NCBI GenBank assembly: GCA_963740415.1
Contig: CAVUEC010000013.1
Span: 534,726 to 598,725 of the forward strand
Direction: 5' to 3'
DNA: 64,000 bases
Source: Candidatus Eiseniibacteriota bacterium
GTDB lineage: Bacteria; Eisenbacteria; RBG-16-71-46; SZUA-252
In this document: positions 1 through 64,000 of the stretch, one piece after another
Layout: every line of letters starts with the position of its first letter
Numbering within the stretch: the first letter of the stretch is position 1
Translations under genes and position numbers: made by a program
Notes under the pieces: generated by a model
The model's database searches: none
What the model saw: the letters and a program-made list of their open reading frames with translations, nothing else
Told to the model about the DNA's origin: nothing

Positions 1-1484
1 GGAGGGGGAGTCGCTCGCGATTCTGAATGCAAGCCGGACGCCGCCCTTCCCGCTCGACGAGACCGCGACCGCGTCGGAGGACCTGAGGCTCCGGTACCGG
101 TATCTCGATCTGCGCCGCGAGACGCTCCAAAAGAACATCGCGTTCCGGCACGCCATGACGCGAAGCGTCCGCGAGTTTCTCTCGGACCATGACTTTCTGG
201 AAATCGAGACGCCGATGCTGGTGCGGCCGACGCCCGAAGGCGCGCGCGACTACGTGGTGCCGTCCCGCGTGCATCCCGGGCAAGTTCTACGCGCTCCCGC
301 AGTCGCCGCAGCTCTACAAGCAGATCCTCATGGTCGCGGGCTTCGACCGCTACTTCCAGATCGCGCGATGCCTGAGGGACGAGGATCTGCGTGCGGACCG
401 CCAGCCGGAGTTCACCCAGATCGATCTCGAGATGACCTTCGTGACCGAGGACGACGTGTTCGAGGTGGTGGAGGGCATGCTCGCCAGCGTCTTCCGCCGC
501 GACCTGAACCGGGAGCTCAAAGTGCCGTTCCCCAGGCTCACGTACCGGGACGCGATGGAGCGATTCGGCACGGACAAGCCGGACCTTCGCATCCCGTTCG
601 AGATCCACGACGTGACGGACGTCGCGGGGGACAGCGCCTTCGAGAAATTCCGCGAGGCCAAGGCCGCGTCGCCGGGCTCCATGACGGGCGCGCTCGCGAT
701 CCCGGGGCTCGCCACGTCGTCGCGCCGCGAGATCGACGCGTGGGAGGCGGCCGCGAAGCAGGTGGGCGCGGCGGGGCTCGCGTGGGCTCGCGTCAAGGGA
801 GGCGCCCTGGACGGCGGCATCGCCAAGCACTTCGCGGGCGACCTGGCCGGGCGTTTGATCGCGGCCCTGGGCGCCGAGGAAGGCGCGCTTCTGCTCATCG
901 CCTCCGGACCGCGAGCCGTGGTGCTGCGGTCGCTGGGCCACCTCCGCACCCAGATCGGGAACGCGAGTTTCAAGCTCGACCCCAAAGACTTTCGATTCGT
1001 CTGGGTGCACCAGTTTCCGCTCTTTGAGTGGATCGAGGAGCGAAAGGCGTGGGCGCCGGCCCACCACATCTTCACGATGCCGCTGGACGAGCACCTCGCT
1101 CACCTGACCAGCGACCCCGGCAAGGTGCACGCGCAGCTCTACGATCTCGCGGGCAATGGGAACGAGCTGGCGAGCGGCAGCATCCGAATCCACCGAAAGG
1201 ACATCCAGGAAAAGGTGATGGCGGTGATCGGCATGACGGCCGAGGAGGCGCAGACCAAGTTCGGTTTCCTGCTCGAGGCCTTCGAATACGGCGCGCCGCC
1301 GCACGGCGGAATCGCGCTGGGCTTGGACCGGCTGGTGGTCCTCTTCAACGGCGGCGATTCCATCCGGGACGCGATCGCGTTCCCCAAGACGGCGAGGGCT
1401 TCGTCCCTGATGGACGACGCGCCCGCGCCCATTGACTCCGCGGACTTGAAAGAGCTGAGCCTCAAGAGCCTTGTAAACCCCTGA
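1..1484 (+). CDS. aspS: Aspartate--tRNA ligase. The 5' end lies outside the window. Reading frame is broken at 275-280.
   Basis: Frame 2 from nt 2 reads [15 protein letters not shown]...[37 protein letters not shown]. Frame 3 then continues [53 protein letters not shown] ... [16 protein letters not shown]. These are class II AspRS signature blocks. The two frames join if one base is removed from the CCCGGG run at 275-280. Confidence 0.9.
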
Positions 1485-1520
1485 CCGGGCCGGGCCGACC
1501 GGGCCTGGTACCCTTTCTGC
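1485..1520 (+). terminator. Possible intrinsic terminator after aspS
   Basis: GC-rich hairpin: 1485-1491 pairs with 1502-1508 (one G-U pair), plus 2 further bp, with a 4-nt loop. It is followed by taccctttctgctct. Confidence 0.4.
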
Positions 1521-1583
1521 TCTGGGCTATATGGGGAGGCCAGCCAAGCTTGACTTCCGCGCCCCCAATGCTACGGTCAATGG

Positions 1584-1973
1584 GTGTCAGGTGTGCCCTC
1601 AAGAGGGGCCAAAGAGTCGCCTAATTTGATTAAAAGAAATAACTTAGCCTTGCCAATGGCCCCCAGGGACGGAGGGCCCGATCCGGGAATTTTGGAGCGA
1701 CCCAGCTCTGGTCGTGCGGCCTGGATCTGGCCGGCCGTTTCGGTCGTCTTGGTGCTCTCGGGCTGCGGCGGCGCCACGGCCCCTTGTCCCACCCCGACGA
1801 CCGAGCTGGACCGGCTCCGGGCCGAGTCCCAAACGGTCGAGGGGGACTTGGACCACGCGACGGTGGCCGACCGCGAGCTGCGGGTCAGGCGCGACGCCGC
1901 GCTGCGCCGCATCGGGTCGGCCCAGACCGCTCTCGATTCGCTGGGCGGCGCGGGCTCGGGCGGCGCCCGGTGA
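1584..1973 (+). CDS. Small coiled-coil lipoprotein, hypothetical. Start uncertain; alternative Met at 1656.
   Basis: Signal peptide with lipobox (AVSVVLVLSGC), followed by a heptad-like Ala/Arg/Leu/Glu-rich region. Its stop overlaps the GTG of the next gene (GTGA at 1970-1973). Confidence 0.5.
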   Translation: MSGVPSRGAKESPNLIKRNNLALPMAPRDGGPDPGILERPSSGRAAWIWPAVSVVLVLSGCGGATAPCPTPTTELDRLRAESQTVEGDLDHATVADRELRVRRDAALRRIGSAQTALDSLGGAGSGGAR

Positions 1974-2530
1974 AGGCCTGGCGCGTGATGTGCGCGGCGG
2001 TGCTGCTCCTCGCGGCCCATGGCTGCGGGAAGCCGGTGCTCCGGCTGGCCGACGCGTCGCTGGGGGATTACTACACGGAGAAGGAGTACAACAAGCTTAC
2101 GGACGAGCAACGCCAGGAATACTGCCAGGATCTCGCGGATCAGCGCGAGACGTTCGAATCCGAGATCGCCGACGCGCGCGAGGCGCTGGATGCGCTTCAA
2201 CTCGGGGCCCCGGCCCGGCGCGCCGAGGTCGACTCGCTACAAAATGTCGCCGCGGCGCTCGAAGCGCAGGTCGCCGAGGCGAGAGCCAAGGGCGGCGCGT
2301 CGCGCTCCGCCTCGCACGACGCCGGCGCGGCCGGCGTCGCCACCACCCCGAAGGCGGGCCATCTCGAGACCTACGTCGTGAAGAAGGGCGATTCACTCTG
2401 GAGGATCAGCGGCCTCGCCGAATTGTTCGGCCGCTCCTCCGAATGGTCGCGCCTCTTCGATGCCAATCGGGACCGAATCCGGAATCCGGATCGGATCTAC
2501 CCGGGACAGGAGCTCCAGATTCCACGATGA
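1970..2530 (+). CDS. LysM-domain coiled-coil lipoprotein
   Basis: N-terminus reads KAWRVMCAAVLLLAAHGC, a lipoprotein-type signal. The middle is coiled-coil. The C-terminal LysM motif is YVVKKGDSLWRISGLAELFG...WSRLFDANRDRIRNPDRIYPGQELQIP. The longer track ORF from 1784 is an Arg/Gly-rich extension and is unlikely to be real. Confidence 0.7.
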   Translation: MKAWRVMCAAVLLLAAHGCGKPVLRLADASLGDYYTEKEYNKLTDEQRQEYCQDLADQRETFESEIADAREALDALQLGAPARRAEVDSLQNVAAALEAQVAEARAKGGASRSASHDAGAAGVATTPKAGHLETYVVKKGDSLWRISGLAELFGRSSEWSRLFDANRDRIRNPDRIYPGQELQIPR

Positions 2531-3517
2531 CCACGAAGCCCGACGAAACCACGCGCTTGATCCCGGTCGAGAACTTGGACCCGCTCTCGCTGTTCGGGCG
2601 AAACGACGGCAACCTTCGCCTGGTCGAGCGGAACTACCCGGTTCAGCTCACCTACCGCGACGGAAAGATCTCGGTGAAGGGCGACCCTGCCAGCGTCGAC
2701 GAGGTGAGCTCGATCCTGAGCGCGCTCGCCGAGCTGGTGCGGAAGGGAGCCGTTCTCGAGGAGCATGACGTCCACAATTTCATCGGACTCAACGATCCGG
2801 ACGATCGCGACGCGTCGATGCAGCTCTACGAGCGCCCCGTGCTGTTCACGTTCGACAAGCGGACCATCCGGGTCAAGACGCTGGGCCAGGCGCGCTACGT
2901 GGCCGCGCTTCAGAGGCACGACATCGTGTTCTCGATCGGCCCCGCGGGGACCGGGAAGACCTATCTCGCCGTCGCGGCCGCGGTCCACGCGCTCAAGTCG
3001 CGCCAGGTGGAGCGCATTCTGCTGGTTCGCCCGGCCGTCGAGGCGGGGGAGAACCTCGGGTTCCTCCCGGGCGACATGAAGGAGAAGGTCGATCCCTATC
3101 TCCGCCCGCTCTACGACGCGCTGAACGATCTGCTCTCCTACGAGAAGATCCGGCGTTTCCTGGATCTGGGCGTGATCGAGGTGGCCCCGCTCGCGTACAT
3201 GCGCGGCCGGACCCTCAACAGCGCGTTCGTGATCCTGGACGAGGCGCAGAACACGACCGTCGGCCAGATGAAGATGTTCCTGACCCGTCTCGGCTACGGC
3301 TCGAAGGCCGTGATCACCGGCGACGTGACGCAGATCGACCTCGGCGCGCAACACGCGTCGGGGCTGGTCGAGATCCAGGCGATCTTGAAGGGCGTGCCCG
3401 ATCTTTCATTCGTGTATCTCAACGAACGGGACGTGGTGCGGCACCACCTCGTGCGCGAAATCATCCGCGCGTTCGACGAGCACGAGAAGGCCACCGGGAA
3501 CGGATCGAGGGGATCGA

Positions 3518-3528
<11 letters not shown>
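2527..3528 (+). CDS. phoH: PhoH-like ATPase (YbeZ family)
   Basis: Walker A GPAGTGKTYLAV, VRPAVEAGENLGFLPGD, Walker B FVILDEAQN and ITGDVTQIDL. ATG 2527 overlaps the previous stop (ATGA). The track ORF from 1714 is an out-of-context extension. Confidence 0.9.
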
Positions 3529-5774
<2,246 letters not shown>

Positions 5775-5788
<14 letters not shown>

Positions 5789-6218
5789 GTCGCTCGTCCG
5801 CGCCGCGCTCCAACGCCTGGGCCGCCCGCGCGCGACCGCGTCGGTGGTCTTGACCGGCGACGAAACGATCCGCGCGCTCAATCGCGACTTCCGAGAGGTC
5901 GACAAGCCGACCGACGTGCTCTCCTTCCCGCTCGCCGATCCGCGCGCGATCGAGGATCCGTCCCGCCCGGTCTTTCTCGGCGAGATCTATGTCTCCCTGG
6001 AGACGGCGCGGCGCCAGGCGCGGTCCGCGCGGCGTCCGTACCCGCGCGAGGTGGCCCACCTGGTTCTCCACGGGCTGCTCCATCTTCTCGGCCACGATCA
6101 CGCGACCGCGACGGAGCGCCGACGCATGGCGGCCGCGGAATCGAAGCTGATGAGGCTTCTCAGGCCGCAAATCGCCGCGCTGGGGGCTGTGGGCCGCCGG
6201 GGCGAAGTGGTAAGATGA
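5775..6218 (+). CDS. ybeY: rRNA maturation endoribonuclease YbeY
   Basis: DVLSFPL and the zinc motif HLVLHGLLHLLGHDH. TTG 5775 is the first in-frame start after the upstream stop. The track ORF from 5604 overlaps the HD gene. Confidence 0.85.
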
Positions 6219-6222
6219 CAAG

Positions 6223-6828
6223 ATGTTGAATCGTTTGCGGACCCATTTCCTGACCGGGCTCATCGTGCTCGCACCGCTCGTGATCACGGGCTACGTGATC
6301 TGGAAGATGTTTGTGTTCGTGGACCATCTTCTCGGCACGACGCTCCGCGGCGGGTATCTGAGGCCCGGCGGCGTCCCGGGTCTTGGGTTCGTCACCGTGA
6401 TCCTCATCATCATGATCACGGGCGCGCTCGCGAACAACTTCCTGGGCCGGTCTCTCGGCAACGTGATCGAGTCCCTGATCCTCAGGGTTCCATTTTTGCG
6501 CGGGCTCTACCTCACGCTCAAGGAGATCGGCGAAGCCTTTCTGAGCGAGAAGAAGGGCGCGTTTCAGCGGGTCGTGCTCGTCCCGTTTCCCGCGGCCGGG
6601 CTCTACTCGATCGGTTTCGTGACGTCAGCGCCGCCGCGGTCGTTCGACGATTCGGTGGGGGAGCCGCTCGAGGGCGTCTTCATTCCCACGCCGCCCAATC
6701 CCACGACAGGGCACCTGGTCTATTACCCCAAGAGCCAGGTCATCCCCACCAAGCTCCGCGTGGATCAGGCGGTCAAGATGGTGGTGTCGGGGGGTGTGGT
6801 GGTTCCGCCCGAGGCGAGCGTCCCTTAG
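6223..6828 (+). CDS. DUF502-family membrane protein
   Basis: N-terminus LRTHFLTGLIVLAPLVITGYVIW, a second TM helix, and a conserved TPPNPTTG-type segment typical of DUF502. Confidence 0.7.
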   Translation: MLNRLRTHFLTGLIVLAPLVITGYVIWKMFVFVDHLLGTTLRGGYLRPGGVPGLGFVTVILIIMITGALANNFLGRSLGNVIESLILRVPFLRGLYLTLKEIGEAFLSEKKGAFQRVVLVPFPAAGLYSIGFVTSAPPRSFDDSVGEPLEGVFIPTPPNPTTGHLVYYPKSQVIPTKLRVDQAVKMVVSGGVVVPPEASVP

Positions 6829-6830
6829 CC

Positions 6831-7610
6831 ATGGCCATCATCCAGACCGACGCGCTCGTCCTCCGCTCGTACCGGCTGGGTGAGACGAGCCTGATCGTCC
6901 ACCTGTTCACCGGCGACCACGGGCTCATGCGCTGCGTCGCGAAGGGCGCGCGGGGAGCGAAGAGCCGCTTCGGTGCCTCGCTCGAGCCCGGCGTGAGGAT
7001 CAACGCCGTGATCTACCGGAAGGTGACCCGGGACCTCCAGCTCATCGCCAAGGCCGACATCATCACCTACTGGCCGTCCCTCTGGGAGGACGCCGACCGC
7101 TTCGCCAGCGCGGGCGCGGTTCTTGAATTCCTCGATCGCGCGGCCTACGGCGAGTCGGGCGACGAGACGCTCCTCGACCTCGCGACCGGGACGCTGGCCG
7201 CGATGGGCGCGGCGCCGATTCCTTCGCTCGAGGCGATCCTCCGCGGTTTCGAGATCCAATCGCTGCAGCGTCTCGGGCTGGCGCCCGAGCTGACTTCCTG
7301 CCTCGAGTGCCGGCGCGCCCTCGAGGGAGGAGGGCTCTTCCATCCGCTTCGCGGCGGGCTCCTCTGCGGCTCGCCGTGCGGCGGCGACGGCGGCAGCTTC
7401 CGAATTTCGGAGCGCGCGCGTCTCACCCTCATCGGCTTGGGCGAGCACGCCGCCGCGTCGGTGGGCGGATGGGCGATGGAGCGCTACCCGAGCGCCGAGG
7501 TCTCGCGCTCGATCGAGCGGTTCCTCTCCGCGCATCTGGAGCGCTTCCAGGGGCTCCGCGCGCAGCGCGTGGGCGAACGGATCGCCCAGTACGCAGTGGA
7601 GCGCGGATGA
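6831..7610 (+). CDS. recO: DNA repair protein RecO
   Basis: N-terminal OB-fold pattern ([37 protein letters not shown]) and a zinc-finger-like segment CLECRR...CGSPCG. Confidence 0.85.
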
Positions 7611-7626
7611 AGTCGAATCGCTCGAG

Positions 7627-8566
<940 letters not shown>

Positions 8567-8574
<8 letters not shown>

Positions 8575-10687
8575 GAGCCTTCTCTTCGAAATAGGCTGCG
8601 AGGAGCTTCCGGCCGGGTTCATCGCTCCGGCCCTCTCCGAGCTGGAGGGCCTCGCCCGCGCCGGACTTGCCGAGGCGCGGCTTGGTTACGGCTCGCTCCG
8701 CGCCACGGGAACGCCGCGGCGCCTGGCGCTCATCGTCGAGAGCCTCGCCGACATCCAGGAAGACCGAAATCGCGAAGTGACCGGACCGGCCGTCCGCGTG
8801 GCGTTCGACGCGGCGGGGAAGCCGACCCAGGCCGCGCTGGGCTTCGCGAGGGGCGCCGGCGTCCCCGTCGAATCGCTGGATCGGATCACGACCCCCAAGG
8901 GCGAGTATCTCCTCGCGCGGGTCCTGGACCGCGGGAGGCCCGCGGCGGAGGTGTTGCCGGGGCTTCTGTCCGCGTGGGCGCAGGGACTCCACTTCCCGAA
9001 GACCATGCACTGGGAGGGCGCGGCGCGGTTCGCCCGGCCGGTTCGCTGGATCGTGGCATTGCTGGGCCAGAAGGTGCTCCCGCTCGAAGTCTTCGGAGTC
9101 GCCGCCGGGAAGAAGAGTCGCGGCCACAGGACGATCGCCCCCGCCTGGTTCGACGTCGGGCGGCCGGGCGATTATCCCGCGGCCCTGGAAGAGCGGGGAG
9201 TGGTCCTCGACCCCGCCGCCCGTCGCGAAGCGATCGCGGCCGAGCTGGGGAAGGCCGCGAAGAAGCTGTCCGGCCGTCCCGTCGAAGACCCCGAGCTGAT
9301 CGACGAGGTGGCGAACCTCGTCGAATGGCCCGAGGCCGTCGTGGGCTCGTTCGACCCCAAGTATCTCAAGCTCCCGCGGCCCGTGGTCGTCACCGCGATG
9401 CGCGCGCATCAGCGGTACTTCGCGGTCGAGGGCCCGGACGGCGCGCTGCTCCCCAACTTCGTCATGATCCGGAGCGGCCGGGGGGATGGCGCCGAGCGGA
9501 TTCGCCGCGGCACCGAGATCGTGCTCCGCGCGCGCCTCGAGGACGCCCGCTTCTACTGGGAGAACGATCTGAAAGGCGGGCTCGAGGCGAAGCTGCCCGC
9601 GCTGAAGGGCATGGTGTGGCACGAGCGCCTGGGGACGATCTACGACCGGAGTCAGCGGATCGCGGACTTGACCGAGGAATTGGCGCGATCGCTTGCGCCC
9701 GCGACCCGCGCGACCGTGGCCCGCGCCGCGCTTCTCTGCAAGGCGGACCTCGCAAGCGAGATGGTCCGATCCGGGAAGGAGTTCGCCTCGCTCCAAGGGG
9801 TGATCGGAGCCGAGTACGCCGCGGCGTCGGGCGAGCCCGCCCCCGTGGCGCAGGCGATCCGCGAGCAGTACCTGCCGGAGGGTCCCTCCGACCCCATCCC
9901 GGCTTCCACCGAGGGCCGGCTCCTGAGCCTCGCCGACAAGATCGAGGCGGTGGCCGGCGGCTTCCGCGCCGGCCTCGAGGTCACCGGCTCCCAGGACCCC
10001 TACGGGCTCCGCAGGGCCGGGAACGGCATCGTCCGGATCCTCCTGGACGCGGGCTGGAGACTGGATGTCCTCACGAGCGTGAAGTGGCTGGAGGGGGTCT
10101 ACGACAAGGCCGGGATCCAAAAGCCGGCGGGCTCGGGACTGACAGATTTCTGGGCACAGCGGGTGGACAGCGCCCTCTCCGATCGGGGCGTCTCCCACGA
10201 GGCGGCGGCGGCGGTCCTCGCGGTTCGCCCCGGCGACCCCCTGGATGTGCTGGATCGGGCGATGGCCCTGGACAAGATCCGCCAAAGCCCTGACTTTGAG
10301 GGACTTATGATCGGTTATCGCCGCGCGGCCAACATCCTCAAGTCGGCGCCCCCGGAAGATGTCGTGATTTCTGGACAGCCCCTTGCCGAGCGCGCCGAGG
10401 CCTTCGGCGACCGCGCCGAGGCGGATCTCCATCTGGAAACGAAGATGGCGCGGCAGGCCGTGGAGACCTATCTCCAGGCGCCGCGCCCTGACTACGCCGC
10501 TATCCTACGTCATCTATTGGGGCTACGGCCCGCCATCGATCGCTTTTTCGAGGCCGTGATGGTGATGGTGGACGACCCGGCGACCCGAAAAAGACGCCTC
10601 GGATTGTTACAGGCGGTCTCCCAGACCTTCCTCAGAATTGCCGATTTCTCCGCTCTCCCAAGCGCTCCAGGTCAAAAATCCGTTTGA
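8567..10687 (+). CDS. glyS: Glycine--tRNA ligase beta subunit
   Basis: [24 protein letters not shown] and FASLQG blocks. It overlaps the glyQ stop, and its length (706 aa) is typical. Confidence 0.9.
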
Positions 10688-10712
10688 CATTAGCGGCTTT
10701 TTCACCTATACT
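10684..10712 (+). promoter_or_regulatory. Near-consensus sigma70-type promoter
   Basis: TTGACA (10684-10689), 17-nt spacer, TATACT (10707-10712). The -35 element overlaps the glyS stop codon. It lies at the start of an AT-richer 450-nt gap. Confidence 0.6.
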
Positions 10713-10722
10713 GGGCGGGTAA

Positions 10723-10746
10723 AGGAGACAAAATAACTTGTCTCCT
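10723..10746 (+). other. Perfect 8-bp stem-loop at the predicted 5' end of the leader transcript
   Basis: AGGAGACA (10723-10730), an 8-nt loop aaataact, then TGTCTCCT (10739-10746). No U-tract follows, so it is not a terminator. Confidence 0.5.
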
Positions 10747-11144
10747 GGCAGCCGCAACCGCTAGAACCTATTGACCTTACACCTGACGAACGACATCGCC
10801 CGGGCTGACGGTGCGGCTCGCTTTGTCTTTGGTGGCTTTTTGCGCGGAACTTCAATTATTAGAATGAGATCGGAATTTAAAAGGGGGTGAGAATACTTCG
10901 GGCAACCGCTTACTGATTGTGATGAATAGGCTTGATTGAATCCAAAATCCAAAACATGAGGAAAGGAGGTCGGTGAACAACGCGAAGAGGGGCCCTATGG
11001 ATGCTCGGTATTGTCCCAACGAGCGGGCGCCTCGATGCTCCACTCCAAGCTCAACAGGTAGTACCAAGTCCCGTGAAGTCAGGTTCCAATCTAGTCCTCC
11101 CGATATTGGACTCCGAGTTAGGAAACGCTAAGGAGGATGTGAAA

Positions 11145-14100
11145 ATGCGGAAAACCTTATTTGCCATGCTTGGTCTAGTGGCGATCGCGATGTGGGCGCT
11201 GCCCGCGCTTGCGATTCCCACGGCCGGCGGGGTGGTTCCGGACGCTCCTGCAAAGGTTCGTCCTGAGCCGGTCGCTCTCGAGAACAGGGCCGGGAACATC
11301 GGCTCCATGGCTCGCGGCGAACGGTTGCAGGGCCCCCTTATGAGCGGCACCATGCTCAAGCAGACGGCCGTTACAACCAGCTGGTTCCTCTATCCCGGAG
11401 CTTGCGTCCAGCGTGCCCTCGGCACCTGGTCGCCGAAGACGAGCGCCGTGGCGGACAGCCTCCAGCCCACCGCCGGCTTCGCAAACTCGTCCGGTTACAC
11501 CGACAACCAGCCGGACATCGCGGGTAACAACAACACGATCGCCTACACGCGTAACGACGGTTCTCTCGCCGAGATCCTCTGGCACGTCGTGAACGTTGGC
11601 GTGCCGGCCGGTCAGCGTCCCGCGATCATCAGCGGATCCAACAGCCTCTGGTGCGGTAAGTTCGACGCGAACTTCCTCAACCCGAGCAAGGTTGGCTATC
11701 CGAACCTCACGTTCCAGATTCTCTACATCGACACGGGTGCCCATTCTGCCGCGTATCACCTTACGTTCAGCGGCAACCTGAGCTCCGAGCAGAACTACGA
11801 TTACAACTCGATTCTCGGCGGTGGCGGTGGCAACTCCGATCCGCTCCAGAATCGCCGCGACCTTATGAGCGACATGCTCCCGCCGGCGGGTGTTGTTACC
11901 TCCGGTCCGAACGGTGACTCCGACAACATCTGGACGTTCACGGGCAGCATCATCGCGGATCAGGTCCACACGCAGAATCACACGGCCTCGCTGGATAACG
12001 GCATCACGGTGGGTTCGGCATCGGTCGATCCGACGACGCAGAACTTCGACCTCACGATCGACGCGGATCACCGCGCCATCTACTGGGTCATGACCGCGGA
12101 CTGCTTGTTCTCGGGCGAAGACGGACTCTGGCCGTTGGGTAAGGGCCAGATCATCGACGACGTCACGACCAGCGACAACGGTGCGATGTACACCGATCAA
12201 GCGGCCATTGGCGGCGTGGATCCGTTCTCGGGCAACATCATCAAGGGCACGTACGGCAGCGCCGGCTTTATCTCCGCGCGCGTGCCGGCAGGCGTCGGCG
12301 AGCTCTGGCAGTTGGCTCCCGGCAACGAGAACGTGACCTCCGATATCTGCGCTCCCCAGAAGGCCGCGTCGACCGACCTCTTCTTCGAGGGCGGCGACCC
12401 GAACACCAATCTGGCGATCAACAAGCAGTTCAACTCGGTCGTTAGCTGTACGTTCGCGATTCCGGCTGGATCGGCGTCGGTTCTCGCTCTTTGGAACGAG
12501 TACCTCGACCTTCCGCGGTTCGCCGGCTACGTGCAGTACGCCGAGTTCCGTATCTACAAGAATGGGGCGTGGGGTAACTGGGATAACACCTCGCCGGGCG
12601 GCGGCGTTCTCACCGGCGCCAACCAGGCGTGGCTAGCGGACGGCGATGAGCTTTCCGCGGCGGTCCAGGCCGACTCGGTCCAGATCCGCTACGACATCCA
12701 GTGCATCCCGCCGTTCGCTGCCGACCGGGCCAACTGCTCGACGACGCAGACGAACGCGCTCCTCTATGACGACTTCCGTCTGCAGATCACCTCGGGCGTC
12801 CCGGCCCCGATCTTTGGGATCTTCCAGGGCGCCGTGGCTCAGACGACGTTCGTCGACGGCAGAATCGGTTCGACCGTCTCCGGTCCGCCGGCCAATTGCG
12901 GCGCCAAGGTCAATCAGTGCTGGCCTGGCAACCGCGGTTCCGGTCTCGGAAACGCGTCCGACCACAACATCTCGGTCAACGACAACTGGAACGCCGCGAC
13001 CGGCGACTCGATCACGCTCTCCATCGTGACCGGTCTCCGCAAGAACGGCATGGGCGTCAACTGGCGGCACGCGATCGACAAGAACATCACGGCTGGCGAG
13101 GACTACCAGGCTCGTACGAACGCCGCCTGGAATCCTGCGTTCGACATGCCGCGGATGATCTACCGCCTGTTCGATCCCGCGACCAAGACGTGGAGCGCGT
13201 TTGACTCGTGCGAGGTGTACGCGAACGCGACCCTGTCGGGCGCGGACACCGTCATCATCGACTCCGAGTACGCCATCAACTGGCCGCCGGATGACAAGGT
13301 TCGCGCGGGTGCTTCGCTGCCCGGCGGATTCACGTTGAACGGTGTCGGAGCGTACGCGAGCCTCTCGTTCCTCCCCGCTGGGACCCGGATGCAGTACTAC
13401 TTCAAGGGCGTCGACATCAACGGCGGAACGTCTTACCAGTTCTCGTCCGACGCGCTCGCCCGCGAAGTGGAAGATCTTCCGACCCTGCCGGGCAGCTCCA
13501 ACAAGGCTCCGGACATCATCGAGTGGCGCGTCCTCCCGAGCGTCTACGCGGCCGGACCGGCCGGCTCGCTCTTGGCCGGAAAGACCGACGCGGACGTGCT
13601 GAACCTGGACCAGGTCTACACGGGCTGGGCCTTCGGCTACGATCCGGTTGTCCAGGCGCTCCGTGGCTTGGGCGTTCGCAGCGACCGGTACCGCGACTTG
13701 GGTAGCGTCACGACCGCGAATCACTTCGGCGGCCATGAGCTCCCGGGCCAGCGTCCGGACCGTCTGTCGAACTTCATTCCGAACTACACCGAGTACCCGA
13801 TCGCCGACTCTCTGGCGTCCTGGTACAAGATCTTCATTTCTTCGTCGCACACCCGCACCATCAGCGAGTTCAACGAGCAGGATGCGACGCTGGCGGAGCA
13901 GTGGTGGGCCAAGGACACCGGGTCCAACCAGGGTGACCGCTGCATCTTCATGAGCGGCGACGATGGGATGAACACGCTTCTCAACACGACGGGCGTCGTG
14001 ACCACGCTGCAGCAGAGCCTCGCCACCAACGTGTTCGGCGTTGCTTCTGTGACCAACGCGTGGGCAGGCTCGACGACCACGCCGTACCCGACGATCGACG

Positions 14101-14933
14101 ACCGCTTCGCGGCCGCGAGCGCCGGCCCGGCCCTGGCCGCGGCCAACACGTACACCTACCCGGTGGACGGCGGCTGCCCGGGTCCGAACAAGTTCGATGC
14201 GCTGGTGAAGGTCGGTTCCGCGGATGCGGCTTCGGCGGTCTTCTATCCGAACTCGCAGATCGCGGGTATCGCGCGTATGTCCGAGCGTGATGCCGTCACG
14301 GACAAGGACCGCAACAAGGCCCTGACCTACGGCTTCTCGATTCAGTTCATCCGCGATCCGGCGTACGGCACGACGAACGCGAACTACACGCGGTCCGGCG
14401 TCGAAAACCGGATGCGCGTCATGTACAAGTTCCTCACGAGCTGCCGCGGCGCTCGTACGTCCGCACCGGCCGATACTGGCAAGTGCTGGCCGTGCCCGAG
14501 CCCCGGAACGACCCTCGCCCTGATGCAGGCTGATTGGAATGGGCAGGCGGCCGGATTCGTGACCGGAACGTGGGGTCCGCTCTATCCGATCCAGGCTGGC
14601 GCGCTTGCAACGGGCGTCGACGTGGGAGAGGGTGGAGAGGGTGCTCCGAGAATCAACAAGATCAACGGCAACTTCCCGAACCCGTTCAACCCGCAGACCG
14701 CGATCCGCTTCTCGAGCGCGCAGGCGGGCAAGGGTGAGGTCCGGATCTTCAACGTGGGTGGACAGCTGGTTCGCACGCTGCACGCCAACGTGACGGTGGG
14801 TCCGAACGAAGTTCGCTGGAACGGCAAGAAGAGCGACGGCAACCCGCTCGCGAGCGGTGTCTACTTCTACAAGATCGTCTTCCCGAACGGGGAGTCGGTC
14901 CACGCACCGAACAACCTGGTGCTCGTGAAGTAA
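11145..14933 (+). CDS. Large secreted protein of unknown function (1262 aa) with a FlgD-Ig-like / T9SS-type C-terminal domain
   Basis: RBS AAGGAGG (11130-11136) lies 8 nt before ATG 11145. Signal peptide is MRKTLFAMLGLVAIAMWALPALA. The C-terminus reads FPNPFNPQTAIRFS...VRIFNVGGQLVRTL...WNGKKSDGNPLASGVYFYKI. I could see no catalytic motif in the remaining ~1150 aa. The track ORF start at 11001 precedes the signal peptide and RBS. Confidence 0.8.
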   Translation: MRKTLFAMLGLVAIAMWALPALAIPTAGGVVPDAPAKVRPEPVALENRAGNIGSMARGERLQGPLMSGTMLKQTAVTTSWFLYPGACVQRALGTWSPKTSAVADSLQPTAGFANSSGYTDNQPDIAGNNNTIAYTRNDGSLAEILWHVVNVGVPAGQRPAIISGSNSLWCGKFDANFLNPSKVGYPNLTFQILYIDTGAHSAAYHLTFSGNLSSEQNYDYNSILGGGGGNSDPLQNRRDLMSDMLPPAGVVTSGPNGDSDNIWTFTGSIIADQVHTQNHTASLDNGITVGSASVDPTTQNFDLTIDADHRAIYWVMTADCLFSGEDGLWPLGKGQIIDDVTTSDNGAMYTDQAAIGGVDPFSGNIIKGTYGSAGFISARVPAGVGELWQLAPGNENVTSDICAPQKAASTDLFFEGGDPNTNLAINKQFNSVVSCTFAIPAGSASVLALWNEYLDLPRFAGYVQYAEFRIYKNGAWGNWDNTSPGGGVLTGANQAWLADGDELSAAVQADSVQIRYDIQCIPPFAADRANCSTTQTNALLYDDFRLQITSGVPAPIFGIFQGAVAQTTFVDGRIGSTVSGPPANCGAKVNQCWPGNRGSGLGNASDHNISVNDNWNAATGDSITLSIVTGLRKNGMGVNWRHAIDKNITAGEDYQARTNAAWNPAFDMPRMIYRLFDPATKTWSAFDSCEVYANATLSGADTVIIDSEYAINWPPDDKVRAGASLPGGFTLNGVGAYASLSFLPAGTRMQYYFKGVDINGGTSYQFSSDALAREVEDLPTLPGSSNKAPDIIEWRVLPSVYAAGPAGSLLAGKTDADVLNLDQVYTGWAFGYDPVVQALRGLGVRSDRYRDLGSVTTANHFGGHELPGQRPDRLSNFIPNYTEYPIADSLASWYKIFISSSHTRTISEFNEQDATLAEQWWAKDTGSNQGDRCIFMSGDDGMNTLLNTTGVVTTLQQSLATNVFGVASVTNAWAGSTTTPYPTIDDRFAAASAGPALAAANTYTYPVDGGCPGPNKFDALVKVGSADAASAVFYPNSQIAGIARMSERDAVTDKDRNKALTYGFSIQFIRDPAYGTTNANYTRSGVENRMRVMYKFLTSCRGARTSAPADTGKCWPCPSPGTTLALMQADWNGQAAGFVTGTWGPLYPIQAGALATGVDVGEGGEGAPRINKINGNFPNPFNPQTAIRFSSAQAGKGEVRIFNVGGQLVRTLHANVTVGPNEVRWNGKKSDGNPLASGVYFYKIVFPNGESVHAPNNLVLVK

Positions 14934-14966
14934 GACTCGCTTCAAGCAGTTGTCGAGAAGTTCGGA

Positions 14967-15004
14967 AGGGCCGCCGGGGAAACCCGGCGGCCCTCTCCGT
15001 TTTC
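14967..15004 (+). terminator. Rho-independent terminator
   Basis: 12-bp GC stem (14967-14978 with 14983-14994) and a GAAA tetraloop, followed by ctccgttttc. Confidence 0.7.
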
Positions 15005-15150
15005 GGCGGGTCCGCCAAGGCACATTGTGTCCCCAGAGCGAGTTTCGGTCCGCCGGCCCCGCCAAGGTTGATGACCACCGCGGCCGAATGAGGCGGGCCG
15101 ATGTCTGAGCGAAGGGACACAATGTGCCTTGGCGGACCCGCCGAAAACGG
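14997..15150. repeat. Perfect 37-bp inverted repeat separated by 80 nt
   Basis: 14997-15033 (ccgttttcggcgggtccgccaaggcacattgtgtccc) is the exact reverse complement of 15114-15150. I checked this base by base. Confidence 0.9.
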
Positions 15151-15192
15151 AGCGGAGCGAAGGCCCCCTTGGCGGACCCCCCGAAAATGGCG

Positions 15193-15221
15193 TTGACAGG
15201 GGGGGGCCCGGCTGTTAGTTT
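15193..15221 (+). promoter_or_regulatory. Candidate promoter for the lipoprotein genes
   Basis: TTGACA (15193-15198), 17-nt spacer, TAGTTT (15216-15221). It directly abuts the last copy of the 24-nt motif. Confidence 0.35.
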
Positions 15222-15287
15222 CTGCTTGTCCCCAAACACGCACCCAAATGCCTGCCGGCGCCTAACCCTATATCCATGAGGAGTTTC

Positions 15288-16868
15288 ATGTCATCGCCAG
15301 GAATCTGGCGGTCTCTGGCTGTTATGGGGTTGCTCTCCGTTCTGGGGGCGATCTTATTGTCCTGCGCCAAGGACCCATTGCGCGTGGACCGAAATCGGCC
15401 GCCCGAGACCTTCCTTGTAGGCGCGCCGGTCGATACGACCGTGGACTCGAATCTTGGGTATTCCTACCGGATCCACCTCTACTGGCGCGGGGAAGACTCC
15501 GACGGCTACGTCGTCGGTTTCCTCTGGGCCTGGGACGATTCCAGTTTCGGAGCGTTCCGGTTCACGACGAAGACGGACAGCATTTTCGAGCTGACCGTCA
15601 ACGACTCGACCCAGCTTGCAGGCGGCATCGGGACCAACCCCGGCAACGCGAAGCCGCACACCTTCTACGTCCGCGCCGTCGACAATCTTGGGAAGCAGGA
15701 TCCCTCGCTCACCATTTTCAACAAGCGGAGCTTCAGCGCCGGCACCGAGTCGCCGTCCGTGACGTACTCGCCTCCGCTTGTCCCGCGCACCGACGGGAAC
15801 ATCGATACCATTTGCGACCACACGCCATTCGTGATCCGCTGGTTCGGCCGCGACCCGGACGGCGTGGTGACCCGGTACCGGTTCAACGTCGGGACGTTCC
15901 AGAGCAGTCTGTCTCCGGATTCGTTCGCGTATTTCAACGATCCATCACAGCCGACGTCCACCACGCTCGTCAGCGGCCTCTACACGATGACCGTGACCGC
16001 CGTCGACAACGCGAACGCGATCGGAAGGACCCAGTACCAGTTCGTGGTGAATCAGGATCCCGAAACCTGGTTCCTCCCCAAGAACGGCACCCCGGTCGGG
16101 CACTACCTCCAGCCCTACTATCACGGGCAGCTCATCAACATCGTGGGGACGTTCGCGCCCGGTGACACGGTGCCCTACCGGTCCACGGTCTGGTGGGAGT
16201 GGGACGGCGAGGATGACCACGGCGGATGCGAGCCGGATCCGGGCGGCAACCCGAGCGGATGCATGACCGGCTGGTCCTTCCTGCTGCGACCCGGGACGAG
16301 GAACAACAACGAGCCCTACAACATCGGGTTCCTGGACGTCCTGACGACCACGCCGTCGCTCATCCGGTTCAACAACAACAATCCCGATATTCTCGGTCCC
16401 GCGGGATTCGTGTCCCTGATCCTCGATTCGCTGGACGCCGGGACGGACATGATCGCGCAGGTGGCATCCCGCGACTGCTCGGCGCGAGCCGACGGGACGC
16501 CCGCGTCGTTCGTCTTCAATTGCAACTTCCCGCCCATCCTCAAGAGTGTGGCGGTCAGCGATACCGTGGCCGACGTGGATGCCACCGACCCGTTTGGCCC
16601 CGAGGCCTGCAAGCTGGTCACCTGGGTTTCAGAGGACTTCGAGGACGGCTTGGCCACGCAGGCCGAGGTGAGGGTGGACGACACACTCACGCTCTCCATC
16701 GGGGGCCAGCAGCAGTTCGCCATCGTGCCCGAGCGCGTGTTCCGGGCTCTTTCCCCAGGCCCGCTCCATTCCGTGAAGGTTCGCGTGATCGACCGGGCCG
16801 GCATCTTCTCGCCGCTTCCGGATGGACAAATCGAGGTAACCTTTAACTTGCCGTCCCCAAGACCTTGA
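15288..16868 (+). CDS. Lipoprotein of unknown function with repeated Ig-like modules (family member 1)
   Basis: AGGAG lies 4 nt before ATG 15288; an alternative ATG is at 15276. Signal with lipobox is LSVLGAILLSC. The recurring module has the pattern F/Y-x-W-x-G-x-D-x-DG-x-V (YRIHLYWRGEDSDGYVVGF, FVIRWFGRDPDGVVTRYRF). Confidence 0.7.
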   Translation: MSSPGIWRSLAVMGLLSVLGAILLSCAKDPLRVDRNRPPETFLVGAPVDTTVDSNLGYSYRIHLYWRGEDSDGYVVGFLWAWDDSSFGAFRFTTKTDSIFELTVNDSTQLAGGIGTNPGNAKPHTFYVRAVDNLGKQDPSLTIFNKRSFSAGTESPSVTYSPPLVPRTDGNIDTICDHTPFVIRWFGRDPDGVVTRYRFNVGTFQSSLSPDSFAYFNDPSQPTSTTLVSGLYTMTVTAVDNANAIGRTQYQFVVNQDPETWFLPKNGTPVGHYLQPYYHGQLINIVGTFAPGDTVPYRSTVWWEWDGEDDHGGCEPDPGGNPSGCMTGWSFLLRPGTRNNNEPYNIGFLDVLTTTPSLIRFNNNNPDILGPAGFVSLILDSLDAGTDMIAQVASRDCSARADGTPASFVFNCNFPPILKSVAVSDTVADVDATDPFGPEACKLVTWVSEDFEDGLATQAEVRVDDTLTLSIGGQQQFAIVPERVFRALSPGPLHSVKVRVIDRAGIFSPLPDGQIEVTFNLPSPRP

Positions 16869-16894
16869 CCTTGCCGAGGAAGAAGGAGTCACCG

Positions 16895-19165
16895 GTGCCG
16901 ATGCGTCGAGTCTTCCCAGTGGTCCTTTCCGTTCTGCTGGCGCTGGGGGGCGCCTACCTGGTTGGGTGCTCCAACTCGGTTTCGCCTCCGCCTCCGCCTG
17001 GCGCCCAGGACCCCGAGACCGAGCTGACCTTCGCCCCGATCCAGTTCGATACGACCACGTTCCGGGTGCACTTCTACTGGAACGGGTGGGACAAGGACGG
17101 CGAGGTGGTGCGGTTCTACTTCGCCACCGACGCCGACACGTTGCTTCCGATCACCCAGTGGCACACGACCGCGGCCAAAGACACGACGTTCTCGTTCCTG
17201 GTGGATCCGGTGCAGCAGGTGCGGCGGCATGTCTTCATGATCTCATCGCTGGACAACAGCGGACGCTACGACCGCACGCCGGCCTTACGTGTCTTCTCGG
17301 CCAAGACCGATCCGCCCACCTCGAGGATCGAGCGCGGGCCCGCCGCGTTCAATCCGGTGGTCGGCCCCAATTTCACGTACGAGTGGTCGGGCATCGATCC
17401 GGACGGCAGTGAGACAGGGAGCAGGGCGCCGGTCGACTCGTTTGAGTACCAGCTGCTGCTCATCGGCTCGGTGGGAGAGACGGGCGACGACGCGCTTCAG
17501 GCCTACGACCAGACGTACTACACGACGCTGATCAATCAGTCGACCGGGCCATCGCTCCCTCCGGACTTTGCGTTTCCGGTCGGAACGCCCCCGAGAGATT
17601 ACTCGGGCTGGAAGTGGATCGGAATTCACGAGCTGAAACACCGGTTCCGGAACGCGACCCCGGGCGAGTACTTCTTCGCCGAGCGCGCGGTGGACATCGC
17701 CGGCGCCACGGAGAAGAACTTGGAGTTCGGCAGGAACATGCGCCACTTCACGGTCAGCACGAGAAATCCGGGTCCTTTGCTAACCGTCAATAGCAGCGTG
17801 CTCACTCTGGCCCTGCCGTCCACCTCCGGTCCCGACGACGCCCCCCGCAAGTCCCTTCAAGTCTTCGAGGGTGAGACGATCAGCTTCTCCTGGAGCGCGA
17901 CTGCGGACGCCTATGGCGGCGAAGTGGTCGGCTACACGCACGCCCTGGACGACACCAGCCATTTCCCGGGCCTGCAACTGCTGGATACGGGCGTGACGTA
18001 CACCTCCAAGGACCTCGCGCCAGGGAACCACTTCCTCTACGTGCGAGCGATCGACGACGGCGGGCTTGTGACCAACGCGGTCATTCCGCTCCTCATCGTC
18101 CACCCAGCCTTCAAGGATCCGGGTGCGCCGCGTGAAGTGCTTTATGTCGACGATTCCCAGGCGCCCGGCGCCATTCAGAACCGGGTTGGGAACTTCCCAT
18201 CCGACGCCGAGGAAACGGATTGGTGGACTCTCACCCTTCTTCCCCACATTGGCGTGCCGATCACGGAATGGGATACGTATCTGGTCGGTTCATCGGACGT
18301 GGAAGGGCGAAAGCCGCCCGAGCCGAGGGACCTCGCGCGCTACACAACCATCATCTGGAACGTCGACCTGAACAACGGCGTTGCGTCGCCCACGGGCCTG
18401 TACAAGACGCTGGTGGGAGGGGCTTACAGCGAGCTGGCGGGGTACCTGCGCGCCGGCGGCACGCTCATCCTGACGGGAATGTCGATCGGCAGCAATACCT
18501 GCGAGCCCCGTTCGACGCTGTACGGGAACGTCTCGCGCGGGATCTGCTTTGGCCTCGAGGTTGGGAGCAACGCGTACAAGCTGTCCTACTTCCCGCGGAT
18601 TTACATGGGGATTGACGGTGCGCTGCCGAACGATCAAGGACTGCGCACCCTCGGCGCGCGGGACTTCATTTCGGCCTATCCCACGGCGGCCGGGATCGCC
18701 GCCGGCTACGATTCGCTCCGAGTGGACCGGGGCTCGCTTGGAAGCGGCGCGAAGTGGATTACCTATCCCGGATCGGGCGACCCCAACACCAACAGCTCGC
18801 CGGGTCTCCCGGCCGTCGATGGGTGGAACATGGCGGCGAACTTCGGATGCCAGGTGAACTCGGGCGCGGTCTTCCAGCCGGAAGTTCCCGGCGCGGCGAT
18901 CGCGCTCCCGATCTACCGCTACCACGGCGCCAACGTCGGCGTGACCGAGAGCGGGGGAGCCTCGCCCCGAGAGGGAATGGTCGTCGGGATTCAGATGCAG
19001 TCCCACAGCATCGGCACGTCCGGCGCCACCCTATACGACCCGAAGGCCTCGCTGGGGCGGATGGTGCACCTGGCCTTCCCGCTCTACTTCTTGAAGGACG
19101 CGGATGCGATCCAGGTCATCACGAACGCGTTCAACTACGTAAACGCCTCGCCGACGCTGCCGTAA
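16895..19165 (+). CDS. Lipoprotein of unknown function (family member 2). N-terminal Ig-like modules plus a C-terminal ~330-aa conserved domain.
   Basis: AAGGAG lies 6 nt before GTG 16895; an ATG alternative is at 16901, and the track gives 16865. Lipobox is GGAYLVGC. Modules include FRVHFYWNGWDKDGEVVRFYF, FTYEWSGIDPDGSE and FSWSATADAYGGEVVGYTHALDD...GNHFLYVRAIDDGG. The C-terminal block reads REVLYVDDSQ...ARYTTIIWNVD...LAGYLRAGGTLILTG. Confidence 0.75.
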   Translation: MPMRRVFPVVLSVLLALGGAYLVGCSNSVSPPPPPGAQDPETELTFAPIQFDTTTFRVHFYWNGWDKDGEVVRFYFATDADTLLPITQWHTTAAKDTTFSFLVDPVQQVRRHVFMISSLDNSGRYDRTPALRVFSAKTDPPTSRIERGPAAFNPVVGPNFTYEWSGIDPDGSETGSRAPVDSFEYQLLLIGSVGETGDDALQAYDQTYYTTLINQSTGPSLPPDFAFPVGTPPRDYSGWKWIGIHELKHRFRNATPGEYFFAERAVDIAGATEKNLEFGRNMRHFTVSTRNPGPLLTVNSSVLTLALPSTSGPDDAPRKSLQVFEGETISFSWSATADAYGGEVVGYTHALDDTSHFPGLQLLDTGVTYTSKDLAPGNHFLYVRAIDDGGLVTNAVIPLLIVHPAFKDPGAPREVLYVDDSQAPGAIQNRVGNFPSDAEETDWWTLTLLPHIGVPITEWDTYLVGSSDVEGRKPPEPRDLARYTTIIWNVDLNNGVASPTGLYKTLVGGAYSELAGYLRAGGTLILTGMSIGSNTCEPRSTLYGNVSRGICFGLEVGSNAYKLSYFPRIYMGIDGALPNDQGLRTLGARDFISAYPTAAGIAAGYDSLRVDRGSLGSGAKWITYPGSGDPNTNSSPGLPAVDGWNMAANFGCQVNSGAVFQPEVPGAAIALPIYRYHGANVGVTESGGASPREGMVVGIQMQSHSIGTSGATLYDPKASLGRMVHLAFPLYFLKDADAIQVITNAFNYVNASPTLP

Positions 19166-19197
19166 CCCGGCGCGCGGCGTTAGAATCTCTGTGAGCG

Positions 19198-19233
19198 GGG
19201 CTCCCGGTTAAGCGCCGGGAGCCCTGTGCTTTC
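19198..19233 (+). terminator. Rho-independent terminator
   Basis: 10-bp stem GGGCTCCCGG (19198-19207) with CCGGGAGCCC (19215-19224) and a 7-nt loop, followed by tgtgctttcc. Confidence 0.6.
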
Positions 19234-19247
19234 CCCCCCTCCTACCG

Positions 19248-21534
19248 TTGGCCGGCAAATGGGTGGATGATCGATTGACCCGCAGGGCCCGGTGGATTCT
19301 TCCCTTGGCGCTTGCCGCGGCGTGGGCCACGGGCTGTGCCGATTCGGTCAAGCCGCCGCACGGCGAGGCCCTCGACCCGGAAACCGAGCTGACCTACGCG
19401 CCGGTCCAGAACGACTCCACGTACTTTCGGGTGCATCTCTACTGGAGCGGGACGGACCAGGACGGCGAGGTAACCGGATTTCGATTCGCGACCGACGCGG
19501 ACACCACGCTCCCCGTAACCCAGTGGCGGGGGACGGCCGCCCATGACACCACCCTCACGTTCGCCGTGGATCCGGTTCTGGCCTCGGCGGTCCACGCGTT
19601 CATGATCTCCGCGGTCGACAACACGGGGCGTTTTGACAAGTCCCCGGCCAAGCGCGTGTTCTCGACCAAGACGATCCCGCCGACGTCCCAGATCGTGAGG
19701 GGACCGGCCACCTTCAACCCGATCGTGCCCACCACCTTCACCTTCGAATGGGCCGGAACGGATCCCGACGGCAGCGCAACCGGCGGCACGGCCGCCGTCG
19801 ACTCCTTCGAGTACCTCCTGCTCGGTGTCGCCACCTCGCTCGAGGCGGGACATCCCGCCCTGCCTCCGTTCGACGACGCGGCCTACGTGGGCCTCATCAA
19901 CCGCGCCAGCGCGCGCACGTTGCCGCCGCCATACGACGACTGGACCTGGGTGGGCGTGCGCGGACTCAAGAAGCGGTTCGAGCGCGATCCCCGCGGGTGA
20001 GTACGTCTTCGCGGAACGCGCCGTCGATGTCGCGGGAGCGGCGGAGCGGTCACTCCAGTTTGGGCGGAACATCCGCCACTTCACGGTGGTCGACAACTCG
20101 CCTCCGCCGCGCGCTCCTTCGCCCATGCTCACGGTCACGGCGGACGTGCTGCTTAGGCCGCTTCCCTCGTCGCCCGGTCCCGTGGATCCGCTGCGGCCCG
20201 CGCTCCAGCTCATGGAAGGGGAGACCGTCACGTTCTCCTGGTCGGCCACGGCGGACAGCTACGGCGGACACGTGACGGGATACACCTACGCGCTCGACGA
20301 CACCTCGACGCTGCCCGCGTTGAGCCTGGCCAACGTCAGCGCCGCGTTCACACCGGCGCGGCTCACGGCGGGCTCCCACACGCTCTACGTCCGCGCGGTC
20401 GACGACGAGGGCCTGGTCACCAACGCCGTCGTTCCGCTCTATATCGTTCACGCGGCATTCAAGGATCCGGGCGCGCCGCGCGAGGTGCTCTACGTGGACG
20501 ATTCACAGGCTCCGGGGGCGGTTCCGATGAGGGTTGGCAATTTTCCATCGGATGCCGAGGAGACGGATTGGTGGACCTTGACGTTGTTGCCGCGACTCGG
20601 CGTGCCCTACACCGAATGGGACACATTTCTGGTGGGCCAGAGCGACGTGGTGGGACGAAAGCCGCCCGATCTTCGCGAGCTGGCGCGCTACTCCACCGTG
20701 ATCTGGAACGTGGACCTGAACAACGGCGTGGCGTCCCCGACGGCCCTCTACAACACGCTGGTCGGAGGGAACTACTCCGCGCTGGCGGGCTACCTGCGCG
20801 CGGGCGGCACGCTGATCCTCAGCGGGATGTCGATCGGGACCAATACCTGCGAGCCGCGCTCCACCCTGTACTCGAACCTATCCCAGGGAATCTGTGCCGG
20901 CCTCGACGTGGGGAGCAACGCGTACACGCTCGCCTACTTTTCAAGGAACTACATGGGCATCGACGGGGCGCGGCCCAGCGACCAGGGACTTCGGACGATG
21001 GGCGCCCGGGACTTCATCGCGGCCTATGCGACACCCGCGGGAGCGGCGGCGGGGTTCGAGAACGCGCAGGTCGACCGCGGCGATCCGGGCAGCGGGGCCA
21101 AATGGAGCACGTCGACCGTGCCGCCGGGTAGTCCCAACACAAACTTGTCGCCCGGGCTCCCGGCGGTGGACGGCTGGAACATGGCCGTGGACTTCGGGTG
21201 TGAGCCCGATCCAGGGTCGTTCGCGCCCGAGGACCCGATGAGGCCGGTCGCCGAGCCGGTCCTCACCTACCACGGAGCCCGCGTAGGGATCAACGAGGAG
21301 GGCGGGCTGTCGCCGCGCGAGGGCATGGTCGCGGGCGTCCGGGTGCAGGCACACCGCCCAACCCCAATCGCGCCCACCGGGACCTACGGTGGGTCGACCG
21401 CTTTCGACCCCAACAGCTCGGTGGGCCGGATCGTCGTCCTCTCGTTCCCGCTCTACTTCCTGAGAGACGACGACGCGATCCGGGTCCTCACCGCCGCCTA
21501 CGGCTACGTGAGCGCCTCACCGACGCTGCCCTGA
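19248..21534 (+). CDS. Lipoprotein, close tandem paralog of 16895..19165 (family member 3). Frame broken at about 19989-19992.
   Basis: Lipobox AAAWATGC. Track ORFs 19248..20000 and 19825..21534 align end to end with the upstream paralog. LKKRFERDP in frame 3 continues as AGEYVFAERAVDVAG in frame 1. Removing one C from the CCCC run at 19989-19992 restores RFERDPAGEY, the same length as RFRNATPGEY in the paralog. The start is uncertain; TTG 19275 gives MTRRARWILPLALAAAWATGC. Confidence 0.75.
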
Positions 21535-21624
21535 CGACGAGCTGCCGTCGGGGCCATGCGGCGCCCCTCCCGCCGCTTCGGGGAAGCCCCGCACCCAACC
21601 CGACGTGCGTTGACCCCAAACGAA

Positions 21625-21654
21625 GAGGCCGCAGGGCTTGCGCCCTGCGGCCTC
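21625..21654 (-). terminator. Hairpin terminator between convergent genes
   Basis: 13-bp perfect stem (21625-21637 with 21642-21654) and a 4-nt loop. On the minus strand it is followed by ttcgtttgggg. Confidence 0.55.
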
Positions 21655-21677
21655 GGTAGTTCGAGCTGCTCAGCTGG

Positions 21678-23600
21678 TTACTTCGCGAGCACCAGCTTGA
21701 TTCCGGACGAGCCCTCGTTCGTGGAACCGGACATCTTGGCGTAGTACACGCCCGACGCCGCCTTGCCACCGTTGGTCGTCCTGCCGTCCCACGCCGCTTC
21801 GTGCACGCCCACGTCGTAGTGACCGCTGGCAACCGTCTTCACGAGAGCGCCCTGGACGTTGTAGAGGCGGAGGGTGTAGTTGCCCGACTTCGTCACGGAG
21901 AAGCGGATCTTGGTGACCGGGTTGAACGGGTTCGGCGAGTTGCCGAGGAGCGCAACACCCGCTGAGGGGAGGCTGCTCTCCGTGAGCTTCATGTATGCGA
22001 AGCCCTGGAAGCTGCGGCCGGTCCCGGTCGAATAGGCCGTCATCTTCATCGGAACGATCTTGGCAACCAAGCCCAGCGCCACGATGCGGTCGGCGATCGC
22101 CCGGAAGTCCCAGTTGCAGACGAGGCGGAGCGAGTCCGTCAGGCCCTTAGAGAGGCTGTCATAGCAATCGGGGAATGGAGACCCGAAGTCGGGGTGACCC
22201 GGGGCCGCCAAACCCAAGAGCGTCGGACACGCCACGATGCTGTTACGCGGCTTTAGGCTGTCCTTGCCCGGGGGAGAGACGATCGACCCCCCGTGTGCCA
22301 GGGTCGTCTGGTAGTTGACGCCACTTCCGTTCGGGAAATAGCACGCGAAGCCGGCGTCACGCGTCTCAGGCGGGAAGTTCATGATCGTCTGGAACGTCGT
22401 AGTGGTTTCGTCGTTCAAATCCATGGTCGCCGGGCGGGTTGCGACGCCCATCGCCAACGGGAGGAGGCAGGTGTTGGTCGAGTTCGCGCGCCAAATGTTC
22501 ACGCCCAAACCTGCGGCCTGAGACGTGAACATGAAGTAGTTGAACGGAATGTGGTCGTTGGTCTGCACCAAAACACCCGAGACGTCCGGATCCGCATCGG
22601 CGCGCGAGGCGTCGAGGTTGATCTCGCACTTGGCACCGGTCGCCAATTTGAGGCTCCAAATCGTCGTCAGGCCGTTCGGATCCTCGGAGCCAGGAGCGTC
22701 GTAATAGATTGTCCCGCCGTCGCTGCTCCAATCGGGATTGTTGTGCGACACCGTCCCGTTGAAGTTGAACTCGGCGAGACGCGTGTAGCCAGGAGCCGAC
22801 GACACGAGGTTCACGTCGATGATCTCGAGAACGTTCGGCCCGAACTTGTTGGTCGAGTAAGCGATCTCGTGACCGTTGGGCGACCAGCTCGGGTTCACTT
22901 CCGCCTTCTGGTCGTTGAACGTGCGGCGGGTCAGGTTCGAGACGGTGCCCATATCCGTGTCGACATCGATCGTATAGACGTCCGGGCTTCCGGCGGAATT
23001 GGAGTCGAAAGCCAGCGTGTGGGTGCCCGGCTGCCAATTCGGGTGGCGTGGATTGCCTGCCGTCGAGACCAGAATCGGCGACCCAACGGGGGACTCAGCA
23101 CCCTCGCCGGGGGGATACGTCCCGTCCGGGTTACCGGCCGTGCTGAAATCGTCGTTGACGAAGTACTCCTGAACGTAAATGGCCTGGCCCGTACCGTCCG
23201 CGTTGCTCTGGACGTAGGCCAGGAATCGGCCGTCGTAGCTCCATGCGGGGTCAAAATAGGATATGTTCGCGGCCGGGTCGTTCAGCAACTCGGCGAAGTA
23301 GGCCGACTGTGCAGCGTTCAAGTGCAGCCAGATCGACCGGACCGACTCGTGCCCCGGAACCAAGCTCCGGGTCGAGAAGGCGAACCACTCTTCGACGAGC
23401 CTCCCGTCGACCGGGAACGCCATGAGCCCGTCCGCATCGATGGGACGATGTGCCGCCTGCTCGGTCCCGTTGACAAAACCGCTGACGCTCGTTAGCGGCG
23501 CATACGAACCACGATAGTCCGCATACCCCTGGGCCGGAAGCAGCGCGGCCGCGAGCGCCAGAATTCCGATGACGCCTAGTAATTTCTTCATCCCTTTCAT
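21678..23600 (-). CDS. Secreted TolB-like beta-propeller (PD40 repeat) protein with a FlgD-Ig-like C-terminal domain
   Basis: RBS GGAGAGGAG precedes the ATG, and the signal peptide is MKGMKKLLGVIGILALAAALLPAQG. PD40-type repeats include SYDGRFLAYVQSNADG, HPNWQPGTHTLAFDSN, NPSWSPNGHEIAYS and NPDWSSDGGTIYY. The C-terminus reads SPNPFNPVTKIRFS...LRLYNVQGALVKTV...WDGRTTNGGKAASGVYYAKM. Confidence 0.8.
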   Translation of the reverse strand: MKGMKKLLGVIGILALAAALLPAQGYADYRGSYAPLTSVSGFVNGTEQAAHRPIDADGLMAFPVDGRLVEEWFAFSTRSLVPGHESVRSIWLHLNAAQSAYFAELLNDPAANISYFDPAWSYDGRFLAYVQSNADGTGQAIYVQEYFVNDDFSTAGNPDGTYPPGEGAESPVGSPILVSTAGNPRHPNWQPGTHTLAFDSNSAGSPDVYTIDVDTDMGTVSNLTRRTFNDQKAEVNPSWSPNGHEIAYSTNKFGPNVLEIIDVNLVSSAPGYTRLAEFNFNGTVSHNNPDWSSDGGTIYYDAPGSEDPNGLTTIWSLKLATGAKCEINLDASRADADPDVSGVLVQTNDHIPFNYFMFTSQAAGLGVNIWRANSTNTCLLPLAMGVATRPATMDLNDETTTTFQTIMNFPPETRDAGFACYFPNGSGVNYQTTLAHGGSIVSPPGKDSLKPRNSIVACPTLLGLAAPGHPDFGSPFPDCYDSLSKGLTDSLRLVCNWDFRAIADRIVALGLVAKIVPMKMTAYSTGTGRSFQGFAYMKLTESSLPSAGVALLGNSPNPFNPVTKIRFSVTKSGNYTLRLYNVQGALVKTVASGHYDVGVHEAAWDGRTTNGGKAASGVYYAKMSGSTNEGSSGIKLVLAK

Positions 23601-23762
23601 CTCCTCTCCAACGCAGGTAAAAGCGAGAAGACACCCCAAAGAGGATAAGGTAGACGACAGTAAGAGCCTAATCACCTCCTTACGCTAGCATGATTGGAAT
23701 CGAGCTAAAGCGATGTAAGTTCTCGGAATCGGGAAATCAGTCCCCGCTTTTTTACCTGATTG

Positions 23763-23792
23763 AGTATACAGGGAGAGGGGTCGGAGTGTCAA
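23763..23792 (-). promoter_or_regulatory. Candidate sigma70-type promoter for the TolB-like gene
   Basis: The minus strand reads TTGACA, an 18-nt spacer, then TATACT. On the plus strand this is tgtcaa at 23787-23792 and agtata at 23763-23768. Confidence 0.5.
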
Positions 23793-23837
23793 GGGATTTT
23801 TGGAACTTTTGGGGAGGGCCTACTGTTCAAAAATGCC

Positions 23838-23866
23838 TTGACAGATCAGCACTTGGAACCTAGTCT
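23838..23866 (+). promoter_or_regulatory. Candidate promoter for the 24019 gene
   Basis: TTGACA (23838-23843), 17-nt spacer, TAGTCT (23861-23866). The architecture matches the 15193 candidate. Confidence 0.4.
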
Positions 23867-24018
23867 GCGCCCAGGTTGGAACCAGGACCGCTTCGGCGTC
23901 TGGACCAATCCGGTGGGGCTATCCACCGAGCCTTGACCGCAGCGGCACCCCCCCTAGCACCATAATGATACACCAAAACGGCGGGCTGCCGGGGCCGCCC
24001 CCGTCGCGAGGGAGGTTA

Positions 24019-25016
24019 ATGTCGTACAAGTCAATGTTGAATAATAACTTGGCGAGAATCGCCGGGCTCCTGATTGCCTTGACACCCATCCGGGCGTCGG
24101 CCCAAATCCCGTTTCCAAAGAGTCCAACCGGCGTCCAGGCCTACTACTTCGCCGCCACGACCCAGAACCGAAACCTGGCCGCCAACGCGACCGGTACATT
24201 CGTTTTCCTGGTCTGGGACGGTCCCAGCGCCGAGTCCGATACGACCTGCTCGGTTCCTGATACCACGCTCGTGTGTACACCGCTTTGGCAGGGCTACAGG
24301 GTACGGCGGTCCATCGAAGGGATCTCGCCCGGCCAGCTCGAGGTCGTTGGGCAGTGGAAGGCCCGGGACACCGTCACCTCGATTTGCCTCGATAACCAGC
24401 AGCCCTGTGCGCAAGGTAACGTCCAAGACTTCGTGTTCACGGGACCGGGGTCTTCTTCAAGGGGTTCAGCGGCAACAGGCGTCCCGACGGAACCTACCGG
24501 CTCAACTACCCGCCCGGTAATCCGGCCGACGCTGACACCTCAGCCCGGATCTACGTCGACACCGGGGCCATGGTCGGGTTCAAGCTGACCTACGCGGTCA
24601 CGTCCATCGATACCGTCCGCCAGGTGAACGCGGACTTCTACGAGAGTCCCATCGACAGCTCCCAGATCGTCTCGCTGGCCGCGGCCACACCGCCCGCCGA
24701 CAATCTGGAGCAGGTGGCCGTCGTCCCGAATCCGTACAAGGGATCCGCTCAGTGGGACCCCTCCCCGACCGAGCGGCGGATACATTTCATCCACCTCCCC
24801 GCGGGGTCGACCGTCCGCATTTACACGTCGTCCGGGGAGCTCATACGAACGCTCATCCAGGACCCCAACTCGAGTCCCGGCGGGCAGTCCGGGGAGCTGG
24901 CGTGGGACCTGAAAAACGAGGGCGGCAACACGGTCGTTTCCGGCATCTACATGTACTCGGTTCATCCGCCCGACGGGCGCACGCCCAAGAAGGGCCATTT
25001 CGTCATCATCAAGTAG
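24019..25016 (+). CDS. Small secreted protein with a FlgD-Ig-like C-terminal domain. Frame broken at 24447-24450.
   Basis: GGGAGG RBS and signal peptide MSYKSMLNNNLARIAGLLIALTPIRASA. Frame 1 (...VQDFVFTGPG) continues sensibly only in frame 3 (VFFKGFSGNRRPDGTYRLNYPPG...ARIYVDTGAMVGFKLTYAVTSID). That requires one missing base in the GGGG run. The C-terminus reads VPNPYKG...VRIYTSSGELIRTL...WDLKNEGGNTVVSGIYMYSV. Confidence 0.7.
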
Positions 25017-25067
25017 GCCGCAAGCCTCCCCCAATCGGACTCGGCGGATAGGCGGCCCGGAGGAGTC

Positions 25068-26610
25068 ATGAATCCCCAAACGGTCCCCGCCCCGGCCGCC
25101 GCCGCAAGCTCGCGGGCCGGAATCCACCCCGAAGAGCTACCTCAACCTGATCGGCGGGAAGTGGATCCCCGCCCGGTCGGGCCGGACGTTCGACAACCGG
25201 AACCCCGCGCGTCCTTCCGATCTGGTCGGGACGTTCCCCGACTCGGGCCAGGAGGACGTGGACGCCGCGGTGGCCGCCGCCTCCAAGGCCTACCCCGCCT
25301 GGAAGGTGACCCCGGCGCCGCGCCGCGCCGAGTTGATCTACAGGGCCGCCGAGATCCTCCGCGCACGCAAGGAAGAGCTGGCGAGGATCATGACCCGGGA
25401 AATGGGGAAGGTCCTGGCCGAGACGCGGGGCGACGTCCAGGAGGCCATCGACATGGCCTACTACCTGGGCGGCGAGGGGCGGCGCCTTTTCGGCGTGACG
25501 GTCCCCTCCGAGCTTCCGAACAAGTTCGCCATGTCGATCCGGCAGCCGCTCGGGGTCTGCGGGCTGATCACGCCCTGGAATTTCCCGATGGCGATCCCTT
25601 CCTGGAAGATCTTCCCGGCTCTCGTGGCGGGGAACACCGTGGTGATCAAGCCGGCCACCGACACGCCTGCCTCGGCCCACCACCTGGTCGAGGTTCTGAT
25701 GGAGGCCGGCGTTCCCGAGGGCGTGCTGAACATCGTCCACGGCGGAGGCACGGCGGTGGGCGTTCCGCTCACCCTGCACCCCGACGTGAAGATGATCTCC
25801 TTCACCGGCTCCTCGGAAGTGGGGAAGACGATCGCCGAGCGGACCGCGGGCGCGCTCAAGCGGCTCTCGCTCGAGCTGGGCGGAAAGAACGCCCAGATCG
25901 TGATGGAGGACGGCGATCTCGACCTCGCGGTCGAGGGAGCGCTCTGGGGCGCGTTCGGGACCACCGGCCAGCGCTGCACCGCCACTAGCCGTCTCATCGT
26001 GATGAAGCAGGTTCACGACGAGATGGTGTCGCGGCTGGCCGAGAAGGCGTCCAAGCTCAAGCTGGGCGACGGACTCGAGCCGGGGGTGGAGGTTGGCCCC
26101 GTGGTGAACCGCGGCCAGCGGGACAAGGTCCACTCCTACGTCGAGATCGGGAAGAAGGAAGGGGCAAAGGTGGTTGCCGGCGGGAGTCCCGCCGAGGAGG
26201 GCTCGCTCCGGGAGGGGCATTTCTACAAGCCGACCATCTTCGACGGGGTGACTCCCAAGATGCGGATCGCCGTGGAGGAGATCTTTGGCCCCGTGCTCTC
26301 CGTCATCACGGTTTCGTCCTTCGAGGAGGCGATCGAGGTCCTGAACGCGACTCCTTACGGGCTCAGCTCCTCCATCTACACCCGCGACGTGAACCGCGCG
26401 ATGCGCGCGATCCGCGACATCGAGGCCGGAATCACCTACATTAATGGACCGACGATCGGCGCCGAGGTGCAGTTGCCCTTCGGCGGCGTGAAGGAGACCG
26501 GGAACGGGCACCGCGAGGGGGGCCCGACCGTCATCGACGCATTCACCGAGTGGAAGTCGGTCTACGTTGACTACAGCGGCAAGCTCCAGAAGGCCCAAAT
26601 CGATCGCTAA
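25068..26610 (+). CDS. NAD(P)-dependent aldehyde dehydrogenase. Frame broken near the 5' end (25072-25135).
   Basis: ALDH blocks include ITPWNFP, FTGSSEVG, LELGGKN and EEIFGPV. The conserved N-terminal SYLNLIGGKWIPARSGRTFDNRNP is in frame 1, which has no start codon after the stop at 25069-25071. The RBS (GGAGGAG) and ATG 25068 are in frame 3. Removing one C, for example from CCCC at 25127-25130, joins them. Confidence 0.85.
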
Positions 26611-27653
26611 GATCGCGTCGCCGCTGGCGACGGTTCTGCGCGGGGGCGAAGTCGAGTCGGTCCACCGCGGCCACGTGGCCGTGGCGGACTCGCGCGGCCG
26701 CGTCCTGGCGTGGGCCGGCGAGCCCGATCTCCACATCTTTCCCCGTTCCGCGTTCAAGCCCTTCCAGGCGCTTCCCCTCGTCGAGTCGGGCGCGTTCGCG
26801 CGCTCGGGGCTGGGCATGGACGCGCTCGCGTTGATCGCGGGTTCCCATAGCGGCACCGATCGCCACGCCGCGATCGCGCGGACGATCCTGGCCGCGGCCG
26901 GCGTGGACGAATCCGCGCTCCGCTGCGGATCGCACCCTCCCTACGACGAGGCGACCGCCGCCGCGCTCGAGGCGCGGGGCGAGGCGCCCACGCCGATCCG
27001 GCACAACTGCTCGGGCAAGCATGCGGGGATGCTCCTGATGGCGCGCTTTCTCGGCGCGCCGGTCGAGAACTACACCGATCCCGCCCACCCCGTGCAGCGG
27101 AACATCTTCGCGCGCTTCGCCGAGCTGGTCGGCGAGGAGTTCGCCGACGCCACCCCCGCCATCGACGGCTGCAGCGCGCCGACGCCGCGGATGCCGGTGC
27201 GGACGCTTGCGTTTGCGTTCGCGCTTCTGGTGGGCGGCGTGGACCGCGCTGGCCACGATCTTCCCGCGCTCGCCATGATCCGCGACGCGATGCGGGCCCA
27301 CCCGGATCTCGTCGCTGGCGAAGGGCGGCTGGACACACTCTTGATGAAGGCGGTGCCGGGTCTCGTGACGAAGGCGGGCGCCGAAGGGGTGCACGCCACG
27401 GGAGACCCGAAGCGCGGGATCGGGATCGCGGTGAAGATCGAGGACGGATCCCGGCGCGCGCTGGGGCCCGCGGTGACCGTCCACGCTCGAAGCGCTCGGC
27501 GTCATCGGCGAGGCGGAGCGGAAGGCGTTGGCCAAGCACGCGGGCGAGCGGATCCGGAACGCTGCGGGGATCGACGTAGGCGAAATATGCGGGGTTGCCC
27601 TTATCGAAGGCTTGGACGCGAGTGGACGCCTGAAGACGGGGGGCCAGGGATGA
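26567..27653 (+). CDS. Asparaginase-II family protein. Frame broken at about 27477-27486. Start uncertain.
   Basis: VESVHRGHVAV, FPRSAFKPFQALP, GSHSG, HNCSGKHAGML, DGCSAP and KAGAEG. The C-terminus TLEALGVIGEAERKALAKHAGERIRNAAGIDVGEI...GQG-stop is read in frame 3 and ends at TGA 27651-27653. In the raw sequence the ORF runs on into ppdK as a 1321-aa fusion. Confidence 0.75.
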
Positions 27654-30532
27654 GCGCGTCCAAGACCGACGTCGTTCCGGCGCCCGGCTCGGCCGCGAAC
27701 CCGACGATCGAACGGGTGCAGCACGTCTACTTCTTCGGGGACGGCCGCGCCGAGGGGAGCGCGCGGATGCGCGACCTGCTAGGCGGGAAGGGAGCGGGAC
27801 TCGCGGAGATGACCAACGCGGGGGTCCCGGTCCCTCCCGGCTACACGATCACGACCGCCGCCTGCCGGCAGTTCTTTGAAGCGGGTGGCCGCCTCCTCGA
27901 CTCGATCCTCCACGAAGAAGACCAGGCACTGAAACGACTGGAGCGCTACCTGGGCCGCCGTCTCGGCGACCCCGAGAATCCGCTTCTCGTTTCGGTCCGC
28001 TCGGGCGCGCCGCTCTCGATGCCCGGAATGATGGACACGGTCCTCAATCTCGGCCTGAACGATCGAACGGTGGAGGGACTTCGAGAGCGGAGCCAAAGCC
28101 CCCGCTTCGCCTACGACAGCTACCGCCGCTTCATCCAGATGTACTCCGACGTCGTGCTCGGAATTCCCCGCGCGCGCTTCGAGGCCGAGATCAAGCGGAC
28201 CAAGGCGCGGGCGCGTGTCGAGCTGGACGTGGATTTGAAGCCCGAGCACCTGCGCGGGCTGGTCGAGAAGTTCAAGGCGATCGTTCGTCGCGAGATCGGC
28301 GTCGAGTTCCCACAGGATTCGCGGGCGCAGCTCGCGGGCGCGCGGGACGCCGTGTTCCGCTCGTGGAACGGCGAGCGCGCGGTCCACTACCGCCGCATCC
28401 ACGGAATCGGCGATGAGGTGGGCACCGCGGTCACCGTGCAGGCGATGGTCTTCGGAAACCTGGGCTCCACCTCGGCGACCGGGGTCGGGTTCACGCGCGA
28501 CCCCGGGAGCGGCGAGCCGCGCTTCTACGGCGAGTACCTGCTCAACGCGCAGGGCGAGGACGTGGTCGCGGGGATCCGCACGCCCCGGCCGATCGAGGAG
28601 ATGGAGCGCGAGCTTCCCGAGGCCTTCGCCCAGCTCCGCGAGATCACGTCGCGCCTCGAGCGTCACTACCGCGACGTCCAGGATTTCGAGTTCACGATCG
28701 AAGAGGGCCGGCTTTTCATGCTCCAGACCCGGCGCGCGGCGCGCACCGGGATCGCCGCGCTTCGGATCGCCGTGGAAATGGTGGAGGAGGGGCTGATCGC
28801 GAAGCGCGAGGCGATCGAGCGCGTGGAGCCGGACCACCTGGATCAGGTGCTCCACCCGGTGCTCGATCCCGCCGCGCGCCGGAAGCACGACAAGGTGGCG
28901 ACCGGCCTCCCGGCATCGCCGGGCGCGGCGGCGGGCGCGATCGTGTTCACCTCGGAGGAGGCCGCGAAGCGGGGCGCGAAGGAGCGGGTGATCCTGGTCC
29001 GAGCGGAAACGTCTCCCGACGACATCGCGGGGATGCACGCGGCCCAGGGAATTCTGACCGCGACCGGCGGCATGACCTCGCACGCCGCGGTGGTCGCGCG
29101 GGGCATGGGGAAGTGCTGCGTGGTCGGTTGCTCGGCGCTTCAGATCAGCGAGAGCGCGAAGACCCTGCGCATCGGAACGCGAACGCTCCGCGAGGGCGCG
29201 TTCCTCTCGCTCGACGGGTCGAAGGGCGAGGTCCTGCTCGGCGACGTTCCCACGTCGGATTCCGAGGTGGTCCGCGTGCTCACGGGCCGCCTGAAACCCG
29301 CGCAGTCTCCGCTCTATCAGTGCTTCGAGCGCCTGATGGCGTGGTGCGACGAGGAGCGAAGGCTTCGGGTGCGGGCGAACGCCGACATCCCGCGCGACGC
29401 CAAGATCGCGAGGCAGCTGGGCGCCGAGGGGATCGGCCTCTGCCGCACGGAGCACATGTTCTTCGCCGCCGACCGGATTCCGCACGTCGTGACAATGATC
29501 CTGAACGCGCAGCAGGCGAGAGAGGCCGCGCTCCGGATCGCGCGGCTTCAGGCGGAGCTGGCCGACGCGCCCCGCTCGGAGCGGCCGCGGGTGAAGAAGG
29601 AGCTGGAGCACGAGCGCCGCGAGGGGCGCGAGCCGATCGCCGCCTTCCACGGGGCGCTCGCCAAGCTGCTCCCGCTTCAGCGCGCGGACTTCAAGGGCCT
29701 CTTCCTTGCGATGGAGGGATGCCCGGTCACGATCCGCACCCTGGACCCGCCGCTCCACGAGTTCTTGCCCAAACGGGAACAGCTGGAGAAGGAGATGGCC
29801 GCGCTGGGCCGCGCCCGGAAGGGCGACCCCAGGCGCCGCCGCCTGGAACAAACGCTCGCGCGCGTGGAAGAGCTCCACGAGTTCAATCCCATGCTCGGCT
29901 TCCGCGGCTGCCGGCTCGGGATCCTCCACCCCGAGATCACGCGGATGCAGGCGCGCGCCATCTTCGAGGCGGCCGCCCAGGTGATGAAGGCGGGGAAACG
30001 CGTGGTGCCCGAAATCATGATCCCTCTGGTCGGCGACCCCGAGGAATTGAAACGGCAGCGGGCCGTCGTGGAGGAGGTGGCCGCGGAGGTCATGCGGCGG
30101 ACGAAGGTGACGATCCCGCATACGATCGGGACGATGATCGAAGTCCCGCGCGCGGCGATCCTGGCCGACGAGATCGCGGCGCACGCGGATTTCTTCTCCT
30201 TCGGCACCAACGACCTCACCCAGATGACCTTCGGCTACTCGCGCGACGACTCCGGGCGGTTCCTGCCCGAGTACGTGGACGCGGGAATCCTAAAGCAGGA
30301 TCCGTTCGTGTCGATCGACGTGCGCGGGGTGGGCACGCTCTTGCAGCGGGCCGCGTTTGCCGGCCGGCGCGCCAAGCCGGGCTTGAAGATCGGCATCTGC
30401 GGCGAGCACGGAGGCGACCCGGCCTCGATCGCGTTCTTCGAGACGGTGGGCCTGGACTACGTTTCCTGCAGCCCGTTCCGGATCCCGCTGGCCCGCCTCG
30501 CCGCCGCCCGCGCGGCGCTCCGGCGGGCGTGA
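27650..30532 (+). CDS. ppdK: Pyruvate, phosphate dikinase
   Basis: VYFFGDG...LLGGKGAGLAEM, the phosphohistidine loop TATGGMTSHAAVVARGMG, and GLCRTEHMFF, FFSFGTNDLTQ and SCSPFR. ATG 27650 overlaps the frame-corrected asparaginase stop (ATGA). Confidence 0.9.
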   Translation: MSASKTDVVPAPGSAANPTIERVQHVYFFGDGRAEGSARMRDLLGGKGAGLAEMTNAGVPVPPGYTITTAACRQFFEAGGRLLDSILHEEDQALKRLERYLGRRLGDPENPLLVSVRSGAPLSMPGMMDTVLNLGLNDRTVEGLRERSQSPRFAYDSYRRFIQMYSDVVLGIPRARFEAEIKRTKARARVELDVDLKPEHLRGLVEKFKAIVRREIGVEFPQDSRAQLAGARDAVFRSWNGERAVHYRRIHGIGDEVGTAVTVQAMVFGNLGSTSATGVGFTRDPGSGEPRFYGEYLLNAQGEDVVAGIRTPRPIEEMERELPEAFAQLREITSRLERHYRDVQDFEFTIEEGRLFMLQTRRAARTGIAALRIAVEMVEEGLIAKREAIERVEPDHLDQVLHPVLDPAARRKHDKVATGLPASPGAAAGAIVFTSEEAAKRGAKERVILVRAETSPDDIAGMHAAQGILTATGGMTSHAAVVARGMGKCCVVGCSALQISESAKTLRIGTRTLREGAFLSLDGSKGEVLLGDVPTSDSEVVRVLTGRLKPAQSPLYQCFERLMAWCDEERRLRVRANADIPRDAKIARQLGAEGIGLCRTEHMFFAADRIPHVVTMILNAQQAREAALRIARLQAELADAPRSERPRVKKELEHERREGREPIAAFHGALAKLLPLQRADFKGLFLAMEGCPVTIRTLDPPLHEFLPKREQLEKEMAALGRARKGDPRRRRLEQTLARVEELHEFNPMLGFRGCRLGILHPEITRMQARAIFEAAAQVMKAGKRVVPEIMIPLVGDPEELKRQRAVVEEVAAEVMRRTKVTIPHTIGTMIEVPRAAILADEIAAHADFFSFGTNDLTQMTFGYSRDDSGRFLPEYVDAGILKQDPFVSIDVRGVGTLLQRAAFAGRRAKPGLKIGICGEHGGDPASIAFFETVGLDYVSCSPFRIPLARLAAARAALRRA

Positions 30533-30587
30533 TTCGCGCCAGCCGCCGCGGCCCCAGCAAGGCACGCGGCCCCGCGGGCGGCGCGCC

Positions 30588-31815
30588 TTGACCCTCCGTC
30601 CCGGGGCGCGGTACCATTTCCAAATCTTGCGACCGACCGGCGGCATCCTAATCGCTTTGTGCTTGTTGTGCTCGGCGCCGGCGGCCCTCGCGTACACCCC
30701 TCCGCCTCTCTTTCGCGGCAATCCCAACATCCAGCCCGCCGAGACCTGCAAGGATTGCCACCTGGACATCACCGAGCAGTGGAAGGACTCGGCTCACTCG
30801 AGGGCCGACCGCTCGAAGAACCTTCTCTTCGGGCGGATGTACTTTCAGTCTCTGCGGGTGACGCGCGGCGGGACCATGCTCAAGTGCGGCCCCTGCCACG
30901 AGACGGTCGCCTTCGTGAACCAGGATTTCAACATTCTGCGCGAGGTGACCACACAGGGTGTGGCGTGCGCGTACTGCCACGCCGTCTCGGGCCCCGGTCC
31001 CGAGGCGGGAATCCCTCCCTACACGCTCGACGTGTCGAAGTACTACGGCTCGATCCGCAATCCGACCTATAACAACACGCACGGCTCGGAGTACACGCCC
31101 GTATCTCACGACCTCCGAGTTCTGCGGCGCGTGCCACGACTACAAGAACCAGAACGGCGTCCAGATCAGCACGACGTACGCGGAGTGGAAGAAGTCGAAG
31201 TTCGCGAAGCAGGGCGTGACGTGCCAGAAGTGCCACATGCCGGGCGCGCCTGGGCGGAACTCCTACCTGGGTCCCGCGCGGCCGCGCGTGGCCAACCACG
31301 CGTTCAGCGACAGCATGATGATGGCGGCCCGGCCCGGCTCGGCGCCCACGATCGCGCTCCGCGCGACGAAGGGGAAGAGCGGCGATTCGCTCCGCGTCTA
31401 CGCGACGGTCGCCAACAACGGGTGGGGCCACTCGCTCCCGACCGGAAACGACCAGCACATGGCGCTGATCCGGATCCGCGTGCTGAGCGCGGGCGGGTCC
31501 ATCGTCTGGGAGAACGATCCCTTCACGGAGTGGACGGTCTCCGTCTTCGGCGTGATTCTCGCGGACGAGCTGGGGAACTGGCCGGCCGAGACCTGGACCG
31601 CGACGAGCATCCTTTCCGATCGCCGGATCAAGGCGGGAGGAAGCGTCCAGTGCCGCTACGACGTGGCCCTGGGCGACGAGAAGGGCCCGTACAAGGTCGA
31701 GGCGCAGCTGGTCTACCGGCGCTCGCGGCCGATGACCATCGCGACGTACGACCTCGACGAGGACGTTTATGGAGGTGAGCGGACCCTGGCGGAGTCGTCG
31801 ATCCGGGTGCCGTAG
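30588..31815 (+). CDS. Multiheme (five CXXCH) c-type cytochrome. Frame broken at 31098-31100.
   Basis: Signal peptide ILIALCLLCSAPAALA. The heme motifs are CKDCH, CGPCH, CAYCH, CGACH and CQKCH. The first three are in frame 3 and the last two in frame 1. GSEYTP joins YLTTSEFCGACH if one C is removed from the CCC run. The start is uncertain (TTG 30588 or 30627). Confidence 0.75.
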
Positions 31816-31817
31816 CG

Positions 31818-32753
31818 ATGTTCGCCGAAGACCTTCTCAAAGACATGCGGCGCGCGGGGTACGCGCCCCAAGCGATCGTGACCTACGTCCGGAGAATCTC
31901 CGGACGGGTGGTCCAGCGGCTCCCGCGCCACGCCGAGCTGGTCCGCTCCGTCGCCGCCACCTCGCTCCTGCTCTTCGCCATCCAGTTCGCCGGCGCGCTC
32001 CTCCTGTCGTGGGCGTACGGCCGGCGCATGGGCGTGTCCTACCTCGTCGCGTCGAGCGCGGTGCTCCTGCTCGCTTCGTTCTGGGTGCTGACCCACGTGG
32101 GCATCGCCCATTCGACGCGCGACGAGCGTCCGATGCGCCGGATCCCGTTCCCGGTCGTTCTCACGCTCCTCCGCGCGGTGTCGATCCCGGCGATCGTGCT
32201 TCTCATTCAGGAGCGGGCGTGGCACGTGGTGGTTTGGCTCTTCGCGATCAGCGCGTCCACGGACGTGATCGACGGCGTCCTCGCCCGCGCGTTCCACTCC
32301 GAGTCGAGGTTGGGATCCGTCCTCGATCCGCTCGTGGACATCGCGTTCAACTCGTCGGCCTTCCTGGCCCTCTCCGTGGCGCGCGAGCTCCCGTGGTGGG
32401 TCACCGGGCTGATGCTGTCGCGCTACGGACTCCTGGTCGCGGGGACGTTCTATCTGTACGTCTTCCGCGGGCCGGTCCGCATTCAGCCGACCGCGTTCGG
32501 GAAGTTGACCGGCGTGCTGACCACGCTCCTGCTCGGCCTCCTCCTGCTCGGGCTCGCGTCCTGGAGCGACGCGATGCGACTCCGGCTCAAGGAAGTGTTC
32601 GACGTGGGGCTCGGCCTCATGGCCTTCGCCACGATCATTCAGGTCCTGTTCATCGGGCTCGCCAACAAGAAGACGCTGGAACGCGAGCCGGCCGTGGACG
32701 AGGGCGTCCGCACCGGCCGGGTGGTCGGGGACGTCCGCTGGCCGCGACGCTGA
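31818..32753 (+). CDS. CDP-alcohol phosphatidyltransferase family membrane protein
   Basis: The family motif D-x2-DG-x2-AR-x8-G-x3-D-x3-D is seen as STDVIDGVLARAFHSESRLGSVLDPLVD, and the protein is hydrophobic with multiple TM helices. Confidence 0.75.
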   Translation: MFAEDLLKDMRRAGYAPQAIVTYVRRISGRVVQRLPRHAELVRSVAATSLLLFAIQFAGALLLSWAYGRRMGVSYLVASSAVLLLASFWVLTHVGIAHSTRDERPMRRIPFPVVLTLLRAVSIPAIVLLIQERAWHVVVWLFAISASTDVIDGVLARAFHSESRLGSVLDPLVDIAFNSSAFLALSVARELPWWVTGLMLSRYGLLVAGTFYLYVFRGPVRIQPTAFGKLTGVLTTLLLGLLLLGLASWSDAMRLRLKEVFDVGLGLMAFATIIQVLFIGLANKKTLEREPAVDEGVRTGRVVGDVRWPRR

Positions 32754-32773
32754 CGACCCGGGTCTTGGCGGGC

Positions 32774-32827
32774 GGTTCGGCGGCGGTCAGGGTTTCGGCG
32801 GCGGCCAAGGTTTCGGCGGCGCTCTAA
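32774..32827. repeat. Three tandem ~18-nt repeats with core GGTTTCGGCGGCG
   Basis: GGTTCGGCGGCGGTCAG, GGTTTCGGCGGCGGCCAA and GGTTTCGGCGGCGCTCTAA, followed by GGGTTTCCC. They lie in the 320-nt gap upstream of the giant surface-protein gene. Confidence 0.8.
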
Positions 32828-33075
32828 GGGTTTCCCCCGTAGCGGCGCCAATCCGCACGGGACATTGCAATTTGCACGGCCCTCCCCGGCCCGGCTAGCG
32901 ATCCCTCGAACCCCTTTTCGCTCAAGGCCTTCCAAGCCTCCCAATTTCAGCGCGTTGCCCACCCGTGGCGTGACGGTCCGTGGGCGCCCCGTGGCATGTC
33001 TCTTGCGCTCCGCCGGGCGGGTAAGTCCCTGGGGCACAACGGAACACACTCCCACCACGGAGCCAAAACTCGGCG

Positions 33076-36000
33076 ATGCGGTACCAATCCCGCCTCGGGT
33101 CAGCGCCCGCGCGCGCGCTCGTACGCGCCGCGCTTCTCGCGTTCGTTGCGTTTCTCGCGCTCGCGACGCCGGCGACCGCCGCGCCTGGGAGCGGCTCCGC
33201 GACGATCTCACCCGGTCCTTCCGTGGTCGCGGGCGCGGCCGGCACGTGGACGCTGGAATACGTCGCCGCCGAAGACTTCAACGGCGCGCTAGGCGGCGTG
33301 GTTGCGTTCGACTTCCCGGCCGGCTGGACGCCGCCGCAGATCGGTGATGCCGGCGCGGCAGGGTACGTCCAGGTCACGAGCCCGGCCTCGGTCGACAGCG
33401 TGTGGGTTTCGGGCCAGACCCTCGAGGTTCACGTCGGCGCGCCGTCCGGCGCCGCGTTCTTGACCGGCGATACGATCCGCGTCGTGTACGGCTCCGGCGG
33501 CGGCGCAGCCGCCGCGGTCGCCGGCACCGTGGCTCCCGCGACCGCGACGTTCCCGGTCTCGAGCGATCCCACCGACACGCTCGGCTTGGCACCGCTCAAT
33601 GCTCCGCCCTCGCTCACGGTCATCCCGGACGTGGTCACGCACGTCCGGGTGGTCGGTCCCTCGATGGCTCCGATCGGCTCGTTCGCGCGGAGCGCCGACG
33701 AGGACACGACCCAGTTGAAGCTGCGCGGCTACGACCGCTTCGACAATCCGGTCCGCATGATCGCCGGCCACTGGAGCGTGATCGGAGGCATTGGAACGGT
33801 TTCGCCGGCCACCGGCATCGGGACCGTGCTCACGCTCACCGCGGCCGCGACCGGCTACGCCGTCGGGGACAGCGGCGCGTGGGCCGACTCGACCGGGACG
33901 ATCACGGTGACCCACGGCGCCTACTCGCGCCTCGTCCTGAACGCGGACGTGATCGCGACCGCGGGGACCCCATTCGGCGCCAACGCCGCCGCGCTCGACC
34001 TGGACGGCAACGCGATCACCTCGGGACCGGGCTCGGGAGGCGCGCTCACGTTCGTGGGGTACGCGGACTCGACCGGATTGGCGCCGGCGGACCCCGATCT
34101 CGTCAGCGCCGGGTTCACGCTGACGTCGGGATCCTGGAACGCCACGCGCACCGCCCGCCGTTCGGGCACGTTCTGGCTCGCGGTCCGGGATTCCGCGACC
34201 GGCTTTGAATCGTCACCGCGCCGCCAGATCGACGTGGCGGCGGCGGCCGCCGATCACATCTCCGCGCGGCCCGACACGCTCGCCCTGACCGCCGGCGTTC
34301 CCGCCACGCTCACGGTCCTGGTTTTCGACGCGCTCGGAAACCGCGCGCCGACCACCTCGAGCGAGCTGCTCACTCTCTGGACCGACCGGCCCGCGGGCCG
34401 CTTCATCGATTCGTTCGGCTCGATCATCCACGAGGCGATCCTCTCGGTGGGCGCCGACTCGGTGAACCTGCGCTACGCCGACAATCAGGCGGGCGCCGGC
34501 GTCGGACGTCTCCGGGTCATCGACGGGGACGGCGCCGGATCGTCCCTGGGAACCGCGTCGGCGTACTCGGTCACGTCGCCGGGGCCGCCCACCGGGCTCG
34601 TCTCGCTCTCCGCGTCGCCGGACACCCTCATGGCCGACGGCGTCGACTCGTCGTTCGTCGCCTCGGGGCTCGTCACCGACGCGTACGGAAATCCGATTCC
34701 GGCCGGACTCCACTTCACCGCCACGTCCTCGCTCGTGACGCCGTTCGGCGACGTGGATCCGGGAACGCCGGGAGTTCAGTGGGCGACCGTCCCCGGCGGC
34801 ACGGTGAGCGGCTGGGTGCGCGCGGGCACGACGATGGGCGCGGGCGCGGTCTCCGTTCAGCTCGGAGCGGCCAACGGCTCGATCGGAATCCAGCTGGTTG
34901 CGGGCGTGCCGTCGGGCGCGATCGCGGTGACCGCCTCTCCCGATTCTCTCGCCGCGGACAGCGTGTCCACGCGGACCGTGACCGCGTCGGGACTTCACGA
35001 CGCGAACGGAAACCAGGTGGTCGACGGCGAGCCGTACACGGTCACGACCACGCTCGGCTCGATCGCATCGGCCGACCAGGATGCCGTGACGCCCGGGATC
35101 CAGCGCCGCGCGTCCGGCGGCTCGATTTCCTTCTCGCTCTTCGGCGGCGACGTGCTCGGGACCGCGACCGTCGGCGTGACGTCGGTGCGCGGGAGCGCGT
35201 CGGGGAACACCAACGTGCGGCTCGTGCCGGGCGGCGTGAGCGCGTCCGCCTCGTCGGTGGCCGCGACCACTCCGGCGCCGGTGGGGCCCGTGGGCAGCAC
35301 GATCACCGTGACGCTCCGCGACAGCCAGGGGCACGCCATCGCGGGCGTCCCGGCCGATTCGATTCCGATCGTGGTGCTCGGCGTGGCGGCGATGGTGACC
35401 CCGCTCGGCGCGTTCACCGACGCGGGCGGCGCGATCGACTTCCGCGCGACGGCGACGGTGGCGGGCACGGGGATCGTCTCGGCCACGGCGAAGGCAATCC
35501 CGCTCGGCAGCGCGCCGACGATCGTCTTCGCGCCGGGCTCGCTCGACCACTTCGTGCTCTCGGGACCGGGCGGCCCGCTTACGGCCGGCGTTCCCGGACT
35601 CGCTCTCGCTTTTCGCGCGTGACGCCTTCAACAACGCGATGCCCGCGTTCTCGGGGCTCGTGCTGCGCCCGGTGGTGCTCGCGGGCGGTGCCACGGCGCC
35701 CGATTCGGTCTTCCTGTCCGGCGGATCCGTGACCGTGGTCTTCACGCCGACCCTGGCCGCCCCGCTGACGATCCAGGTCCACGACGACGCGTCGCACTCC
35801 GTCACGCTCGGCCCGGTCGCGGTCGCGGCCGGCGCTCCATACCGCCTGATCGCGCTCGCGCCCCCGTCGAGCACGCTCGCCGCGGGGGACTCGATGGCGG
35901 TCCAGGCACGCCTCTTCGACGTCCACGGCAACGTCGTGCCGTCCGGCGTCGTGGGGGCCTCGGTCGTGGCCGGGAGCGGCTCGGTGTCGCCGGCGGCCGA

Positions 36001-39000
36001 CCCGACCGACCCCGGCGGCCTCGCCGATTTCACGCTCCACGCGGGATCGGCGCCGGGGCCGCTCGTCCTGCGAATGGTCGCGGCGGCGAGCGCCGCGCCC
36101 GACTCGATTCGCGCCGATTCGATCTTCGTCACGGTGAGCCCGGCCGCGACGGCGTCGCTCCAGCTCATCGCGGATTCGCTGAACTGGACCGCGGGCGTGG
36201 CGGTGCGGGTGCGCGTGCGGCCGCTCGACGCGTTCGGGAATCTGGTGACGGCCGACACCGCGACGATCGTCATGCGCCCCGCGGGCGCTGCTCGCTGGAC
36301 GCCGCCTTTCGGGGCGCTGTCCGCCGGCGAGTTCGTCACGTTCGCGACGGATACGCTCGCCGAGTCCGTCTCGCTCGCCGCCGACCGCGTGGGCGGCGGG
36401 ACGGGGAGCACGGGCCCCGCGGTCGTGTCGCCCGCGGCGCCGGCCCAGCTCGCGATCGTCTCGGGCGACGCGCAGAGCGCGGTCGTGAACCACAATCTCC
36501 CGGCCCCGCTCCTGGTTCGCGCGAGGGACGCGTACGGAAACCCGGCGCCGGGCGCGTCGGTCGTGTTCACGGTCGCGGCGGGGAACGGCTCGGTGGACGC
36601 GGTGGCGGGCGGCGCCGCCGACTCGATCGCCGTGGCCGACGGGTCCGGCTTCGCGGTCTGCGATATCGCGCGCCTGGGCACCGTCGCGGGCCCGGGGAGC
36701 GACTTCTTCCGCGCCCGCCTCCTCCTCGCGCCGCTGGCCCAGGTCCTGTTCACGGCCACGGCGACCCCGGATGTGGCCGCGTCGATCGCGGTGCTTCCGC
36801 CGTCGTTGTCGCTCGCCGCCGGCGCCACCGCGAACGTCACCGCGCAGGCGCGGGACGCCTACGGAAACCTGGCCCCCGGAACTCCGGTCACGTTCTTCCT
36901 CGGCGCGCCGGCGCTCGGGACGCTCGAGTCCACGGGCTCGACCTCGGGAGGCAGCGGCTCCCAGTCGGGCACGACCGGCGGCGTGGGCACGCTCATGGTC
37001 CGCTACCGCGCGCCGTCCTCGGCGCCCGCGGCGGACTCGATCTACGCCCGCGGCGTCACGATCGTGCCGGTCGGAATCCGCGCCACGGTGGGCGCGGCCG
37101 CGTCCGCGGCGCTTCAGATCCTTCCCGACTCTCTCTCCTGGATCGCGGGCTCGCCGGTGCGCGTGCGCGTGCGCGCGGTCGACTCGTACGGGAATCTGGT
37201 GGTGGGCGACACGGCGACCGTCGTGATGCGGCCGAGCGGTGCTGCATCGTGGGCGCCGCCGTTCGGCCCGATGACGGCCGGGGAATTCATCACGTTCGCC
37301 ACCGACACGGTGGCCGAGGCGCTCGCCTCGCTCGATGCCGACCGGGTGGGAGGCGGCACGGGGAGCGCGGGACCGGTGACGGTCCGGCCGGCGGCGCCCT
37401 CGGGATTGATCGCGATCGCGGCGCCGCGCGACACCCTGACCGCCGACGGGAAGAGCTCGGTCACGGTCACGCTGGGCCCCGTGCGGGACGCGTACGGAAA
37501 TCTCGTCCCGGCGGGATCGCTCGTCCTGGCCAGCGCGACGTCCGCGTCGCTCTTGGCGCCGGACGCCTCGCCGCTTCCCGGGCTCGATCTCGCCACCGCG
37601 GCCGACGGGCGGGCGTCGCTCATCCTGACCGCTCCCTCGGTCGCCGGTCTCGACACCCTTCGCGCATCGAGCCGCGTGGGAAGCGCGTCGGGGCTCCGCC
37701 CGTTCGCGTACCTGGCGCCGCCCACGGTTGTCTACGCCGGCGGATCGATCGCGCCGGTCGTGGTGGTGTCGGGCGCGTCCTACGCCTTCAAGGCCGGCGT
37801 CACCAACACGGGGAGCGGCGTGCTCCAGATCGGCGCGGGCACGACCCTTTCGTTCGGCTCGGGCGCGGGCGCGTACAGCGCGACGCTCGCCTCGCCGCTC
37901 GCGCTGGGATCCGGCTTGAGCGACACGCTCCGGTTCGCGAGCGTGGTGGTGTCGCCGAGCCTCACGCCGGGAAGCTACGCGCCGTCGCTCCGCGCGGTCG
38001 GGACCGACGGCACGGGCGACCCCTTTGACTTCTATCTCAACCTGGCGGGCGCGCAGACCCACGTCGCCGGCGTGAGCGTGGCCGCTGTGAGCGCGTCGCC
38101 CTCGCCGGTGCCGCTGGGCCACCCGGATCTCAGCCTCACCTTCGACGTCACGAACCGCACGTCGCTGCCCGCCACGATCGACGCGGCGAGCCTCGCGTAC
38201 TCGACCGGAGCCTTCGTCACGAACAGCGTGACGCCGCCGCTGCCCGCGGCGCTCGCCGCTTCCGGAACCACGCGGCTCACCGTCTCCGTGCGCGTGCCGT
38301 CGGGCGGCATCCCGTCGGGCACCGTGGTGAACGCGAGCCTGACCGCGACCGCGACGTTCCTGGGCTCCGTGGTCGCGGGCGTGAACCCGACGCCGCTCTC
38401 CTTCCAGGTGATCTCGGCGGCTCAGTTCGCGGCCAAGCCGGGCGGCGCGCTGCCCATCCGCTATCTCCGCGCCCGCACGTTTGGACCGACGGTCCGCGTG
38501 GCGAACCTCGGCGGCAGCGCGGTCACGCTCGCGAAGGGCGCGACGCGGCTGGTGCTCACGCATCCGGGTGGCGACGTGCTCTCGACCGGGCTTTCGGCGG
38601 CGACCGCGGTCGCGGGCGGCGACTCGGCGACCCTCGCGTTCGACTCGCTCGCCGTGGGCGCCGCGGTCGCTCGCGGGCGTTACGGCGCCCGGCTTGAGCT
38701 GAGCGGGACGGAGGCCGGGCTCGCGTTCGCGGACACGATCCCCCTAGATCCCGACAGCGTCTCGGTGCTCGAGCCGCCGCTGCTCGCGGTGACGGCGCCG
38801 TTGCTACCCGACACGGTGAGCGCGGGGCAGACGCGCCCCGTGCGCGTGAGGCTCTCGAACTCGGGCGACATCGCGTTCAACCTCGACGCGGCGACCACGC
38901 TCCGTCTCGGCGCGCCGCTCTCGACCGATCTCACGCTGGGCTCGGCGCCCGCGCTCAACCCCGGCGCGTCGCTCGATCTCGACTTCTCGGGCGGACCGCT

Positions 39001-40249
39001 CGGCTCGGCGCTCGCGCCGGGAACGGGACCAGTCACGCTCGACGTGCAGGGGACGGAGGACGGCCGCGCGCGGGCGCAGGCGGTTCCCGCGGGCGCGCTC
39101 GTGGCCCAGCCGCCCGCGGCGCTTGCGTTCGTCGCGGGCTCGGTCACGCCCGACACCGTGCGCGCGGGGCAGTCGTACGCGCTGACGGCCGCGGTGCGGA
39201 ACAACGGCGGGTCGACGTTCCTCCTCGATCCCGCGTCCACGCGTCTCGTCGTGACGGACGGCGTGGAGCAGGCGGTCGCGACGGCGGCGGGCGCGCCGTT
39301 CGCGCTCGGCCCGGGCGCGCAGGCGACCCTCTCCTTCCCGGCCGTGGCGTTCCCGGCCGCGCTGGCGAGCCAGCCCTATCCCGTATCGCTCGACGTTCAT
39401 GGAACGGAGTGGGCGCTCGCGGAGAGCGTCTCGGTCGTCTCGCCGCCGGCGGAGCTTCTCGTGATCGAGCCCGCGGCCGGCGTCCAGATTCGCGCGATCG
39501 ACGCGGGCGCTCCGGTCCAAGTCTCGTCGGGCCAGGTCGTGCGGGCGTGGGCCCTCGAAGTGACCCCGGTCCTGCCGCCGGGCGGCGTCACATCGGCCCA
39601 CCTGACCACGCTTCGCCTCACCGTGCTCATCGACGGCGGCGCGGGCGCGCCCTCGACCGCGCTCGCGGCGGTCTCGCTGCGGAGCGCGTCGGGAACGCTC
39701 CTCGCCCAGTCGGCGGCGGGCGGCACCAACCCCGTGACGCTCGCGCTCACGTCTCCGCTCTCGCTCACCGCCGCCTCGGAGTCGGTCTACGTGGACGTCG
39801 CGGTCTCGGGCGCGGCCGCCGCGCGCGACGTCGCGCTCCGTCTGGCCGTTGCCGGCGATCTCGTGGTTCTGGACGACCTGGCGGGCACGCCGGTCCCGGT
39901 TGTGGGCGGCGGCGGTCTCGCGTTCGCGCCCCTCACGTCCTCCACGCTCACGCTCTTTGCCAAGGCGCACGGTTACCCGAACCCGTTCCACGCGGGTCGC
40001 GAGGCGGTGCTGCTCTCCTATCTCCTGCCGCAAGACGCCGCGGTCAAGGTCTCGATCTACACCCTGCTCGGCGACCTCGTGCGCGAGATCCCCCTCCAGG
40101 CGGGCGCCACGGGCGGGACGCGTGGCTTGAACGAAGTGCCGTGGGACGGCCGGAACGGAAAGGGAGACCTGGTGCGGCCCGGTCTCTACGTCGCGCGGAT
40201 CGAAGGGCCGGGAGCCGCCGAGCAGATCAAGGTGGGGGTGACGCGATGA
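33076..40249 (+). CDS. Giant (~2390 aa) secreted Ig-like (Big_1-type) / CARDB-like repeat surface protein with a FlgD-Ig-like C-terminal domain. Frame broken at 35593-35597.
   Basis: Signal peptide ALLAFVAFLALATPATA. Big_1-like modules appear, for example SASPDTLMADGVDSSFVASGLVTDAYGNPIPAG. CARDB-like modules fill the second half (PDTVSAGQTRPVRVRLSNSGDIAF, PDTVRAGQSYALTAAVRNNGGSTF). The C-terminus reads YPNPFHAGREAVLLSY...VSIYTLLGDLVREI...WDGRNGKGDLVRPGLYVARI. Track ORFs 33076..35622 and 35639..40249 are one gene. Frame 2 is open from 35597 and reads DSLSLFARDAFNNAMPAF. Removing one base from CCCGG joins LTAGVP to it. Confidence 0.85.
36150..36430 (+). repeat. Internal repeat unit A within the giant gene
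   Basis: Encodes LQLIADSLNWTAGVAVRVRVRPLDAFGNLVTADTATIVMRPAGAARWTPPFGALSAGEFVTFATDTLAE...DRVGGGTGSTGP. It is clearly paralogous to 37100-37390. Confidence 0.75.
37100..37390 (+). repeat. Internal repeat unit B within the giant gene
   Basis: Encodes LQILPDSLSWIAGSPVRVRVRAVDSYGNLVVGDTATVVMRPSGAASWAPPFGPMTAGEFITFATDTVAE...DRVGGGTGSAGP. Confidence 0.75.
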
Positions 40250-42116
40250 CCGCGCTCCGGGCGTGGCTCGTCGCGATGGCCATCGTCGCGCTGGCGACGG
40301 CTTCGCGGACGCACAGGACGCCGGCACGGCCACGCTGCTTGCGTCGCCGGGGAGCTGGCCGACGACGGGCGCGATCTCGTCCTCGACCGCGCTCGCACTG
40401 GACCCCTCGGCGATCTACCTGAACCCCGCGGGGCTTGCGACCCAGGACGAGCGGACCTTCCTGTTTCACCACGGCCTGCTCCAGTTCGACACGAGCTGGG
40501 ACATGGCCGCGATCGCTTATCCGATCCCCGGGCTCGGAGCGGCCGGGCTCGGCGTGGCGCGCATCGGCTCCTCGGGCATCGACGCGTACGACGCGTCCAA
40601 CCAGCCGATCGGGACGATCGGCTACAGCGAGACCTCGCTTGCGGCGAGCGTCGCGCGGCACCTCTACGGCCCTCTCGTGGCCGGCGTGACGTTCAAGGTG
40701 CTCAGCCAGTCGCTCGGCGACATGTCGGCCGCGGCGCCGTCGATCGATCTTGGATTTGCTTACAGACCCGCCAAGCTCCTCGGCGGGCAGATCGGGTTCG
40801 CGGCCGAGAACGTGGTGGCGGGCTCGCTGGATCTGGGAGGGCCGACCGAATCGCTCGACCGGACGTTCCGCCTCGGTCTCGCGTCTCCCGAGTGGCGTTT
40901 CGGGCAGCTCATGGCCGCCCGCGGCATCGTCGACCTCGAGCGCGCCGGCGCCGAGGGGACGAAGAGCCGCTTCGGCCTGGAGGTGAACCGGTTTGGAATC
41001 GGAGCGGTGCGCGCGGGGCTGGACCGCGGCCGCGCGATCCTGGGATTCGGCGTCCAGTGGCGCCGCTACGGCTTCGACTATGCGTTTGCCCAGGGCGAAA
41101 TCGAGGCGACCCAGCAGATCGCGCTTCATCTCGCCTGGGGCGAGCCGGTGAGCCAGTACGAGTCCCGCCGCCGGGCCGAGTTCGCCAAGGCGGCCGAGGA
41201 CACGGTTCGCGCCCATAGGGCCGCGATCGTCGCGCGCGATCGCGAGAAGGCGGAGGAAGCCGAGGCCAAGGGCGACTACGAAGCGGCGCTCCTGCTCTGG
41301 GAGATCCTGATCCGCGAGCGGCCGGACGACGCGACGTTCGCCGCCCGGGCCGAGCGCGCTCGAACCGAAATCGCGGATCGCGCGGAGCAGGACCTGGAGG
41401 TTGAGAGCGCGAGGCGCCTCGCCTCCACGGTGACGGCCATGACCCGCGCCGCGCTGAACCGCGGCGACGTGGAAGAGGCGGCCGGAGTCTGGCGCGGGTT
41501 CGTGCGGCCGGGCGTGACGCCGCCTGGGTTCGTCGCCGACAGCGTTGCCGCGATCGAAGCCGAGTACCGCGCGGCGCGCGACCGCGCGGTCGCACAATCG
41601 GTCGCGCGCGCGGATTCGCTCCACCGCGTCGGGCGCGTGCTCGACGCCGCCGAGGCTGCCGCGTTCGCGCTCCGCCTGAATCCCGAGGATCCGGCCGCGC
41701 TCAAGGCGTGGAACTCGCTCCAGCTCATCGTCGTGAAGAGCGCCGAGACGTCGGCGTCGCTCACGCGGAAGCTGGAGGCTCTGACCGCGATCCACACGGC
41801 GTCCGGCGCCTTCACCGAGGGTCGCTACGCCGACGCGCAGACGTCGATTCGCCGCGCGCTCGCGCTCGAGCCGTCGAACGCGGAGGCGCGCGCCTGGCGC
41901 GACCGGATCGAGCGCCGGCTGGCCACCCCGAAGACCGAAATCGACGCCCGCGTGAAGCAGCTCTACATCAAGGGCATGGAGGCCTTCTCGAGCGGGGACT
42001 ACCGCGAGGCCCTCCGGAACTGGGAGCAGATTCTCGTGCTCGACCCGCTGAACGAGAGCGCGCGGCGGAACGTGCTCGAGGCTCGCGAGCGGATGAAGGC
42101 GGAGGCGAGTCGATGA
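40246..42116 (+). CDS. Putative outer-membrane beta-barrel protein with a C-terminal TPR-like domain. Frame broken at about 40290-40305.
   Basis: ATG 40246 overlaps the giant gene's stop (ATGA) and encodes the signal peptide MTALRAWLVAMAIVALA in frame 1. The mature protein (FADAQDAGTATLLASPG...DPSAIYLNPAGLA..., alternating barrel-like pattern) is in frame 3. One missing base, for example in the GG at 40299-40300, joins them. The C-terminal half has TPR-like repeats (GDYEAALLLWEILIRERPDD, GDYREALRNWEQILVLDPLNESARRN). The PorV/UPF0164-like assignment rests on pattern only. Confidence 0.6.
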
Positions 42117-44590
42117 AGCTGAGCGGCCGGTCCATGACGCCCCGTCGCTTCCACCTCCGCGTGCCCGCGGAGGAGGTCCGGCTCGCCGAGATCCGCGACT
42201 TCGTCCAGGAAGTCGGCGAGAAGCTGATGATTCCTCAGAAGGTGCTCGCCAACACCAAGCTCGCGGTGGACGAGGCGTGCACCAACGTCATCAAGCACGG
42301 CTACAAGGGCGAGGCCGGACAGATCGAGATCGTGGTGACCGGGAACGGCCGCGACTTCTCGATCGCGATCAAGGACTTCGGGAAGAGCTTCGACCTCCGG
42401 AACGTCGCGAGCCCCGATCTCAAGATGTACGTCGAGACGAGGAAGCGCGGCGGGCTGGGCGTCTTCCTGATGAACCAGCTGATGGACGAGGTGCGCTACC
42501 GGGCCGGCCACGACGGGAACGTCCTCACCATGTCGAAGCACCTGAACCGGCGCCGGCGTCCGCGGAAGGGCAATGAGCGCCGCCGGACCCTCCGCTTCGC
42601 GTACACGGTCCAGGCGTTCGGCGTGCTCACCATCCTGGTCGCGATCGCGTTCGGCGCGATCCACCTCCGCCAGCGCCGGGACATAGAGCGCGAGGTGCTC
42701 GGCCAGGCCAGGGACGCCGCGACCAACCTCGCGGACGCCGGGCTGGAGGTGGTGACGCGCCGGGAGCCGATGTCGCCCGAGCAGACGCGGCTCAACCAGT
42801 CGATCCGGGTCCTCCTCAGGGCTCACCCGGAATTTGCCGGCGCGCGGGTGCTGGACGCCACGGGCCGCGTCTGGGCCTCCAACATGTTCGAAGAACTCTT
42901 CACCTCCCGCACGCTTCCCCCGGGTGCGCGGGCCGTTTCCCCCGGAACCGGCTCCACCGGAAAGCCCGGACCGCCGGTCACCGTCGTGGAGCCGTCCAAC
43001 GGGAAGTCCCGGGAGGTCACGTTTCCCATCGTCGAATCCAGCTCGGGCGCCGCGCACGCCCTCGGCTGGGTGCAGATCGTGGTTCGCGAGTCGGCGATCA
43101 CCGACCGAATCGTCGCGTCGGGGATCGAGCTTGCGACGATCGCGCTCATCACCCTCCTGCTGGGCTGCGTGCTCTCGACGATTCTCATCGCCGTATTCGT
43201 CCAGCCGATCCAGGCGCTTTCGGACAGCGTGCGCGCGATCGGCGAGGGGACCATGGTCGCCGAGATCGGCGCCTCGGGGAACGACCAGATCGACGACATC
43301 GCGCGGGCGTTCAACGAGGTCACGGCGAAGTTCCGCGCGGCCCAGGGACACCTGATCGAGCAGGAGCGTCTCCAGCAGGAAATGCAGGTGGCGCAGGAGA
43401 TCCAGCAGATGCTCCTTCCGCGCCAGGTGCCCGAGCTGGAGGGCTTCGAGCTCGGCTCGCTCTACCGCGCGGCCAAGGAGGTGGGCGGCGATTACTACGA
43501 CTTCCTGCCGGTCGACGACCGCACCGTGGGCGTCGTGGTCGCGGACGTCTCGGGCAAGGGCGTCCCCGGCTCCCTGGTCATGACGATGATCCGGACCGCG
43601 CTCCGCATGGAGGCCCGCGGCAACCGGTCGGCGTCCGACGTGATGTCCAAGATGAACGCGTTCGTGACCGAGGACATGAAGAAGGGAATGTTCGTCACGA
43701 TGTTCTACGTCGTCCTCGACTCGGTGAACCGCGTGGTGAGCTACGCCAGCGCGGGGCACAACCCGATGATTCTCTACCGCGGCGAATCGGATGAGACCTA
43801 CTTTCTGAAGCCCAAGGGAATCCCGGTCGGGATCAACGTGCCCGACGAAGAGCTCTTCCGGAAGACGATCAGCGTCGAGAAGCTGACGCTCCGCCGGGAC
43901 GACATGCTTGTCATCTACACGGACGGGATCACCGAGGCGATGAACCCGGATCGGGATCAGTTCGGCGAGGGGCGGCTCCTGGCCGCGATCCGGCGCTACG
44001 GACACATGACCGCCCAGGAATTCGCGGACGCGCTAAATGGAGAAATCCAGGAGTTCACCGGGGGAGCGCCGCAGAACGACGACATCACGCTGGTCGCGAT
44101 CAAGGAGCGGGTCCCGGTGGAACAGCACCTCGAGGCGAACCGCCGCGAGCTCTTCCGGCTGATCGAGCAGGAGGGTGTCCCGATCGCCGAGGCCTGCGAC
44201 CGGCTCAAGATCACCGCGGGTACCTACTACCGGTACAAGCGCCGGGTGGAGTCCATGGGCGGCGAGGAGGGACTCAAGCCGTCGCGGCCTCAGGGGCCGA
44301 TGGCTAGGGCCAGCCTCGAGGTGGAGGCGGCCATCTTGGAAATCGTGAAGGCCGAGCCCACTCTGGGGGCGAAGCGAATTCTAGAATTGCTCAAGGGCGC
44401 AAATCGTTGCCCCGCTGAGCTTTCCGAAAGGGCCATTTACGAGACCCTGCGCCGGAACAAGCTCAACACTAGGGAAAAAAGGCTCGAGTTCAGCCAAAAC
44501 GGGACCGATAAACGGATGGCGAGGCTCGCCCGGGCATTGTCGGAAGCTGCCCCGTCCCACCCGAACGAGCAGCAAGGAGGCGAAGCATGA
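42113..44590 (+). CDS. Membrane multidomain signalling protein: RsbW-type anti-sigma kinase domain, 2 TM helices with an extracytoplasmic loop, HAMP, PP2C/SpoIIE phosphatase, and a C-terminal transposase-type HTH region
   Basis: ATG 42113 overlaps the upstream stop (ATGA). The N-terminus LAVDEACTNVIKHGY...GGLGVFLMNQLMDEV is an HATPase_c_2-like (RsbW/SpoIIAB) pattern. TM helices are near AFGVLTILVAIAFGAI and LATIALITLLLGCVLSTILIAVFV. A HAMP-like PIQALSDSVRAIGEG...IDDIARAFN follows. The SpoIIE/PP2C blocks are GGDYYDF, VVVADVSGKGVPGS, AGHNP, YTDGITEA and DDITLV. The tail contains GVPIAEACDRLKITAGTYYRYKRR and ILEIVKAEPTLGAKRILELL...IYETLRRNKL. Confidence 0.8.
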   Translation: MKLSGRSMTPRRFHLRVPAEEVRLAEIRDFVQEVGEKLMIPQKVLANTKLAVDEACTNVIKHGYKGEAGQIEIVVTGNGRDFSIAIKDFGKSFDLRNVASPDLKMYVETRKRGGLGVFLMNQLMDEVRYRAGHDGNVLTMSKHLNRRRRPRKGNERRRTLRFAYTVQAFGVLTILVAIAFGAIHLRQRRDIEREVLGQARDAATNLADAGLEVVTRREPMSPEQTRLNQSIRVLLRAHPEFAGARVLDATGRVWASNMFEELFTSRTLPPGARAVSPGTGSTGKPGPPVTVVEPSNGKSREVTFPIVESSSGAAHALGWVQIVVRESAITDRIVASGIELATIALITLLLGCVLSTILIAVFVQPIQALSDSVRAIGEGTMVAEIGASGNDQIDDIARAFNEVTAKFRAAQGHLIEQERLQQEMQVAQEIQQMLLPRQVPELEGFELGSLYRAAKEVGGDYYDFLPVDDRTVGVVVADVSGKGVPGSLVMTMIRTALRMEARGNRSASDVMSKMNAFVTEDMKKGMFVTMFYVVLDSVNRVVSYASAGHNPMILYRGESDETYFLKPKGIPVGINVPDEELFRKTISVEKLTLRRDDMLVIYTDGITEAMNPDRDQFGEGRLLAAIRRYGHMTAQEFADALNGEIQEFTGGAPQNDDITLVAIKERVPVEQHLEANRRELFRLIEQEGVPIAEACDRLKITAGTYYRYKRRVESMGGEEGLKPSRPQGPMARASLEVEAAILEIVKAEPTLGAKRILELLKGANRCPAELSERAIYETLRRNKLNTREKRLEFSQNGTDKRMARLARALSEAAPSHPNEQQGGEA

Positions 44591-45240
44591 AGGGAATCGA
44601 CGTTTACGTCGAGGAAGCGGTTCAGAACCGAGGGGTCTCGGTCCTGCGGGTTTCGGGCTACGTGGACACCACGACCAGCCCCGATCTCGAGCGCAGGCTC
44701 CAGGCCCTCCTCCGGGAAAAGCGCTATCACATCGTGGTCGACCTCTCCGGGGTCGAATACATCTCGAGCGCCGGCTGGGGGATCTTCATTTCCGAGATTC
44801 GAGAGATCCGCGAGCAAGGCGGCGACCTGAAGCTGGCGGGGATGATCGCCGATGTTCGCGAGGTCTTCGATCTCCTCGAATTCGAAAACATCTTGAAGGC
44901 CTACGCCGACACCGAAATGGCGGTCGGGTCCTTCGGCGCGGTCCCGTCGTCCCCGTCTTCCTCGTCCACGGGCGGTGCGACCGACGGCCACAATTCCTCC
45001 TCGCAGTCGTCGGCGGGTCACCGCTCGGAGACGGTTCTGTCGGACGAGGACCTGATTCGCGAGATCGCGCGCCAGCATCCGGAGTTCGGGCTCATGCGGA
45101 TCCAGAAAGAGCTGAGGAAGCCCGAGCGCGGCGGCCGCGATCTGAATCCGGTCCAGATTTACGTGCTCTTGCGGAAGCTGGACCTGGACACCCGCGAGCG
45201 CCGCGCGGCCCTCGCCAAAGAGAGCCAGCCGAGCAAGTAA
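44587..45240 (+). CDS. STAS-domain anti-sigma-factor antagonist (RsbV/SpoIIAA-like) with a Ser-rich linker and a C-terminal HTH-like module
   Basis: ATG 44587 overlaps the upstream stop (ATGA). The STAS pattern is VLRVSGYVDTTTSPDLE...HIVVDLSGVEYISSAGWGIFI...GGDLKLAGM..VREVFDLLEF. The C-terminus LIREIARQHPEFGLMRIQKELRK....IYVLLRKLDLDTRERR aligns with the tail of the preceding protein. Confidence 0.8.
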   Translation: MKGIDVYVEEAVQNRGVSVLRVSGYVDTTTSPDLERRLQALLREKRYHIVVDLSGVEYISSAGWGIFISEIREIREQGGDLKLAGMIADVREVFDLLEFENILKAYADTEMAVGSFGAVPSSPSSSSTGGATDGHNSSSQSSAGHRSETVLSDEDLIREIARQHPEFGLMRIQKELRKPERGGRDLNPVQIYVLLRKLDLDTRERRAALAKESQPSK

Positions 45241-45262
45241 CTCGACATTGAAACCGCTTGAC

Positions 45263-45306
45263 CGCGGGGGGTCGCGTGCCTATCGTCAGGTGCACGGCCC
45301 CCCGCG
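45263..45306 (+). terminator. GC hairpin after the operon. It may be a terminator and overlaps a candidate promoter.
   Basis: CGCGGGGGG (45263-45271) pairs with CCCCCCGCG (45298-45306), and an inner CGTGC pairs with GCACG. There is no clear U-tract. The same region contains TTGACC (45258-45263), a 17-nt spacer, then TATCGT (45281-45286). Confidence 0.35.
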
Positions 45307-45380
45307 ATGCGTTTCCGCCTTCCTCCTGTCATACCCCCGACTAAAATGGCTGCGCGCGCGTTGATCCTGCTTCCGGGAGA

Positions 45381-47540
45381 ATGGCGATGAGGATCGAAAT
45401 CGAGGCCGTCCCGCGGATCCTGCCGATCGTTCTGATCGCGGCGGCGATCGCGCTCGGGCTCTGGGCCTATCTCACCCGCTATCCCGCGCTGGCCTCGCGC
45501 CGGCGTCTCCTGCTTCTGGGCGCCAGGCTCTTAGCGCTGGCCGCGCTTCTCTTCGCGTCGCTGGCCCCCGTGATTCGCTACCCCGAATCGTCCAAAGCCC
45601 GAAATCGACTTTTGATCCTGGTCGACCATTCCGGAAGCATGCAGGTCCACGACGCCGCCGGCGGGCGCAGCCGCCGTGACGCCGCGGACAGCGTGGCCGC
45701 CCTCGCGGCTTCGGCGCTCGGGGGGCGATTCGATGTCCGCGTGGCCGCGTTCGACGCGACGCTCGGGCCCTTCGGGCGCGGCGCCAAGCCGGCGCTGGGC
45801 GGCTTCGCGGGGGGCGGCGAAACGGCGCTCGGAGATGCGTTCCGTGCTGCCTTGGCCCGCCTCGATCCCGACTCCATCGCCGCGTTTCTCGTCTTGAGCG
45901 ACGGCGCCGTCAACCGAGGCGAGGATCCGGAGCAGGCGCTTGGCTCGGCGGTGCCCGCCTTTGGTCTCACGGTGGGACGCGCGGCCGATCCGCCGACGGT
46001 GGGAATCGCCGGCGTCGACCTGCCTCCCGAATTCATCGTCGGAAAAATCACTCCGGTGACCGTCACGGTCCGCCAGGGGAGCCGTCCCTCGGCGCAGGGG
46101 GTGGTGCGGGTGAGCGAGGAAGGCCGGGAGCTGGGCCGCGCGCCCTTCTCGCTGACCGCTCCCGGCGCGTCCGCGCGGATTTCGATCCCTGTGACGCTCG
46201 GGGCGCGGGGAAAACGCTTTCTGAGCGTCGAGCTGCTCGACGTCGCGGGCGATCCGATGAAGGAGAACAAGCGCCGGCTTGTGGCCGTCAACGCGCGGCC
46301 CGCGCGCCGATCGGTTCCGCTCCTGGCCGCGTCCTGGGACTGGGATCTTCGCTCGCTGGTGCGCGGCGTCGAGGAGGACACGACCTGGGGCGTGACGCGG
46401 GTGACGCCCTCCGGTGCGTCGCAGGTGACCCGGGTAGGCGACGGAACGGTCTCGTTCGACGCGCTGCTCGAGGACGCGGAGGCCGTCGTGGTGCGCTACG
46501 ACGCGTCGACCGTGACGCCGGAGCGCGCGGCCGCGCTGATGCGATATCTCGAACGCGGCGGCGGCATCTTCTTCTGGGTGGACCCGCGATTCCGGCCGCC
46601 CGTGGAATCACCGCTCACGAAGGCGCTCCACGTGGCGTGGCGTTTCTGGGGCGATCCGCTCGGCCCAATCGCGTCACCCGAGCTGACGCCCGCCGGAAAG
46701 ACGCACGAGCTCGGACTCCTGGGCGGTGACGCGGCCAGCGCGGCCGCGACGTGGAAGGCGCTGCCGCCGGTCGAGCCTCTGGTCGCGATGGATCCGACCG
46801 GGGGCCCGCTTCAGCCCATCCTCGTCGGGCGCGTTTCGAACGGGTCGATCCCGCTGCTCCTCGCGGGAACGGTCGGCAAGGGCCGGGTGGCGGTCCTCAA
46901 CGCGGCGGGAGTTTATCGGTGGGGTCTCACCGCGTCCGGCATCGCCGAACGCGCGGGAATCGAGGCCGCGTTCTTCGGCGGCATGTGCGAATGGCTCAGC
47001 GCCGGCGCCTCCGAGCGCCCGGTGCGGATCGAGGCGCCCGAGATCACGCCGGAGGGAAGGCCGATTCCGGTCCGCGTGACCGCGGCGGGCGCGGCCAGTA
47101 CGGCGGCGGCGCGCGTCACGGCGCGGGGCGTGGGCCGCGCTGGCCCCGCCGTCGCGGCGCCGCTCACACCATCTGCGGGCGGTGAGTGGGCGGGATCGAT
47201 CCCGCTCGATCCGGGCACGTACGTGTTGCGCGTCACGGTGGAATCGGGCGGTCGCGCGATCGGGGTGGACAGCGTGCGCGTCGCGGTTGGAGTTCAAGGA
47301 TTGGAGTACGAGTCGCTCGAGGCCGAGCCCGCGACCCTTCAGCGTCTGGCCGCGGGATCGGGCGGCGTGGCCGCGCCGGTCGACAGCGCGGACGTCGTGA
47401 TCCAGAAGCTTCGCTCTCCCGACCTGATTCATTCACGCCTCGCGGAGCTCGACCTGTTCCACAATCCGCTGCTCTTCGGAATTCTCATCATCGCGCTCGC
47501 GCTGGAGTGGGCGCTGAGAAGGAAGTTTCACTTGATGTAG
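45381..47540 (+). CDS. Membrane-anchored von Willebrand factor A (VWA) domain protein, BatA-like N-terminus
   Basis: Two N-terminal TM helices, the MIDAS motif LILVDHSGSM, a later flavodoxin-like block (AVVVRYDAS...LMRYLERGGGIFFWVDP), and a C-terminal TM helix LLFGILIIALALEWAL. Confidence 0.7.
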   Translation: MAMRIEIEAVPRILPIVLIAAAIALGLWAYLTRYPALASRRRLLLLGARLLALAALLFASLAPVIRYPESSKARNRLLILVDHSGSMQVHDAAGGRSRRDAADSVAALAASALGGRFDVRVAAFDATLGPFGRGAKPALGGFAGGGETALGDAFRAALARLDPDSIAAFLVLSDGAVNRGEDPEQALGSAVPAFGLTVGRAADPPTVGIAGVDLPPEFIVGKITPVTVTVRQGSRPSAQGVVRVSEEGRELGRAPFSLTAPGASARISIPVTLGARGKRFLSVELLDVAGDPMKENKRRLVAVNARPARRSVPLLAASWDWDLRSLVRGVEEDTTWGVTRVTPSGASQVTRVGDGTVSFDALLEDAEAVVVRYDASTVTPERAAALMRYLERGGGIFFWVDPRFRPPVESPLTKALHVAWRFWGDPLGPIASPELTPAGKTHELGLLGGDAASAAATWKALPPVEPLVAMDPTGGPLQPILVGRVSNGSIPLLLAGTVGKGRVAVLNAAGVYRWGLTASGIAERAGIEAAFFGGMCEWLSAGASERPVRIEAPEITPEGRPIPVRVTAAGAASTAAARVTARGVGRAGPAVAAPLTPSAGGEWAGSIPLDPGTYVLRVTVESGGRAIGVDSVRVAVGVQGLEYESLEAEPATLQRLAAGSGGVAAPVDSADVVIQKLRSPDLIHSRLAELDLFHNPLLFGILIIALALEWALRRKFHLM

Positions 47541-47662
47541 CTTGATGCAGGAAGCGCCTGGTTCGCGGCGCGCTTTTGACGGCGCGCGCGTTTCCGGGAA
47601 TCCCCGAACGGTTTCCGTCGTCTCCCCGCTTCGCCTCCTCCTGATCTCAGGAGGATCGCTCC

Positions 47663-49465
47663 ATGTCATCCATCGCACGCCGTGTCGCGCCGGCGATCGC
47701 GGCCCTGGCCGCGCTCGTCGCGCCGGCAATCGCGGCCTTCGCCGCGCTGTGCGCTACGCCCGCCGTCTCGGCTCGGGCCGATCTGCTCCTCAACGAGGTT
47801 CTCTACGATCCGGCCGGAGCGGACGAAGGGCATGAATTCGTCGAGCTGTGGAATCCCGACTCGGCCGCGCTCTCCCTCGATGGGCTCACGATCGAGGCGG
47901 GCGACGGCGCCCGTCCGGGCAGTTGGGACGTGATCTGGCGCGGGGCCGCGGGCGCCGCGGCGTCGCCTCACGCTCCGCTTCTCATCGCCGGCGACGCGCT
48001 GCTGGGCTCCCTCCAAAACGGGCCCGACGCGGTTCGATTGAGCCGCAACGGCGTCGTCCTCGATCTCCTCGGATACGGAGAGCTTTCGGCCGCGGCGCTC
48101 TACGAGGGTTCGCCCGCGCCGGACGCGGGCTCGGGACAGAGTCTCGCACGACTCCATGACGGCGCGGATACCCGGAACAACACGGCGGACTGGGCCATCG
48201 AAAGCGAGCCCACGCCCGGTCTTCCCAATCATCCCGACTATCGGCTCAGGCTCTCGCGGTCCGGGCTCCCGGCCTCACCCCAGGTTGCGTGGCCGGGAGA
48301 TCCGATTTCCATCCGCGCCTGCGCTCGAAACGACGGCCTCCTCGCGGTCGATGCCGCGCGATGGGGACTCGAGGCCGAATGGGGGCGGGACGACTGGGCG
48401 GGCGGACTGGAAGCCGGATCCGCGGGCGCCGAGTCGAGCGTCGTTTGGGCGGCCGCCGCCTCACACGACGGAATCACGGTGGACTCGGGCGACAGCGCGA
48501 CCGTCTCACTCGCGCTCACGGCGCCGGCGCCGGGCGTGTGGCGGCTCCGCGCCCGGATCGTGTGTCGCGACGATCCCGCCGAGTCGCCTCGGGCCGCGCT
48601 CCGTCCGGACACGCTCGAGGTCACGCTGCGCTCGGTCGCCGGGCCCGCGGTGGTGAACGAGTTCGCGTTCCGCGACGCGGGAGCCGGCGAGTGGATCGAG
48701 ATTTGGTTCCGCGATTCCGTCGACGACATCGGCGCCATTTCCATCGCGGACGCCACCGCCGCTCCGCGGCCCATCGATCGAGGCGCTCTGCCAAGGCCGG
48801 CTCCCGCCGGCGCGCTCGTGGTCGTGGCGCAGGACCCGGCCCTCGTGCGCGCGCGCTTCGGTCTTCCCGACTCGGTCGTGCTGGGAGTGGTCGGCGGATG
48901 GCCGTCGCTCAACGACACGGGCGGGGAGGATGGGATCGCGGATCGCGTTCGGATCGTGGGGAAGGACGGCGTCCCGTGCGACGCCGCGCCCTATCGTGGT
49001 ACCGCGTCCGCGCGCGGCGGCAGCCTGGAGCGCCTCTCGGCCGATTTCGCCAGCTCGGCCGCCGGAACGTGGGCCGAGACGATCGATCCCAAGGGTGGCA
49101 CGCCGGGCCGCGAGAACTCGATGCGCGCCCCGGGCGCGAGCGTTGCCGCGCGAGGGCCGCTCCTGGTCGCCGGCGGGCGCGTGGTTCGCCGCGGAAACGG
49201 CGGCGCCGTGCCCGTAGTGCTTCGCACCACGCCCGCAGCGCGGGGCCGGCGCCTCACCGTGCGCGTGCACGATCTGCTGGGCCGCCCCGTTCGCACGCTG
49301 GTCGAGGGGCAGAGGTTCGCATCGGACGGCGCCTTCGTGTGGGACGGCCGGGACGACCACGGCGACGCGGTCGCGCCCGGCCTCTACGTCATTCGCGCCG
49401 AAGCGCTGCCGGAGGACGACGCGTCGATCCGCGCGTCCAGCGTTCCGATGGCGGTGGCGCCGTGA
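47663..49465 (+). CDS. Secreted protein with two lamin-tail domains (LTD) and a FlgD-Ig-like C-terminal domain
   Basis: AGGAGG RBS and a signal peptide. LTD signatures are LLLNEVLYDPAGADEGHEFVELWN and VVNEFAFRDAGAGEWIEIWF. The C-terminus reads VRVHDLLGRPVRTLVEG...FVWDGRDDHGDAVAPGLYVIRA. Confidence 0.75.
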   Translation: MSSIARRVAPAIAALAALVAPAIAAFAALCATPAVSARADLLLNEVLYDPAGADEGHEFVELWNPDSAALSLDGLTIEAGDGARPGSWDVIWRGAAGAAASPHAPLLIAGDALLGSLQNGPDAVRLSRNGVVLDLLGYGELSAAALYEGSPAPDAGSGQSLARLHDGADTRNNTADWAIESEPTPGLPNHPDYRLRLSRSGLPASPQVAWPGDPISIRACARNDGLLAVDAARWGLEAEWGRDDWAGGLEAGSAGAESSVVWAAAASHDGITVDSGDSATVSLALTAPAPGVWRLRARIVCRDDPAESPRAALRPDTLEVTLRSVAGPAVVNEFAFRDAGAGEWIEIWFRDSVDDIGAISIADATAAPRPIDRGALPRPAPAGALVVVAQDPALVRARFGLPDSVVLGVVGGWPSLNDTGGEDGIADRVRIVGKDGVPCDAAPYRGTASARGGSLERLSADFASSAAGTWAETIDPKGGTPGRENSMRAPGASVAARGPLLVAGGRVVRRGNGGAVPVVLRTTPAARGRRLTVRVHDLLGRPVRTLVEGQRFASDGAFVWDGRDDHGDAVAPGLYVIRAEALPEDDASIRASSVPMAVAP

Positions 49466-50454
49466 ACGCGGCTGCGCCGCCCCGCTGGTGCTTCGCACCA
49501 CGGGCGCTCGCCGCACCCAGCAGAGGCGCGCGGCGAGCAACCCCTCGGGCCCCCGGTCCTCGCCCGCGCTCGGTGTCTGGGCTTCTCGGGCCCACTTGCG
49601 GGCGCGCGGGCTGCGGAGGGTCCCTCGGGGTTCTCGCCGCGTGCCTCCTGCTTGGTGCGGTGTGGGTCGCGTTCAGGACGCCACCGGCGTACGCGGCGTT
49701 CGAGGTGAGGGACGCGTCGCCCACGGCGTTGGGGACGGCCTCGATGGACATCGACGCCGAGGTGTGGGGCGGATGGGATAGCCCGGACGCGCGTGGGTGG
49801 GGAATGGGAGCGAGCCACGCGTCGCTCTATCAGGTCGAAGGTCTCGCGGCCGATCAAGCGTGGGCGCGGATCGCGGGGAGCGGCTTCGTCGGCGCGCTCG
49901 AGTGGTCGCAGGCGGGGCTTCCTGGCGAGCGGGAGACGCGCGTTCGCGCGGTCATCCGCGAATGCGGCGCGAAGCGGATCGCGCTGGGCGTCTCGGTGGA
50001 GCGACTCGAGATGGTGCTGGAAGGAGAGCCGCCCGCGGGTGGATGGGCCGCCGGCTGCGCCGCGCGGTCCACCTCGTTCATTCGCGGGGTCGTTCTGGAG
50101 GCGATGATCGGGGCGGATCGCCTGCTCCGGTCCGGCTCGCTCGGACGACTCGACGTGGCGCCCTCCGTTCCGGTCTCCGTCCAGCTTCGCGCGGGCGCGG
50201 CCGCGATCGCGTGGATCGACCGATGGGAATCCGACGGCGTGCGGAGCCCGCGCATCGCGATCGCCCTCGCCCTGGGCGAGACGGCGACGCTCCGGCTGGC
50301 GCGCGGGGACAGTCCCGAGCGGGTCGGAACGTCCATCTCCATCCGCCTCCGTGGATTCGAGGTCTCCGCGGGCCGTCTCGACCTCGCGGCCGGCGGCAGC
50401 GTCACGGGTTTCTCGCTCGCGCGAACGGGTCCGCGCGAGCGGGAAGGCGCCTAA
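49462..50454 (+). CDS. Hypothetical secreted / outer-membrane beta-barrel-like protein. Start uncertain; GTG 49462 overlaps the upstream stop, and an alternative lies near 49573.
   Basis: This is the only frame with a non-Arg-rich composition. It has a hydrophobic signal-like segment (LGVLAACLLLGAVWVAF...AYA) and an alternating hydrophobic pattern to the C-terminus. I recognise no homolog. Confidence 0.45.
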   Translation: MNAAAPPRWCFAPRALAAPSRGARRATPRAPGPRPRSVSGLLGPTCGRAGCGGSLGVLAACLLLGAVWVAFRTPPAYAAFEVRDASPTALGTASMDIDAEVWGGWDSPDARGWGMGASHASLYQVEGLAADQAWARIAGSGFVGALEWSQAGLPGERETRVRAVIRECGAKRIALGVSVERLEMVLEGEPPAGGWAAGCAARSTSFIRGVVLEAMIGADRLLRSGSLGRLDVAPSVPVSVQLRAGAAAIAWIDRWESDGVRSPRIAIALALGETATLRLARGDSPERVGTSISIRLRGFEVSAGRLDLAAGGSVTGFSLARTGPREREGA

Positions 50455-50459
50455 CAGCG

Positions 50460-51926
50460 ATGGCGAGAATGGCGAAGGCATTTGCTATCATCGTCTTGTT
50501 CGGTTTAGCGCGGACGTGCGCGGCCCAGCCGGCCGCCGACTCGGCGTCGGGCTCGGCCGCCGGCTCCCAGGCCTCCTCCACCGCGGGTGAGATCTTCTGG
50601 CTCCCGCTTCCGGTCGAGGAGATCGAGACGCCCGACGAGCTGGACGACGGGCGCGCCGGCGAGTTCGGCTTCTACGCGAGCGCGACCGCCCGCGAGGGCC
50701 GTGCGCAGGTGCGGCGGATCGAGGCGGCCAGGGCGGGCGGATCGGTGGATGCGCGCGTTTCCATTCTCGGCGGCGTGGAGCGCGCCCAGGCCTGGACCGT
50801 GGCGCTGGAATCGCCCCGCTCGCGCCTGGGTGTCCGCGCGGGCCGCATCACCGCCGGCGCCGCCGGGATGGCGTTCGCGGAGACCGTGGGTTTGGCCCGC
50901 AGGGCGTCGCGAGTACCGATGGCGCGGGCCGATGCCCTCGCGTTTTCGGCCTCGGCGGGCGTGTCATCGCCCGCGATCGAAGGGATCGCGATCACCCGGC
51001 CCCCTCGATCCGCGCGATTGGGCGGCTGGATGGTTGCCGGCCGGCGGATGGACGACGGCGCTCAAATCACGGCGGCGGGCGCGGCGGCCGCGGCACCCTG
51101 GGGCAGTTGGGGCGTCGCGGCGGGAACGCTCGATGGGCGCAGGGCCGCGGGAGCCGCAGTCGTAGCGCGGTTCGCGCAGACGACGACCGGCGCCGAAGCA
51201 AGCGTGGGGCCTCACGGGCCCGTGGCGCTGGTCTCGGTGGAGAGCGGCGGTGGCGGCCTGAGGGTTCGCGGCCGCTGGCGCTATCGCCGCTCGGATGCGC
51301 GGCCCGCGACGGCGGAGCTCACGGCCGAAACCGGATCGCGGCGCGCGCGATGTCGTTTGCGCGCGATCCAGGGGCCGTCGGGCGCGACAGGGTCCGTCGG
51401 CCGAATCGAAGTGGAAGGAACGCTCGCGGCCGGAGCGGCCGGGCCGACCACGCTTCGTCTCGGGCGCTCGCGCACGGATGGATTCTCCGCCGCGGAAGGC
51501 GCGACGCTTCGATTGGAGCGTTACGCCGTCCTCGAAACGACGGTGGCGCGCTCCGGCGGCCGCAGGCTCTCGATGCTGGCGACCCGCCGCGAGCGGGAGT
51601 TGTCGGGCGGCCTTCGCACCGGCACCAGCCTGGGCGCGACGCTCGATCTGAACTGGCGGCGTCGTGGAGCGCTGCAACTCGTCGTGGAAGCCACGCGGGT
51701 CGACGCCGCCGGCGGCTCCGCTTGGGGAAACGGCTTCTTCGCCGGCGGGGCCACATCGCTGGAAAGCCGCTCGCGCCCCGGCGTGAGCGTGTCGGCGCGA
51801 GGCACCGTGCGCGTCGGCCGGTGGAACGCGGGAGGGCTGCTCCAAGGACGGGAAGAGGCCTCGGGACGCCGGGCGACCGCGGCCACGGTTTGGATACAAC
51901 GAGCGCTGCCCGCGCCGGCGCGATGA
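50460..51926 (+). CDS. Hypothetical secreted protein, beta-barrel-like
   Basis: Signal peptide MARMAKAFAIIVLFGLARTCAA, then a long Ala/Gly/Arg-rich region with alternating pattern. The track ORF from 49797 is an Arg-rich upstream extension. Confidence 0.5.
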   Translation: MARMAKAFAIIVLFGLARTCAAQPAADSASGSAAGSQASSTAGEIFWLPLPVEEIETPDELDDGRAGEFGFYASATAREGRAQVRRIEAARAGGSVDARVSILGGVERAQAWTVALESPRSRLGVRAGRITAGAAGMAFAETVGLARRASRVPMARADALAFSASAGVSSPAIEGIAITRPPRSARLGGWMVAGRRMDDGAQITAAGAAAAAPWGSWGVAAGTLDGRRAAGAAVVARFAQTTTGAEASVGPHGPVALVSVESGGGGLRVRGRWRYRRSDARPATAELTAETGSRRARCRLRAIQGPSGATGSVGRIEVEGTLAAGAAGPTTLRLGRSRTDGFSAAEGATLRLERYAVLETTVARSGGRRLSMLATRRERELSGGLRTGTSLGATLDLNWRRRGALQLVVEATRVDAAGGSAWGNGFFAGGATSLESRSRPGVSVSARGTVRVGRWNAGGLLQGREEASGRRATAATVWIQRALPAPAR

Positions 51927-51957
51927 AACGCGCGGCGGGGTAACGCCACCAACGGGG

Positions 51958-53145
51958 GTGAATGGAATGCGCTACGCGGACCGGATGAAGGATTTGGGAA
52001 CCGAGACCGCCTTCGAGGTGCTGGCGAAGGCCAGGGCGCTCGAGGCCCAGGGAAAGACGATCGTCCACTTGGAAATCGGCGAGCCCGACTTCGACACGCC
52101 GGCCTCCATCCGGACCGCGGCCATCCGCGCGATCGAGGAAGGATTCACCCACTACGGGCCTTCGGCGGGACTCCCCGAGGTTCGGGAGTCGATCGCCAAC
52201 TACATCTCCAAGGATCGCGGCCTTCCCACCACCTTCGATCAGGTGGTGGTGACTCCGGGCGGAAAGCCGGTCCTCACCTTCGCCGTCCTCGCGTGCGTCA
52301 ATCCGGGCGACGAGGTGATCGTCCCGAATCCCGGATTTCCGATCTACGAGTCGGCGGTTCATTTCGCCGGCGGCAAGGCGGTCTCGCTTGCGCTCAAAGA
52401 GGATCGCGGATTCCGCTTTGGCGCGGCCGACATCGAACCGCTCCTCACGCCGAAGACGCGGATGCTGATCCTGAACTCGCCCCACAATCCCACGGGCTCC
52501 GTGCTCACGCCGCGCGACCTCGACGAGATCGCGAACCTGGTCCGCGGGCGCGACATCTTCGTACTCTCGGACGAGATCTACGGAAAGATCCTCTACGAAG
52601 GGAAGCACGAGACGATCGCGACGCGCGAGGGAATGGCGGAGCGGACGATTCTCCTCGATGGATTCTCGAAGACGTACGCGATGACCGGGTGGCGGCTGGG
52701 ATACGGCGTGATGAACGCGACCCTGGCCAAGCATGTGGCCCGCCTCGCGACCAACGTCTACTCCTGCGCCACGTCCTTCGTGCAGCGCGCGGCGCCCACG
52801 GCGCTCCACGGGCCGCAGGACGACGTGAAGGCCATGGTCGCGGAGTTCGCGCGGCGGCGGGAGGTCATCGTCGAGGGTCTCAACGCGATCCCCGGGGTGC
52901 GCTGCGCGAAGCCCGCCGGCGCGTTCTACGTGTTCCCGAACGTGACCGGCCTCGGCATGAAGAGCGACGACCTGGCGCACGCGCTCTTGTACGACGCCGG
53001 CGTGGCCGTGCTCTCGGGCACGGCGTTCGGCTCCCAGGGCGAAGGCTACCTGCGCTTCTCTTACGCCAACTCGATCGACAACATTCGCGAGGGAATTCGC
53101 CGGTTCGAAGCGTTCGCCCAGAGCCACGTCAAAGCGGCGCGCTGA
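51958..53145 (+). CDS. Class I/II pyridoxal-phosphate aminotransferase (aspartate/aromatic type)
   Basis: IVHLEIGEPDFDTP, NPHNPTG, and FSKTYAMTGWRLGY (PLP lysine region). Starts a few codons downstream are possible. Confidence 0.85.
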   Translation: MNGMRYADRMKDLGTETAFEVLAKARALEAQGKTIVHLEIGEPDFDTPASIRTAAIRAIEEGFTHYGPSAGLPEVRESIANYISKDRGLPTTFDQVVVTPGGKPVLTFAVLACVNPGDEVIVPNPGFPIYESAVHFAGGKAVSLALKEDRGFRFGAADIEPLLTPKTRMLILNSPHNPTGSVLTPRDLDEIANLVRGRDIFVLSDEIYGKILYEGKHETIATREGMAERTILLDGFSKTYAMTGWRLGYGVMNATLAKHVARLATNVYSCATSFVQRAAPTALHGPQDDVKAMVAEFARRREVIVEGLNAIPGVRCAKPAGAFYVFPNVTGLGMKSDDLAHALLYDAGVAVLSGTAFGSQGEGYLRFSYANSIDNIREGIRRFEAFAQSHVKAAR

Positions 53146-53147
53146 CG

Positions 53148-54104
53148 TTGCCCCGAAGTCTCCCGAAGAGCCTCCTCATCACCCTCGGCGGGAACGCCAT
53201 CCTCCCCGCGCGCGGGACCGGGACGTTCGACGAGCAGAGCGCGATCACGCGCCTCACCATGCAGCCGATCGCGCAGCTCATCCGCGAGGGCGTGCAGGTG
53301 GCGATGAGCCACGGCAACGGCCCCATCGTGGGAAACATCCTGATCCGGAACGAGGCCGCGCGGGACCAGATCCCGCCCATGCCGCTCGACGTGTGCGGCG
53401 CGGACTCGCAGGGCGGGATCGGCTACATGATGCAGCAGTCGCTCCAGAACGAGCTTCTCAAGATCGGCGAAGACCGAACCGTCGTCACGCTCGTGACCCA
53501 GGTCGCCGTGGACGAGCGGGATCCGGCGTTCCGCCGCCCGACCAAGCCGATCGGTCCGTTCTACACCCAGGAGCGCGCGCGGCTGCTCTCGAAGGAGAAG
53601 GGCTGGACGGTGGTCGAGGATGCGGGTCGCGGCTGGCGCCGCGTCGTCGCGTCGCCCCGCCCTCTCGAGGTGGTCGAGATCGCGGCGATCCGGCGGCTCA
53701 TCGCGGATGGCGCCGTGGTGATCGCGGCCGGCGGGGGCGGGATCCCGGTCGCCAAGCAATGGGACGGCTCCTATCACGGCGTCGAAGCGGTGATCGACAA
53801 GGACCTCGCGTCGAGCCTCCTCGCGAGGCTCTTGGGCTGCGAGATGCTCTGCATCATCACCGGCGTCGACCGGGTCGCGCTCCACTACGGGAAGCCCGAG
53901 CAGAAGGAATTGGAGAGCGCGACGGCCGACGAGCTTTCGCGGTATGCTGCGGAAGGGCACTTCCCGGCGGGGAGCATGGGGCCCAAGATTCAGGCCGCGA
54001 TCGAATTCGTGCGCGGCGGCGGCCGCGAGGTTGTGATCACCTCGCCGGAGAAACTCCGCGAGGCCCTCGAGGGGGAGAGCGGGACGCGCATCCGGCGGGA
54101 TTAG
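53148..54104 (+). CDS. arcC: Carbamate kinase
   Basis: LLITLGGNAIL, SHGNGPIVG, DVCGADSQGGIGYM, GGGGIPV and VIDKDLAS. TTG 53148 is the first plausible start after the aminotransferase stop. Confidence 0.85.
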   Translation: MPRSLPKSLLITLGGNAILPARGTGTFDEQSAITRLTMQPIAQLIREGVQVAMSHGNGPIVGNILIRNEAARDQIPPMPLDVCGADSQGGIGYMMQQSLQNELLKIGEDRTVVTLVTQVAVDERDPAFRRPTKPIGPFYTQERARLLSKEKGWTVVEDAGRGWRRVVASPRPLEVVEIAAIRRLIADGAVVIAAGGGGIPVAKQWDGSYHGVEAVIDKDLASSLLARLLGCEMLCIITGVDRVALHYGKPEQKELESATADELSRYAAEGHFPAGSMGPKIQAAIEFVRGGGREVVITSPEKLREALEGESGTRIRRD

Positions 54105-54114
54105 CGGGGAGGGG

Positions 54115-55597
54115 ATGGTGGGCGACAAGGATGTCGGATTGGACGTATCGGGCCTGACGCTGGCCGACGGGCCGCGCTGGGTCGTGCAGGATTTGAGCTT
54201 CAAGGTGTCGCCGGGCACGCTCCACATGATTCTGGGCGAGCGCGACACCGGAAAGACCGCTCTCTTGGAAGCGATCGCCGGTCGCCGCGCGCTCGAGCGC
54301 GGAACGGTCCACTCCGGCTCCCCGATTGCCCTGGTTCCCGAAGCCATCCCCCAGGCCCAGCTCCGCGTCATGGAGCGGCTCATCCTTCGTCGCCAGCCGC
54401 GCTACCTCGGCATGGGCATTCACTGGAAGCGCGCGCGCGAAGGAGCGCGGGAGCTGGCCGCGCGGTTCGGGCTCGAGGGGCTTCTGGACGTCCCGATCGA
54501 AGCGCTCCGGCCTTTGGAGCGCCGGCTCGTGGAGCTGGCCGCGGTGGTCGCGGAATCGCCGCAGCTCCTGCTCCTCGACGACCCGACGTCGGATCTGGGG
54601 CCGCACGAGGCCCGGCACTTTCTCTCTCTCGTGAAGACGATCGCCGCCGAGCGAAAGATCCCGGCCGTCTACACCAGCTCGTGGCCGCGCGACGCCTATC
54701 CCGAGGCGAGCGGCGTCACGATCGTCTGGCGCGGCGCCGATCCGGCGACGGTGACCACCGCCGAGTGCAGCGAGGGCGCCCTGGTCGAACGCTGGACCGG
54801 CGGGGTCGGGATCCGGCGCACCCCGAGCGGGCCGCACACGGCGGGGGATCCGATCCTGCGCGTCGAGGGGCTTGTGCTCCGCGGCCGCGGCCGCGAGACC
54901 TCGCTTGCGGGCCTCGACTTCGAGGTCAAATCCGGGGAAGTGCTCGCGGTCGTGGGCGCCCCGGCGGACGGGCTCAACCTGTTCCATGACGCCCTCCTCG
55001 GCAGCCGCGCACCGGAGCGCGGGTCGATGCAGTTTCTCGGCAAGGAGATGATCCGGTCGCCGCGCCGCCATCGTGTGGAATCGGGGATCAGCTTCGTCCA
55101 TCCCCCTCACTCGCGCGATCAGGCGATCGCCGAGTTCTCGATCGAGGAAAATCTCGTGCTGGGGCAAACCAGCGGCCTTCCGTTTTCAAAGGGCGGATTT
55201 CTGCGCCACGAGTCCATCCGCGGAAACGCGGTGCGCACGCTCCGCGATTTCGAGATCCCCGACGCCGAGCCCGCGGGCCGCTTCCGCGATCTCAAGCTGG
55301 GGGATCGCCAGCGCGTCATCGTCGCGCGCGAGGTGATCCGAAATCCCGTGCTCCTCGTGGTGAGGTCGCCCGCCCAGGGGCTTGTCGCTCGCCGCCCAGG
55401 AGTACGTGCGGCGCACGCTCATTCTCCAGTGCGAGCGGGGGAGCGGCCTCCTCTGGCTCACCGAGGAGCCGGAAGAGGCGATGCGCGTCGCCGACCGGCT
55501 CGCCGTGCTCGCGGCGGGGCGCTTTGTGTGGATTCCCGTTACGGAAACCCTCACCCGCGAAGCGATCATCGACGAAATGTCGGGAGCGGCGGCGTGA
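54115..55597 (+). CDS. ABC transporter ATP-binding protein with two nucleotide-binding domains. Frame broken at 55377-55380.
   Basis: NBD1 has Walker A GERDTGKT and Walker B LLLLDDPTS. NBD2 has a degenerate Walker A (GAPADGLN). The C-terminal LSLAAQEYVRRTLILQCERGSGLLWLTEEPEEAMRVADRLAVLAAGRFV is in frame 2 (track ORF 55382..55597). Removing one G from the GGGG run joins SPAQG to it. Confidence 0.75.
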
Positions 55598-55640
55598 GGC
55601 CGCGCATGTCAGGCGCGGGCGAAGGCGCGGAGGTGTGCGC

Positions 55641-56690
55641 GTGATCCCCGGCCGCATCCGCGGGGGACCCTGGGCGCTGGTCGCCAATGCCGTGGTGCTC
55701 CTCGCGCTCTTCGTCGGCACGCACCTCGTGTCCCTCGCCGCGGGCGGCGGCACGGTTGCCGCGTGGCCCGCACCCTGGAGCGGCGACATCATCCTTTCCG
55801 GCGCGGGACTTCTCTTTCTCGGGCTTGGATTCCTGCTTCCGCTCCACGCGGGGCTCTTCAACGTCGCGATTCAGGGTGAGTTCCTCGCGGGCTTTGCCGT
55901 GGGATCGTTGGTGGCCCGCCACGCGCCGTTCGCGGCGGGCGCGGGCGCCGGCTTGGCGCTCCTGGCGGGGATCCTCGCGGGCGCGTTCGTCGGAGTCTTC
56001 GTGGCGTGGCTCAAGCAGCGGTTCGCGGTCCACGAGATTCTGAGCGGAATCCTGATCGGAAGCGCGCTGACGCCGTTGGCGCGCCTGGTTGGGGTCGGAC
56101 CGACCACGCCTCCCTCGATCACCATCGGCCTCGCTCCGCTGGTCGCGCCGTTCGCGCCGGGGCTCAAGCTTCCGCCCAATTTCGTCATCACGTGGGGAAT
56201 ATTGTTGTTGTCGGTCGGTCTCGCGCTCGGCGCCCTGGCCTCGCATTTCCTGCGAGCCTCGGTCAAAGGATTCGAGCTTCGCGCGGTGGGATCGAACCCG
56301 CTCGGCGCGGTCGCCGCGGGGGTCGACGTGGACCGGGTGCAGCTCTGGGTGATGGGTCTCGGTGGCGCCTGCGCCGGGCTCACGGGCGCGCTCCAGCTCT
56401 GGAGCGATCCGGCCGTGGCGATGGCGCGCTGGCCCGTTCCGCTTGGGTTCGCCGGAATGGCGGTCGCGTTCCTGGGCGGCGGCTACCTGCGCGGCGCTTT
56501 GGCCGCGGCGCTCGTCCTCGCCGTGTGGCTCAACATCTCCGGGGCTCCAGCCGCGCTGGACGATCCCGCGCTTGGCTCGTGCGTTGCGTTGCTCTTGGCG
56601 CTCCCCGCCCTCTGGGTTCTGCCTCGTCTCCTCCCCGATTCGGGCGCCCCGCGGTCCATCTGGCGAACAAGGCACCGAGAACAGCTCTAG
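55641..56690 (+). CDS. ABC transporter permease (BMP/sugar-type by topology)
   Basis: Hydrophobic with multiple TM helices throughout. GGAGG lies 7 nt before GTG 55641. It is adjacent to the ABC ATPase. Confidence 0.65.
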   Translation: MIPGRIRGGPWALVANAVVLLALFVGTHLVSLAAGGGTVAAWPAPWSGDIILSGAGLLFLGLGFLLPLHAGLFNVAIQGEFLAGFAVGSLVARHAPFAAGAGAGLALLAGILAGAFVGVFVAWLKQRFAVHEILSGILIGSALTPLARLVGVGPTTPPSITIGLAPLVAPFAPGLKLPPNFVITWGILLLSVGLALGALASHFLRASVKGFELRAVGSNPLGAVAAGVDVDRVQLWVMGLGGACAGLTGALQLWSDPAVAMARWPVPLGFAGMAVAFLGGGYLRGALAAALVLAVWLNISGAPAALDDPALGSCVALLLALPALWVLPRLLPDSGAPRSIWRTRHREQL

Positions 56691-56760
56691 CCGCTTCGCT
56701 TCCCGCTCTCCCTTCAATCAATCGCCCCGACGCAACCGTTGACTCCCAAAGGAGGAGATC

Positions 56761-57405
56761 ATGGAGCGTTTCTGGGCATTCGCGGTTTGGCTTCTGCTTC
56801 TGGCGGTGGCGGCGTCCGTGGCGATTGGAATCGCGCGCAGCGAGGCCGCGGAGGACGTGCGATTGAACGAGATTCTGGCCGGCCCCGCGCGCGACTGGAC
56901 CGGCGACGGCGTCTTCGACGCCCGCGACGACGAGTGGCTGGAGGTGGAGAACTACGGAGCGGCGCCGGTCGACCTCGCGCCGTACCGCGTGTCGGACGCG
57001 GACTCGACGATCCGCTACGCCTTTTCCGGCACCCTGGCGCCGGGCGCCGCGGTGGTGGTCACGGGGGCGCAGGCGCTCGCGTGGCAGCGCTCGGTCGGGC
57101 GCTCGGCCACGGGCTTGAGCCTCAACAACGCGGGCGACACCGTCATTCTCTTTCGCGTCGGCGTGGGCGACACGACGGCCGTCGACGTGAAGACCTACAA
57201 CAGCATCGAGGGCGCCACGGATCGCTCGACCGGCCGCATCGCCGGCGACGGGTCGACGTGGGTCCTCTTCGACGGCCTGAATAAGTACACGGGAGCGGGA
57301 CAGCCCCACGGCACCGGCTGCTCGCCTACGCAGGGAACGCCAAACGAATGCCCGACGCCGGTCTCGTCGACGACGTGGGGGAAGATCAAGAAGATCTATC
57401 AATAG
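56761..57405 (+). CDS. Small secreted lamin-tail-domain (LTD) protein
   Basis: AAAGGAGGAG RBS and signal peptide FAVWLLLLAVAASVAIG. LTD pattern is VRLNEILAGPARDW...DEWLEVENYGAAPVDL...DAD...LSLNNAGDTVILF. Confidence 0.7.
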   Translation: MERFWAFAVWLLLLAVAASVAIGIARSEAAEDVRLNEILAGPARDWTGDGVFDARDDEWLEVENYGAAPVDLAPYRVSDADSTIRYAFSGTLAPGAAVVVTGAQALAWQRSVGRSATGLSLNNAGDTVILFRVGVGDTTAVDVKTYNSIEGATDRSTGRIAGDGSTWVLFDGLNKYTGAGQPHGTGCSPTQGTPNECPTPVSSTTWGKIKKIYQ

Positions 57406-57529
57406 CCGGTACCAGCGGTTGGGCTTATGATTCGCCGAAGATCCGATCCACCGGGCCGGGTGGCTGTCGACGCCGGCCCACCGCAGGGCGAATTCGAAAG
57501 GCGACGCTCCACTGGGTGATCGAAAACAT

Positions 57530-59347
57530 ATGCTGATCGCCGCGGTCGCGCTCCTCGCGATCGCGGCGCATCTTCTCCTCCGGTTCGCCTTCCACGCGAC
57601 CGAGACGTATTACCGCGCCCCGCTCCTAGCGGCCATGGTGCTCGGCGGGATTCCACTCCTCGTCGAGTTGCTCCGGAAACTCTGGAAGCGCGAGTTCAGC
57701 TCCGACCTCCTCGCCGGCATCTCGATCGTCACGGCGGTTCTCCTACACGAGTACCTCGCCGGCACACTCGTGATTCTGATGCTCTCCGGCGGCGAGGCGC
57801 TCGAGAGCTACGCCGTGGAAAACGCCGCCTCGGTGCTTCGGGCGCTGGCCAAGCGGATGCCCTCCGTGGCCCACGTGAGAGGACCGTCCGGGGTCACGGA
57901 CGTGGCACTCGATCAGGTCCGGATTGGCGACACCGTCCTCGTCTACCCGCACGACATCTGCCCGGTGGATGGCGTGGTGATCGAGGGGCACGGGACCATG
58001 GACGAGTCCTATCTCACCGGCGAGCCTTACCGGATGTCGAAGACGCCGGGATCCGAGGTGATCTCCGGAGCGATCAACGGGGAGGCGGCGATCGCGATCC
58101 GCGCGACCAAGCTCGCGGTCGATTCGCGCTACGCGAAGATCATGCAGGTCATGCGGGCCTCCGAGCAGCATCGGCCCCAGCTCCGGCGCCTCGGCGATCA
58201 GCTCGGCGCCTATTACACGCCGCTCGCCGTCGCGATCGCGCTTGTGGCGTGGGCCCTAAGCCGGAATGCCGATCGGTTCCTCGCGGTCCTGGTGGTGGCG
58301 ACGCCCTGCCCGCTCTTGATCGCGATTCCGGTCGCGATCATCGGCGCGATCTCGCTCGCGGCCCGCCGCGGCATCATCATCAAGAATCCCGCGGTGCTCG
58401 AGCAGATCGACACCTGCCGCACCGTGATCTTCGACAAGACGGGGACGCTCACCTACGGCGAGCCGAAACTCACGGCGCAGGAGTGCGCGTCCGGGCTCAG
58501 CGCCGACGAGGTGCTGGCCCTTGCCGCGAGCCTCGAGCGCTATTCCAAGCATCCGCTCGCGGGTGCCGTGCTGGACGTCGCTCGCGACAAAGGAATCAAG
58601 CTCCGGGACGCGAGCGAGATCTCGGAGCGCCCAGGCGAAGGGCTTCGCGGCGTGATCGGGGGCCGGTCGGTCCGTATCACGAGCCGGAGCCAGGTGCCGG
58701 AGTTTGCGGCGGCGCTGGCGCCCGCGCAGGGCGGCATGGAATGCGTGATCCTGATCGACGGCGCGTACGCTGCGACCTACCGCTTCCGCGACGAGCCGAG
58801 GGCCGAGGGAGCGCTCTTTGTCCGCCACCTGAAGCCCAAGCACCTTTTCCGAAAGGTCATGCTGCTCTCGGGGGACCGGGAGTCGGAGGTTCGCTACCTG
58901 GCGGACCGCGTGGGAATCAAGGAGGTCTACGCGGGGAAGAGCCCCGAGGAGAAGCTCGTCATCGTCCGGGCGGAGTCGGCCTTGGCGAAGACCCTCTTCC
59001 TGGGCGACGGGATCAACGACGCGCCCGCGCTCACCGCCGCCACCGTGGGGATCGCGTTTGGGCAGAACAGCGACATCACGAGCGAGGCCGCCGACGCCGT
59101 GGTGCTGAACAGTTCGCTCGCGCAGGTGGACGAGCTATTGCACATCAGCCGCCGAATGCGCGTGATCGCCCTTCAGAGCGCGATCGGCGGAATGGCCGCG
59201 AGCCTTGTCGGAATGGGATTTGCCGCGGTCGGCCTGCTTCCGCCCGTGGCGGGCGCGATCACGCAGGAGGTGATCGACGTGATCGTCGTGCTCAACGCGC
59301 TCCGCGCCGCCTGGCCGCCGAAGGCGCTCACCGACTTTCGCCCGTAG
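57530..59347 (+). CDS. Heavy-metal-type P1B ATPase with a TPCP transmembrane motif and no N-terminal metal-binding domain
   Basis: [21 protein letters not shown], and the TM motif [13 protein letters not shown]. Confidence 0.85.
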
Positions 59348-59382
59348 GCCCGGCCGGTCCCAGCGGAGGTCGCGTCCTCAGT

Positions 59383-59793
59383 TCAGTACCTCGCCTGCAT
59401 GACGCTGATTCCCTGGCCGAGGACCGTTCGCCAGGCCTCTTCGGTCCTTTCGGTGCACTGCGGGTCGAACTCGCGAACGGTCCGGATCATGCAATCCAGC
59501 CAGAGCTCGTACATGTCGGGCGGGATATCGCGATGATTTCGGTCGTGGAGCACCGCGATGTGCTCCAGATGAGCGAGGCTCTCGGCGGATGGGCTCCGCC
59601 CGGAGGCTTCCAGGAGGAGATAGAGCGAGGCCTTCAACATCATCCGCTGGCGCTTGAGATCCGTGCGCGCGAATTTCGCCGCGACCGCCTTGTCCGAAGC
59701 GATGAAGGTTTCGTAGAAGCGGTCGAGGAACTTGGGATTCGCCTGGCAACGTTCCAGGCTGTCGTTGAAGAGCCCAATCTCCGACACTTCCAT
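59383..59793 (-). CDS. Globin-like (heme-binding) small protein
   Basis: GGAGGG RBS before the ATG (cat at 59791-59793). The pattern FLDRFYETFIASDKAVAAKF...MLKASLYLLL...LAHLEHIAVLHDRNHRDIPPDMYELWLDCMIRTV resembles single-domain bacterial globins, with a candidate proximal His in VLHDRNH. Confidence 0.5.
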   Translation of the reverse strand: MEVSEIGLFNDSLERCQANPKFLDRFYETFIASDKAVAAKFARTDLKRQRMMLKASLYLLLEASGRSPSAESLAHLEHIAVLHDRNHRDIPPDMYELWLDCMIRTVREFDPQCTERTEEAWRTVLGQGISVMQARY

Positions 59794-59898
59794 GCTCCAC
59801 CCTCCGCCCCCGGCCGCAATACTGTGGGTCCGAGGTCGAGGCAAAGGTACTCCTTTTGGAGCAGGACGGGAATTGCTAGGGTTCATCCTGCATGCTCG

Positions 59899-60288
59899 AT
59901 GAACCCGTGGCGCACGTTCCAGACGGCCGACCCCAGCCGCGAATATCTCGCCCTCCTCTCCGAGCTTCCGCTCAAGCGCTTTCGGGACGTTGGCCTGTTC
60001 CTGCGCTACAGCGCGCGGATCCAGAAGCAGCTCCGGACCACGCCGGGCGTATTGGGTTTTTCGGTGGGAGTACGGATGCTCCAGAAGCGATTCTGGACTC
60101 TCTCCGTGTGGGAGAATGAGGCGATGCTCTATCAATTCGTGGGGACGCCGCCGCATAGCCAGGTCATGGACGCCATGAGCGGCAAGATGAGCGCGACCCG
60201 CTTTGTGAAGTGGAACATCCGAGGCGCCGACTATCCGCCCACGTGGAAGGCGGCATTCGCCCAGCGGGATCGGACGCCGGGACCCTAG
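59899..60288 (+). CDS. Small alpha+beta barrel (DUF3291/ABM-like) protein
   Basis: GVLGFSVGVRMLQKRFWTLSVWENEAMLYQFVGTPPHSQVM. This is the tail of track ORF 58249..60288, whose upstream part is out of frame with the ATPase. Confidence 0.45.
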   Translation: MNPWRTFQTADPSREYLALLSELPLKRFRDVGLFLRYSARIQKQLRTTPGVLGFSVGVRMLQKRFWTLSVWENEAMLYQFVGTPPHSQVMDAMSGKMSATRFVKWNIRGADYPPTWKAAFAQRDRTPGP

Positions 60289-60294
60289 GCGGCC

Positions 60295-60660
60295 ATGGCA
60301 ACGCTTCGCTACCTGGTGGACGATGTCGACGCCTCGATCGCGTTCTATTCCGCGCTCGGCTTCAACCTGGTGGACCGCTGGGGGCCGCCGTTCGCGATCA
60401 TGGCGCTCGGAGACTTGACGCTCTGGGTGAGCGGGCCGGGCACGTCAGCGGCGAAGACGCTTCCCGACGGATCCACGCCCCGCCCCGGGGGATGGAACCG
60501 CTTCGTGATCGAAGTTCCGGACATCGACGCCGCCATGAAGGATCTCACGGCGAAGGGCGGGCGCTTTCGATCCGACCCGATCTCGGGTCCGGGGGGCCGC
60601 CAGGTGCTCTGCGAGGATCCGTCCGGGAATCCGATCGAGCTGTTCCAGGCGAAGGGCTAG
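60295..60660 (+). CDS. Glyoxalase/bleomycin-resistance (VOC) family protein
   Basis: LRYLVDDVDASIAFYSALGF...FVIEVPDIDAAMKDL...DPSGNPIELFQ. Confidence 0.75.
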   Translation: MATLRYLVDDVDASIAFYSALGFNLVDRWGPPFAIMALGDLTLWVSGPGTSAAKTLPDGSTPRPGGWNRFVIEVPDIDAAMKDLTAKGGRFRSDPISGPGGRQVLCEDPSGNPIELFQAKG

Positions 60661-60671
60661 AGGAAACCATC

Positions 60672-61127
60672 GTGACACCATCCATGCTGGACCAGGTTCT
60701 CGAGCTTCTTCGGGAGACGTTCGAGGGGGCGCGGCCGGGCGAAGGGACGCAGTACCTCGATCACAATTCGGGGATTCGAGCCACGCTGGCCGCGATCACG
60801 GCCGAGCAGGCGTCGCGCCGGATCAACGGACGTCCCAGCATCGCGGCGCACGCGCGCCACATGAGCTTTCACCTTCGGGTGACCGCCGAGTGGATTGAGG
60901 GCGATCACAGCAAGCGCGATTGGCTGGGAAGCTTCGAGCCCCAGACGGTGACAACCGAGGAGTGGGATGGCGTGAAGCGCGACCTTGAAGCGTCCCGCGA
61001 CGGGTTCACACGAGCGCTTGGATCCCTGACGCCGGAGCGGTTCGCTGAGGAAGGCGGCGGAATGGGCGCCGTCGCGCACCTGGCCTATCATCTCGGCGCG
61101 ATTCGACAATTGATGCCTCGGAGGTAG
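60672..61127 (+). CDS. DinB-like four-helix-bundle protein
   Basis: His-containing helices (SIAAHARHMSFHL and AVAHLAYHLGAIRQL) and a size of ~150 aa. ATG 60684 is an alternative start. Confidence 0.55.
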   Translation: MTPSMLDQVLELLRETFEGARPGEGTQYLDHNSGIRATLAAITAEQASRRINGRPSIAAHARHMSFHLRVTAEWIEGDHSKRDWLGSFEPQTVTTEEWDGVKRDLEASRDGFTRALGSLTPERFAEEGGGMGAVAHLAYHLGAIRQLMPRR

Positions 61128-61161
61128 CGCCGCGATGGGTGGGCGTGGCCAGGAGGGAGAG

Positions 61162-61977
61162 ATGAGTCCGACGTACGTCTTGGGGCATTCGGAGCGGGAG
61201 CTGGAGCGCCTGACCACGCAGGCGGCCCTCGTCGATCCCATGACGCGCCGCTTCTTCTCGCAGGCCGGGCTCGCGCCCGGAATGCGCGTGCTCGACGTGG
61301 GGTGCGGCCCCGGCGACGTCTCGTTTCTGGTGTCCGACATGGTCGGCCCGAAGGGTGAAGTCGTCGGAGTGGACCGCTCACCCGTGCCGCTCGCGACCGC
61401 GCGGGCGCGATTGGAGCAGCGCCCGCTGGGCAACGTGACGTTCCGCGAAGGCGATCCGAGCGAAATGATGTTCGATCGTCCGTTCGACGCCGTCGTCGGG
61501 CGCTACGTGCTCATGTTCCAGCCGGATCCGAGCCACCTCCTTCGAGGCGTCGCGAAGCACCTGAGGCCGGGCGGCGCCATCGTCTTTCACGAGCCCGATT
61601 GGGATGGGGTTTCGTCCTATCCGCCGGCGCCCATCTACGAGCAATGCTGCCGGTGGATTGTCGAGACCCTGGTGCGAACCGGACACGAAGAACGCATGGG
61701 GAAGAAGCTCCACGCCACGTTCGTCGCCGCCGGGCTGCCGGCGCCGACGATGGACGTCAGCACCCTCATCGGAGGCGGTCCCAAGAGCGTCGACGGGCTG
61801 CGCCTGATTGCCGACCTCACGGAAACCATGCTGCCCGCCATGGAGTCCGCCGGCGTCACGACGGCTGCCGAGGTGGGCCTTGGCACGTTGGCCGACCGGA
61901 TGATCCGCGAGGCGACGGATCGCGGCTGCGTGATCGTGGGACGCCTCGAGGTGGGCGCGTGGACGCGGCGAGAGTAG
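61162..61977 (+). CDS. Class I SAM-dependent methyltransferase
   Basis: AGGAGGGAGAG RBS before ATG 61162. Motif I is VLDVGCGPGDVS. FDAVVGRYVLMF is also present. Confidence 0.8.
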   Translation: MSPTYVLGHSERELERLTTQAALVDPMTRRFFSQAGLAPGMRVLDVGCGPGDVSFLVSDMVGPKGEVVGVDRSPVPLATARARLEQRPLGNVTFREGDPSEMMFDRPFDAVVGRYVLMFQPDPSHLLRGVAKHLRPGGAIVFHEPDWDGVSSYPPAPIYEQCCRWIVETLVRTGHEERMGKKLHATFVAAGLPAPTMDVSTLIGGGPKSVDGLRLIADLTETMLPAMESAGVTTAAEVGLGTLADRMIREATDRGCVIVGRLEVGAWTRRE

Positions 61978-62786
61978 TGGGCGAGAATACGGGACGCGCC
62001 AGTGCCATCACCATCGCGGCCATCGCGGTCGTGGCGTTCGCGTTCTGCGACATGGTCCATGAGGTGCTGGGCCACGGCACCGCGACCTTGGCCTCACCGA
62101 CCGTCCGGGCGACCATGCTCACCACGGTCGCGCTGAGCACGGATGGAAGCAGTCGCACGGTCGCGGCCGCGGGCTCCATCGCGAACCTCGCCGCCGCGAT
62201 TCTCGCGTTCTGGATCCTGACGCGTACCACGCTCCCGGCGGCGTGGCGCTACTTCCTTTGGCTGTTCGCGAGCGTCAACCTCTTCAACGCGACGGCTTAC
62301 TTCCTCTATTCGGGAATTCTGGGTTCGGGCGATTGGGGGGTCGTGATCGCGGGGCTGGAGCCGCATCTCTTGTGGCGCGCCGGCATGGTCGCGGTGGGAG
62401 TGGCTACGTACGTGCTCTCGGTCCGGATCTCAGCCAAGGCGCTCCGGGGCATGGTGCTCGACGGCTCCGTGCCGGCCACCGACGTGAATGGAATGGCCAC
62501 CCTTCCCTACTGGGTGGGCGGCGCGCTTCTCGTCCTCGGCTCGGTGCCGAATCCGGTGAGTCCCATGCTGATCCTCACGTCCGGGGCCGCGAGCGGATTC
62601 GGCGCGATGGCTGGGCTGCTCTTCGTCCCGGGACTCGTCGGGACGCCGGCGTCGACGTCCGCGTCGCCGCCGACGTCCGCATCGCCGGCAGCGGCGCTCG
62701 GCCTGAGCCGCGGATGGATTGCGACGGCCCTGCTCACGGCCGCGATCTTCATCTTCGTCGTGGGGCGCGGGATTCGCCTCGGATAG
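61977..62786 (+). CDS. Integral membrane protein with an HEXXXH motif (possible M50-like metalloprotease fold)
   Basis: FCDMVHEVLGHG sits in the first TM helix, and there are 6 or more hydrophobic helices. GTG 61977 overlaps the upstream TAG by 1 nt. Confidence 0.5.
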   Translation: MGENTGRASAITIAAIAVVAFAFCDMVHEVLGHGTATLASPTVRATMLTTVALSTDGSSRTVAAAGSIANLAAAILAFWILTRTTLPAAWRYFLWLFASVNLFNATAYFLYSGILGSGDWGVVIAGLEPHLLWRAGMVAVGVATYVLSVRISAKALRGMVLDGSVPATDVNGMATLPYWVGGALLVLGSVPNPVSPMLILTSGAASGFGAMAGLLFVPGLVGTPASTSASPPTSASPAAALGLSRGWIATALLTAAIFIFVVGRGIRLG

Positions 62787-62803
62787 GCAACGGGAGGGCA
62801 GCG

Positions 62804-64000
62804 CTAGTTCGCTCCGCCCGCAGTCCCCGGCGCGCTTGCCGCTGCGATATACGCTTCGACCTGCTCCCGCAATACGGGAAGAGCCACGGCTCCGTTCCCG
62901 AGAACCACATCGTGGAACGTCTTGATGTCGAACCGCGTTCCCAGGCGCGTCTTCGCTTCGTCCCTCAATTTCAAGATCTCTCCCTGACCCAGCTTGTACG
63001 CAAGCGCCTGGCCCGGCCACGTGAGATACCGGTCCACCTCGTTCTCGATGTTGTTCTGGGCCAGCGCGGTGTTCTCCACCATGTAGTCGATCGCCTGCTG
63101 GCGGCTCCAACCCATCGCGTGCATGCCCGTGTCGACGACCAGACGGCACGACCGCCACGCATCGAGCGACAGTTTCCCAAGCCGGTCCACGTCGCTGGTG
63201 TATAGACCCATCTCGTCCGCGAGCCGCTCGCTGTAGAGGCCCCAGCCCTCCACGAACGCGGTGACGCCCTCGTGCTTCATGAACTCCGGGACGCCGGTCA
63301 ATTCGTTAGCGACCGCGATCTGGAGATGATGTCCGGGAATGGATTCGTGGAACGCGAGCGCTTCGGCTTCGTACCGCGGCCGGGTCTCGGGCAGGTACGT
63401 GTTGATCATGTACTGCCCGGGCCGCGAGCCGTCCGCGGAGGGCGGACGGTAGTACGCGATGGTCGAGTAGGGCGCCTCGTACATGCCCATGACCTTGACC
63501 ACGCAGTCCGCCTTGGGCTGGACCTTTCCGAACCAGTTCGGCACCGCCGCCTTCGCGCGTGCGAGAGTTTCCCGCGCCTTGGCTTCGACCTCATTGGACG
63601 TCTTGAAGTGCATGTCGGGGCTGGTACGGAGCCGCTTCTGGATCTCCGCCACGTCCGACGTGCCGAACACCTTCTGCCCCAGAGCCGCAAGGTCGCGCCG
63701 AAACGCAGCGACTTGCTCGAGCCCCAGCTTGTGGATCTCCTCGGGCGTCATGTCCAGCGACGTGGTCACGCGGATCATCTTCCGGTACGCGTCCGCGCCT
63801 CCCGGCATCGAGCCAAGCCCGGCCTTCTCCGAGGGCCTGGCCGCGGGCTGGATCTTGGCGACCAGGAAGTCGTGATACCGAACGAGGCTCGGCTTGAGCG
63901 AGGTCTCGACAGCCGCGCGAAGGCTCTTCGAGAACGTTTCGCGCTCGGCCGCGCTCCATCGCTTGTGCTCGGCGAGCCCGGGCTTGAACACGGCCAAGCT
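62804..64000 (-). CDS. DUF885-family protein. The 5' end lies outside the window.
   Basis: EALAFHESIPGHHLQ, WGLYSERLADEMG and VDRYLTWPGQALAYKLG. The ORF is open to the window edge. Confidence 0.8.
   Translation of the reverse strand, partial: SLAVFKPGLAEHKRWSAAERETFSKSLRAAVETSLKPSLVRYHDFLVAKIQPAARPSEKAGLGSMPGGADAYRKMIRVTTSLDMTPEEIHKLGLEQVAAFRRDLAALGQKVFGTSDVAEIQKRLRTSPDMHFKTSNEVEAKARETLARAKAAVPNWFGKVQPKADCVVKVMGMYEAPYSTIAYYRPPSADGSRPGQYMINTYLPETRPRYEAEALAFHESIPGHHLQIAVANELTGVPEFMKHEGVTAFVEGWGLYSERLADEMGLYTSDVDRLGKLSLDAWRSCRLVVDTGMHAMGWSRQQAIDYMVENTALAQNNIENEVDRYLTWPGQALAYKLGQGEILKLRDEAKTRLGTRFDIKTFHDVVLGNGAVALPVLREQVEAYIAAASAPGTAGGAN

Follow-up and report, generated by a model that had tools for sequence, protein, structure and literature searches.

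Gene organization and conservation

Four consecutive genes on the + strand make up the locus: gene 1 (33076..40249), encoding a giant secreted Ig-repeat protein; gene 2 (40246..42116), encoding a putative outer-membrane barrel of the PorV/PorQ kind; gene 3 (42113..44590), encoding an inner-membrane protein with predicted kinase and phosphatase activities; and gene 4 (44587..45240), encoding a two-domain STAS protein. They lie in a 64-kb stretch of DNA, the whole of which was analysed and is called the window here, from a MAG of a soil bacterium of the uncultured phylum Candidatus Eisenbacteria. As the initial annotation had proposed, the four genes are joined by ATGA start/stop overlaps, which inspection of the sequence confirms at 40246, 42113 and 44587. 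Four-base overlaps occur at 4/30 same-strand junctions of the window as read, two of them (42113 and 44587) within this operon; the one at 40246 went unscored, its ATG and the body of gene 2 being in different frames, and its inclusion would raise the total to five, with three in this operon. Each overlap is by itself ordinary in operons, and it is the run of three that is notable. Shine–Dalgarno-like sequences are located within the preceding genes of the operon.

The four-gene order is kept across Eisenbacteria and other candidate phyla. Among relative loci with sufficient flank, a gene 2 homolog stands immediately 5′ of the gene 3 homolog in 68/68, a sorting-domain (CTD) protein stands 5′ of gene 2 in 57/58, and a STAS domain adjoins or is fused to gene 3 in 65/68. 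These loci belong to Eisenbacteria, Krumholzibacteria/Latescibacteria-type, FCPU426 and Firestonebacteria lineages at 40–86% identity, a range that speaks against their being a single recently transferred element, and the gene junctions are tight or overlapping in most of them, as they are here. Within the phylum, identity is 67–86% for gene 3 and 85–96% for the STAS protein, versus 55–65% for genes 1 and 2. By this comparison, genes 1–4 are a real, deeply conserved unit.

Upstream region and promoter

A sigma-54-type −24/−12 promoter motif, TGGCATGTCTCTTGC (32992..33006, +), lies 70 nt 5′ of the gene 1 ATG. It carries the −24 GG and −12 GC elements at fixed spacing (TGGCAC-N5-TTGC) and is the sole TGGCAY-N5-TTGC match in the 64 kb, against a chance expectation of 0.11. 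The motif is present in 17/17 Eisenbacteria loci checked that cover the region: 16 have one exact match per locus, with only one match elsewhere, and the 17th (L072) has the variant CGGCACGGCTCTTGCC. Three of these loci (L001, L002 and L007) represent one species, which leaves 14 distinct among the 16 exact loci and 15 distinct among the 17. Alignment of 15 Eisenbacteria upstream regions places the motif at the same position relative to gene 1 and reveals a further conserved element, TTGCAATTTGCA (YTGCR-N2-YTGCA; 32865..32876, +), which lies ~125 nt 5′ of the −24 box and is a candidate regulator or enhancer site. Between promoter and start codon lies a conserved leader motif, TAAGTCCCTGGGGCACAACGG (33022..33042, +; conserved columns TAA.TC.CTG.G...CAACG), which has no match in Rfam.

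Transcription of genes 1–4 as an operon from a sigma-54 promoter is part of the reading favored below. No Sigma54_activat domain was found among the window ORFs scanned; the conserved promoter suggests that the operon needs RpoN and an activator encoded elsewhere, which makes it doubtful that the circuit is self-contained, as had been suggested. The promoter was absent from the initial observations on this DNA.

The surface protein and its putative outer-membrane partner

In this sequence, a single-base frameshift interrupts each of genes 1 and 2, both of which are intact in relatives. Gene 1 reads as two ORFs, 33076–35622 (848 aa, frame 1) and 35639–40249 (1536 aa, frame 2); comparison with the relative L007 identifies one extra T at ~35591–35592, the deletion of which restores a 2390-aa product, and L001/L002 carry an intact 2380-aa ortholog. 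The restored protein has a signal-peptide-like hydrophobic stretch at residues 10–38 (hydropathy) and Pfam matches to Invasin_D3 and Big_1, with CARDB (E 3.4e-4) and FlgD_ig (E 1.5e-5, 25.3 bits versus a cut-off of 27) falling just under their cut-offs. The earlier description of a ~2390-aa Ig/CARDB protein with a FlgD-Ig-like end stands for its Ig repeats; the protein is not one raw ORF, and its CARDB and FlgD_ig assignments are sub-cut-off. The C-terminus also matches Por_Secre_tail (TIGR04183) at 21.4 bits, under the cut-off of 23, and the PorU C-terminal domain (E 8.9e-5), and its last ~200 aa are conserved between phyla. A T9SS-type sorting domain, which the initial annotation had overlooked, is the best explanation for this C-terminus, with scores below curated cut-offs.

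Gene 2 encodes ~622 aa, comprising a predicted 14-strand barrel and a ~320-aa helical/TPR tail. The signal peptide, which starts with the ATG at 40246, is in a frame differing from that of the body (40299–42116); one base is missing at ~40296–40300, restoration of which would give MTALRAWLVAMAIVALA-x-GFA|DAQ. Relatives have an intact 624-aa ortholog. The AF2 model (pLDDT 82) places 14 strands at residues 64–292 and helices at 296–616, and in Foldseek its best match is PorV (6h3i_F, E 1.5e-7, TM 0.61), followed by FadL barrels. The profile match to PorV_fam (NF033709, E 2.4e-14) reaches 53.7 bits, below the cut-off of 90, and Pfam confirms TPR in the tail. Of the signal-peptide, barrel-like protein with a TPR tail that had been described, the barrel and the TPR hold, and the signal peptide is out of frame with the body as read. 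A PorV-like 14-strand barrel is the best explanation for gene 2, with a PorV_fam score under the curated cut-off; the PorV identity is new to this analysis.

The membrane kinase/phosphatase and the STAS protein

Gene 3 encodes 825 aa in the order RsbW-type kinase, transmembrane segment, sensor loop, transmembrane segment with HAMP, PP2C and an IS481-type HTH region. Up to the PP2C domain this is the architecture previously described, now borne out by Pfam and hydropathy: HATPase_c_2 at residues 17–142 (E 4.8e-30; NCBIfam RsbW, E 7e-22), hydrophobic segments at 160–186 and 332–370 with a ~145-aa loop between them that weakly matches sCache_3_2 (E 2.6e-4), HAMP at 361–403 (E 2.3e-5), and SpoIIE/PP2C at 468–664 (E 8e-50). 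The kinase motifs DEACTNxxKHGY, DxGxSFD and GGLGxF (N, G1 and G2 boxes) show no variation among 12 homologs and line up with RsbW 6m36_A; the phosphatase motifs GGDYYD, ADVSGKG, YTDG and NDDIT are likewise invariant and align with Rv1364c, the metal-binding aspartates being present.

The C-terminal region of gene 3 (residues 674–790; 44132..44482, +) is transposase-derived. Residues 677–789 match positions 2–112 of the NCBIfam IS481 transposase model (E 1e-15), HTH_23, HTH_28 and HTH_32 match in Pfam, and the region corresponds to the N-terminal bipartite HTH DNA-binding region of IS481/IS630-type transposases. It is conserved within Eisenbacteria and in a 1452-aa Krumholzibacteria-type homolog with three fused STAS domains (L056; HTH_29, E 1.9e-7), and thus in at least two phyla. 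The fusion is kept in hundreds of species, so this is a domesticated domain. That it is an insertion sequence was rejected on the same ground and because Pfam finds no rve/DDE catalytic domain in gene 3, which ends 35 residues past the HTH region.

Gene 4 encodes 217 aa, with a SpoIIAA/RsbV-type STAS domain (residues 1–117), a variable linker and a conserved helical tail (146–208). The STAS assignment, already made in the initial annotation, is secure in Pfam (E 7.6e-20) and TIGR00377 (65.9 bits, above the cut-off of 53.45), and the AF2 model matches SpoIIAA (1th8_B) with a TM of 0.90 in Foldseek. The acceptor Ser61 is invariant and aligns with the phospho-serine of SpoIIAA. The kinase, PP2C and STAS domains thus retain their catalytic or acceptor residues, from which their activities are predicted. 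The tail shares homology with a portion of the C-terminus of gene 3 (BLASTP E 2e-7; hhalign probability 96.6%, E 6.6e-10) and occurs in FCPU426-type loci and many divergent clusters at 31–47% identity. As an HTH it is weak in Pfam (HTH_21, E 1.4e-4, sub-cut-off; 3/28 diverse members match), and a sequence search gave no solved-structure match to it. The STAS proteins of Krumholzibacteria-type loci have no tail, and the tail is therefore dispensable for the module. The HTH domains of genes 3 and 4 had both escaped the first reading.

Downstream neighbors

Two further genes on the + strand follow. The first, g5 (45381..47540), encodes a 719-aa membrane protein that has a DHSGS (vWA-like) motif and three hydrophobic segments, two of them N-terminal and one C-terminal, and has no match in Pfam or NCBIfam; it follows the module in 16/16 loci of Eisenbacteria and in 14/18 of the Krumholzibacteria type. 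The second, g6 (47663..49465), encodes a 600-aa secreted protein with a lamin-tail domain (LTD, E 4.8e-9) and a FlgD_ig-type C-terminal sorting domain (E 3.1e-8). Both co-occur with the module in two clades. Several further sorting-domain proteins in the window suggest that a T9SS-type sorting system exists in this organism.

Proposed signaling route and its alternatives

We tentatively favor, at a little under even confidence, the reading that this is a sigma-54-transcribed Eisenbacteria operon in which a partner-switching phosphorelay built into the membrane is coupled to a surface protein and the outer-membrane partner of that protein, with the HTH-like module as the likeliest route of output. 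The gene 2 barrel would most likely hold the gene 1 sorting domain at the cell surface, as PorV does with PorU and PorQ with PorZ, pairs whose anchoring is published (PMC5562754), and its TPR tail would extend into the periplasm. Gene 3, in the inner membrane, would receive its input through the ~145-aa periplasmic loop, possibly by sensing the gene 2 tail or the loading of gene 1. HAMP would then relay the signal to the cytoplasm, tipping the balance of the RsbW-type kinase versus the PP2C domain, both of which would act on Ser61 of gene 4. The output would most likely be the transposase-derived HTH-like module on genes 3 and 4, not an adjacent sigma factor, the phosphorylation state of the STAS protein deciding between DNA and gene 3 as the binding partner of this module. 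That the switch controls how the giant protein is produced or exported is plausible from synteny; we infer the direction of regulation, as well as any DNA binding.

It is also conceivable, with a rather low probability, that gene 4 itself delivers the output, as a DNA-binding (or gene 3-docking) factor gated by phosphorylation: depending on the state of Ser61, its transposase-derived winged-helix tail would be either freed or masked. Gene 3 would read, via the periplasmic TPR tail of gene 2, whether the giant surface protein is loaded or engaged. If true, this would be a sigma-independent partner switch that takes an outer-surface signal straight to transcription, and it would hint at the type of target of other orphan STAS regulators such as SypA. 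The targets of the sigma-less partner switches SypA, BtrV, RbaV and HmpV are unknown (PMC8256260).

Does the switch act on a sigma factor after all? The initial annotation saw none in the window, and for the sigma-70 family profile searches agree: among the 64-kb window's ORFs of appreciable size, none has a Sigma70 domain, the only sigma-70 trace being a weak Sigma70_r4_2 match (E 9e-4) inside the gene 3 HTH, and no sigma-70-family gene is listed within ±10 kb in three relatives (L001–L003). A canonical partner switch could have a distant target, with the membrane-tethered RsbW-type domain of gene 3 sequestering a sigma factor encoded elsewhere, possibly the primary one as in Chlamydia, which the unphosphorylated STAS protein would release, and with the HTH-like parts as accessories. 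Altered sigma-70 availability would then shift competition with sigma-54, the reader of this operon. The kinase domain does match RsbW and SpoIIAB, and the STAS fold matches SpoIIAA in its complex with SpoIIAB; chlamydial RsbW targets sigma-66, with a proposed effect on sigma-54/sigma-28 competition (PMC11619594); and the conservation of gene 3 and the STAS protein above that of genes 1 and 2 fits a conserved core partner, for example, a sigma factor or RNA polymerase. We nevertheless regard a distant sigma target as unlikely, if worth keeping in mind, as it meets no sigma-70-family gene in the regions covered and leaves unexplained both the strict linkage to the sorting-domain/PorV-like pair and the HTH-like domains on both partners.

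Somewhat less probable still is a post-translational output, in which the unphosphorylated STAS protein, in the manner of SypA or BtrV, acts on a partner other than DNA (for example, the secretion/assembly machinery or g5/g6) and licenses export or assembly of the surface protein, the HTH-like module serving for docking only and keeping the STAS protein near gene 3. Precedents are at hand: SypE/SypA acts downstream of syp transcription, and BtrV exerts post-transcriptional control, with BtrU and BtrW acting on the type III secretion process (PMC8256260). An identical type of module on enzyme and substrate suits docking, g5 and g6 travel with the module in two clades, and the gene 4 tail scores weakly in Pfam as a true DNA-binding HTH. 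However, the gene 3 C-terminus spans the whole bipartite IS481 N-terminal DNA-binding region, beyond what docking needs.

The frameshifts raise the question of whether the locus is decaying in this strain, such that gene 1 is truncated before its sorting domain, gene 2 lacks its signal peptide and only the regulatory pair functions. Both disruptions do stand in the deposited sequence, where the existing call for gene 2 is a 617-aa GTG ORF (P0241), and genes 1 and 2 are the only disrupted genes within 33–54 kb. However, both are single-base indels; the contig is 630 kb long and close relatives come from long-read assemblies, in which consensus errors of this kind are common; and the two halves of each gene retain high third-position GC and 69–81% identity to intact orthologs. 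Decay is accordingly quite improbable. Finally, that a general-purpose regulator pair lies beside a surface-protein gene by chance would sit well with the frequency of four-base overlaps in this genome, but the order and tight junctions held across several candidate phyla at such divergence make it exceedingly improbable.

The HTH-like module on both antagonist and enzyme offers a concrete, testable idea of the output. A concrete idea of the input comes from the way in which the switch is strictly linked, in several uncultured phyla, to a sorting-domain protein and its PorV-like neighbor. On the reading favored here, the locus would also place T9SS-type parts, including a PorV-like barrel whose TPR tail is periplasmic, beyond the Bacteroidota and wired to a regulator.

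Comparison with known systems

The initial annotation had treated the union of kinase and phosphatase in a single protein, far from any sigma factor gene, as exceptional, which was overstated, because both fused enzymes of this kind and partner switches lacking a sigma factor have precedents (SypE/SypA, Rv1364c, HsbR and chlamydial Rsb). SypE of Vibrio fischeri likewise combines an N-terminal RsbW-like kinase and a C-terminal PP2C in one polypeptide, flanking a REC domain. Both act on SypA, a STAS protein, no sigma target is known, and the genes belong to a locus for a surface structure, the syp biofilm (PMC3610818, PMC8256260). Further non-canonical cases are PA3346/PA3347, BtrUVW, RbaV and HmpV (PMC8256260). 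Unlike gene 3, SypE is cytoplasmic, takes its input through the central receiver domain and lacks HAMP, HTH, membrane segments and a periplasmic loop; SypA consists of one STAS domain with no tail, and the syp locus makes a polysaccharide, whereas the present locus encodes a sorting-domain protein beside a PorV-like barrel. The syp locus is reportedly sigma-54-dependent, a finding attributed to Yip et al. 2005.

Rv1364c of Mycobacterium tuberculosis is also a multidomain fusion of PP2C and RsbW-type kinase (with STAS), and among solved structures it gives gene 3 its best match by sequence (3ke6_A, E 2e-15; the kinase domain adds a second, weak match); L056, with its three fused STAS domains, comes nearer still to this all-in-one layout. 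In Rv1364c, however, the phosphatase precedes the kinase, and the protein is cytoplasmic with neither HAMP nor HTH. It is linked to sigma-F regulation. The chlamydial RsbU–RsbW–RsbV1/V2 system resembles the present one in its sensor phosphatase, proposed to read a periplasmic signal, and its target is the housekeeping sigma-66, with no rsb–rpoD gene linkage described (PMC11619594); it differs in that its kinase and phosphatase are separate, HTH domains are lacking and nothing ties it to a surface-protein/PorV pair. SiaA, of the SiaA/SiaB/SiaC system of Pseudomonas aeruginosa, is a HAMP–PP2C phosphatase, and residues 332–663 of gene 3 match both its model (E 2.1e-21; 76 bits, far under the equivalog cut-off of 700) and PDB 6k4e (E 1.7e-10), whereas its kinase, SiaB, is a separate protein and no HTH is present. 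The output of the SiaA system is a diguanylate cyclase controlling biofilm, not a sigma factor.

On the surface side, the parallel is with the published T9SS anchoring pairs PorU:PorV and PorZ:PorQ (PMC5562754): gene 2 has a predicted FadL-like 14-strand barrel that by fold is most similar to PorV of the SprA translocon complex, matches PorV_fam, and is encoded beside a protein with a putative T9SS-type C-terminal domain. It differs in adding the ~320-aa TPR/helical tail, predicted to be periplasmic, in scoring under curated cut-offs and in having a host outside Bacteroidota. As judged by sequence comparison, then, the switch is a variant of a known regulatory type, with a DNA-binding-like domain of transposase origin in each of its two proteins.

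The regulator pair

Gene 3 (42113-44590, plus strand; a clean ORF of 825 aa) encodes a membrane protein in which Pfam profile searches recovered every enzymatic and relay domain that the initial annotation had read from the sequence: an RsbW-type kinase domain (HATPase_c_2, residues 17-142, E 4.8e-30), a HAMP domain, and a PP2C/SpoIIE phosphatase (residues 468-664, E 8e-50). Two hydrophobic segments (residues 160-186 and 332-370) enclose a loop with a weak Cache-like Pfam match, and the NCBIfam models for RsbW (E 7e-22) and SiaA (E 2e-21) both match the protein. Across 12 gene 3 homologs, neither the N, G1, and G2 boxes of the kinase nor the aspartate motifs of the PP2C domain vary, and they align with those of RsbW and Rv1364c, the latter being the best sequence match of gene 3 among solved structures. 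An earlier start, at GTG 41708, was rejected because every homolog starts at the ATG equivalent to 42113.

Overlooked in that first reading was a region with matches to HTH_23, HTH_28, and HTH_32 (residues 674-779, Pfam). Gene 3 also matches the N-terminal 112 positions of an IS481 transposase model (NCBIfam, E 1e-15), and a sequence search of its C-terminus against solved structures returned no significant match. A live insertion sequence at this end of the gene was considered and rejected, because the DDE domain is absent and the fusion is conserved.

Gene 4 (44587-45240, plus strand; a clean ORF of 217 aa), already read as a STAS protein, exceeds the TIGR00377 cut-off, and its predicted structure superposes on SpoIIAA (Foldseek, 1th8_B, TM 0.90), its invariant Ser61 aligning with the SpoIIAA phospho-serine. 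The STAS domain is followed by a variable, disordered linker and then by a nearly invariant four-helix tail (residues 146-208); Foldseek searches with the gene 4 model yielded STAS matches only and none for the tail. BLASTP (E 2e-7) and hhalign (probability 96.6%, E 6.6e-10) both detect homology between this tail and the second half of the C-terminal region of gene 3. Its direct Pfam match to an HTH family is weak (HTH_21, E 1.4e-4), and HTH_21 was found in 3 of 28 diverse STAS-plus-tail proteins, so that what identifies the tail as an "HTH" is mainly its homology with the C-terminus of gene 3. Judged by sequence, the STAS-plus-tail fusion is a broad family, since a gene 4 search of 1.84 billion representatives returned many proteins of 200-240 aa, 31-47% identical, that match across both parts.

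The putative sorting-domain protein and barrel

Gene 1 (33076-40249) encodes a giant protein with Invasin_D3 and Big_1 repeats (Pfam), whose C-terminus scores slightly below the FlgD_ig and Por_Secre_tail cut-offs and also matches the PorU C-terminal domain. The N-terminal 300 residues of gene 2 (40246-42116) match the PorV/PorQ family of NCBIfam under its cut-off (E 2.4e-14), and its predicted structure comprises 14 strands followed by ~320 helical/TPR residues. The best solved-structure match of this model, ahead of FadL barrels, is chain F (E 1.5e-7, TM 0.61) of the type 9 translocon entry 6H3I, which we take to be PorV. At the cell surface, PorV retains PorU and PorQ retains PorZ, and cargo C-terminal domains are bound by PorV (PMC5562754).

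Sorting-domain proteins of the FlgD_ig type are frequent in the source genome. A second cluster centered on one lies at 10977-19165 (plus strand), where a 1318-aa protein with FlgD_ig, Por_Secre_tail, and CHU_C matches at its C-terminal end is followed by proteins of 549 and 772 aa, which have a 4-base overlap at 16865 and no Pfam match. Further genes for secreted proteins, carrying FlgD_ig-type C-terminal or lamin-tail domains, occur at 21678-23684 (minus strand), 24420-25016 (plus strand), and 56743-57405 (plus strand).

Promoter and downstream genes

An alignment of 15 loci, from the upstream CDP-alcohol phosphatidyltransferase gene to gene 1, contains the conserved block CGTGGCATG.CTCTTGCG. 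The −24/−12 consensus of sigma-54, TGGCAY-N5-TTGC, has a single match in the window (32992-33006; 0.11 expected by chance) and occupies the corresponding position ahead of gene 1 in the aligned loci. There is one copy per locus in 16 Eisenbacteria loci and a single occurrence elsewhere, and the 17th Eisenbacteria locus has the variant GGCAC-N5-TTGC; as three of these loci (L001, L002, and L007) come from one species, the 17 represent 15 distinct ones. No copy was found in the non-Eisenbacteria loci, where the gene 1 start often lies outside the fetched flank. A second conserved element, TTGCAATTTGCA, lies at 32865-32876, ~125 nt upstream of the sigma-54 promoter, and a conserved leader motif, TAAGTCYCTG...CAACG (33022-33042, plus strand), which has no Rfam match, lies between that promoter and the gene 1 start. 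The window holds no activator gene for sigma-54, and Rfam and tRNA scans found nothing.

Downstream of the module, 16/16 Eisenbacteria loci and most Krumholzibacteria-type loci carry two neighbors, g5 (45381-47540, plus strand) and g6 (47663-49465, plus strand), which may belong to the same system. The g5 protein, which has no family match, has hydrophobic segments at both ends (two N-terminal, one C-terminal) and a DHSGS vWA-like motif, and g6 combines a lamin-tail domain with a sorting domain. A sigma-70 promoter scan of 32.5-49.7 kb gave one match, at 45258-45286 (plus strand), within the 140 nt that separate genes 4 and 5; a terminator scan gave nothing convincing. The location of the sigma-70-like match between these genes suggests that g5 and g6 form a transcription unit of their own.

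Proposed mechanism and alternatives

We propose, as the likeliest mechanism, that gene 2 would anchor or shuttle the gene 1 protein via the C-terminal domain of the latter, and that the sensor loop of gene 3 may be acted on by the gene 2 tail in the periplasm or by another envelope cue. The HAMP domain would then shift the balance of kinase and phosphatase acting on Ser61 of the STAS protein, with a putative output through the HTH-like modules. The analysis itself establishes the inventory of parts, the conserved residues, the folds, the gene order, and the promoter motif; the remainder of this scheme is inference. The initial annotation, which envisaged a self-contained surface-sensing circuit controlling production or export of the giant protein, was largely right yet incomplete in what it observed, and its interpretation is partly supported.

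One competing explanation is that the kinase targets a sigma factor encoded elsewhere, which we consider unlikely while giving it real weight. In line with the earlier claim that the window has no sigma factor, Pfam found no Sigma70 domain in any sizeable ORF, those in gaps of the gene map included. The annotations of three relatives list none within ±10 kb either, save a faint Sigma70_r4_2 match within the gene 3 homolog of one of them (L003). Partner switches with non-sigma or distant-sigma outputs have been reviewed (PMC8256260), and an output of this type is described in Chlamydia (PMC11619594). Somewhat less probable still is a post-translational output in which the HTH-like modules, matched by several Pfam families in gene 3 and weakly in gene 4, serve as docking domains.

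A third possibility, compatible with the other rivals and in our estimate improbable, is that genes 1 and 2 are truly pseudogenized in this strain. They are the sole disrupted genes in 33-54 kb, with the neighbors at 45.4-54.1 kb intact, and the single-base indel in each may be either a consensus error or a genuine mutation. Gene 1 is split into two ORFs of differing frames (33076-35622 and 35639-40249, plus strand) by one surplus T at ~35591-35592, as referenced to the relative locus L007, and its deletion yields 2390 aa. In gene 2, the signal peptide (ATG 40246) is out of frame with the body (40299-42116); adding one base near 40296-40300 would give a normal signal peptide, and a 95% identical ortholog (P0242) has the same MTALRAW start. 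Both orthologs are intact in relatives (2380 aa for gene 1, 624 aa for gene 2). The ATGA start/stop overlaps originally noted are present at 40246, 42113, and 44587, and SD-like GGAGG or AGGAGG sequences precede genes 3 and 4, each within the preceding gene. In the window as it reads, which has a GC content of ~70%, 4 of the 30 junctions between same-strand neighbors have a 4-base overlap, two of these four being in the operon; the 40246 overlap is left out of the count because of the frameshift.

Also in the window, a 1321-aa ORF at 26567-30532 (plus strand) joins a complete L-asparaginase II domain (residues 22-304) to a full pyruvate phosphate dikinase (403-1316; Pfam). It may be a true fusion, or two genes joined via a lost stop codon or indel.

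Conservation of the module

The nearest named relatives of the window proteins are from Candidatus Eisenbacteria MAGs. Databases contain >3000 relatives of gene 3. Among the best 120, identity runs from 66 to 100% and length, save in one truncated entry, from 790 to 840 aa; for 102 of these 120, the precomputed Pfam hits include an HTH family. A one-genome-per-species scan gave 545 gene 3 relatives, from which 80 loci were fetched, and synteny was counted by tblastn, with the window proteins as queries, in those non-redundant loci that had enough flank. The four-gene order, whose retention in relatives had been set as a check, is kept: a gene 2 homolog lies immediately 5′ of gene 3 in 68/68 loci, a protein with a gene 1-like C-terminus lies 5′ of the gene 2 homolog in 57/58, and a STAS domain is fused to gene 3 or encoded ≤800 nt downstream in 65/68, most loci having junctions that overlap or leave a gap of a few bases. 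These counts lead us to reject an incidental adjacency of regulator pair and surface-protein gene, which is very improbable.

Identities are 67-86% in the Eisenbacteria loci, 44-49% in a Krumholzibacteria/Latescibacteria-type group, and 40-43% in a third group that includes FCPU426 and Firestonebacteria. In the Krumholzibacteria-type loci, a ParA-like ATPase (Pfam scan of locus L049), a TPR protein, and two short, tailless STAS genes come after the gene 3 homolog. One homolog of 1452 aa (in locus L056) carries three extra STAS domains after the HTH region. STAS proteins of the FCPU426/Firestonebacteria type are 255-291 aa long, and a profile HMM detects the gene 4-type tail in a small set of them (E between 9e-7 and 5e-5) where BLASTP of an FCPU426 tail against that of gene 4 found no match.

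Several further features of these loci were recorded. In the Krumholzibacteria/Latescibacteria-type genomes (L056, 9866-17282; L049, 9968-17011), the gene 3 homologs measure 1410-1452 aa. The TPR protein of these genomes is ~375-395 aa long (Pfam scan on L056); it also comes after the module in the FCPU426-type group (30-31 loci) and is absent from the window. Seven loci (L010, L012, L016, L020, L022, L024, and L025) have an Eisenbacteria-type operon at 67-70% identity on contigs labeled Limnocylindrales, Omnitrophota, Hyphomicrobiales, Bacteroidota, Binatia, Acidobacteriota, and Dormiibacterota, which are probably mis-binned.

Comparison with known systems

Our literature searches found no description of the module, of Eisenbacteria with T9SS, or of partner switching with sigma-54. 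The initial annotation overstated how exceptional the module is, as fused kinase/phosphatases acting on STAS proteins and non-sigma or distant-sigma outputs are already known. SypE unites kinase, receiver, and PP2C domains in one polypeptide and acts on the STAS protein SypA at a step downstream of the transcription of a locus for surface polysaccharide (PMC3610818), and PA3346 (HsbR) and Rv1364c are likewise fused kinase/phosphatases acting on STAS proteins. Three features set the module apart from known systems: in gene 3, the kinase and the phosphatase lie on either side of a HAMP-containing sensor embedded in the membrane; the transposase-derived HTH region of the enzyme has a homologous tail on the substrate; and a sorting-domain protein and a PorV-like, TPR-tailed barrel are invariably linked to the pair.

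Follow-up and report, generated by a model that had tools for sequence, protein, structure and literature searches.

Homologous transposase-type HTH modules on both proteins of a putative sigma-less partner switch in Candidatus Eisenbacteria

Described partner switches and the architecture of the locus

Many of the partner switches found outside Firmicutes lack a sigma factor and their outputs are largely unknown. The closest functional precedent for the locus described here is CapK/CapS, in which the STAS-wHTH repressor CapS is controlled by the HTH-bearing anti-sigma-type kinase CapK, and phosphorylation of the CapS STAS serine breaks the dimer and frees the DNA (Chambers et al., EMBO J 2026, PMC13373217). 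In Vibrio fischeri, the kinase-REC-PP2C protein SypE acts through the STAS protein SypA, which is the downstream output and not an anti-anti-sigma factor (PMC10120452). The two-gene locus reported here, found in a window of 64,000 nucleotides (the whole stretch of DNA that was analysed), apparently has the output domain written into both of its proteins.

The first gene (42113..44590, forward strand, as are all features below; start and length read from the sequence) encodes a fusion protein of 825 aa. According to Pfam and hydrophobicity, its domains from the N- to the C-terminus are an RsbW-type serine kinase, a TM segment, a Cache-like domain, a second TM segment, HAMP, a PP2C phosphatase, a two-part HTH and a short C-terminal helix. 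The kinase is a GHKL serine kinase of the anti-sigma-factor HATPase_c_2 type (aa 17-142, 42161..42538), covering the whole profile (PF13581, 104.6 bits, profile positions 1-127 of 127), with readable EACTNVIKHGY and GGLGVF motifs. The phosphatase belongs to the SpoIIE/RsbU type of PP2C serine phosphatases (aa 468-664, 43514..44104; PF07228, 169.9 bits, profile positions 1-190 of 192). Between them, two hydrophobic 19-mers (aa 165-183 and 345-363) mark the TM segments around a periplasmic region that resembles sCache_3_2 at a sub-threshold 21.5 bits, and no Response_reg match was found by the Pfam scan of the fusion. SypE is built in the same order within a single polypeptide, beginning with an RsbW-like serine kinase and ending with PP2C, but the input domain between them is a REC instead of the TM-Cache-TM-HAMP arrangement found here. 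SypE and SypA also lack an HTH, SypA being a single-domain STAS protein.

Directly downstream lies the gene for a 217-aa STAS protein (44587-45240), the presumed substrate of the fusion by its domain content. Its start overlaps the fusion stop (ATGA), with AAGGAGG located 7 nt upstream of the start, and such ATGA overlaps with a strong RBS indicate co-translation of the two genes. The antagonist-type STAS domain (aa 1-118, 44587..44940; Pfam STAS, 71 bits) gave SpoIIAA as a Foldseek match of its model (1TH8_B, target-normalised TM-score (TMt) 0.90, E 1e-9), and TMt values were 0.87-0.90 against the SpoIIAA and RsbV structures, which come from complexes with their kinases. S60 and S61 are invariant in 36 homologues, and both stand at the N-terminus of helix 2, predicted by AF2 to begin at residue 61, so that a STAS-fold substrate with a conserved phosphorylatable serine in that place is present. 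A low-complexity Ser/Gly-rich linker follows (aa 119-149, 44941..45033), which is predicted to be disordered (pLDDT 25-38) and varies in sequence among homologues (dN/dS 0.27-1.4), and after it a single HTH_21/HTH_32-like module (aa 150-210, 45034..45216).

The locus shares with RsbU/RsbV/RsbW-SigB and SpoIIE/SpoIIAA/SpoIIAB-SigF the three catalytic and substrate domains, the STAS fold and the position of the serine. It differs from these classical switches in the fusion of kinase and phosphatase, in the HTH added to both partners, and in that a sigma factor gene was not found nearby. As the first-pass annotation had supposed, no Sigma70-family ORF was detected among the Pfam-scanned large ORFs of the window, nor was one detected in the conserved surroundings of 40 related loci.

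Similarity to CapK/CapS includes adjacent genes for an anti-sigma-type GHKL serine kinase and the STAS protein with a C-terminal HTH-type domain on which it acts, an HTH on the kinase too, and no sigma factor. The two systems differ in HTH type, phosphatase and membrane sensor. The winged HTH of CapS is ArsR/MarR-like and directly follows the STAS domain, while the tail here is all-helical, matches HTH_21/HTH_32 only, and is separated from the STAS domain by 30 residues of disordered linker. CapK lacks a phosphatase and is soluble, with an HTH-STAS-GHKL architecture and activation by ssDNA, whereas the fusion is a membrane GHKL-TM-Cache-TM-HAMP-PP2C-HTH protein. CapKS is found in immune operons, in contrast to the surface-protein genes around this locus, where no HTH-STAS-GHKL kinase upstream of an immune operon is seen. 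Furthermore, the HTHs of CapK and CapS have not been reported to be homologous to each other, but the tails of the fusion and the STAS protein are. PDB sequence matches for this comparison did not go beyond classical STAS proteins. The view first taken, that the architecture had not been described, holds for this HTH type in combination with a phosphatase and a membrane sensor, but a STAS-wHTH repressor with an HTH-bearing kinase was published in 2026 (PMC13373217).

HTH tails of the two proteins

The fusion tail is composed of a first HTH of the HTH_23/HTH_28 type (aa 674-726, 44132..44290) and a second, HTH_32-like one, here named module 2 (aa 733-791, 44309..44485), which scores 103.5 bits with a module-2 HMM. 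In Pfam, HTH_23 (30-34 bits; curated cut-off 24.6) and HTH_28 (26.5-29 bits; cut-off 25) passed on the fusion tail, and HTH_32 (27-32 bits) fell slightly below its cut-off of 33.7. Both matches of the STAS tail are sub-threshold, HTH_21 with 22.5-24.7 bits (cut-off 28.1) and HTH_32 with 16-18 bits. Some close homologues bear precomputed assignments to PF13276 (STAS proteins) or PF13565 (fusion tails).

AF2 predicted helices at tail residues 2-17, 22-29 and 33-46 for the first fusion HTH (pLDDT about 80), and at 66-78, 84-93, 103-112 and 118-126 for module 2. The STAS tail was modelled as all-helical and without a wing (residues 153-163, 169-177, 188-197 and 202-212; pLDDT about 80). The tails are basic, with pI values of 9.4 and 9.7 vs 4.7 for the STAS domain. 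Past module 2, the fusion has a further segment (44498..44587) with a conserved amphipathic helix, TDKRMARLARALS, modelled at tail residues 131-142, and then a variable acidic/Gly end. D130, R132, A134, R135, L136, A139 and L140 of this helix are nearly invariant in the homologue alignment. The fusion ORF stops 34 aa after module 2 and the STAS ORF 10 aa after its own module.

The first-pass annotation had proposed that the two tails align with each other, quoting peptides that were located at fusion aa 739-790 (nt 44327 onward) and STAS aa 154-206 (nt 45046 onward), and a further peptide, for the HTH lying upstream, that was located at fusion aa 688-711 (from nt 44174). This likeness proved significant with three approaches. 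BLASTP gave an ungapped alignment with 21/56 identical residues (38%, E 3e-7); the Smith-Waterman score of 76 was not reached by any of 20,000 shuffles (25.1 +/- 4.7, maximum 63); and hhalign of the two tail family profiles gave a probability of 96.5% over 65 columns (E 8.5e-10). The homologous helical modules comprise about 58 residues each, the STAS tail corresponding only to the second half of the two-part HTH of the fusion, placed after a disordered linker.

The resemblance to the HTH that precedes IS481/IS3 integrase cores was also borne out, by the HTH_23, HTH_28 and HTH_32 matches and by a tblastn search with the fusion tail against 72,556 plasmids. The latter matched annotated transposases of the IS481 and IS3 families, which have an N-terminal region of HTH_23/28 plus HTH_32/HTH_21 type, and it matched them at their N-termini, with 28-35% identity over 100-138 aa and E values from 2e-4 to 8e-3. 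The top Foldseek matches of the fusion tail, with weak E values of 0.02-1, were the Pax5/Pax6 paired domains, Mos1, TnsB and MuA, all of them two-part HTH DNA binders, and a profile search of PDB sequences with this tail gave no match. The locus and these transposases thus share a homologous two-part HTH, the same Pfam families and a paired-like fold, but here the HTH is attached to signalling domains, the genes occur in one copy with conserved synteny, and, as previously claimed, no rve or DDE match was found by Pfam in either protein.

Proposed output of the switch and its neighbourhood

Both proteins end in a DNA-binding-type domain instead of a sigma factor, so the switch probably acts on DNA directly. 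We tentatively regard the locus as a chromosomal sigma-less partner-switching module of Candidatus Eisenbacteria and Calditrichota whose output would be exerted directly on DNA by the HTH tails, a reading to which we assign a probability of roughly 0.4; DNA binding by the tails is what we infer from homology. The full-length, high-scoring kinase, PP2C and STAS domains support it, as does a tail that is constrained while the linker varies.

In the proposed mechanism, the membrane sensor would set the phosphorylation state of the STAS serine, as judged by homology. Depending on this state, the STAS-HTH protein would either stay bound to the kinase domain at the membrane or change its oligomeric state, and this in turn would determine whether its HTH can occupy DNA. 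By analogy with CapK/CapS, the output would be transcriptional and direct, and would not pass through a sigma factor. The two-part HTH of the fusion could make it a regulator that is tethered to the membrane and binds related DNA sites, or could bring the sensor to the same loci. Which DNA or partner the tails bind is the form in which the question of output becomes concrete.

The likely targets would be the neighbouring genes, which encode giant surface proteins and envelope proteins; the switch genes always adjoin giant Big_1/FlgD_ig surface proteins. Upstream, the gene for a 617-aa protein with C-terminal TPR repeats (40263..42116; Pfam TPR) overlaps the fusion start with its stop (ATGA). 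This TPR gene lies directly before the fusion in every locus long enough to show it, plus L039, L040, L043, L044 and L045, the orthologue in L045 having a weak PorV match; the gene in this place in L042 encodes 677 aa with no Pfam match on record. Just 3' of the STAS gene, in the gap that precedes the next one (at 45381), there is a promoter-like TTGACC-N17-TATCGT (45258-45286), and an inverted repeat (45263-45281 / 45288-45306) straddles it. This element (45258..45306) is a candidate promoter plus operator, or a candidate terminator, and any link to the HTH modules is speculative. The promoter-like pattern was recorded in 28 of the 32 Eisenbacteria sequences examined, and no conserved operator was established, the long inverted repeat (45263-45306) being present in only about half of the loci.

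Several observations sit less easily with a direct action on DNA. Every mechanistic step rests on homology, the STAS tail is one small HTH sub-domain only, sub-threshold in Pfam, at least two lineages do without this tail, and polytopic membrane proteins do not usually carry a DNA-binding domain. The closest relatives of the module are also membrane-associated (GT2 and GspC-like proteins), which fits a non-DNA role equally well.

The modules could instead be surfaces for protein-protein docking and not DNA binders, the STAS tail pairing with module 2 of the fusion, which would hold the substrate close to both catalytic domains or pass it to another module-bearing partner. The occurrence of the same module type on both partners agrees with this, as do the long flexible linker, which would permit tethering, and the repeated presence of the module family on membrane-associated machines, namely GT2 enzymes, GspC/PDZ proteins with 3-4 tandem copies, and TPR proteins. 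Deletion of the CapK HTH had no effect on signalling (PMC13373217), so the output of such a kinase does not have to lie in its HTH. However, two related lineages keep the fusion HTH with a bare STAS protein (128 aa in L040 and 121 aa in L042), which weakens tail-to-tail docking as a core function. The HTH is also kept inside the chain of single-chain relatives, between PP2C and three STAS domains, where docking would be unnecessary. Between lineages, the STAS tails diverge much faster than the fusion modules (19-41% vs 26-60% identity), with no consistent own-partner signal in this comparison. The initial proposal of an output or docking surface is therefore weakened on its docking side, and docking appears unlikely. 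The single-chain relatives also bear on the DNA reading: their STAS domains are joined covalently to the membrane protein, so not all such systems can have a STAS-HTH that diffuses freely.

With a still lower likelihood, the IS481/IS3-type HTH could have become an adaptor that is portable among the membrane-anchored machines of several phyla (here the partner-switch sensor, elsewhere Patescibacteria GT2 and GspC/PDZ proteins), the STAS tail in Eisenbacteria and Calditrichota being exchanged, under phosphorylation control, between the module of the sensor and DNA or another module-bearing protein. If so, the "partners" of this switch would themselves be copies of a single transposase-derived domain, and an envelope signal would be coupled directly to whether the giant surface proteins encoded nearby are expressed or secreted.

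Slightly less probable again is that the module recognises a shared third component, for instance the nucleoid, serving as a positional cue, or else a ligand (nucleotide or polymer) or a common partner in an envelope machine, and acts as a general adaptor for several membrane systems. The diversity of its relatives is consistent with this, since the module profile matched 561 representative proteins at E <= 0.001 with highly diverse architectures, including tandem arrays of module 2 alone before T2SSC+PDZ, as is the constant position of the switch beside the giant surface proteins and the TPR protein. In contrast, the GT2 relatives come from unrelated organisms, the Patescibacteria, making a shared partner unlikely, and the homology detected by Foldseek and tblastn favours sequence-specific DNA binding.

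Distribution and origin of the HTH module

The fusion and STAS genes are single-copy and in the same order in 34 Candidatus Eisenbacteria species representatives, and the pair was also found in Calditrichota. The search gave 2011 matches at E <= 1e-10, with the tail present in 111 of the 120 best matches. In metagenomes the family has thousands of members, which come from at least two phyla, and its relatives include single-chain and TPR-ended variants. The STAS tail is under purifying selection as strong as that on the STAS domain (dN/dS 0.03-0.14 at dS about 0.6-1.4). Six-frame translation and the module HMM revealed no copies in the window besides the fusion and STAS tails, each inside its host gene, and these two keep an identical position in the 34 species, unlike the many copies and shifting locations of mobile IS481/IS3 elements.

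The reading of the tails as decaying, functionless leftovers from an IS481/IS3 insertion at the 3' end of each gene, suggested by their likeness to transposase N-termini and by several fragments named "transposase" by the JGI pipeline, is refuted by the conservation and selection data: the tails hold the same position and reading frame in 34 species and in a second phylum, no DDE core or further copies accompany them, selection is purifying and the fold is confidently predicted. Given the missing catalytic core and genes that are fixed, single-copy and under purifying selection, the module can be regarded as a recruited domain, and to this extent the earlier idea of a domesticated transposase module stands. 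The direction and timing of this domestication are only inferred, since the nearest sequence relatives are mostly not transposases (70 non-signalling relatives include 22 GT2 glycosyltransferases and 10 GspC-like proteins, but only 2 with rve). With that reading, the locus would be a clear bacterial case of a transposase DNA-binding domain recruited to signal transduction and then duplicated onto the partner protein.

Pipeline labels mislead in this family, where the STAS protein is called an "anti-sigma B factor antagonist" and gene fragments are called "transposase". The name of a described species, Caldithrix abyssi, is attached to one member derived from a MAG.

Domain anatomy and gene neighbourhood of the switch

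The 825-aa fusion protein (42113-44590, + strand) unites kinase and phosphatase domains in one membrane sensor protein. It comprises a HATPase_c_2 domain (aa 17-142, Pfam 104.6 bits), two hydrophobic segments (aa 165-183 and 345-363) flanking a weak sCache_3_2 match, a HAMP domain detected by Pfam between the second hydrophobic segment and the phosphatase, and a SpoIIE/PP2C domain (aa 468-664, 169.9 bits). Its tail contains an HTH_23/HTH_28 match (aa 674-726) and an HTH_32 match (aa 704-779); its AF2 model (pLDDT 76) showed two helical sub-domains with a low-confidence linker between them, and a further helix at the C-terminus. The 217-aa STAS protein (44587-45240, + strand) has a STAS domain (aa 10-110, 71 bits), a Ser/Gly-rich linker (aa 123-149) that is disordered in the AF2 model, and a single-module tail. 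In this model (pLDDT 78) the STAS domain is confident and SpoIIAA-like, with target-normalised TM-scores of 0.87-0.90 to SpoIIAA and RsbV, and the tail forms four helices (pLDDT about 80). Both tails have a basic pI (9.4 and 9.7), in contrast to the acidic STAS domain.

The window is chromosomal DNA (GC about 68%) with housekeeping genes, tRNA synthetases and PPDK among them, and homologues of the pair carry the name Candidatus Eisenbacteria. From ~33025 to the end of the STAS gene at 45240 the + strand genes are tightly packed: two giant Ig-like surface proteins (from about 33025; the second with a FlgD_ig-like C-terminal sequence, judged without Pfam), a 617-aa TPR protein (40263-42116), the fusion and the STAS protein. 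ATGA start/stop overlaps occur at both fusion-gene junctions, with the TPR gene and with the STAS gene, and the STAS start codon is preceded by AAGGAGG. A single order was found in 34 GTDB species representatives: TPR protein, tailed fusion, tailed STAS protein, a 719-aa membrane protein and an LTD/FlgD_ig protein. Giant proteins (2,000-3,400 aa, of the Big_1/CARDB/FlgD_ig surface type) and a TPR protein of ~620-680 aa always precede the switch, both in the window (33025-42116) and in the related loci L039-L045; the TPR-protein orthologue in L045 weakly matches PorV. These upstream genes and the PorV match hint at a T9SS-like cargo or adhesin as the controlled output. At 26492-30532, a single stop-free frame of 1,346 codons contains Asparaginase_II (aa 47-329) and a complete pyruvate phosphate dikinase, representing either an unusual fusion or two same-frame genes.

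Origin of the shared HTH module

The first-pass annotation had claimed that the two tails are similar, and the peptides it quoted match the sequence exactly. The similarity holds: the tails share 38% identity over 56 residues without gaps (E 3e-7), and in 20,000 shuffles (mean 25.1, sd 4.7, maximum 63) no score came up to their Smith-Waterman score of 76. Profile-profile alignment of the two tail families gave a probability of 96.5% (E 8.5e-10). The module HMM detected no third copy in a six-frame translation of the window. A recent duplication or concerted evolution would leave each STAS tail nearest to its own partner's module. The Calditrichia pair initially fitted this pattern, its STAS tail being 46% identical to its partner's module and 30% to the Eisenbacterial STAS tail; the pattern failed after three more lineages were added. 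In the profile comparison, the tail of a 239-aa Calditrichota STAS protein (locus L041) gave a slightly better match with the Eisenbacterial STAS tail (hhalign probability 97.2%, E 3.4e-11) than with the fusion tail (E 1.3e-8), which points to an old duplication.

The proposed IS481/IS3-type character of the tails was also borne out. When 72,556 plasmids were searched by tblastn with the 156-aa fusion tail, the matches were almost only the N-termini of annotated IS481- and IS3-family transposases, at 28-35% identity over 100-138 residues spanning both HTH halves (E 2e-4 to 8e-3). As had been noted, neither protein contains an rve or DDE catalytic domain. The fusion tail passed the curated Pfam cut-offs for HTH_23/HTH_28, while its HTH_32 match remained sub-threshold (27-32 bits against 33.7); the STAS tail was also below threshold (HTH_21, 22.5-24.7 bits against 28.1), although its best matches were still HTH_21 and HTH_32. 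Foldseek comparison of the fusion tail with the PDB ranked DNA-bound Pax5/Pax6 paired domains first, followed by Mos1, TnsB and MuA, all of them two-part HTH DNA binders; the E-values were weak (0.02-1), and the rmsd was high because of the flexible inter-domain linker. Among PDB sequences the tail profile had a single chance-level match (E 1.6), and the STAS protein matched classical STAS proteins only, with no CapS-like entry found. On these results the whole DNA-binding N-terminal part of an IS481/IS3-like transposase is present in the fusion, and its second sub-domain only in the STAS protein. The JGI pipeline labels pieces of the fusion tail and PP2C-HTH pieces as 'transposase', and such labels would inflate IS counts in these phyla.

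Seventy non-signalling relatives of the module were found, including 22 GT2 glycosyltransferases and 10 GspC-like proteins with 3-4 tandem copies of module 2, and only two have an integrase core. The GT2 relatives (P0171, P0175, P0180 and about 19 further representatives), which are Patescibacteria by name, carry two complete HTH_23/28+HTH_32 modules at the N-terminus without a transposase core. The GspC/PulC-like proteins P0163, P0165, P0202, P0209 and P0216 contain T2SSC, several of them also PDZ, and their N-termini bear module 2 (HTH_32/HTH_21) alone, in 3-4 tandem copies. Recruitment of this class of module has happened more than once, and often the recipient was a membrane-associated protein. 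One GspC-like relative is named 'PulC/transposase' by JGI.

Conservation and distribution of the tails

A search with the STAS-plus-tail protein gave 1207 matches at E <= 0.001, the best 120 of which are 74-98% identical with full-length coverage; among these 120, hardly any variation is seen in the STAS domain and the tail, and the linker varies. Comparison with six related loci gave dN/dS values of 0.04-0.10 in the STAS domain, 0.03-0.14 in the tail (leaving out L002, which has a frameshift there) and 0.27-1.4 in the linker. The HTH modules of the two partners are homologous, of a DNA-binding type, and kept by purifying selection. In L002, a complete-chromosome MAG, the frameshift splits the STAS-tail gene (4465-5169) and places domain and tail in different frames, which is probably an assembly error and not a pseudogene.

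The tail profile was also searched against 1.84 billion representative proteins, yielding 561 matches at E <= 0.001 and 104 at E <= 1e-10. The 150 top-ranked matches include about 45 proteins from other lineages with the domain order kinase-Cache-HAMP-PP2C-HTH, one of them in Calditrichia. Single-chain variants of 1,250-1,511 aa (P0152, P0167, P0158) have the HTH followed by three STAS domains, with an N-terminal kinase detected in the first two and not in P0158, and other variants (P0154 from L039, P0256 from L044) continue after the HTH with an acidic linker and TPR repeats. The order giant protein, TPR protein, fusion is kept in six related neighbourhoods, five of which have a STAS gene 3' of the fusion gene; it is absent from L045. 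A search with the L041 STAS protein gave 2011 matches at E <= 1e-10; the module is present in 111 of the best 120, and one module-bearing match, derived from a MAG, is labelled Caldithrix abyssi. The STAS tail also occurs in L044 and in L043, where it falls under the module-2 HMM threshold and was recognised by eye only. In L043 (5895-8898) the fusion and STAS-tail genes are separated by a gene for a ParA/BcsQ-type ATPase, and a GGDEF protein is next.

The STAS proteins of L040 (128 aa) and L042 (121 aa) are tail-less and their fusions retain the HTH, making the fusion HTH the constant feature. Between lineages, identity is 19-41% for the STAS tail and 26-60% for the fusion module, and the STAS tail is an old, dispensable addition that evolves faster than the fusion module. 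A few loci are labelled Omnitrophota, Binatia, Hyphomicrobiales, Bacteroidota or other taxa, with 54-62% identity and full synteny; since these labels are probably binning errors, no wider distribution is claimed from them.

Candidate mechanism and regulatory sites

According to the first-pass annotation, the architecture is not known to have been described. A literature search (partner-switch STAS/PP2C/HTH, Eisenbacteria, Caldithrix, transposase-derived HTH in signalling) found no description of this exact architecture, but the general principle, a DNA-binding STAS protein controlled by an anti-sigma-type kinase, is known from CapK/CapS (PMC13373217). CapS is a STAS-wHTH repressor whose STAS serine is phosphorylated by CapK; the phosphomimetic S54E yields a monomer and abolishes DNA binding, and CapK has an HTH of its own, which could be deleted without a phenotype (PMC13373217). 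The present system differs in its HTH, which is transposase-derived in type and present as duplicates on the two partners, in having kinase and phosphatase fused, in taking its input through a transmembrane sensor, and in its genomic context. In SypE/SypA, the output is the STAS protein itself, under the control of a kinase-REC-PP2C protein (PMC10120452).

On these two precedents we base our preferred reading, to which we give a probability of about 0.4: a sensor-controlled STAS-HTH protein acting on DNA. The membrane sensor would set the phosphorylation state of STAS Ser60/61, which would determine whether the STAS-HTH protein is kinase-held or free, or its oligomeric state, and hence DNA occupancy; the two-part HTH of the fusion would bind related DNA sites as a membrane-tethered regulator. 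The suggestion that the tails replace a sigma factor is compatible with the window, where no sigma factor was found among the large ORFs and all the other partner-switch parts are present and intact; the tails would serve as the output. The docking surface suggested earlier, with the tails of fusion and STAS protein binding each other, is retained as a rival but appears unlikely, being weakened by the lineages with tail-less STAS proteins or single chains. Recognition of a common third partner or ligand by both tails seems quite improbable. Finally, that the tails are an IS remnant is rejected, as it is contradicted by purifying selection and by synteny across species.

A possible, speculative target lies directly after the STAS stop: a sigma-70-like pattern, TTGACC-N17-TATCGT (45258-45286), straddled by a 19-nt inverted repeat (45263-45281 / 45288-45306). 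The pattern, in the form TTGACC-N17-TAnCGT, occupies the equivalent place in at least 28 of 32 Eisenbacteria sequences; only about half of the loci have a long inverted repeat after the STAS gene, and in some a separate terminator hairpin is found upstream. The 45258-45306 region may act as operator, as terminator or as both, and a promoter with operator for the gene of the 719-aa membrane protein is one candidate role. Three tandem 18-bp direct repeats, TTCGGCGGCGGTCAGGGT-like, are located at 32776-32829, upstream of the first giant surface-protein gene (33025); the operon whose last gene is the STAS gene likely begins here, which makes this a candidate regulatory site. Among the repeat sets named in the first-pass annotation is also 14992-15190, intergenic between two large + strand genes, where a 42-nt inverted repeat (14992-15033 / 15114-15155) is 98% complementary and accompanied by extra copies of the CCTTGGCGGACCCGCCGAAAACGG motif.
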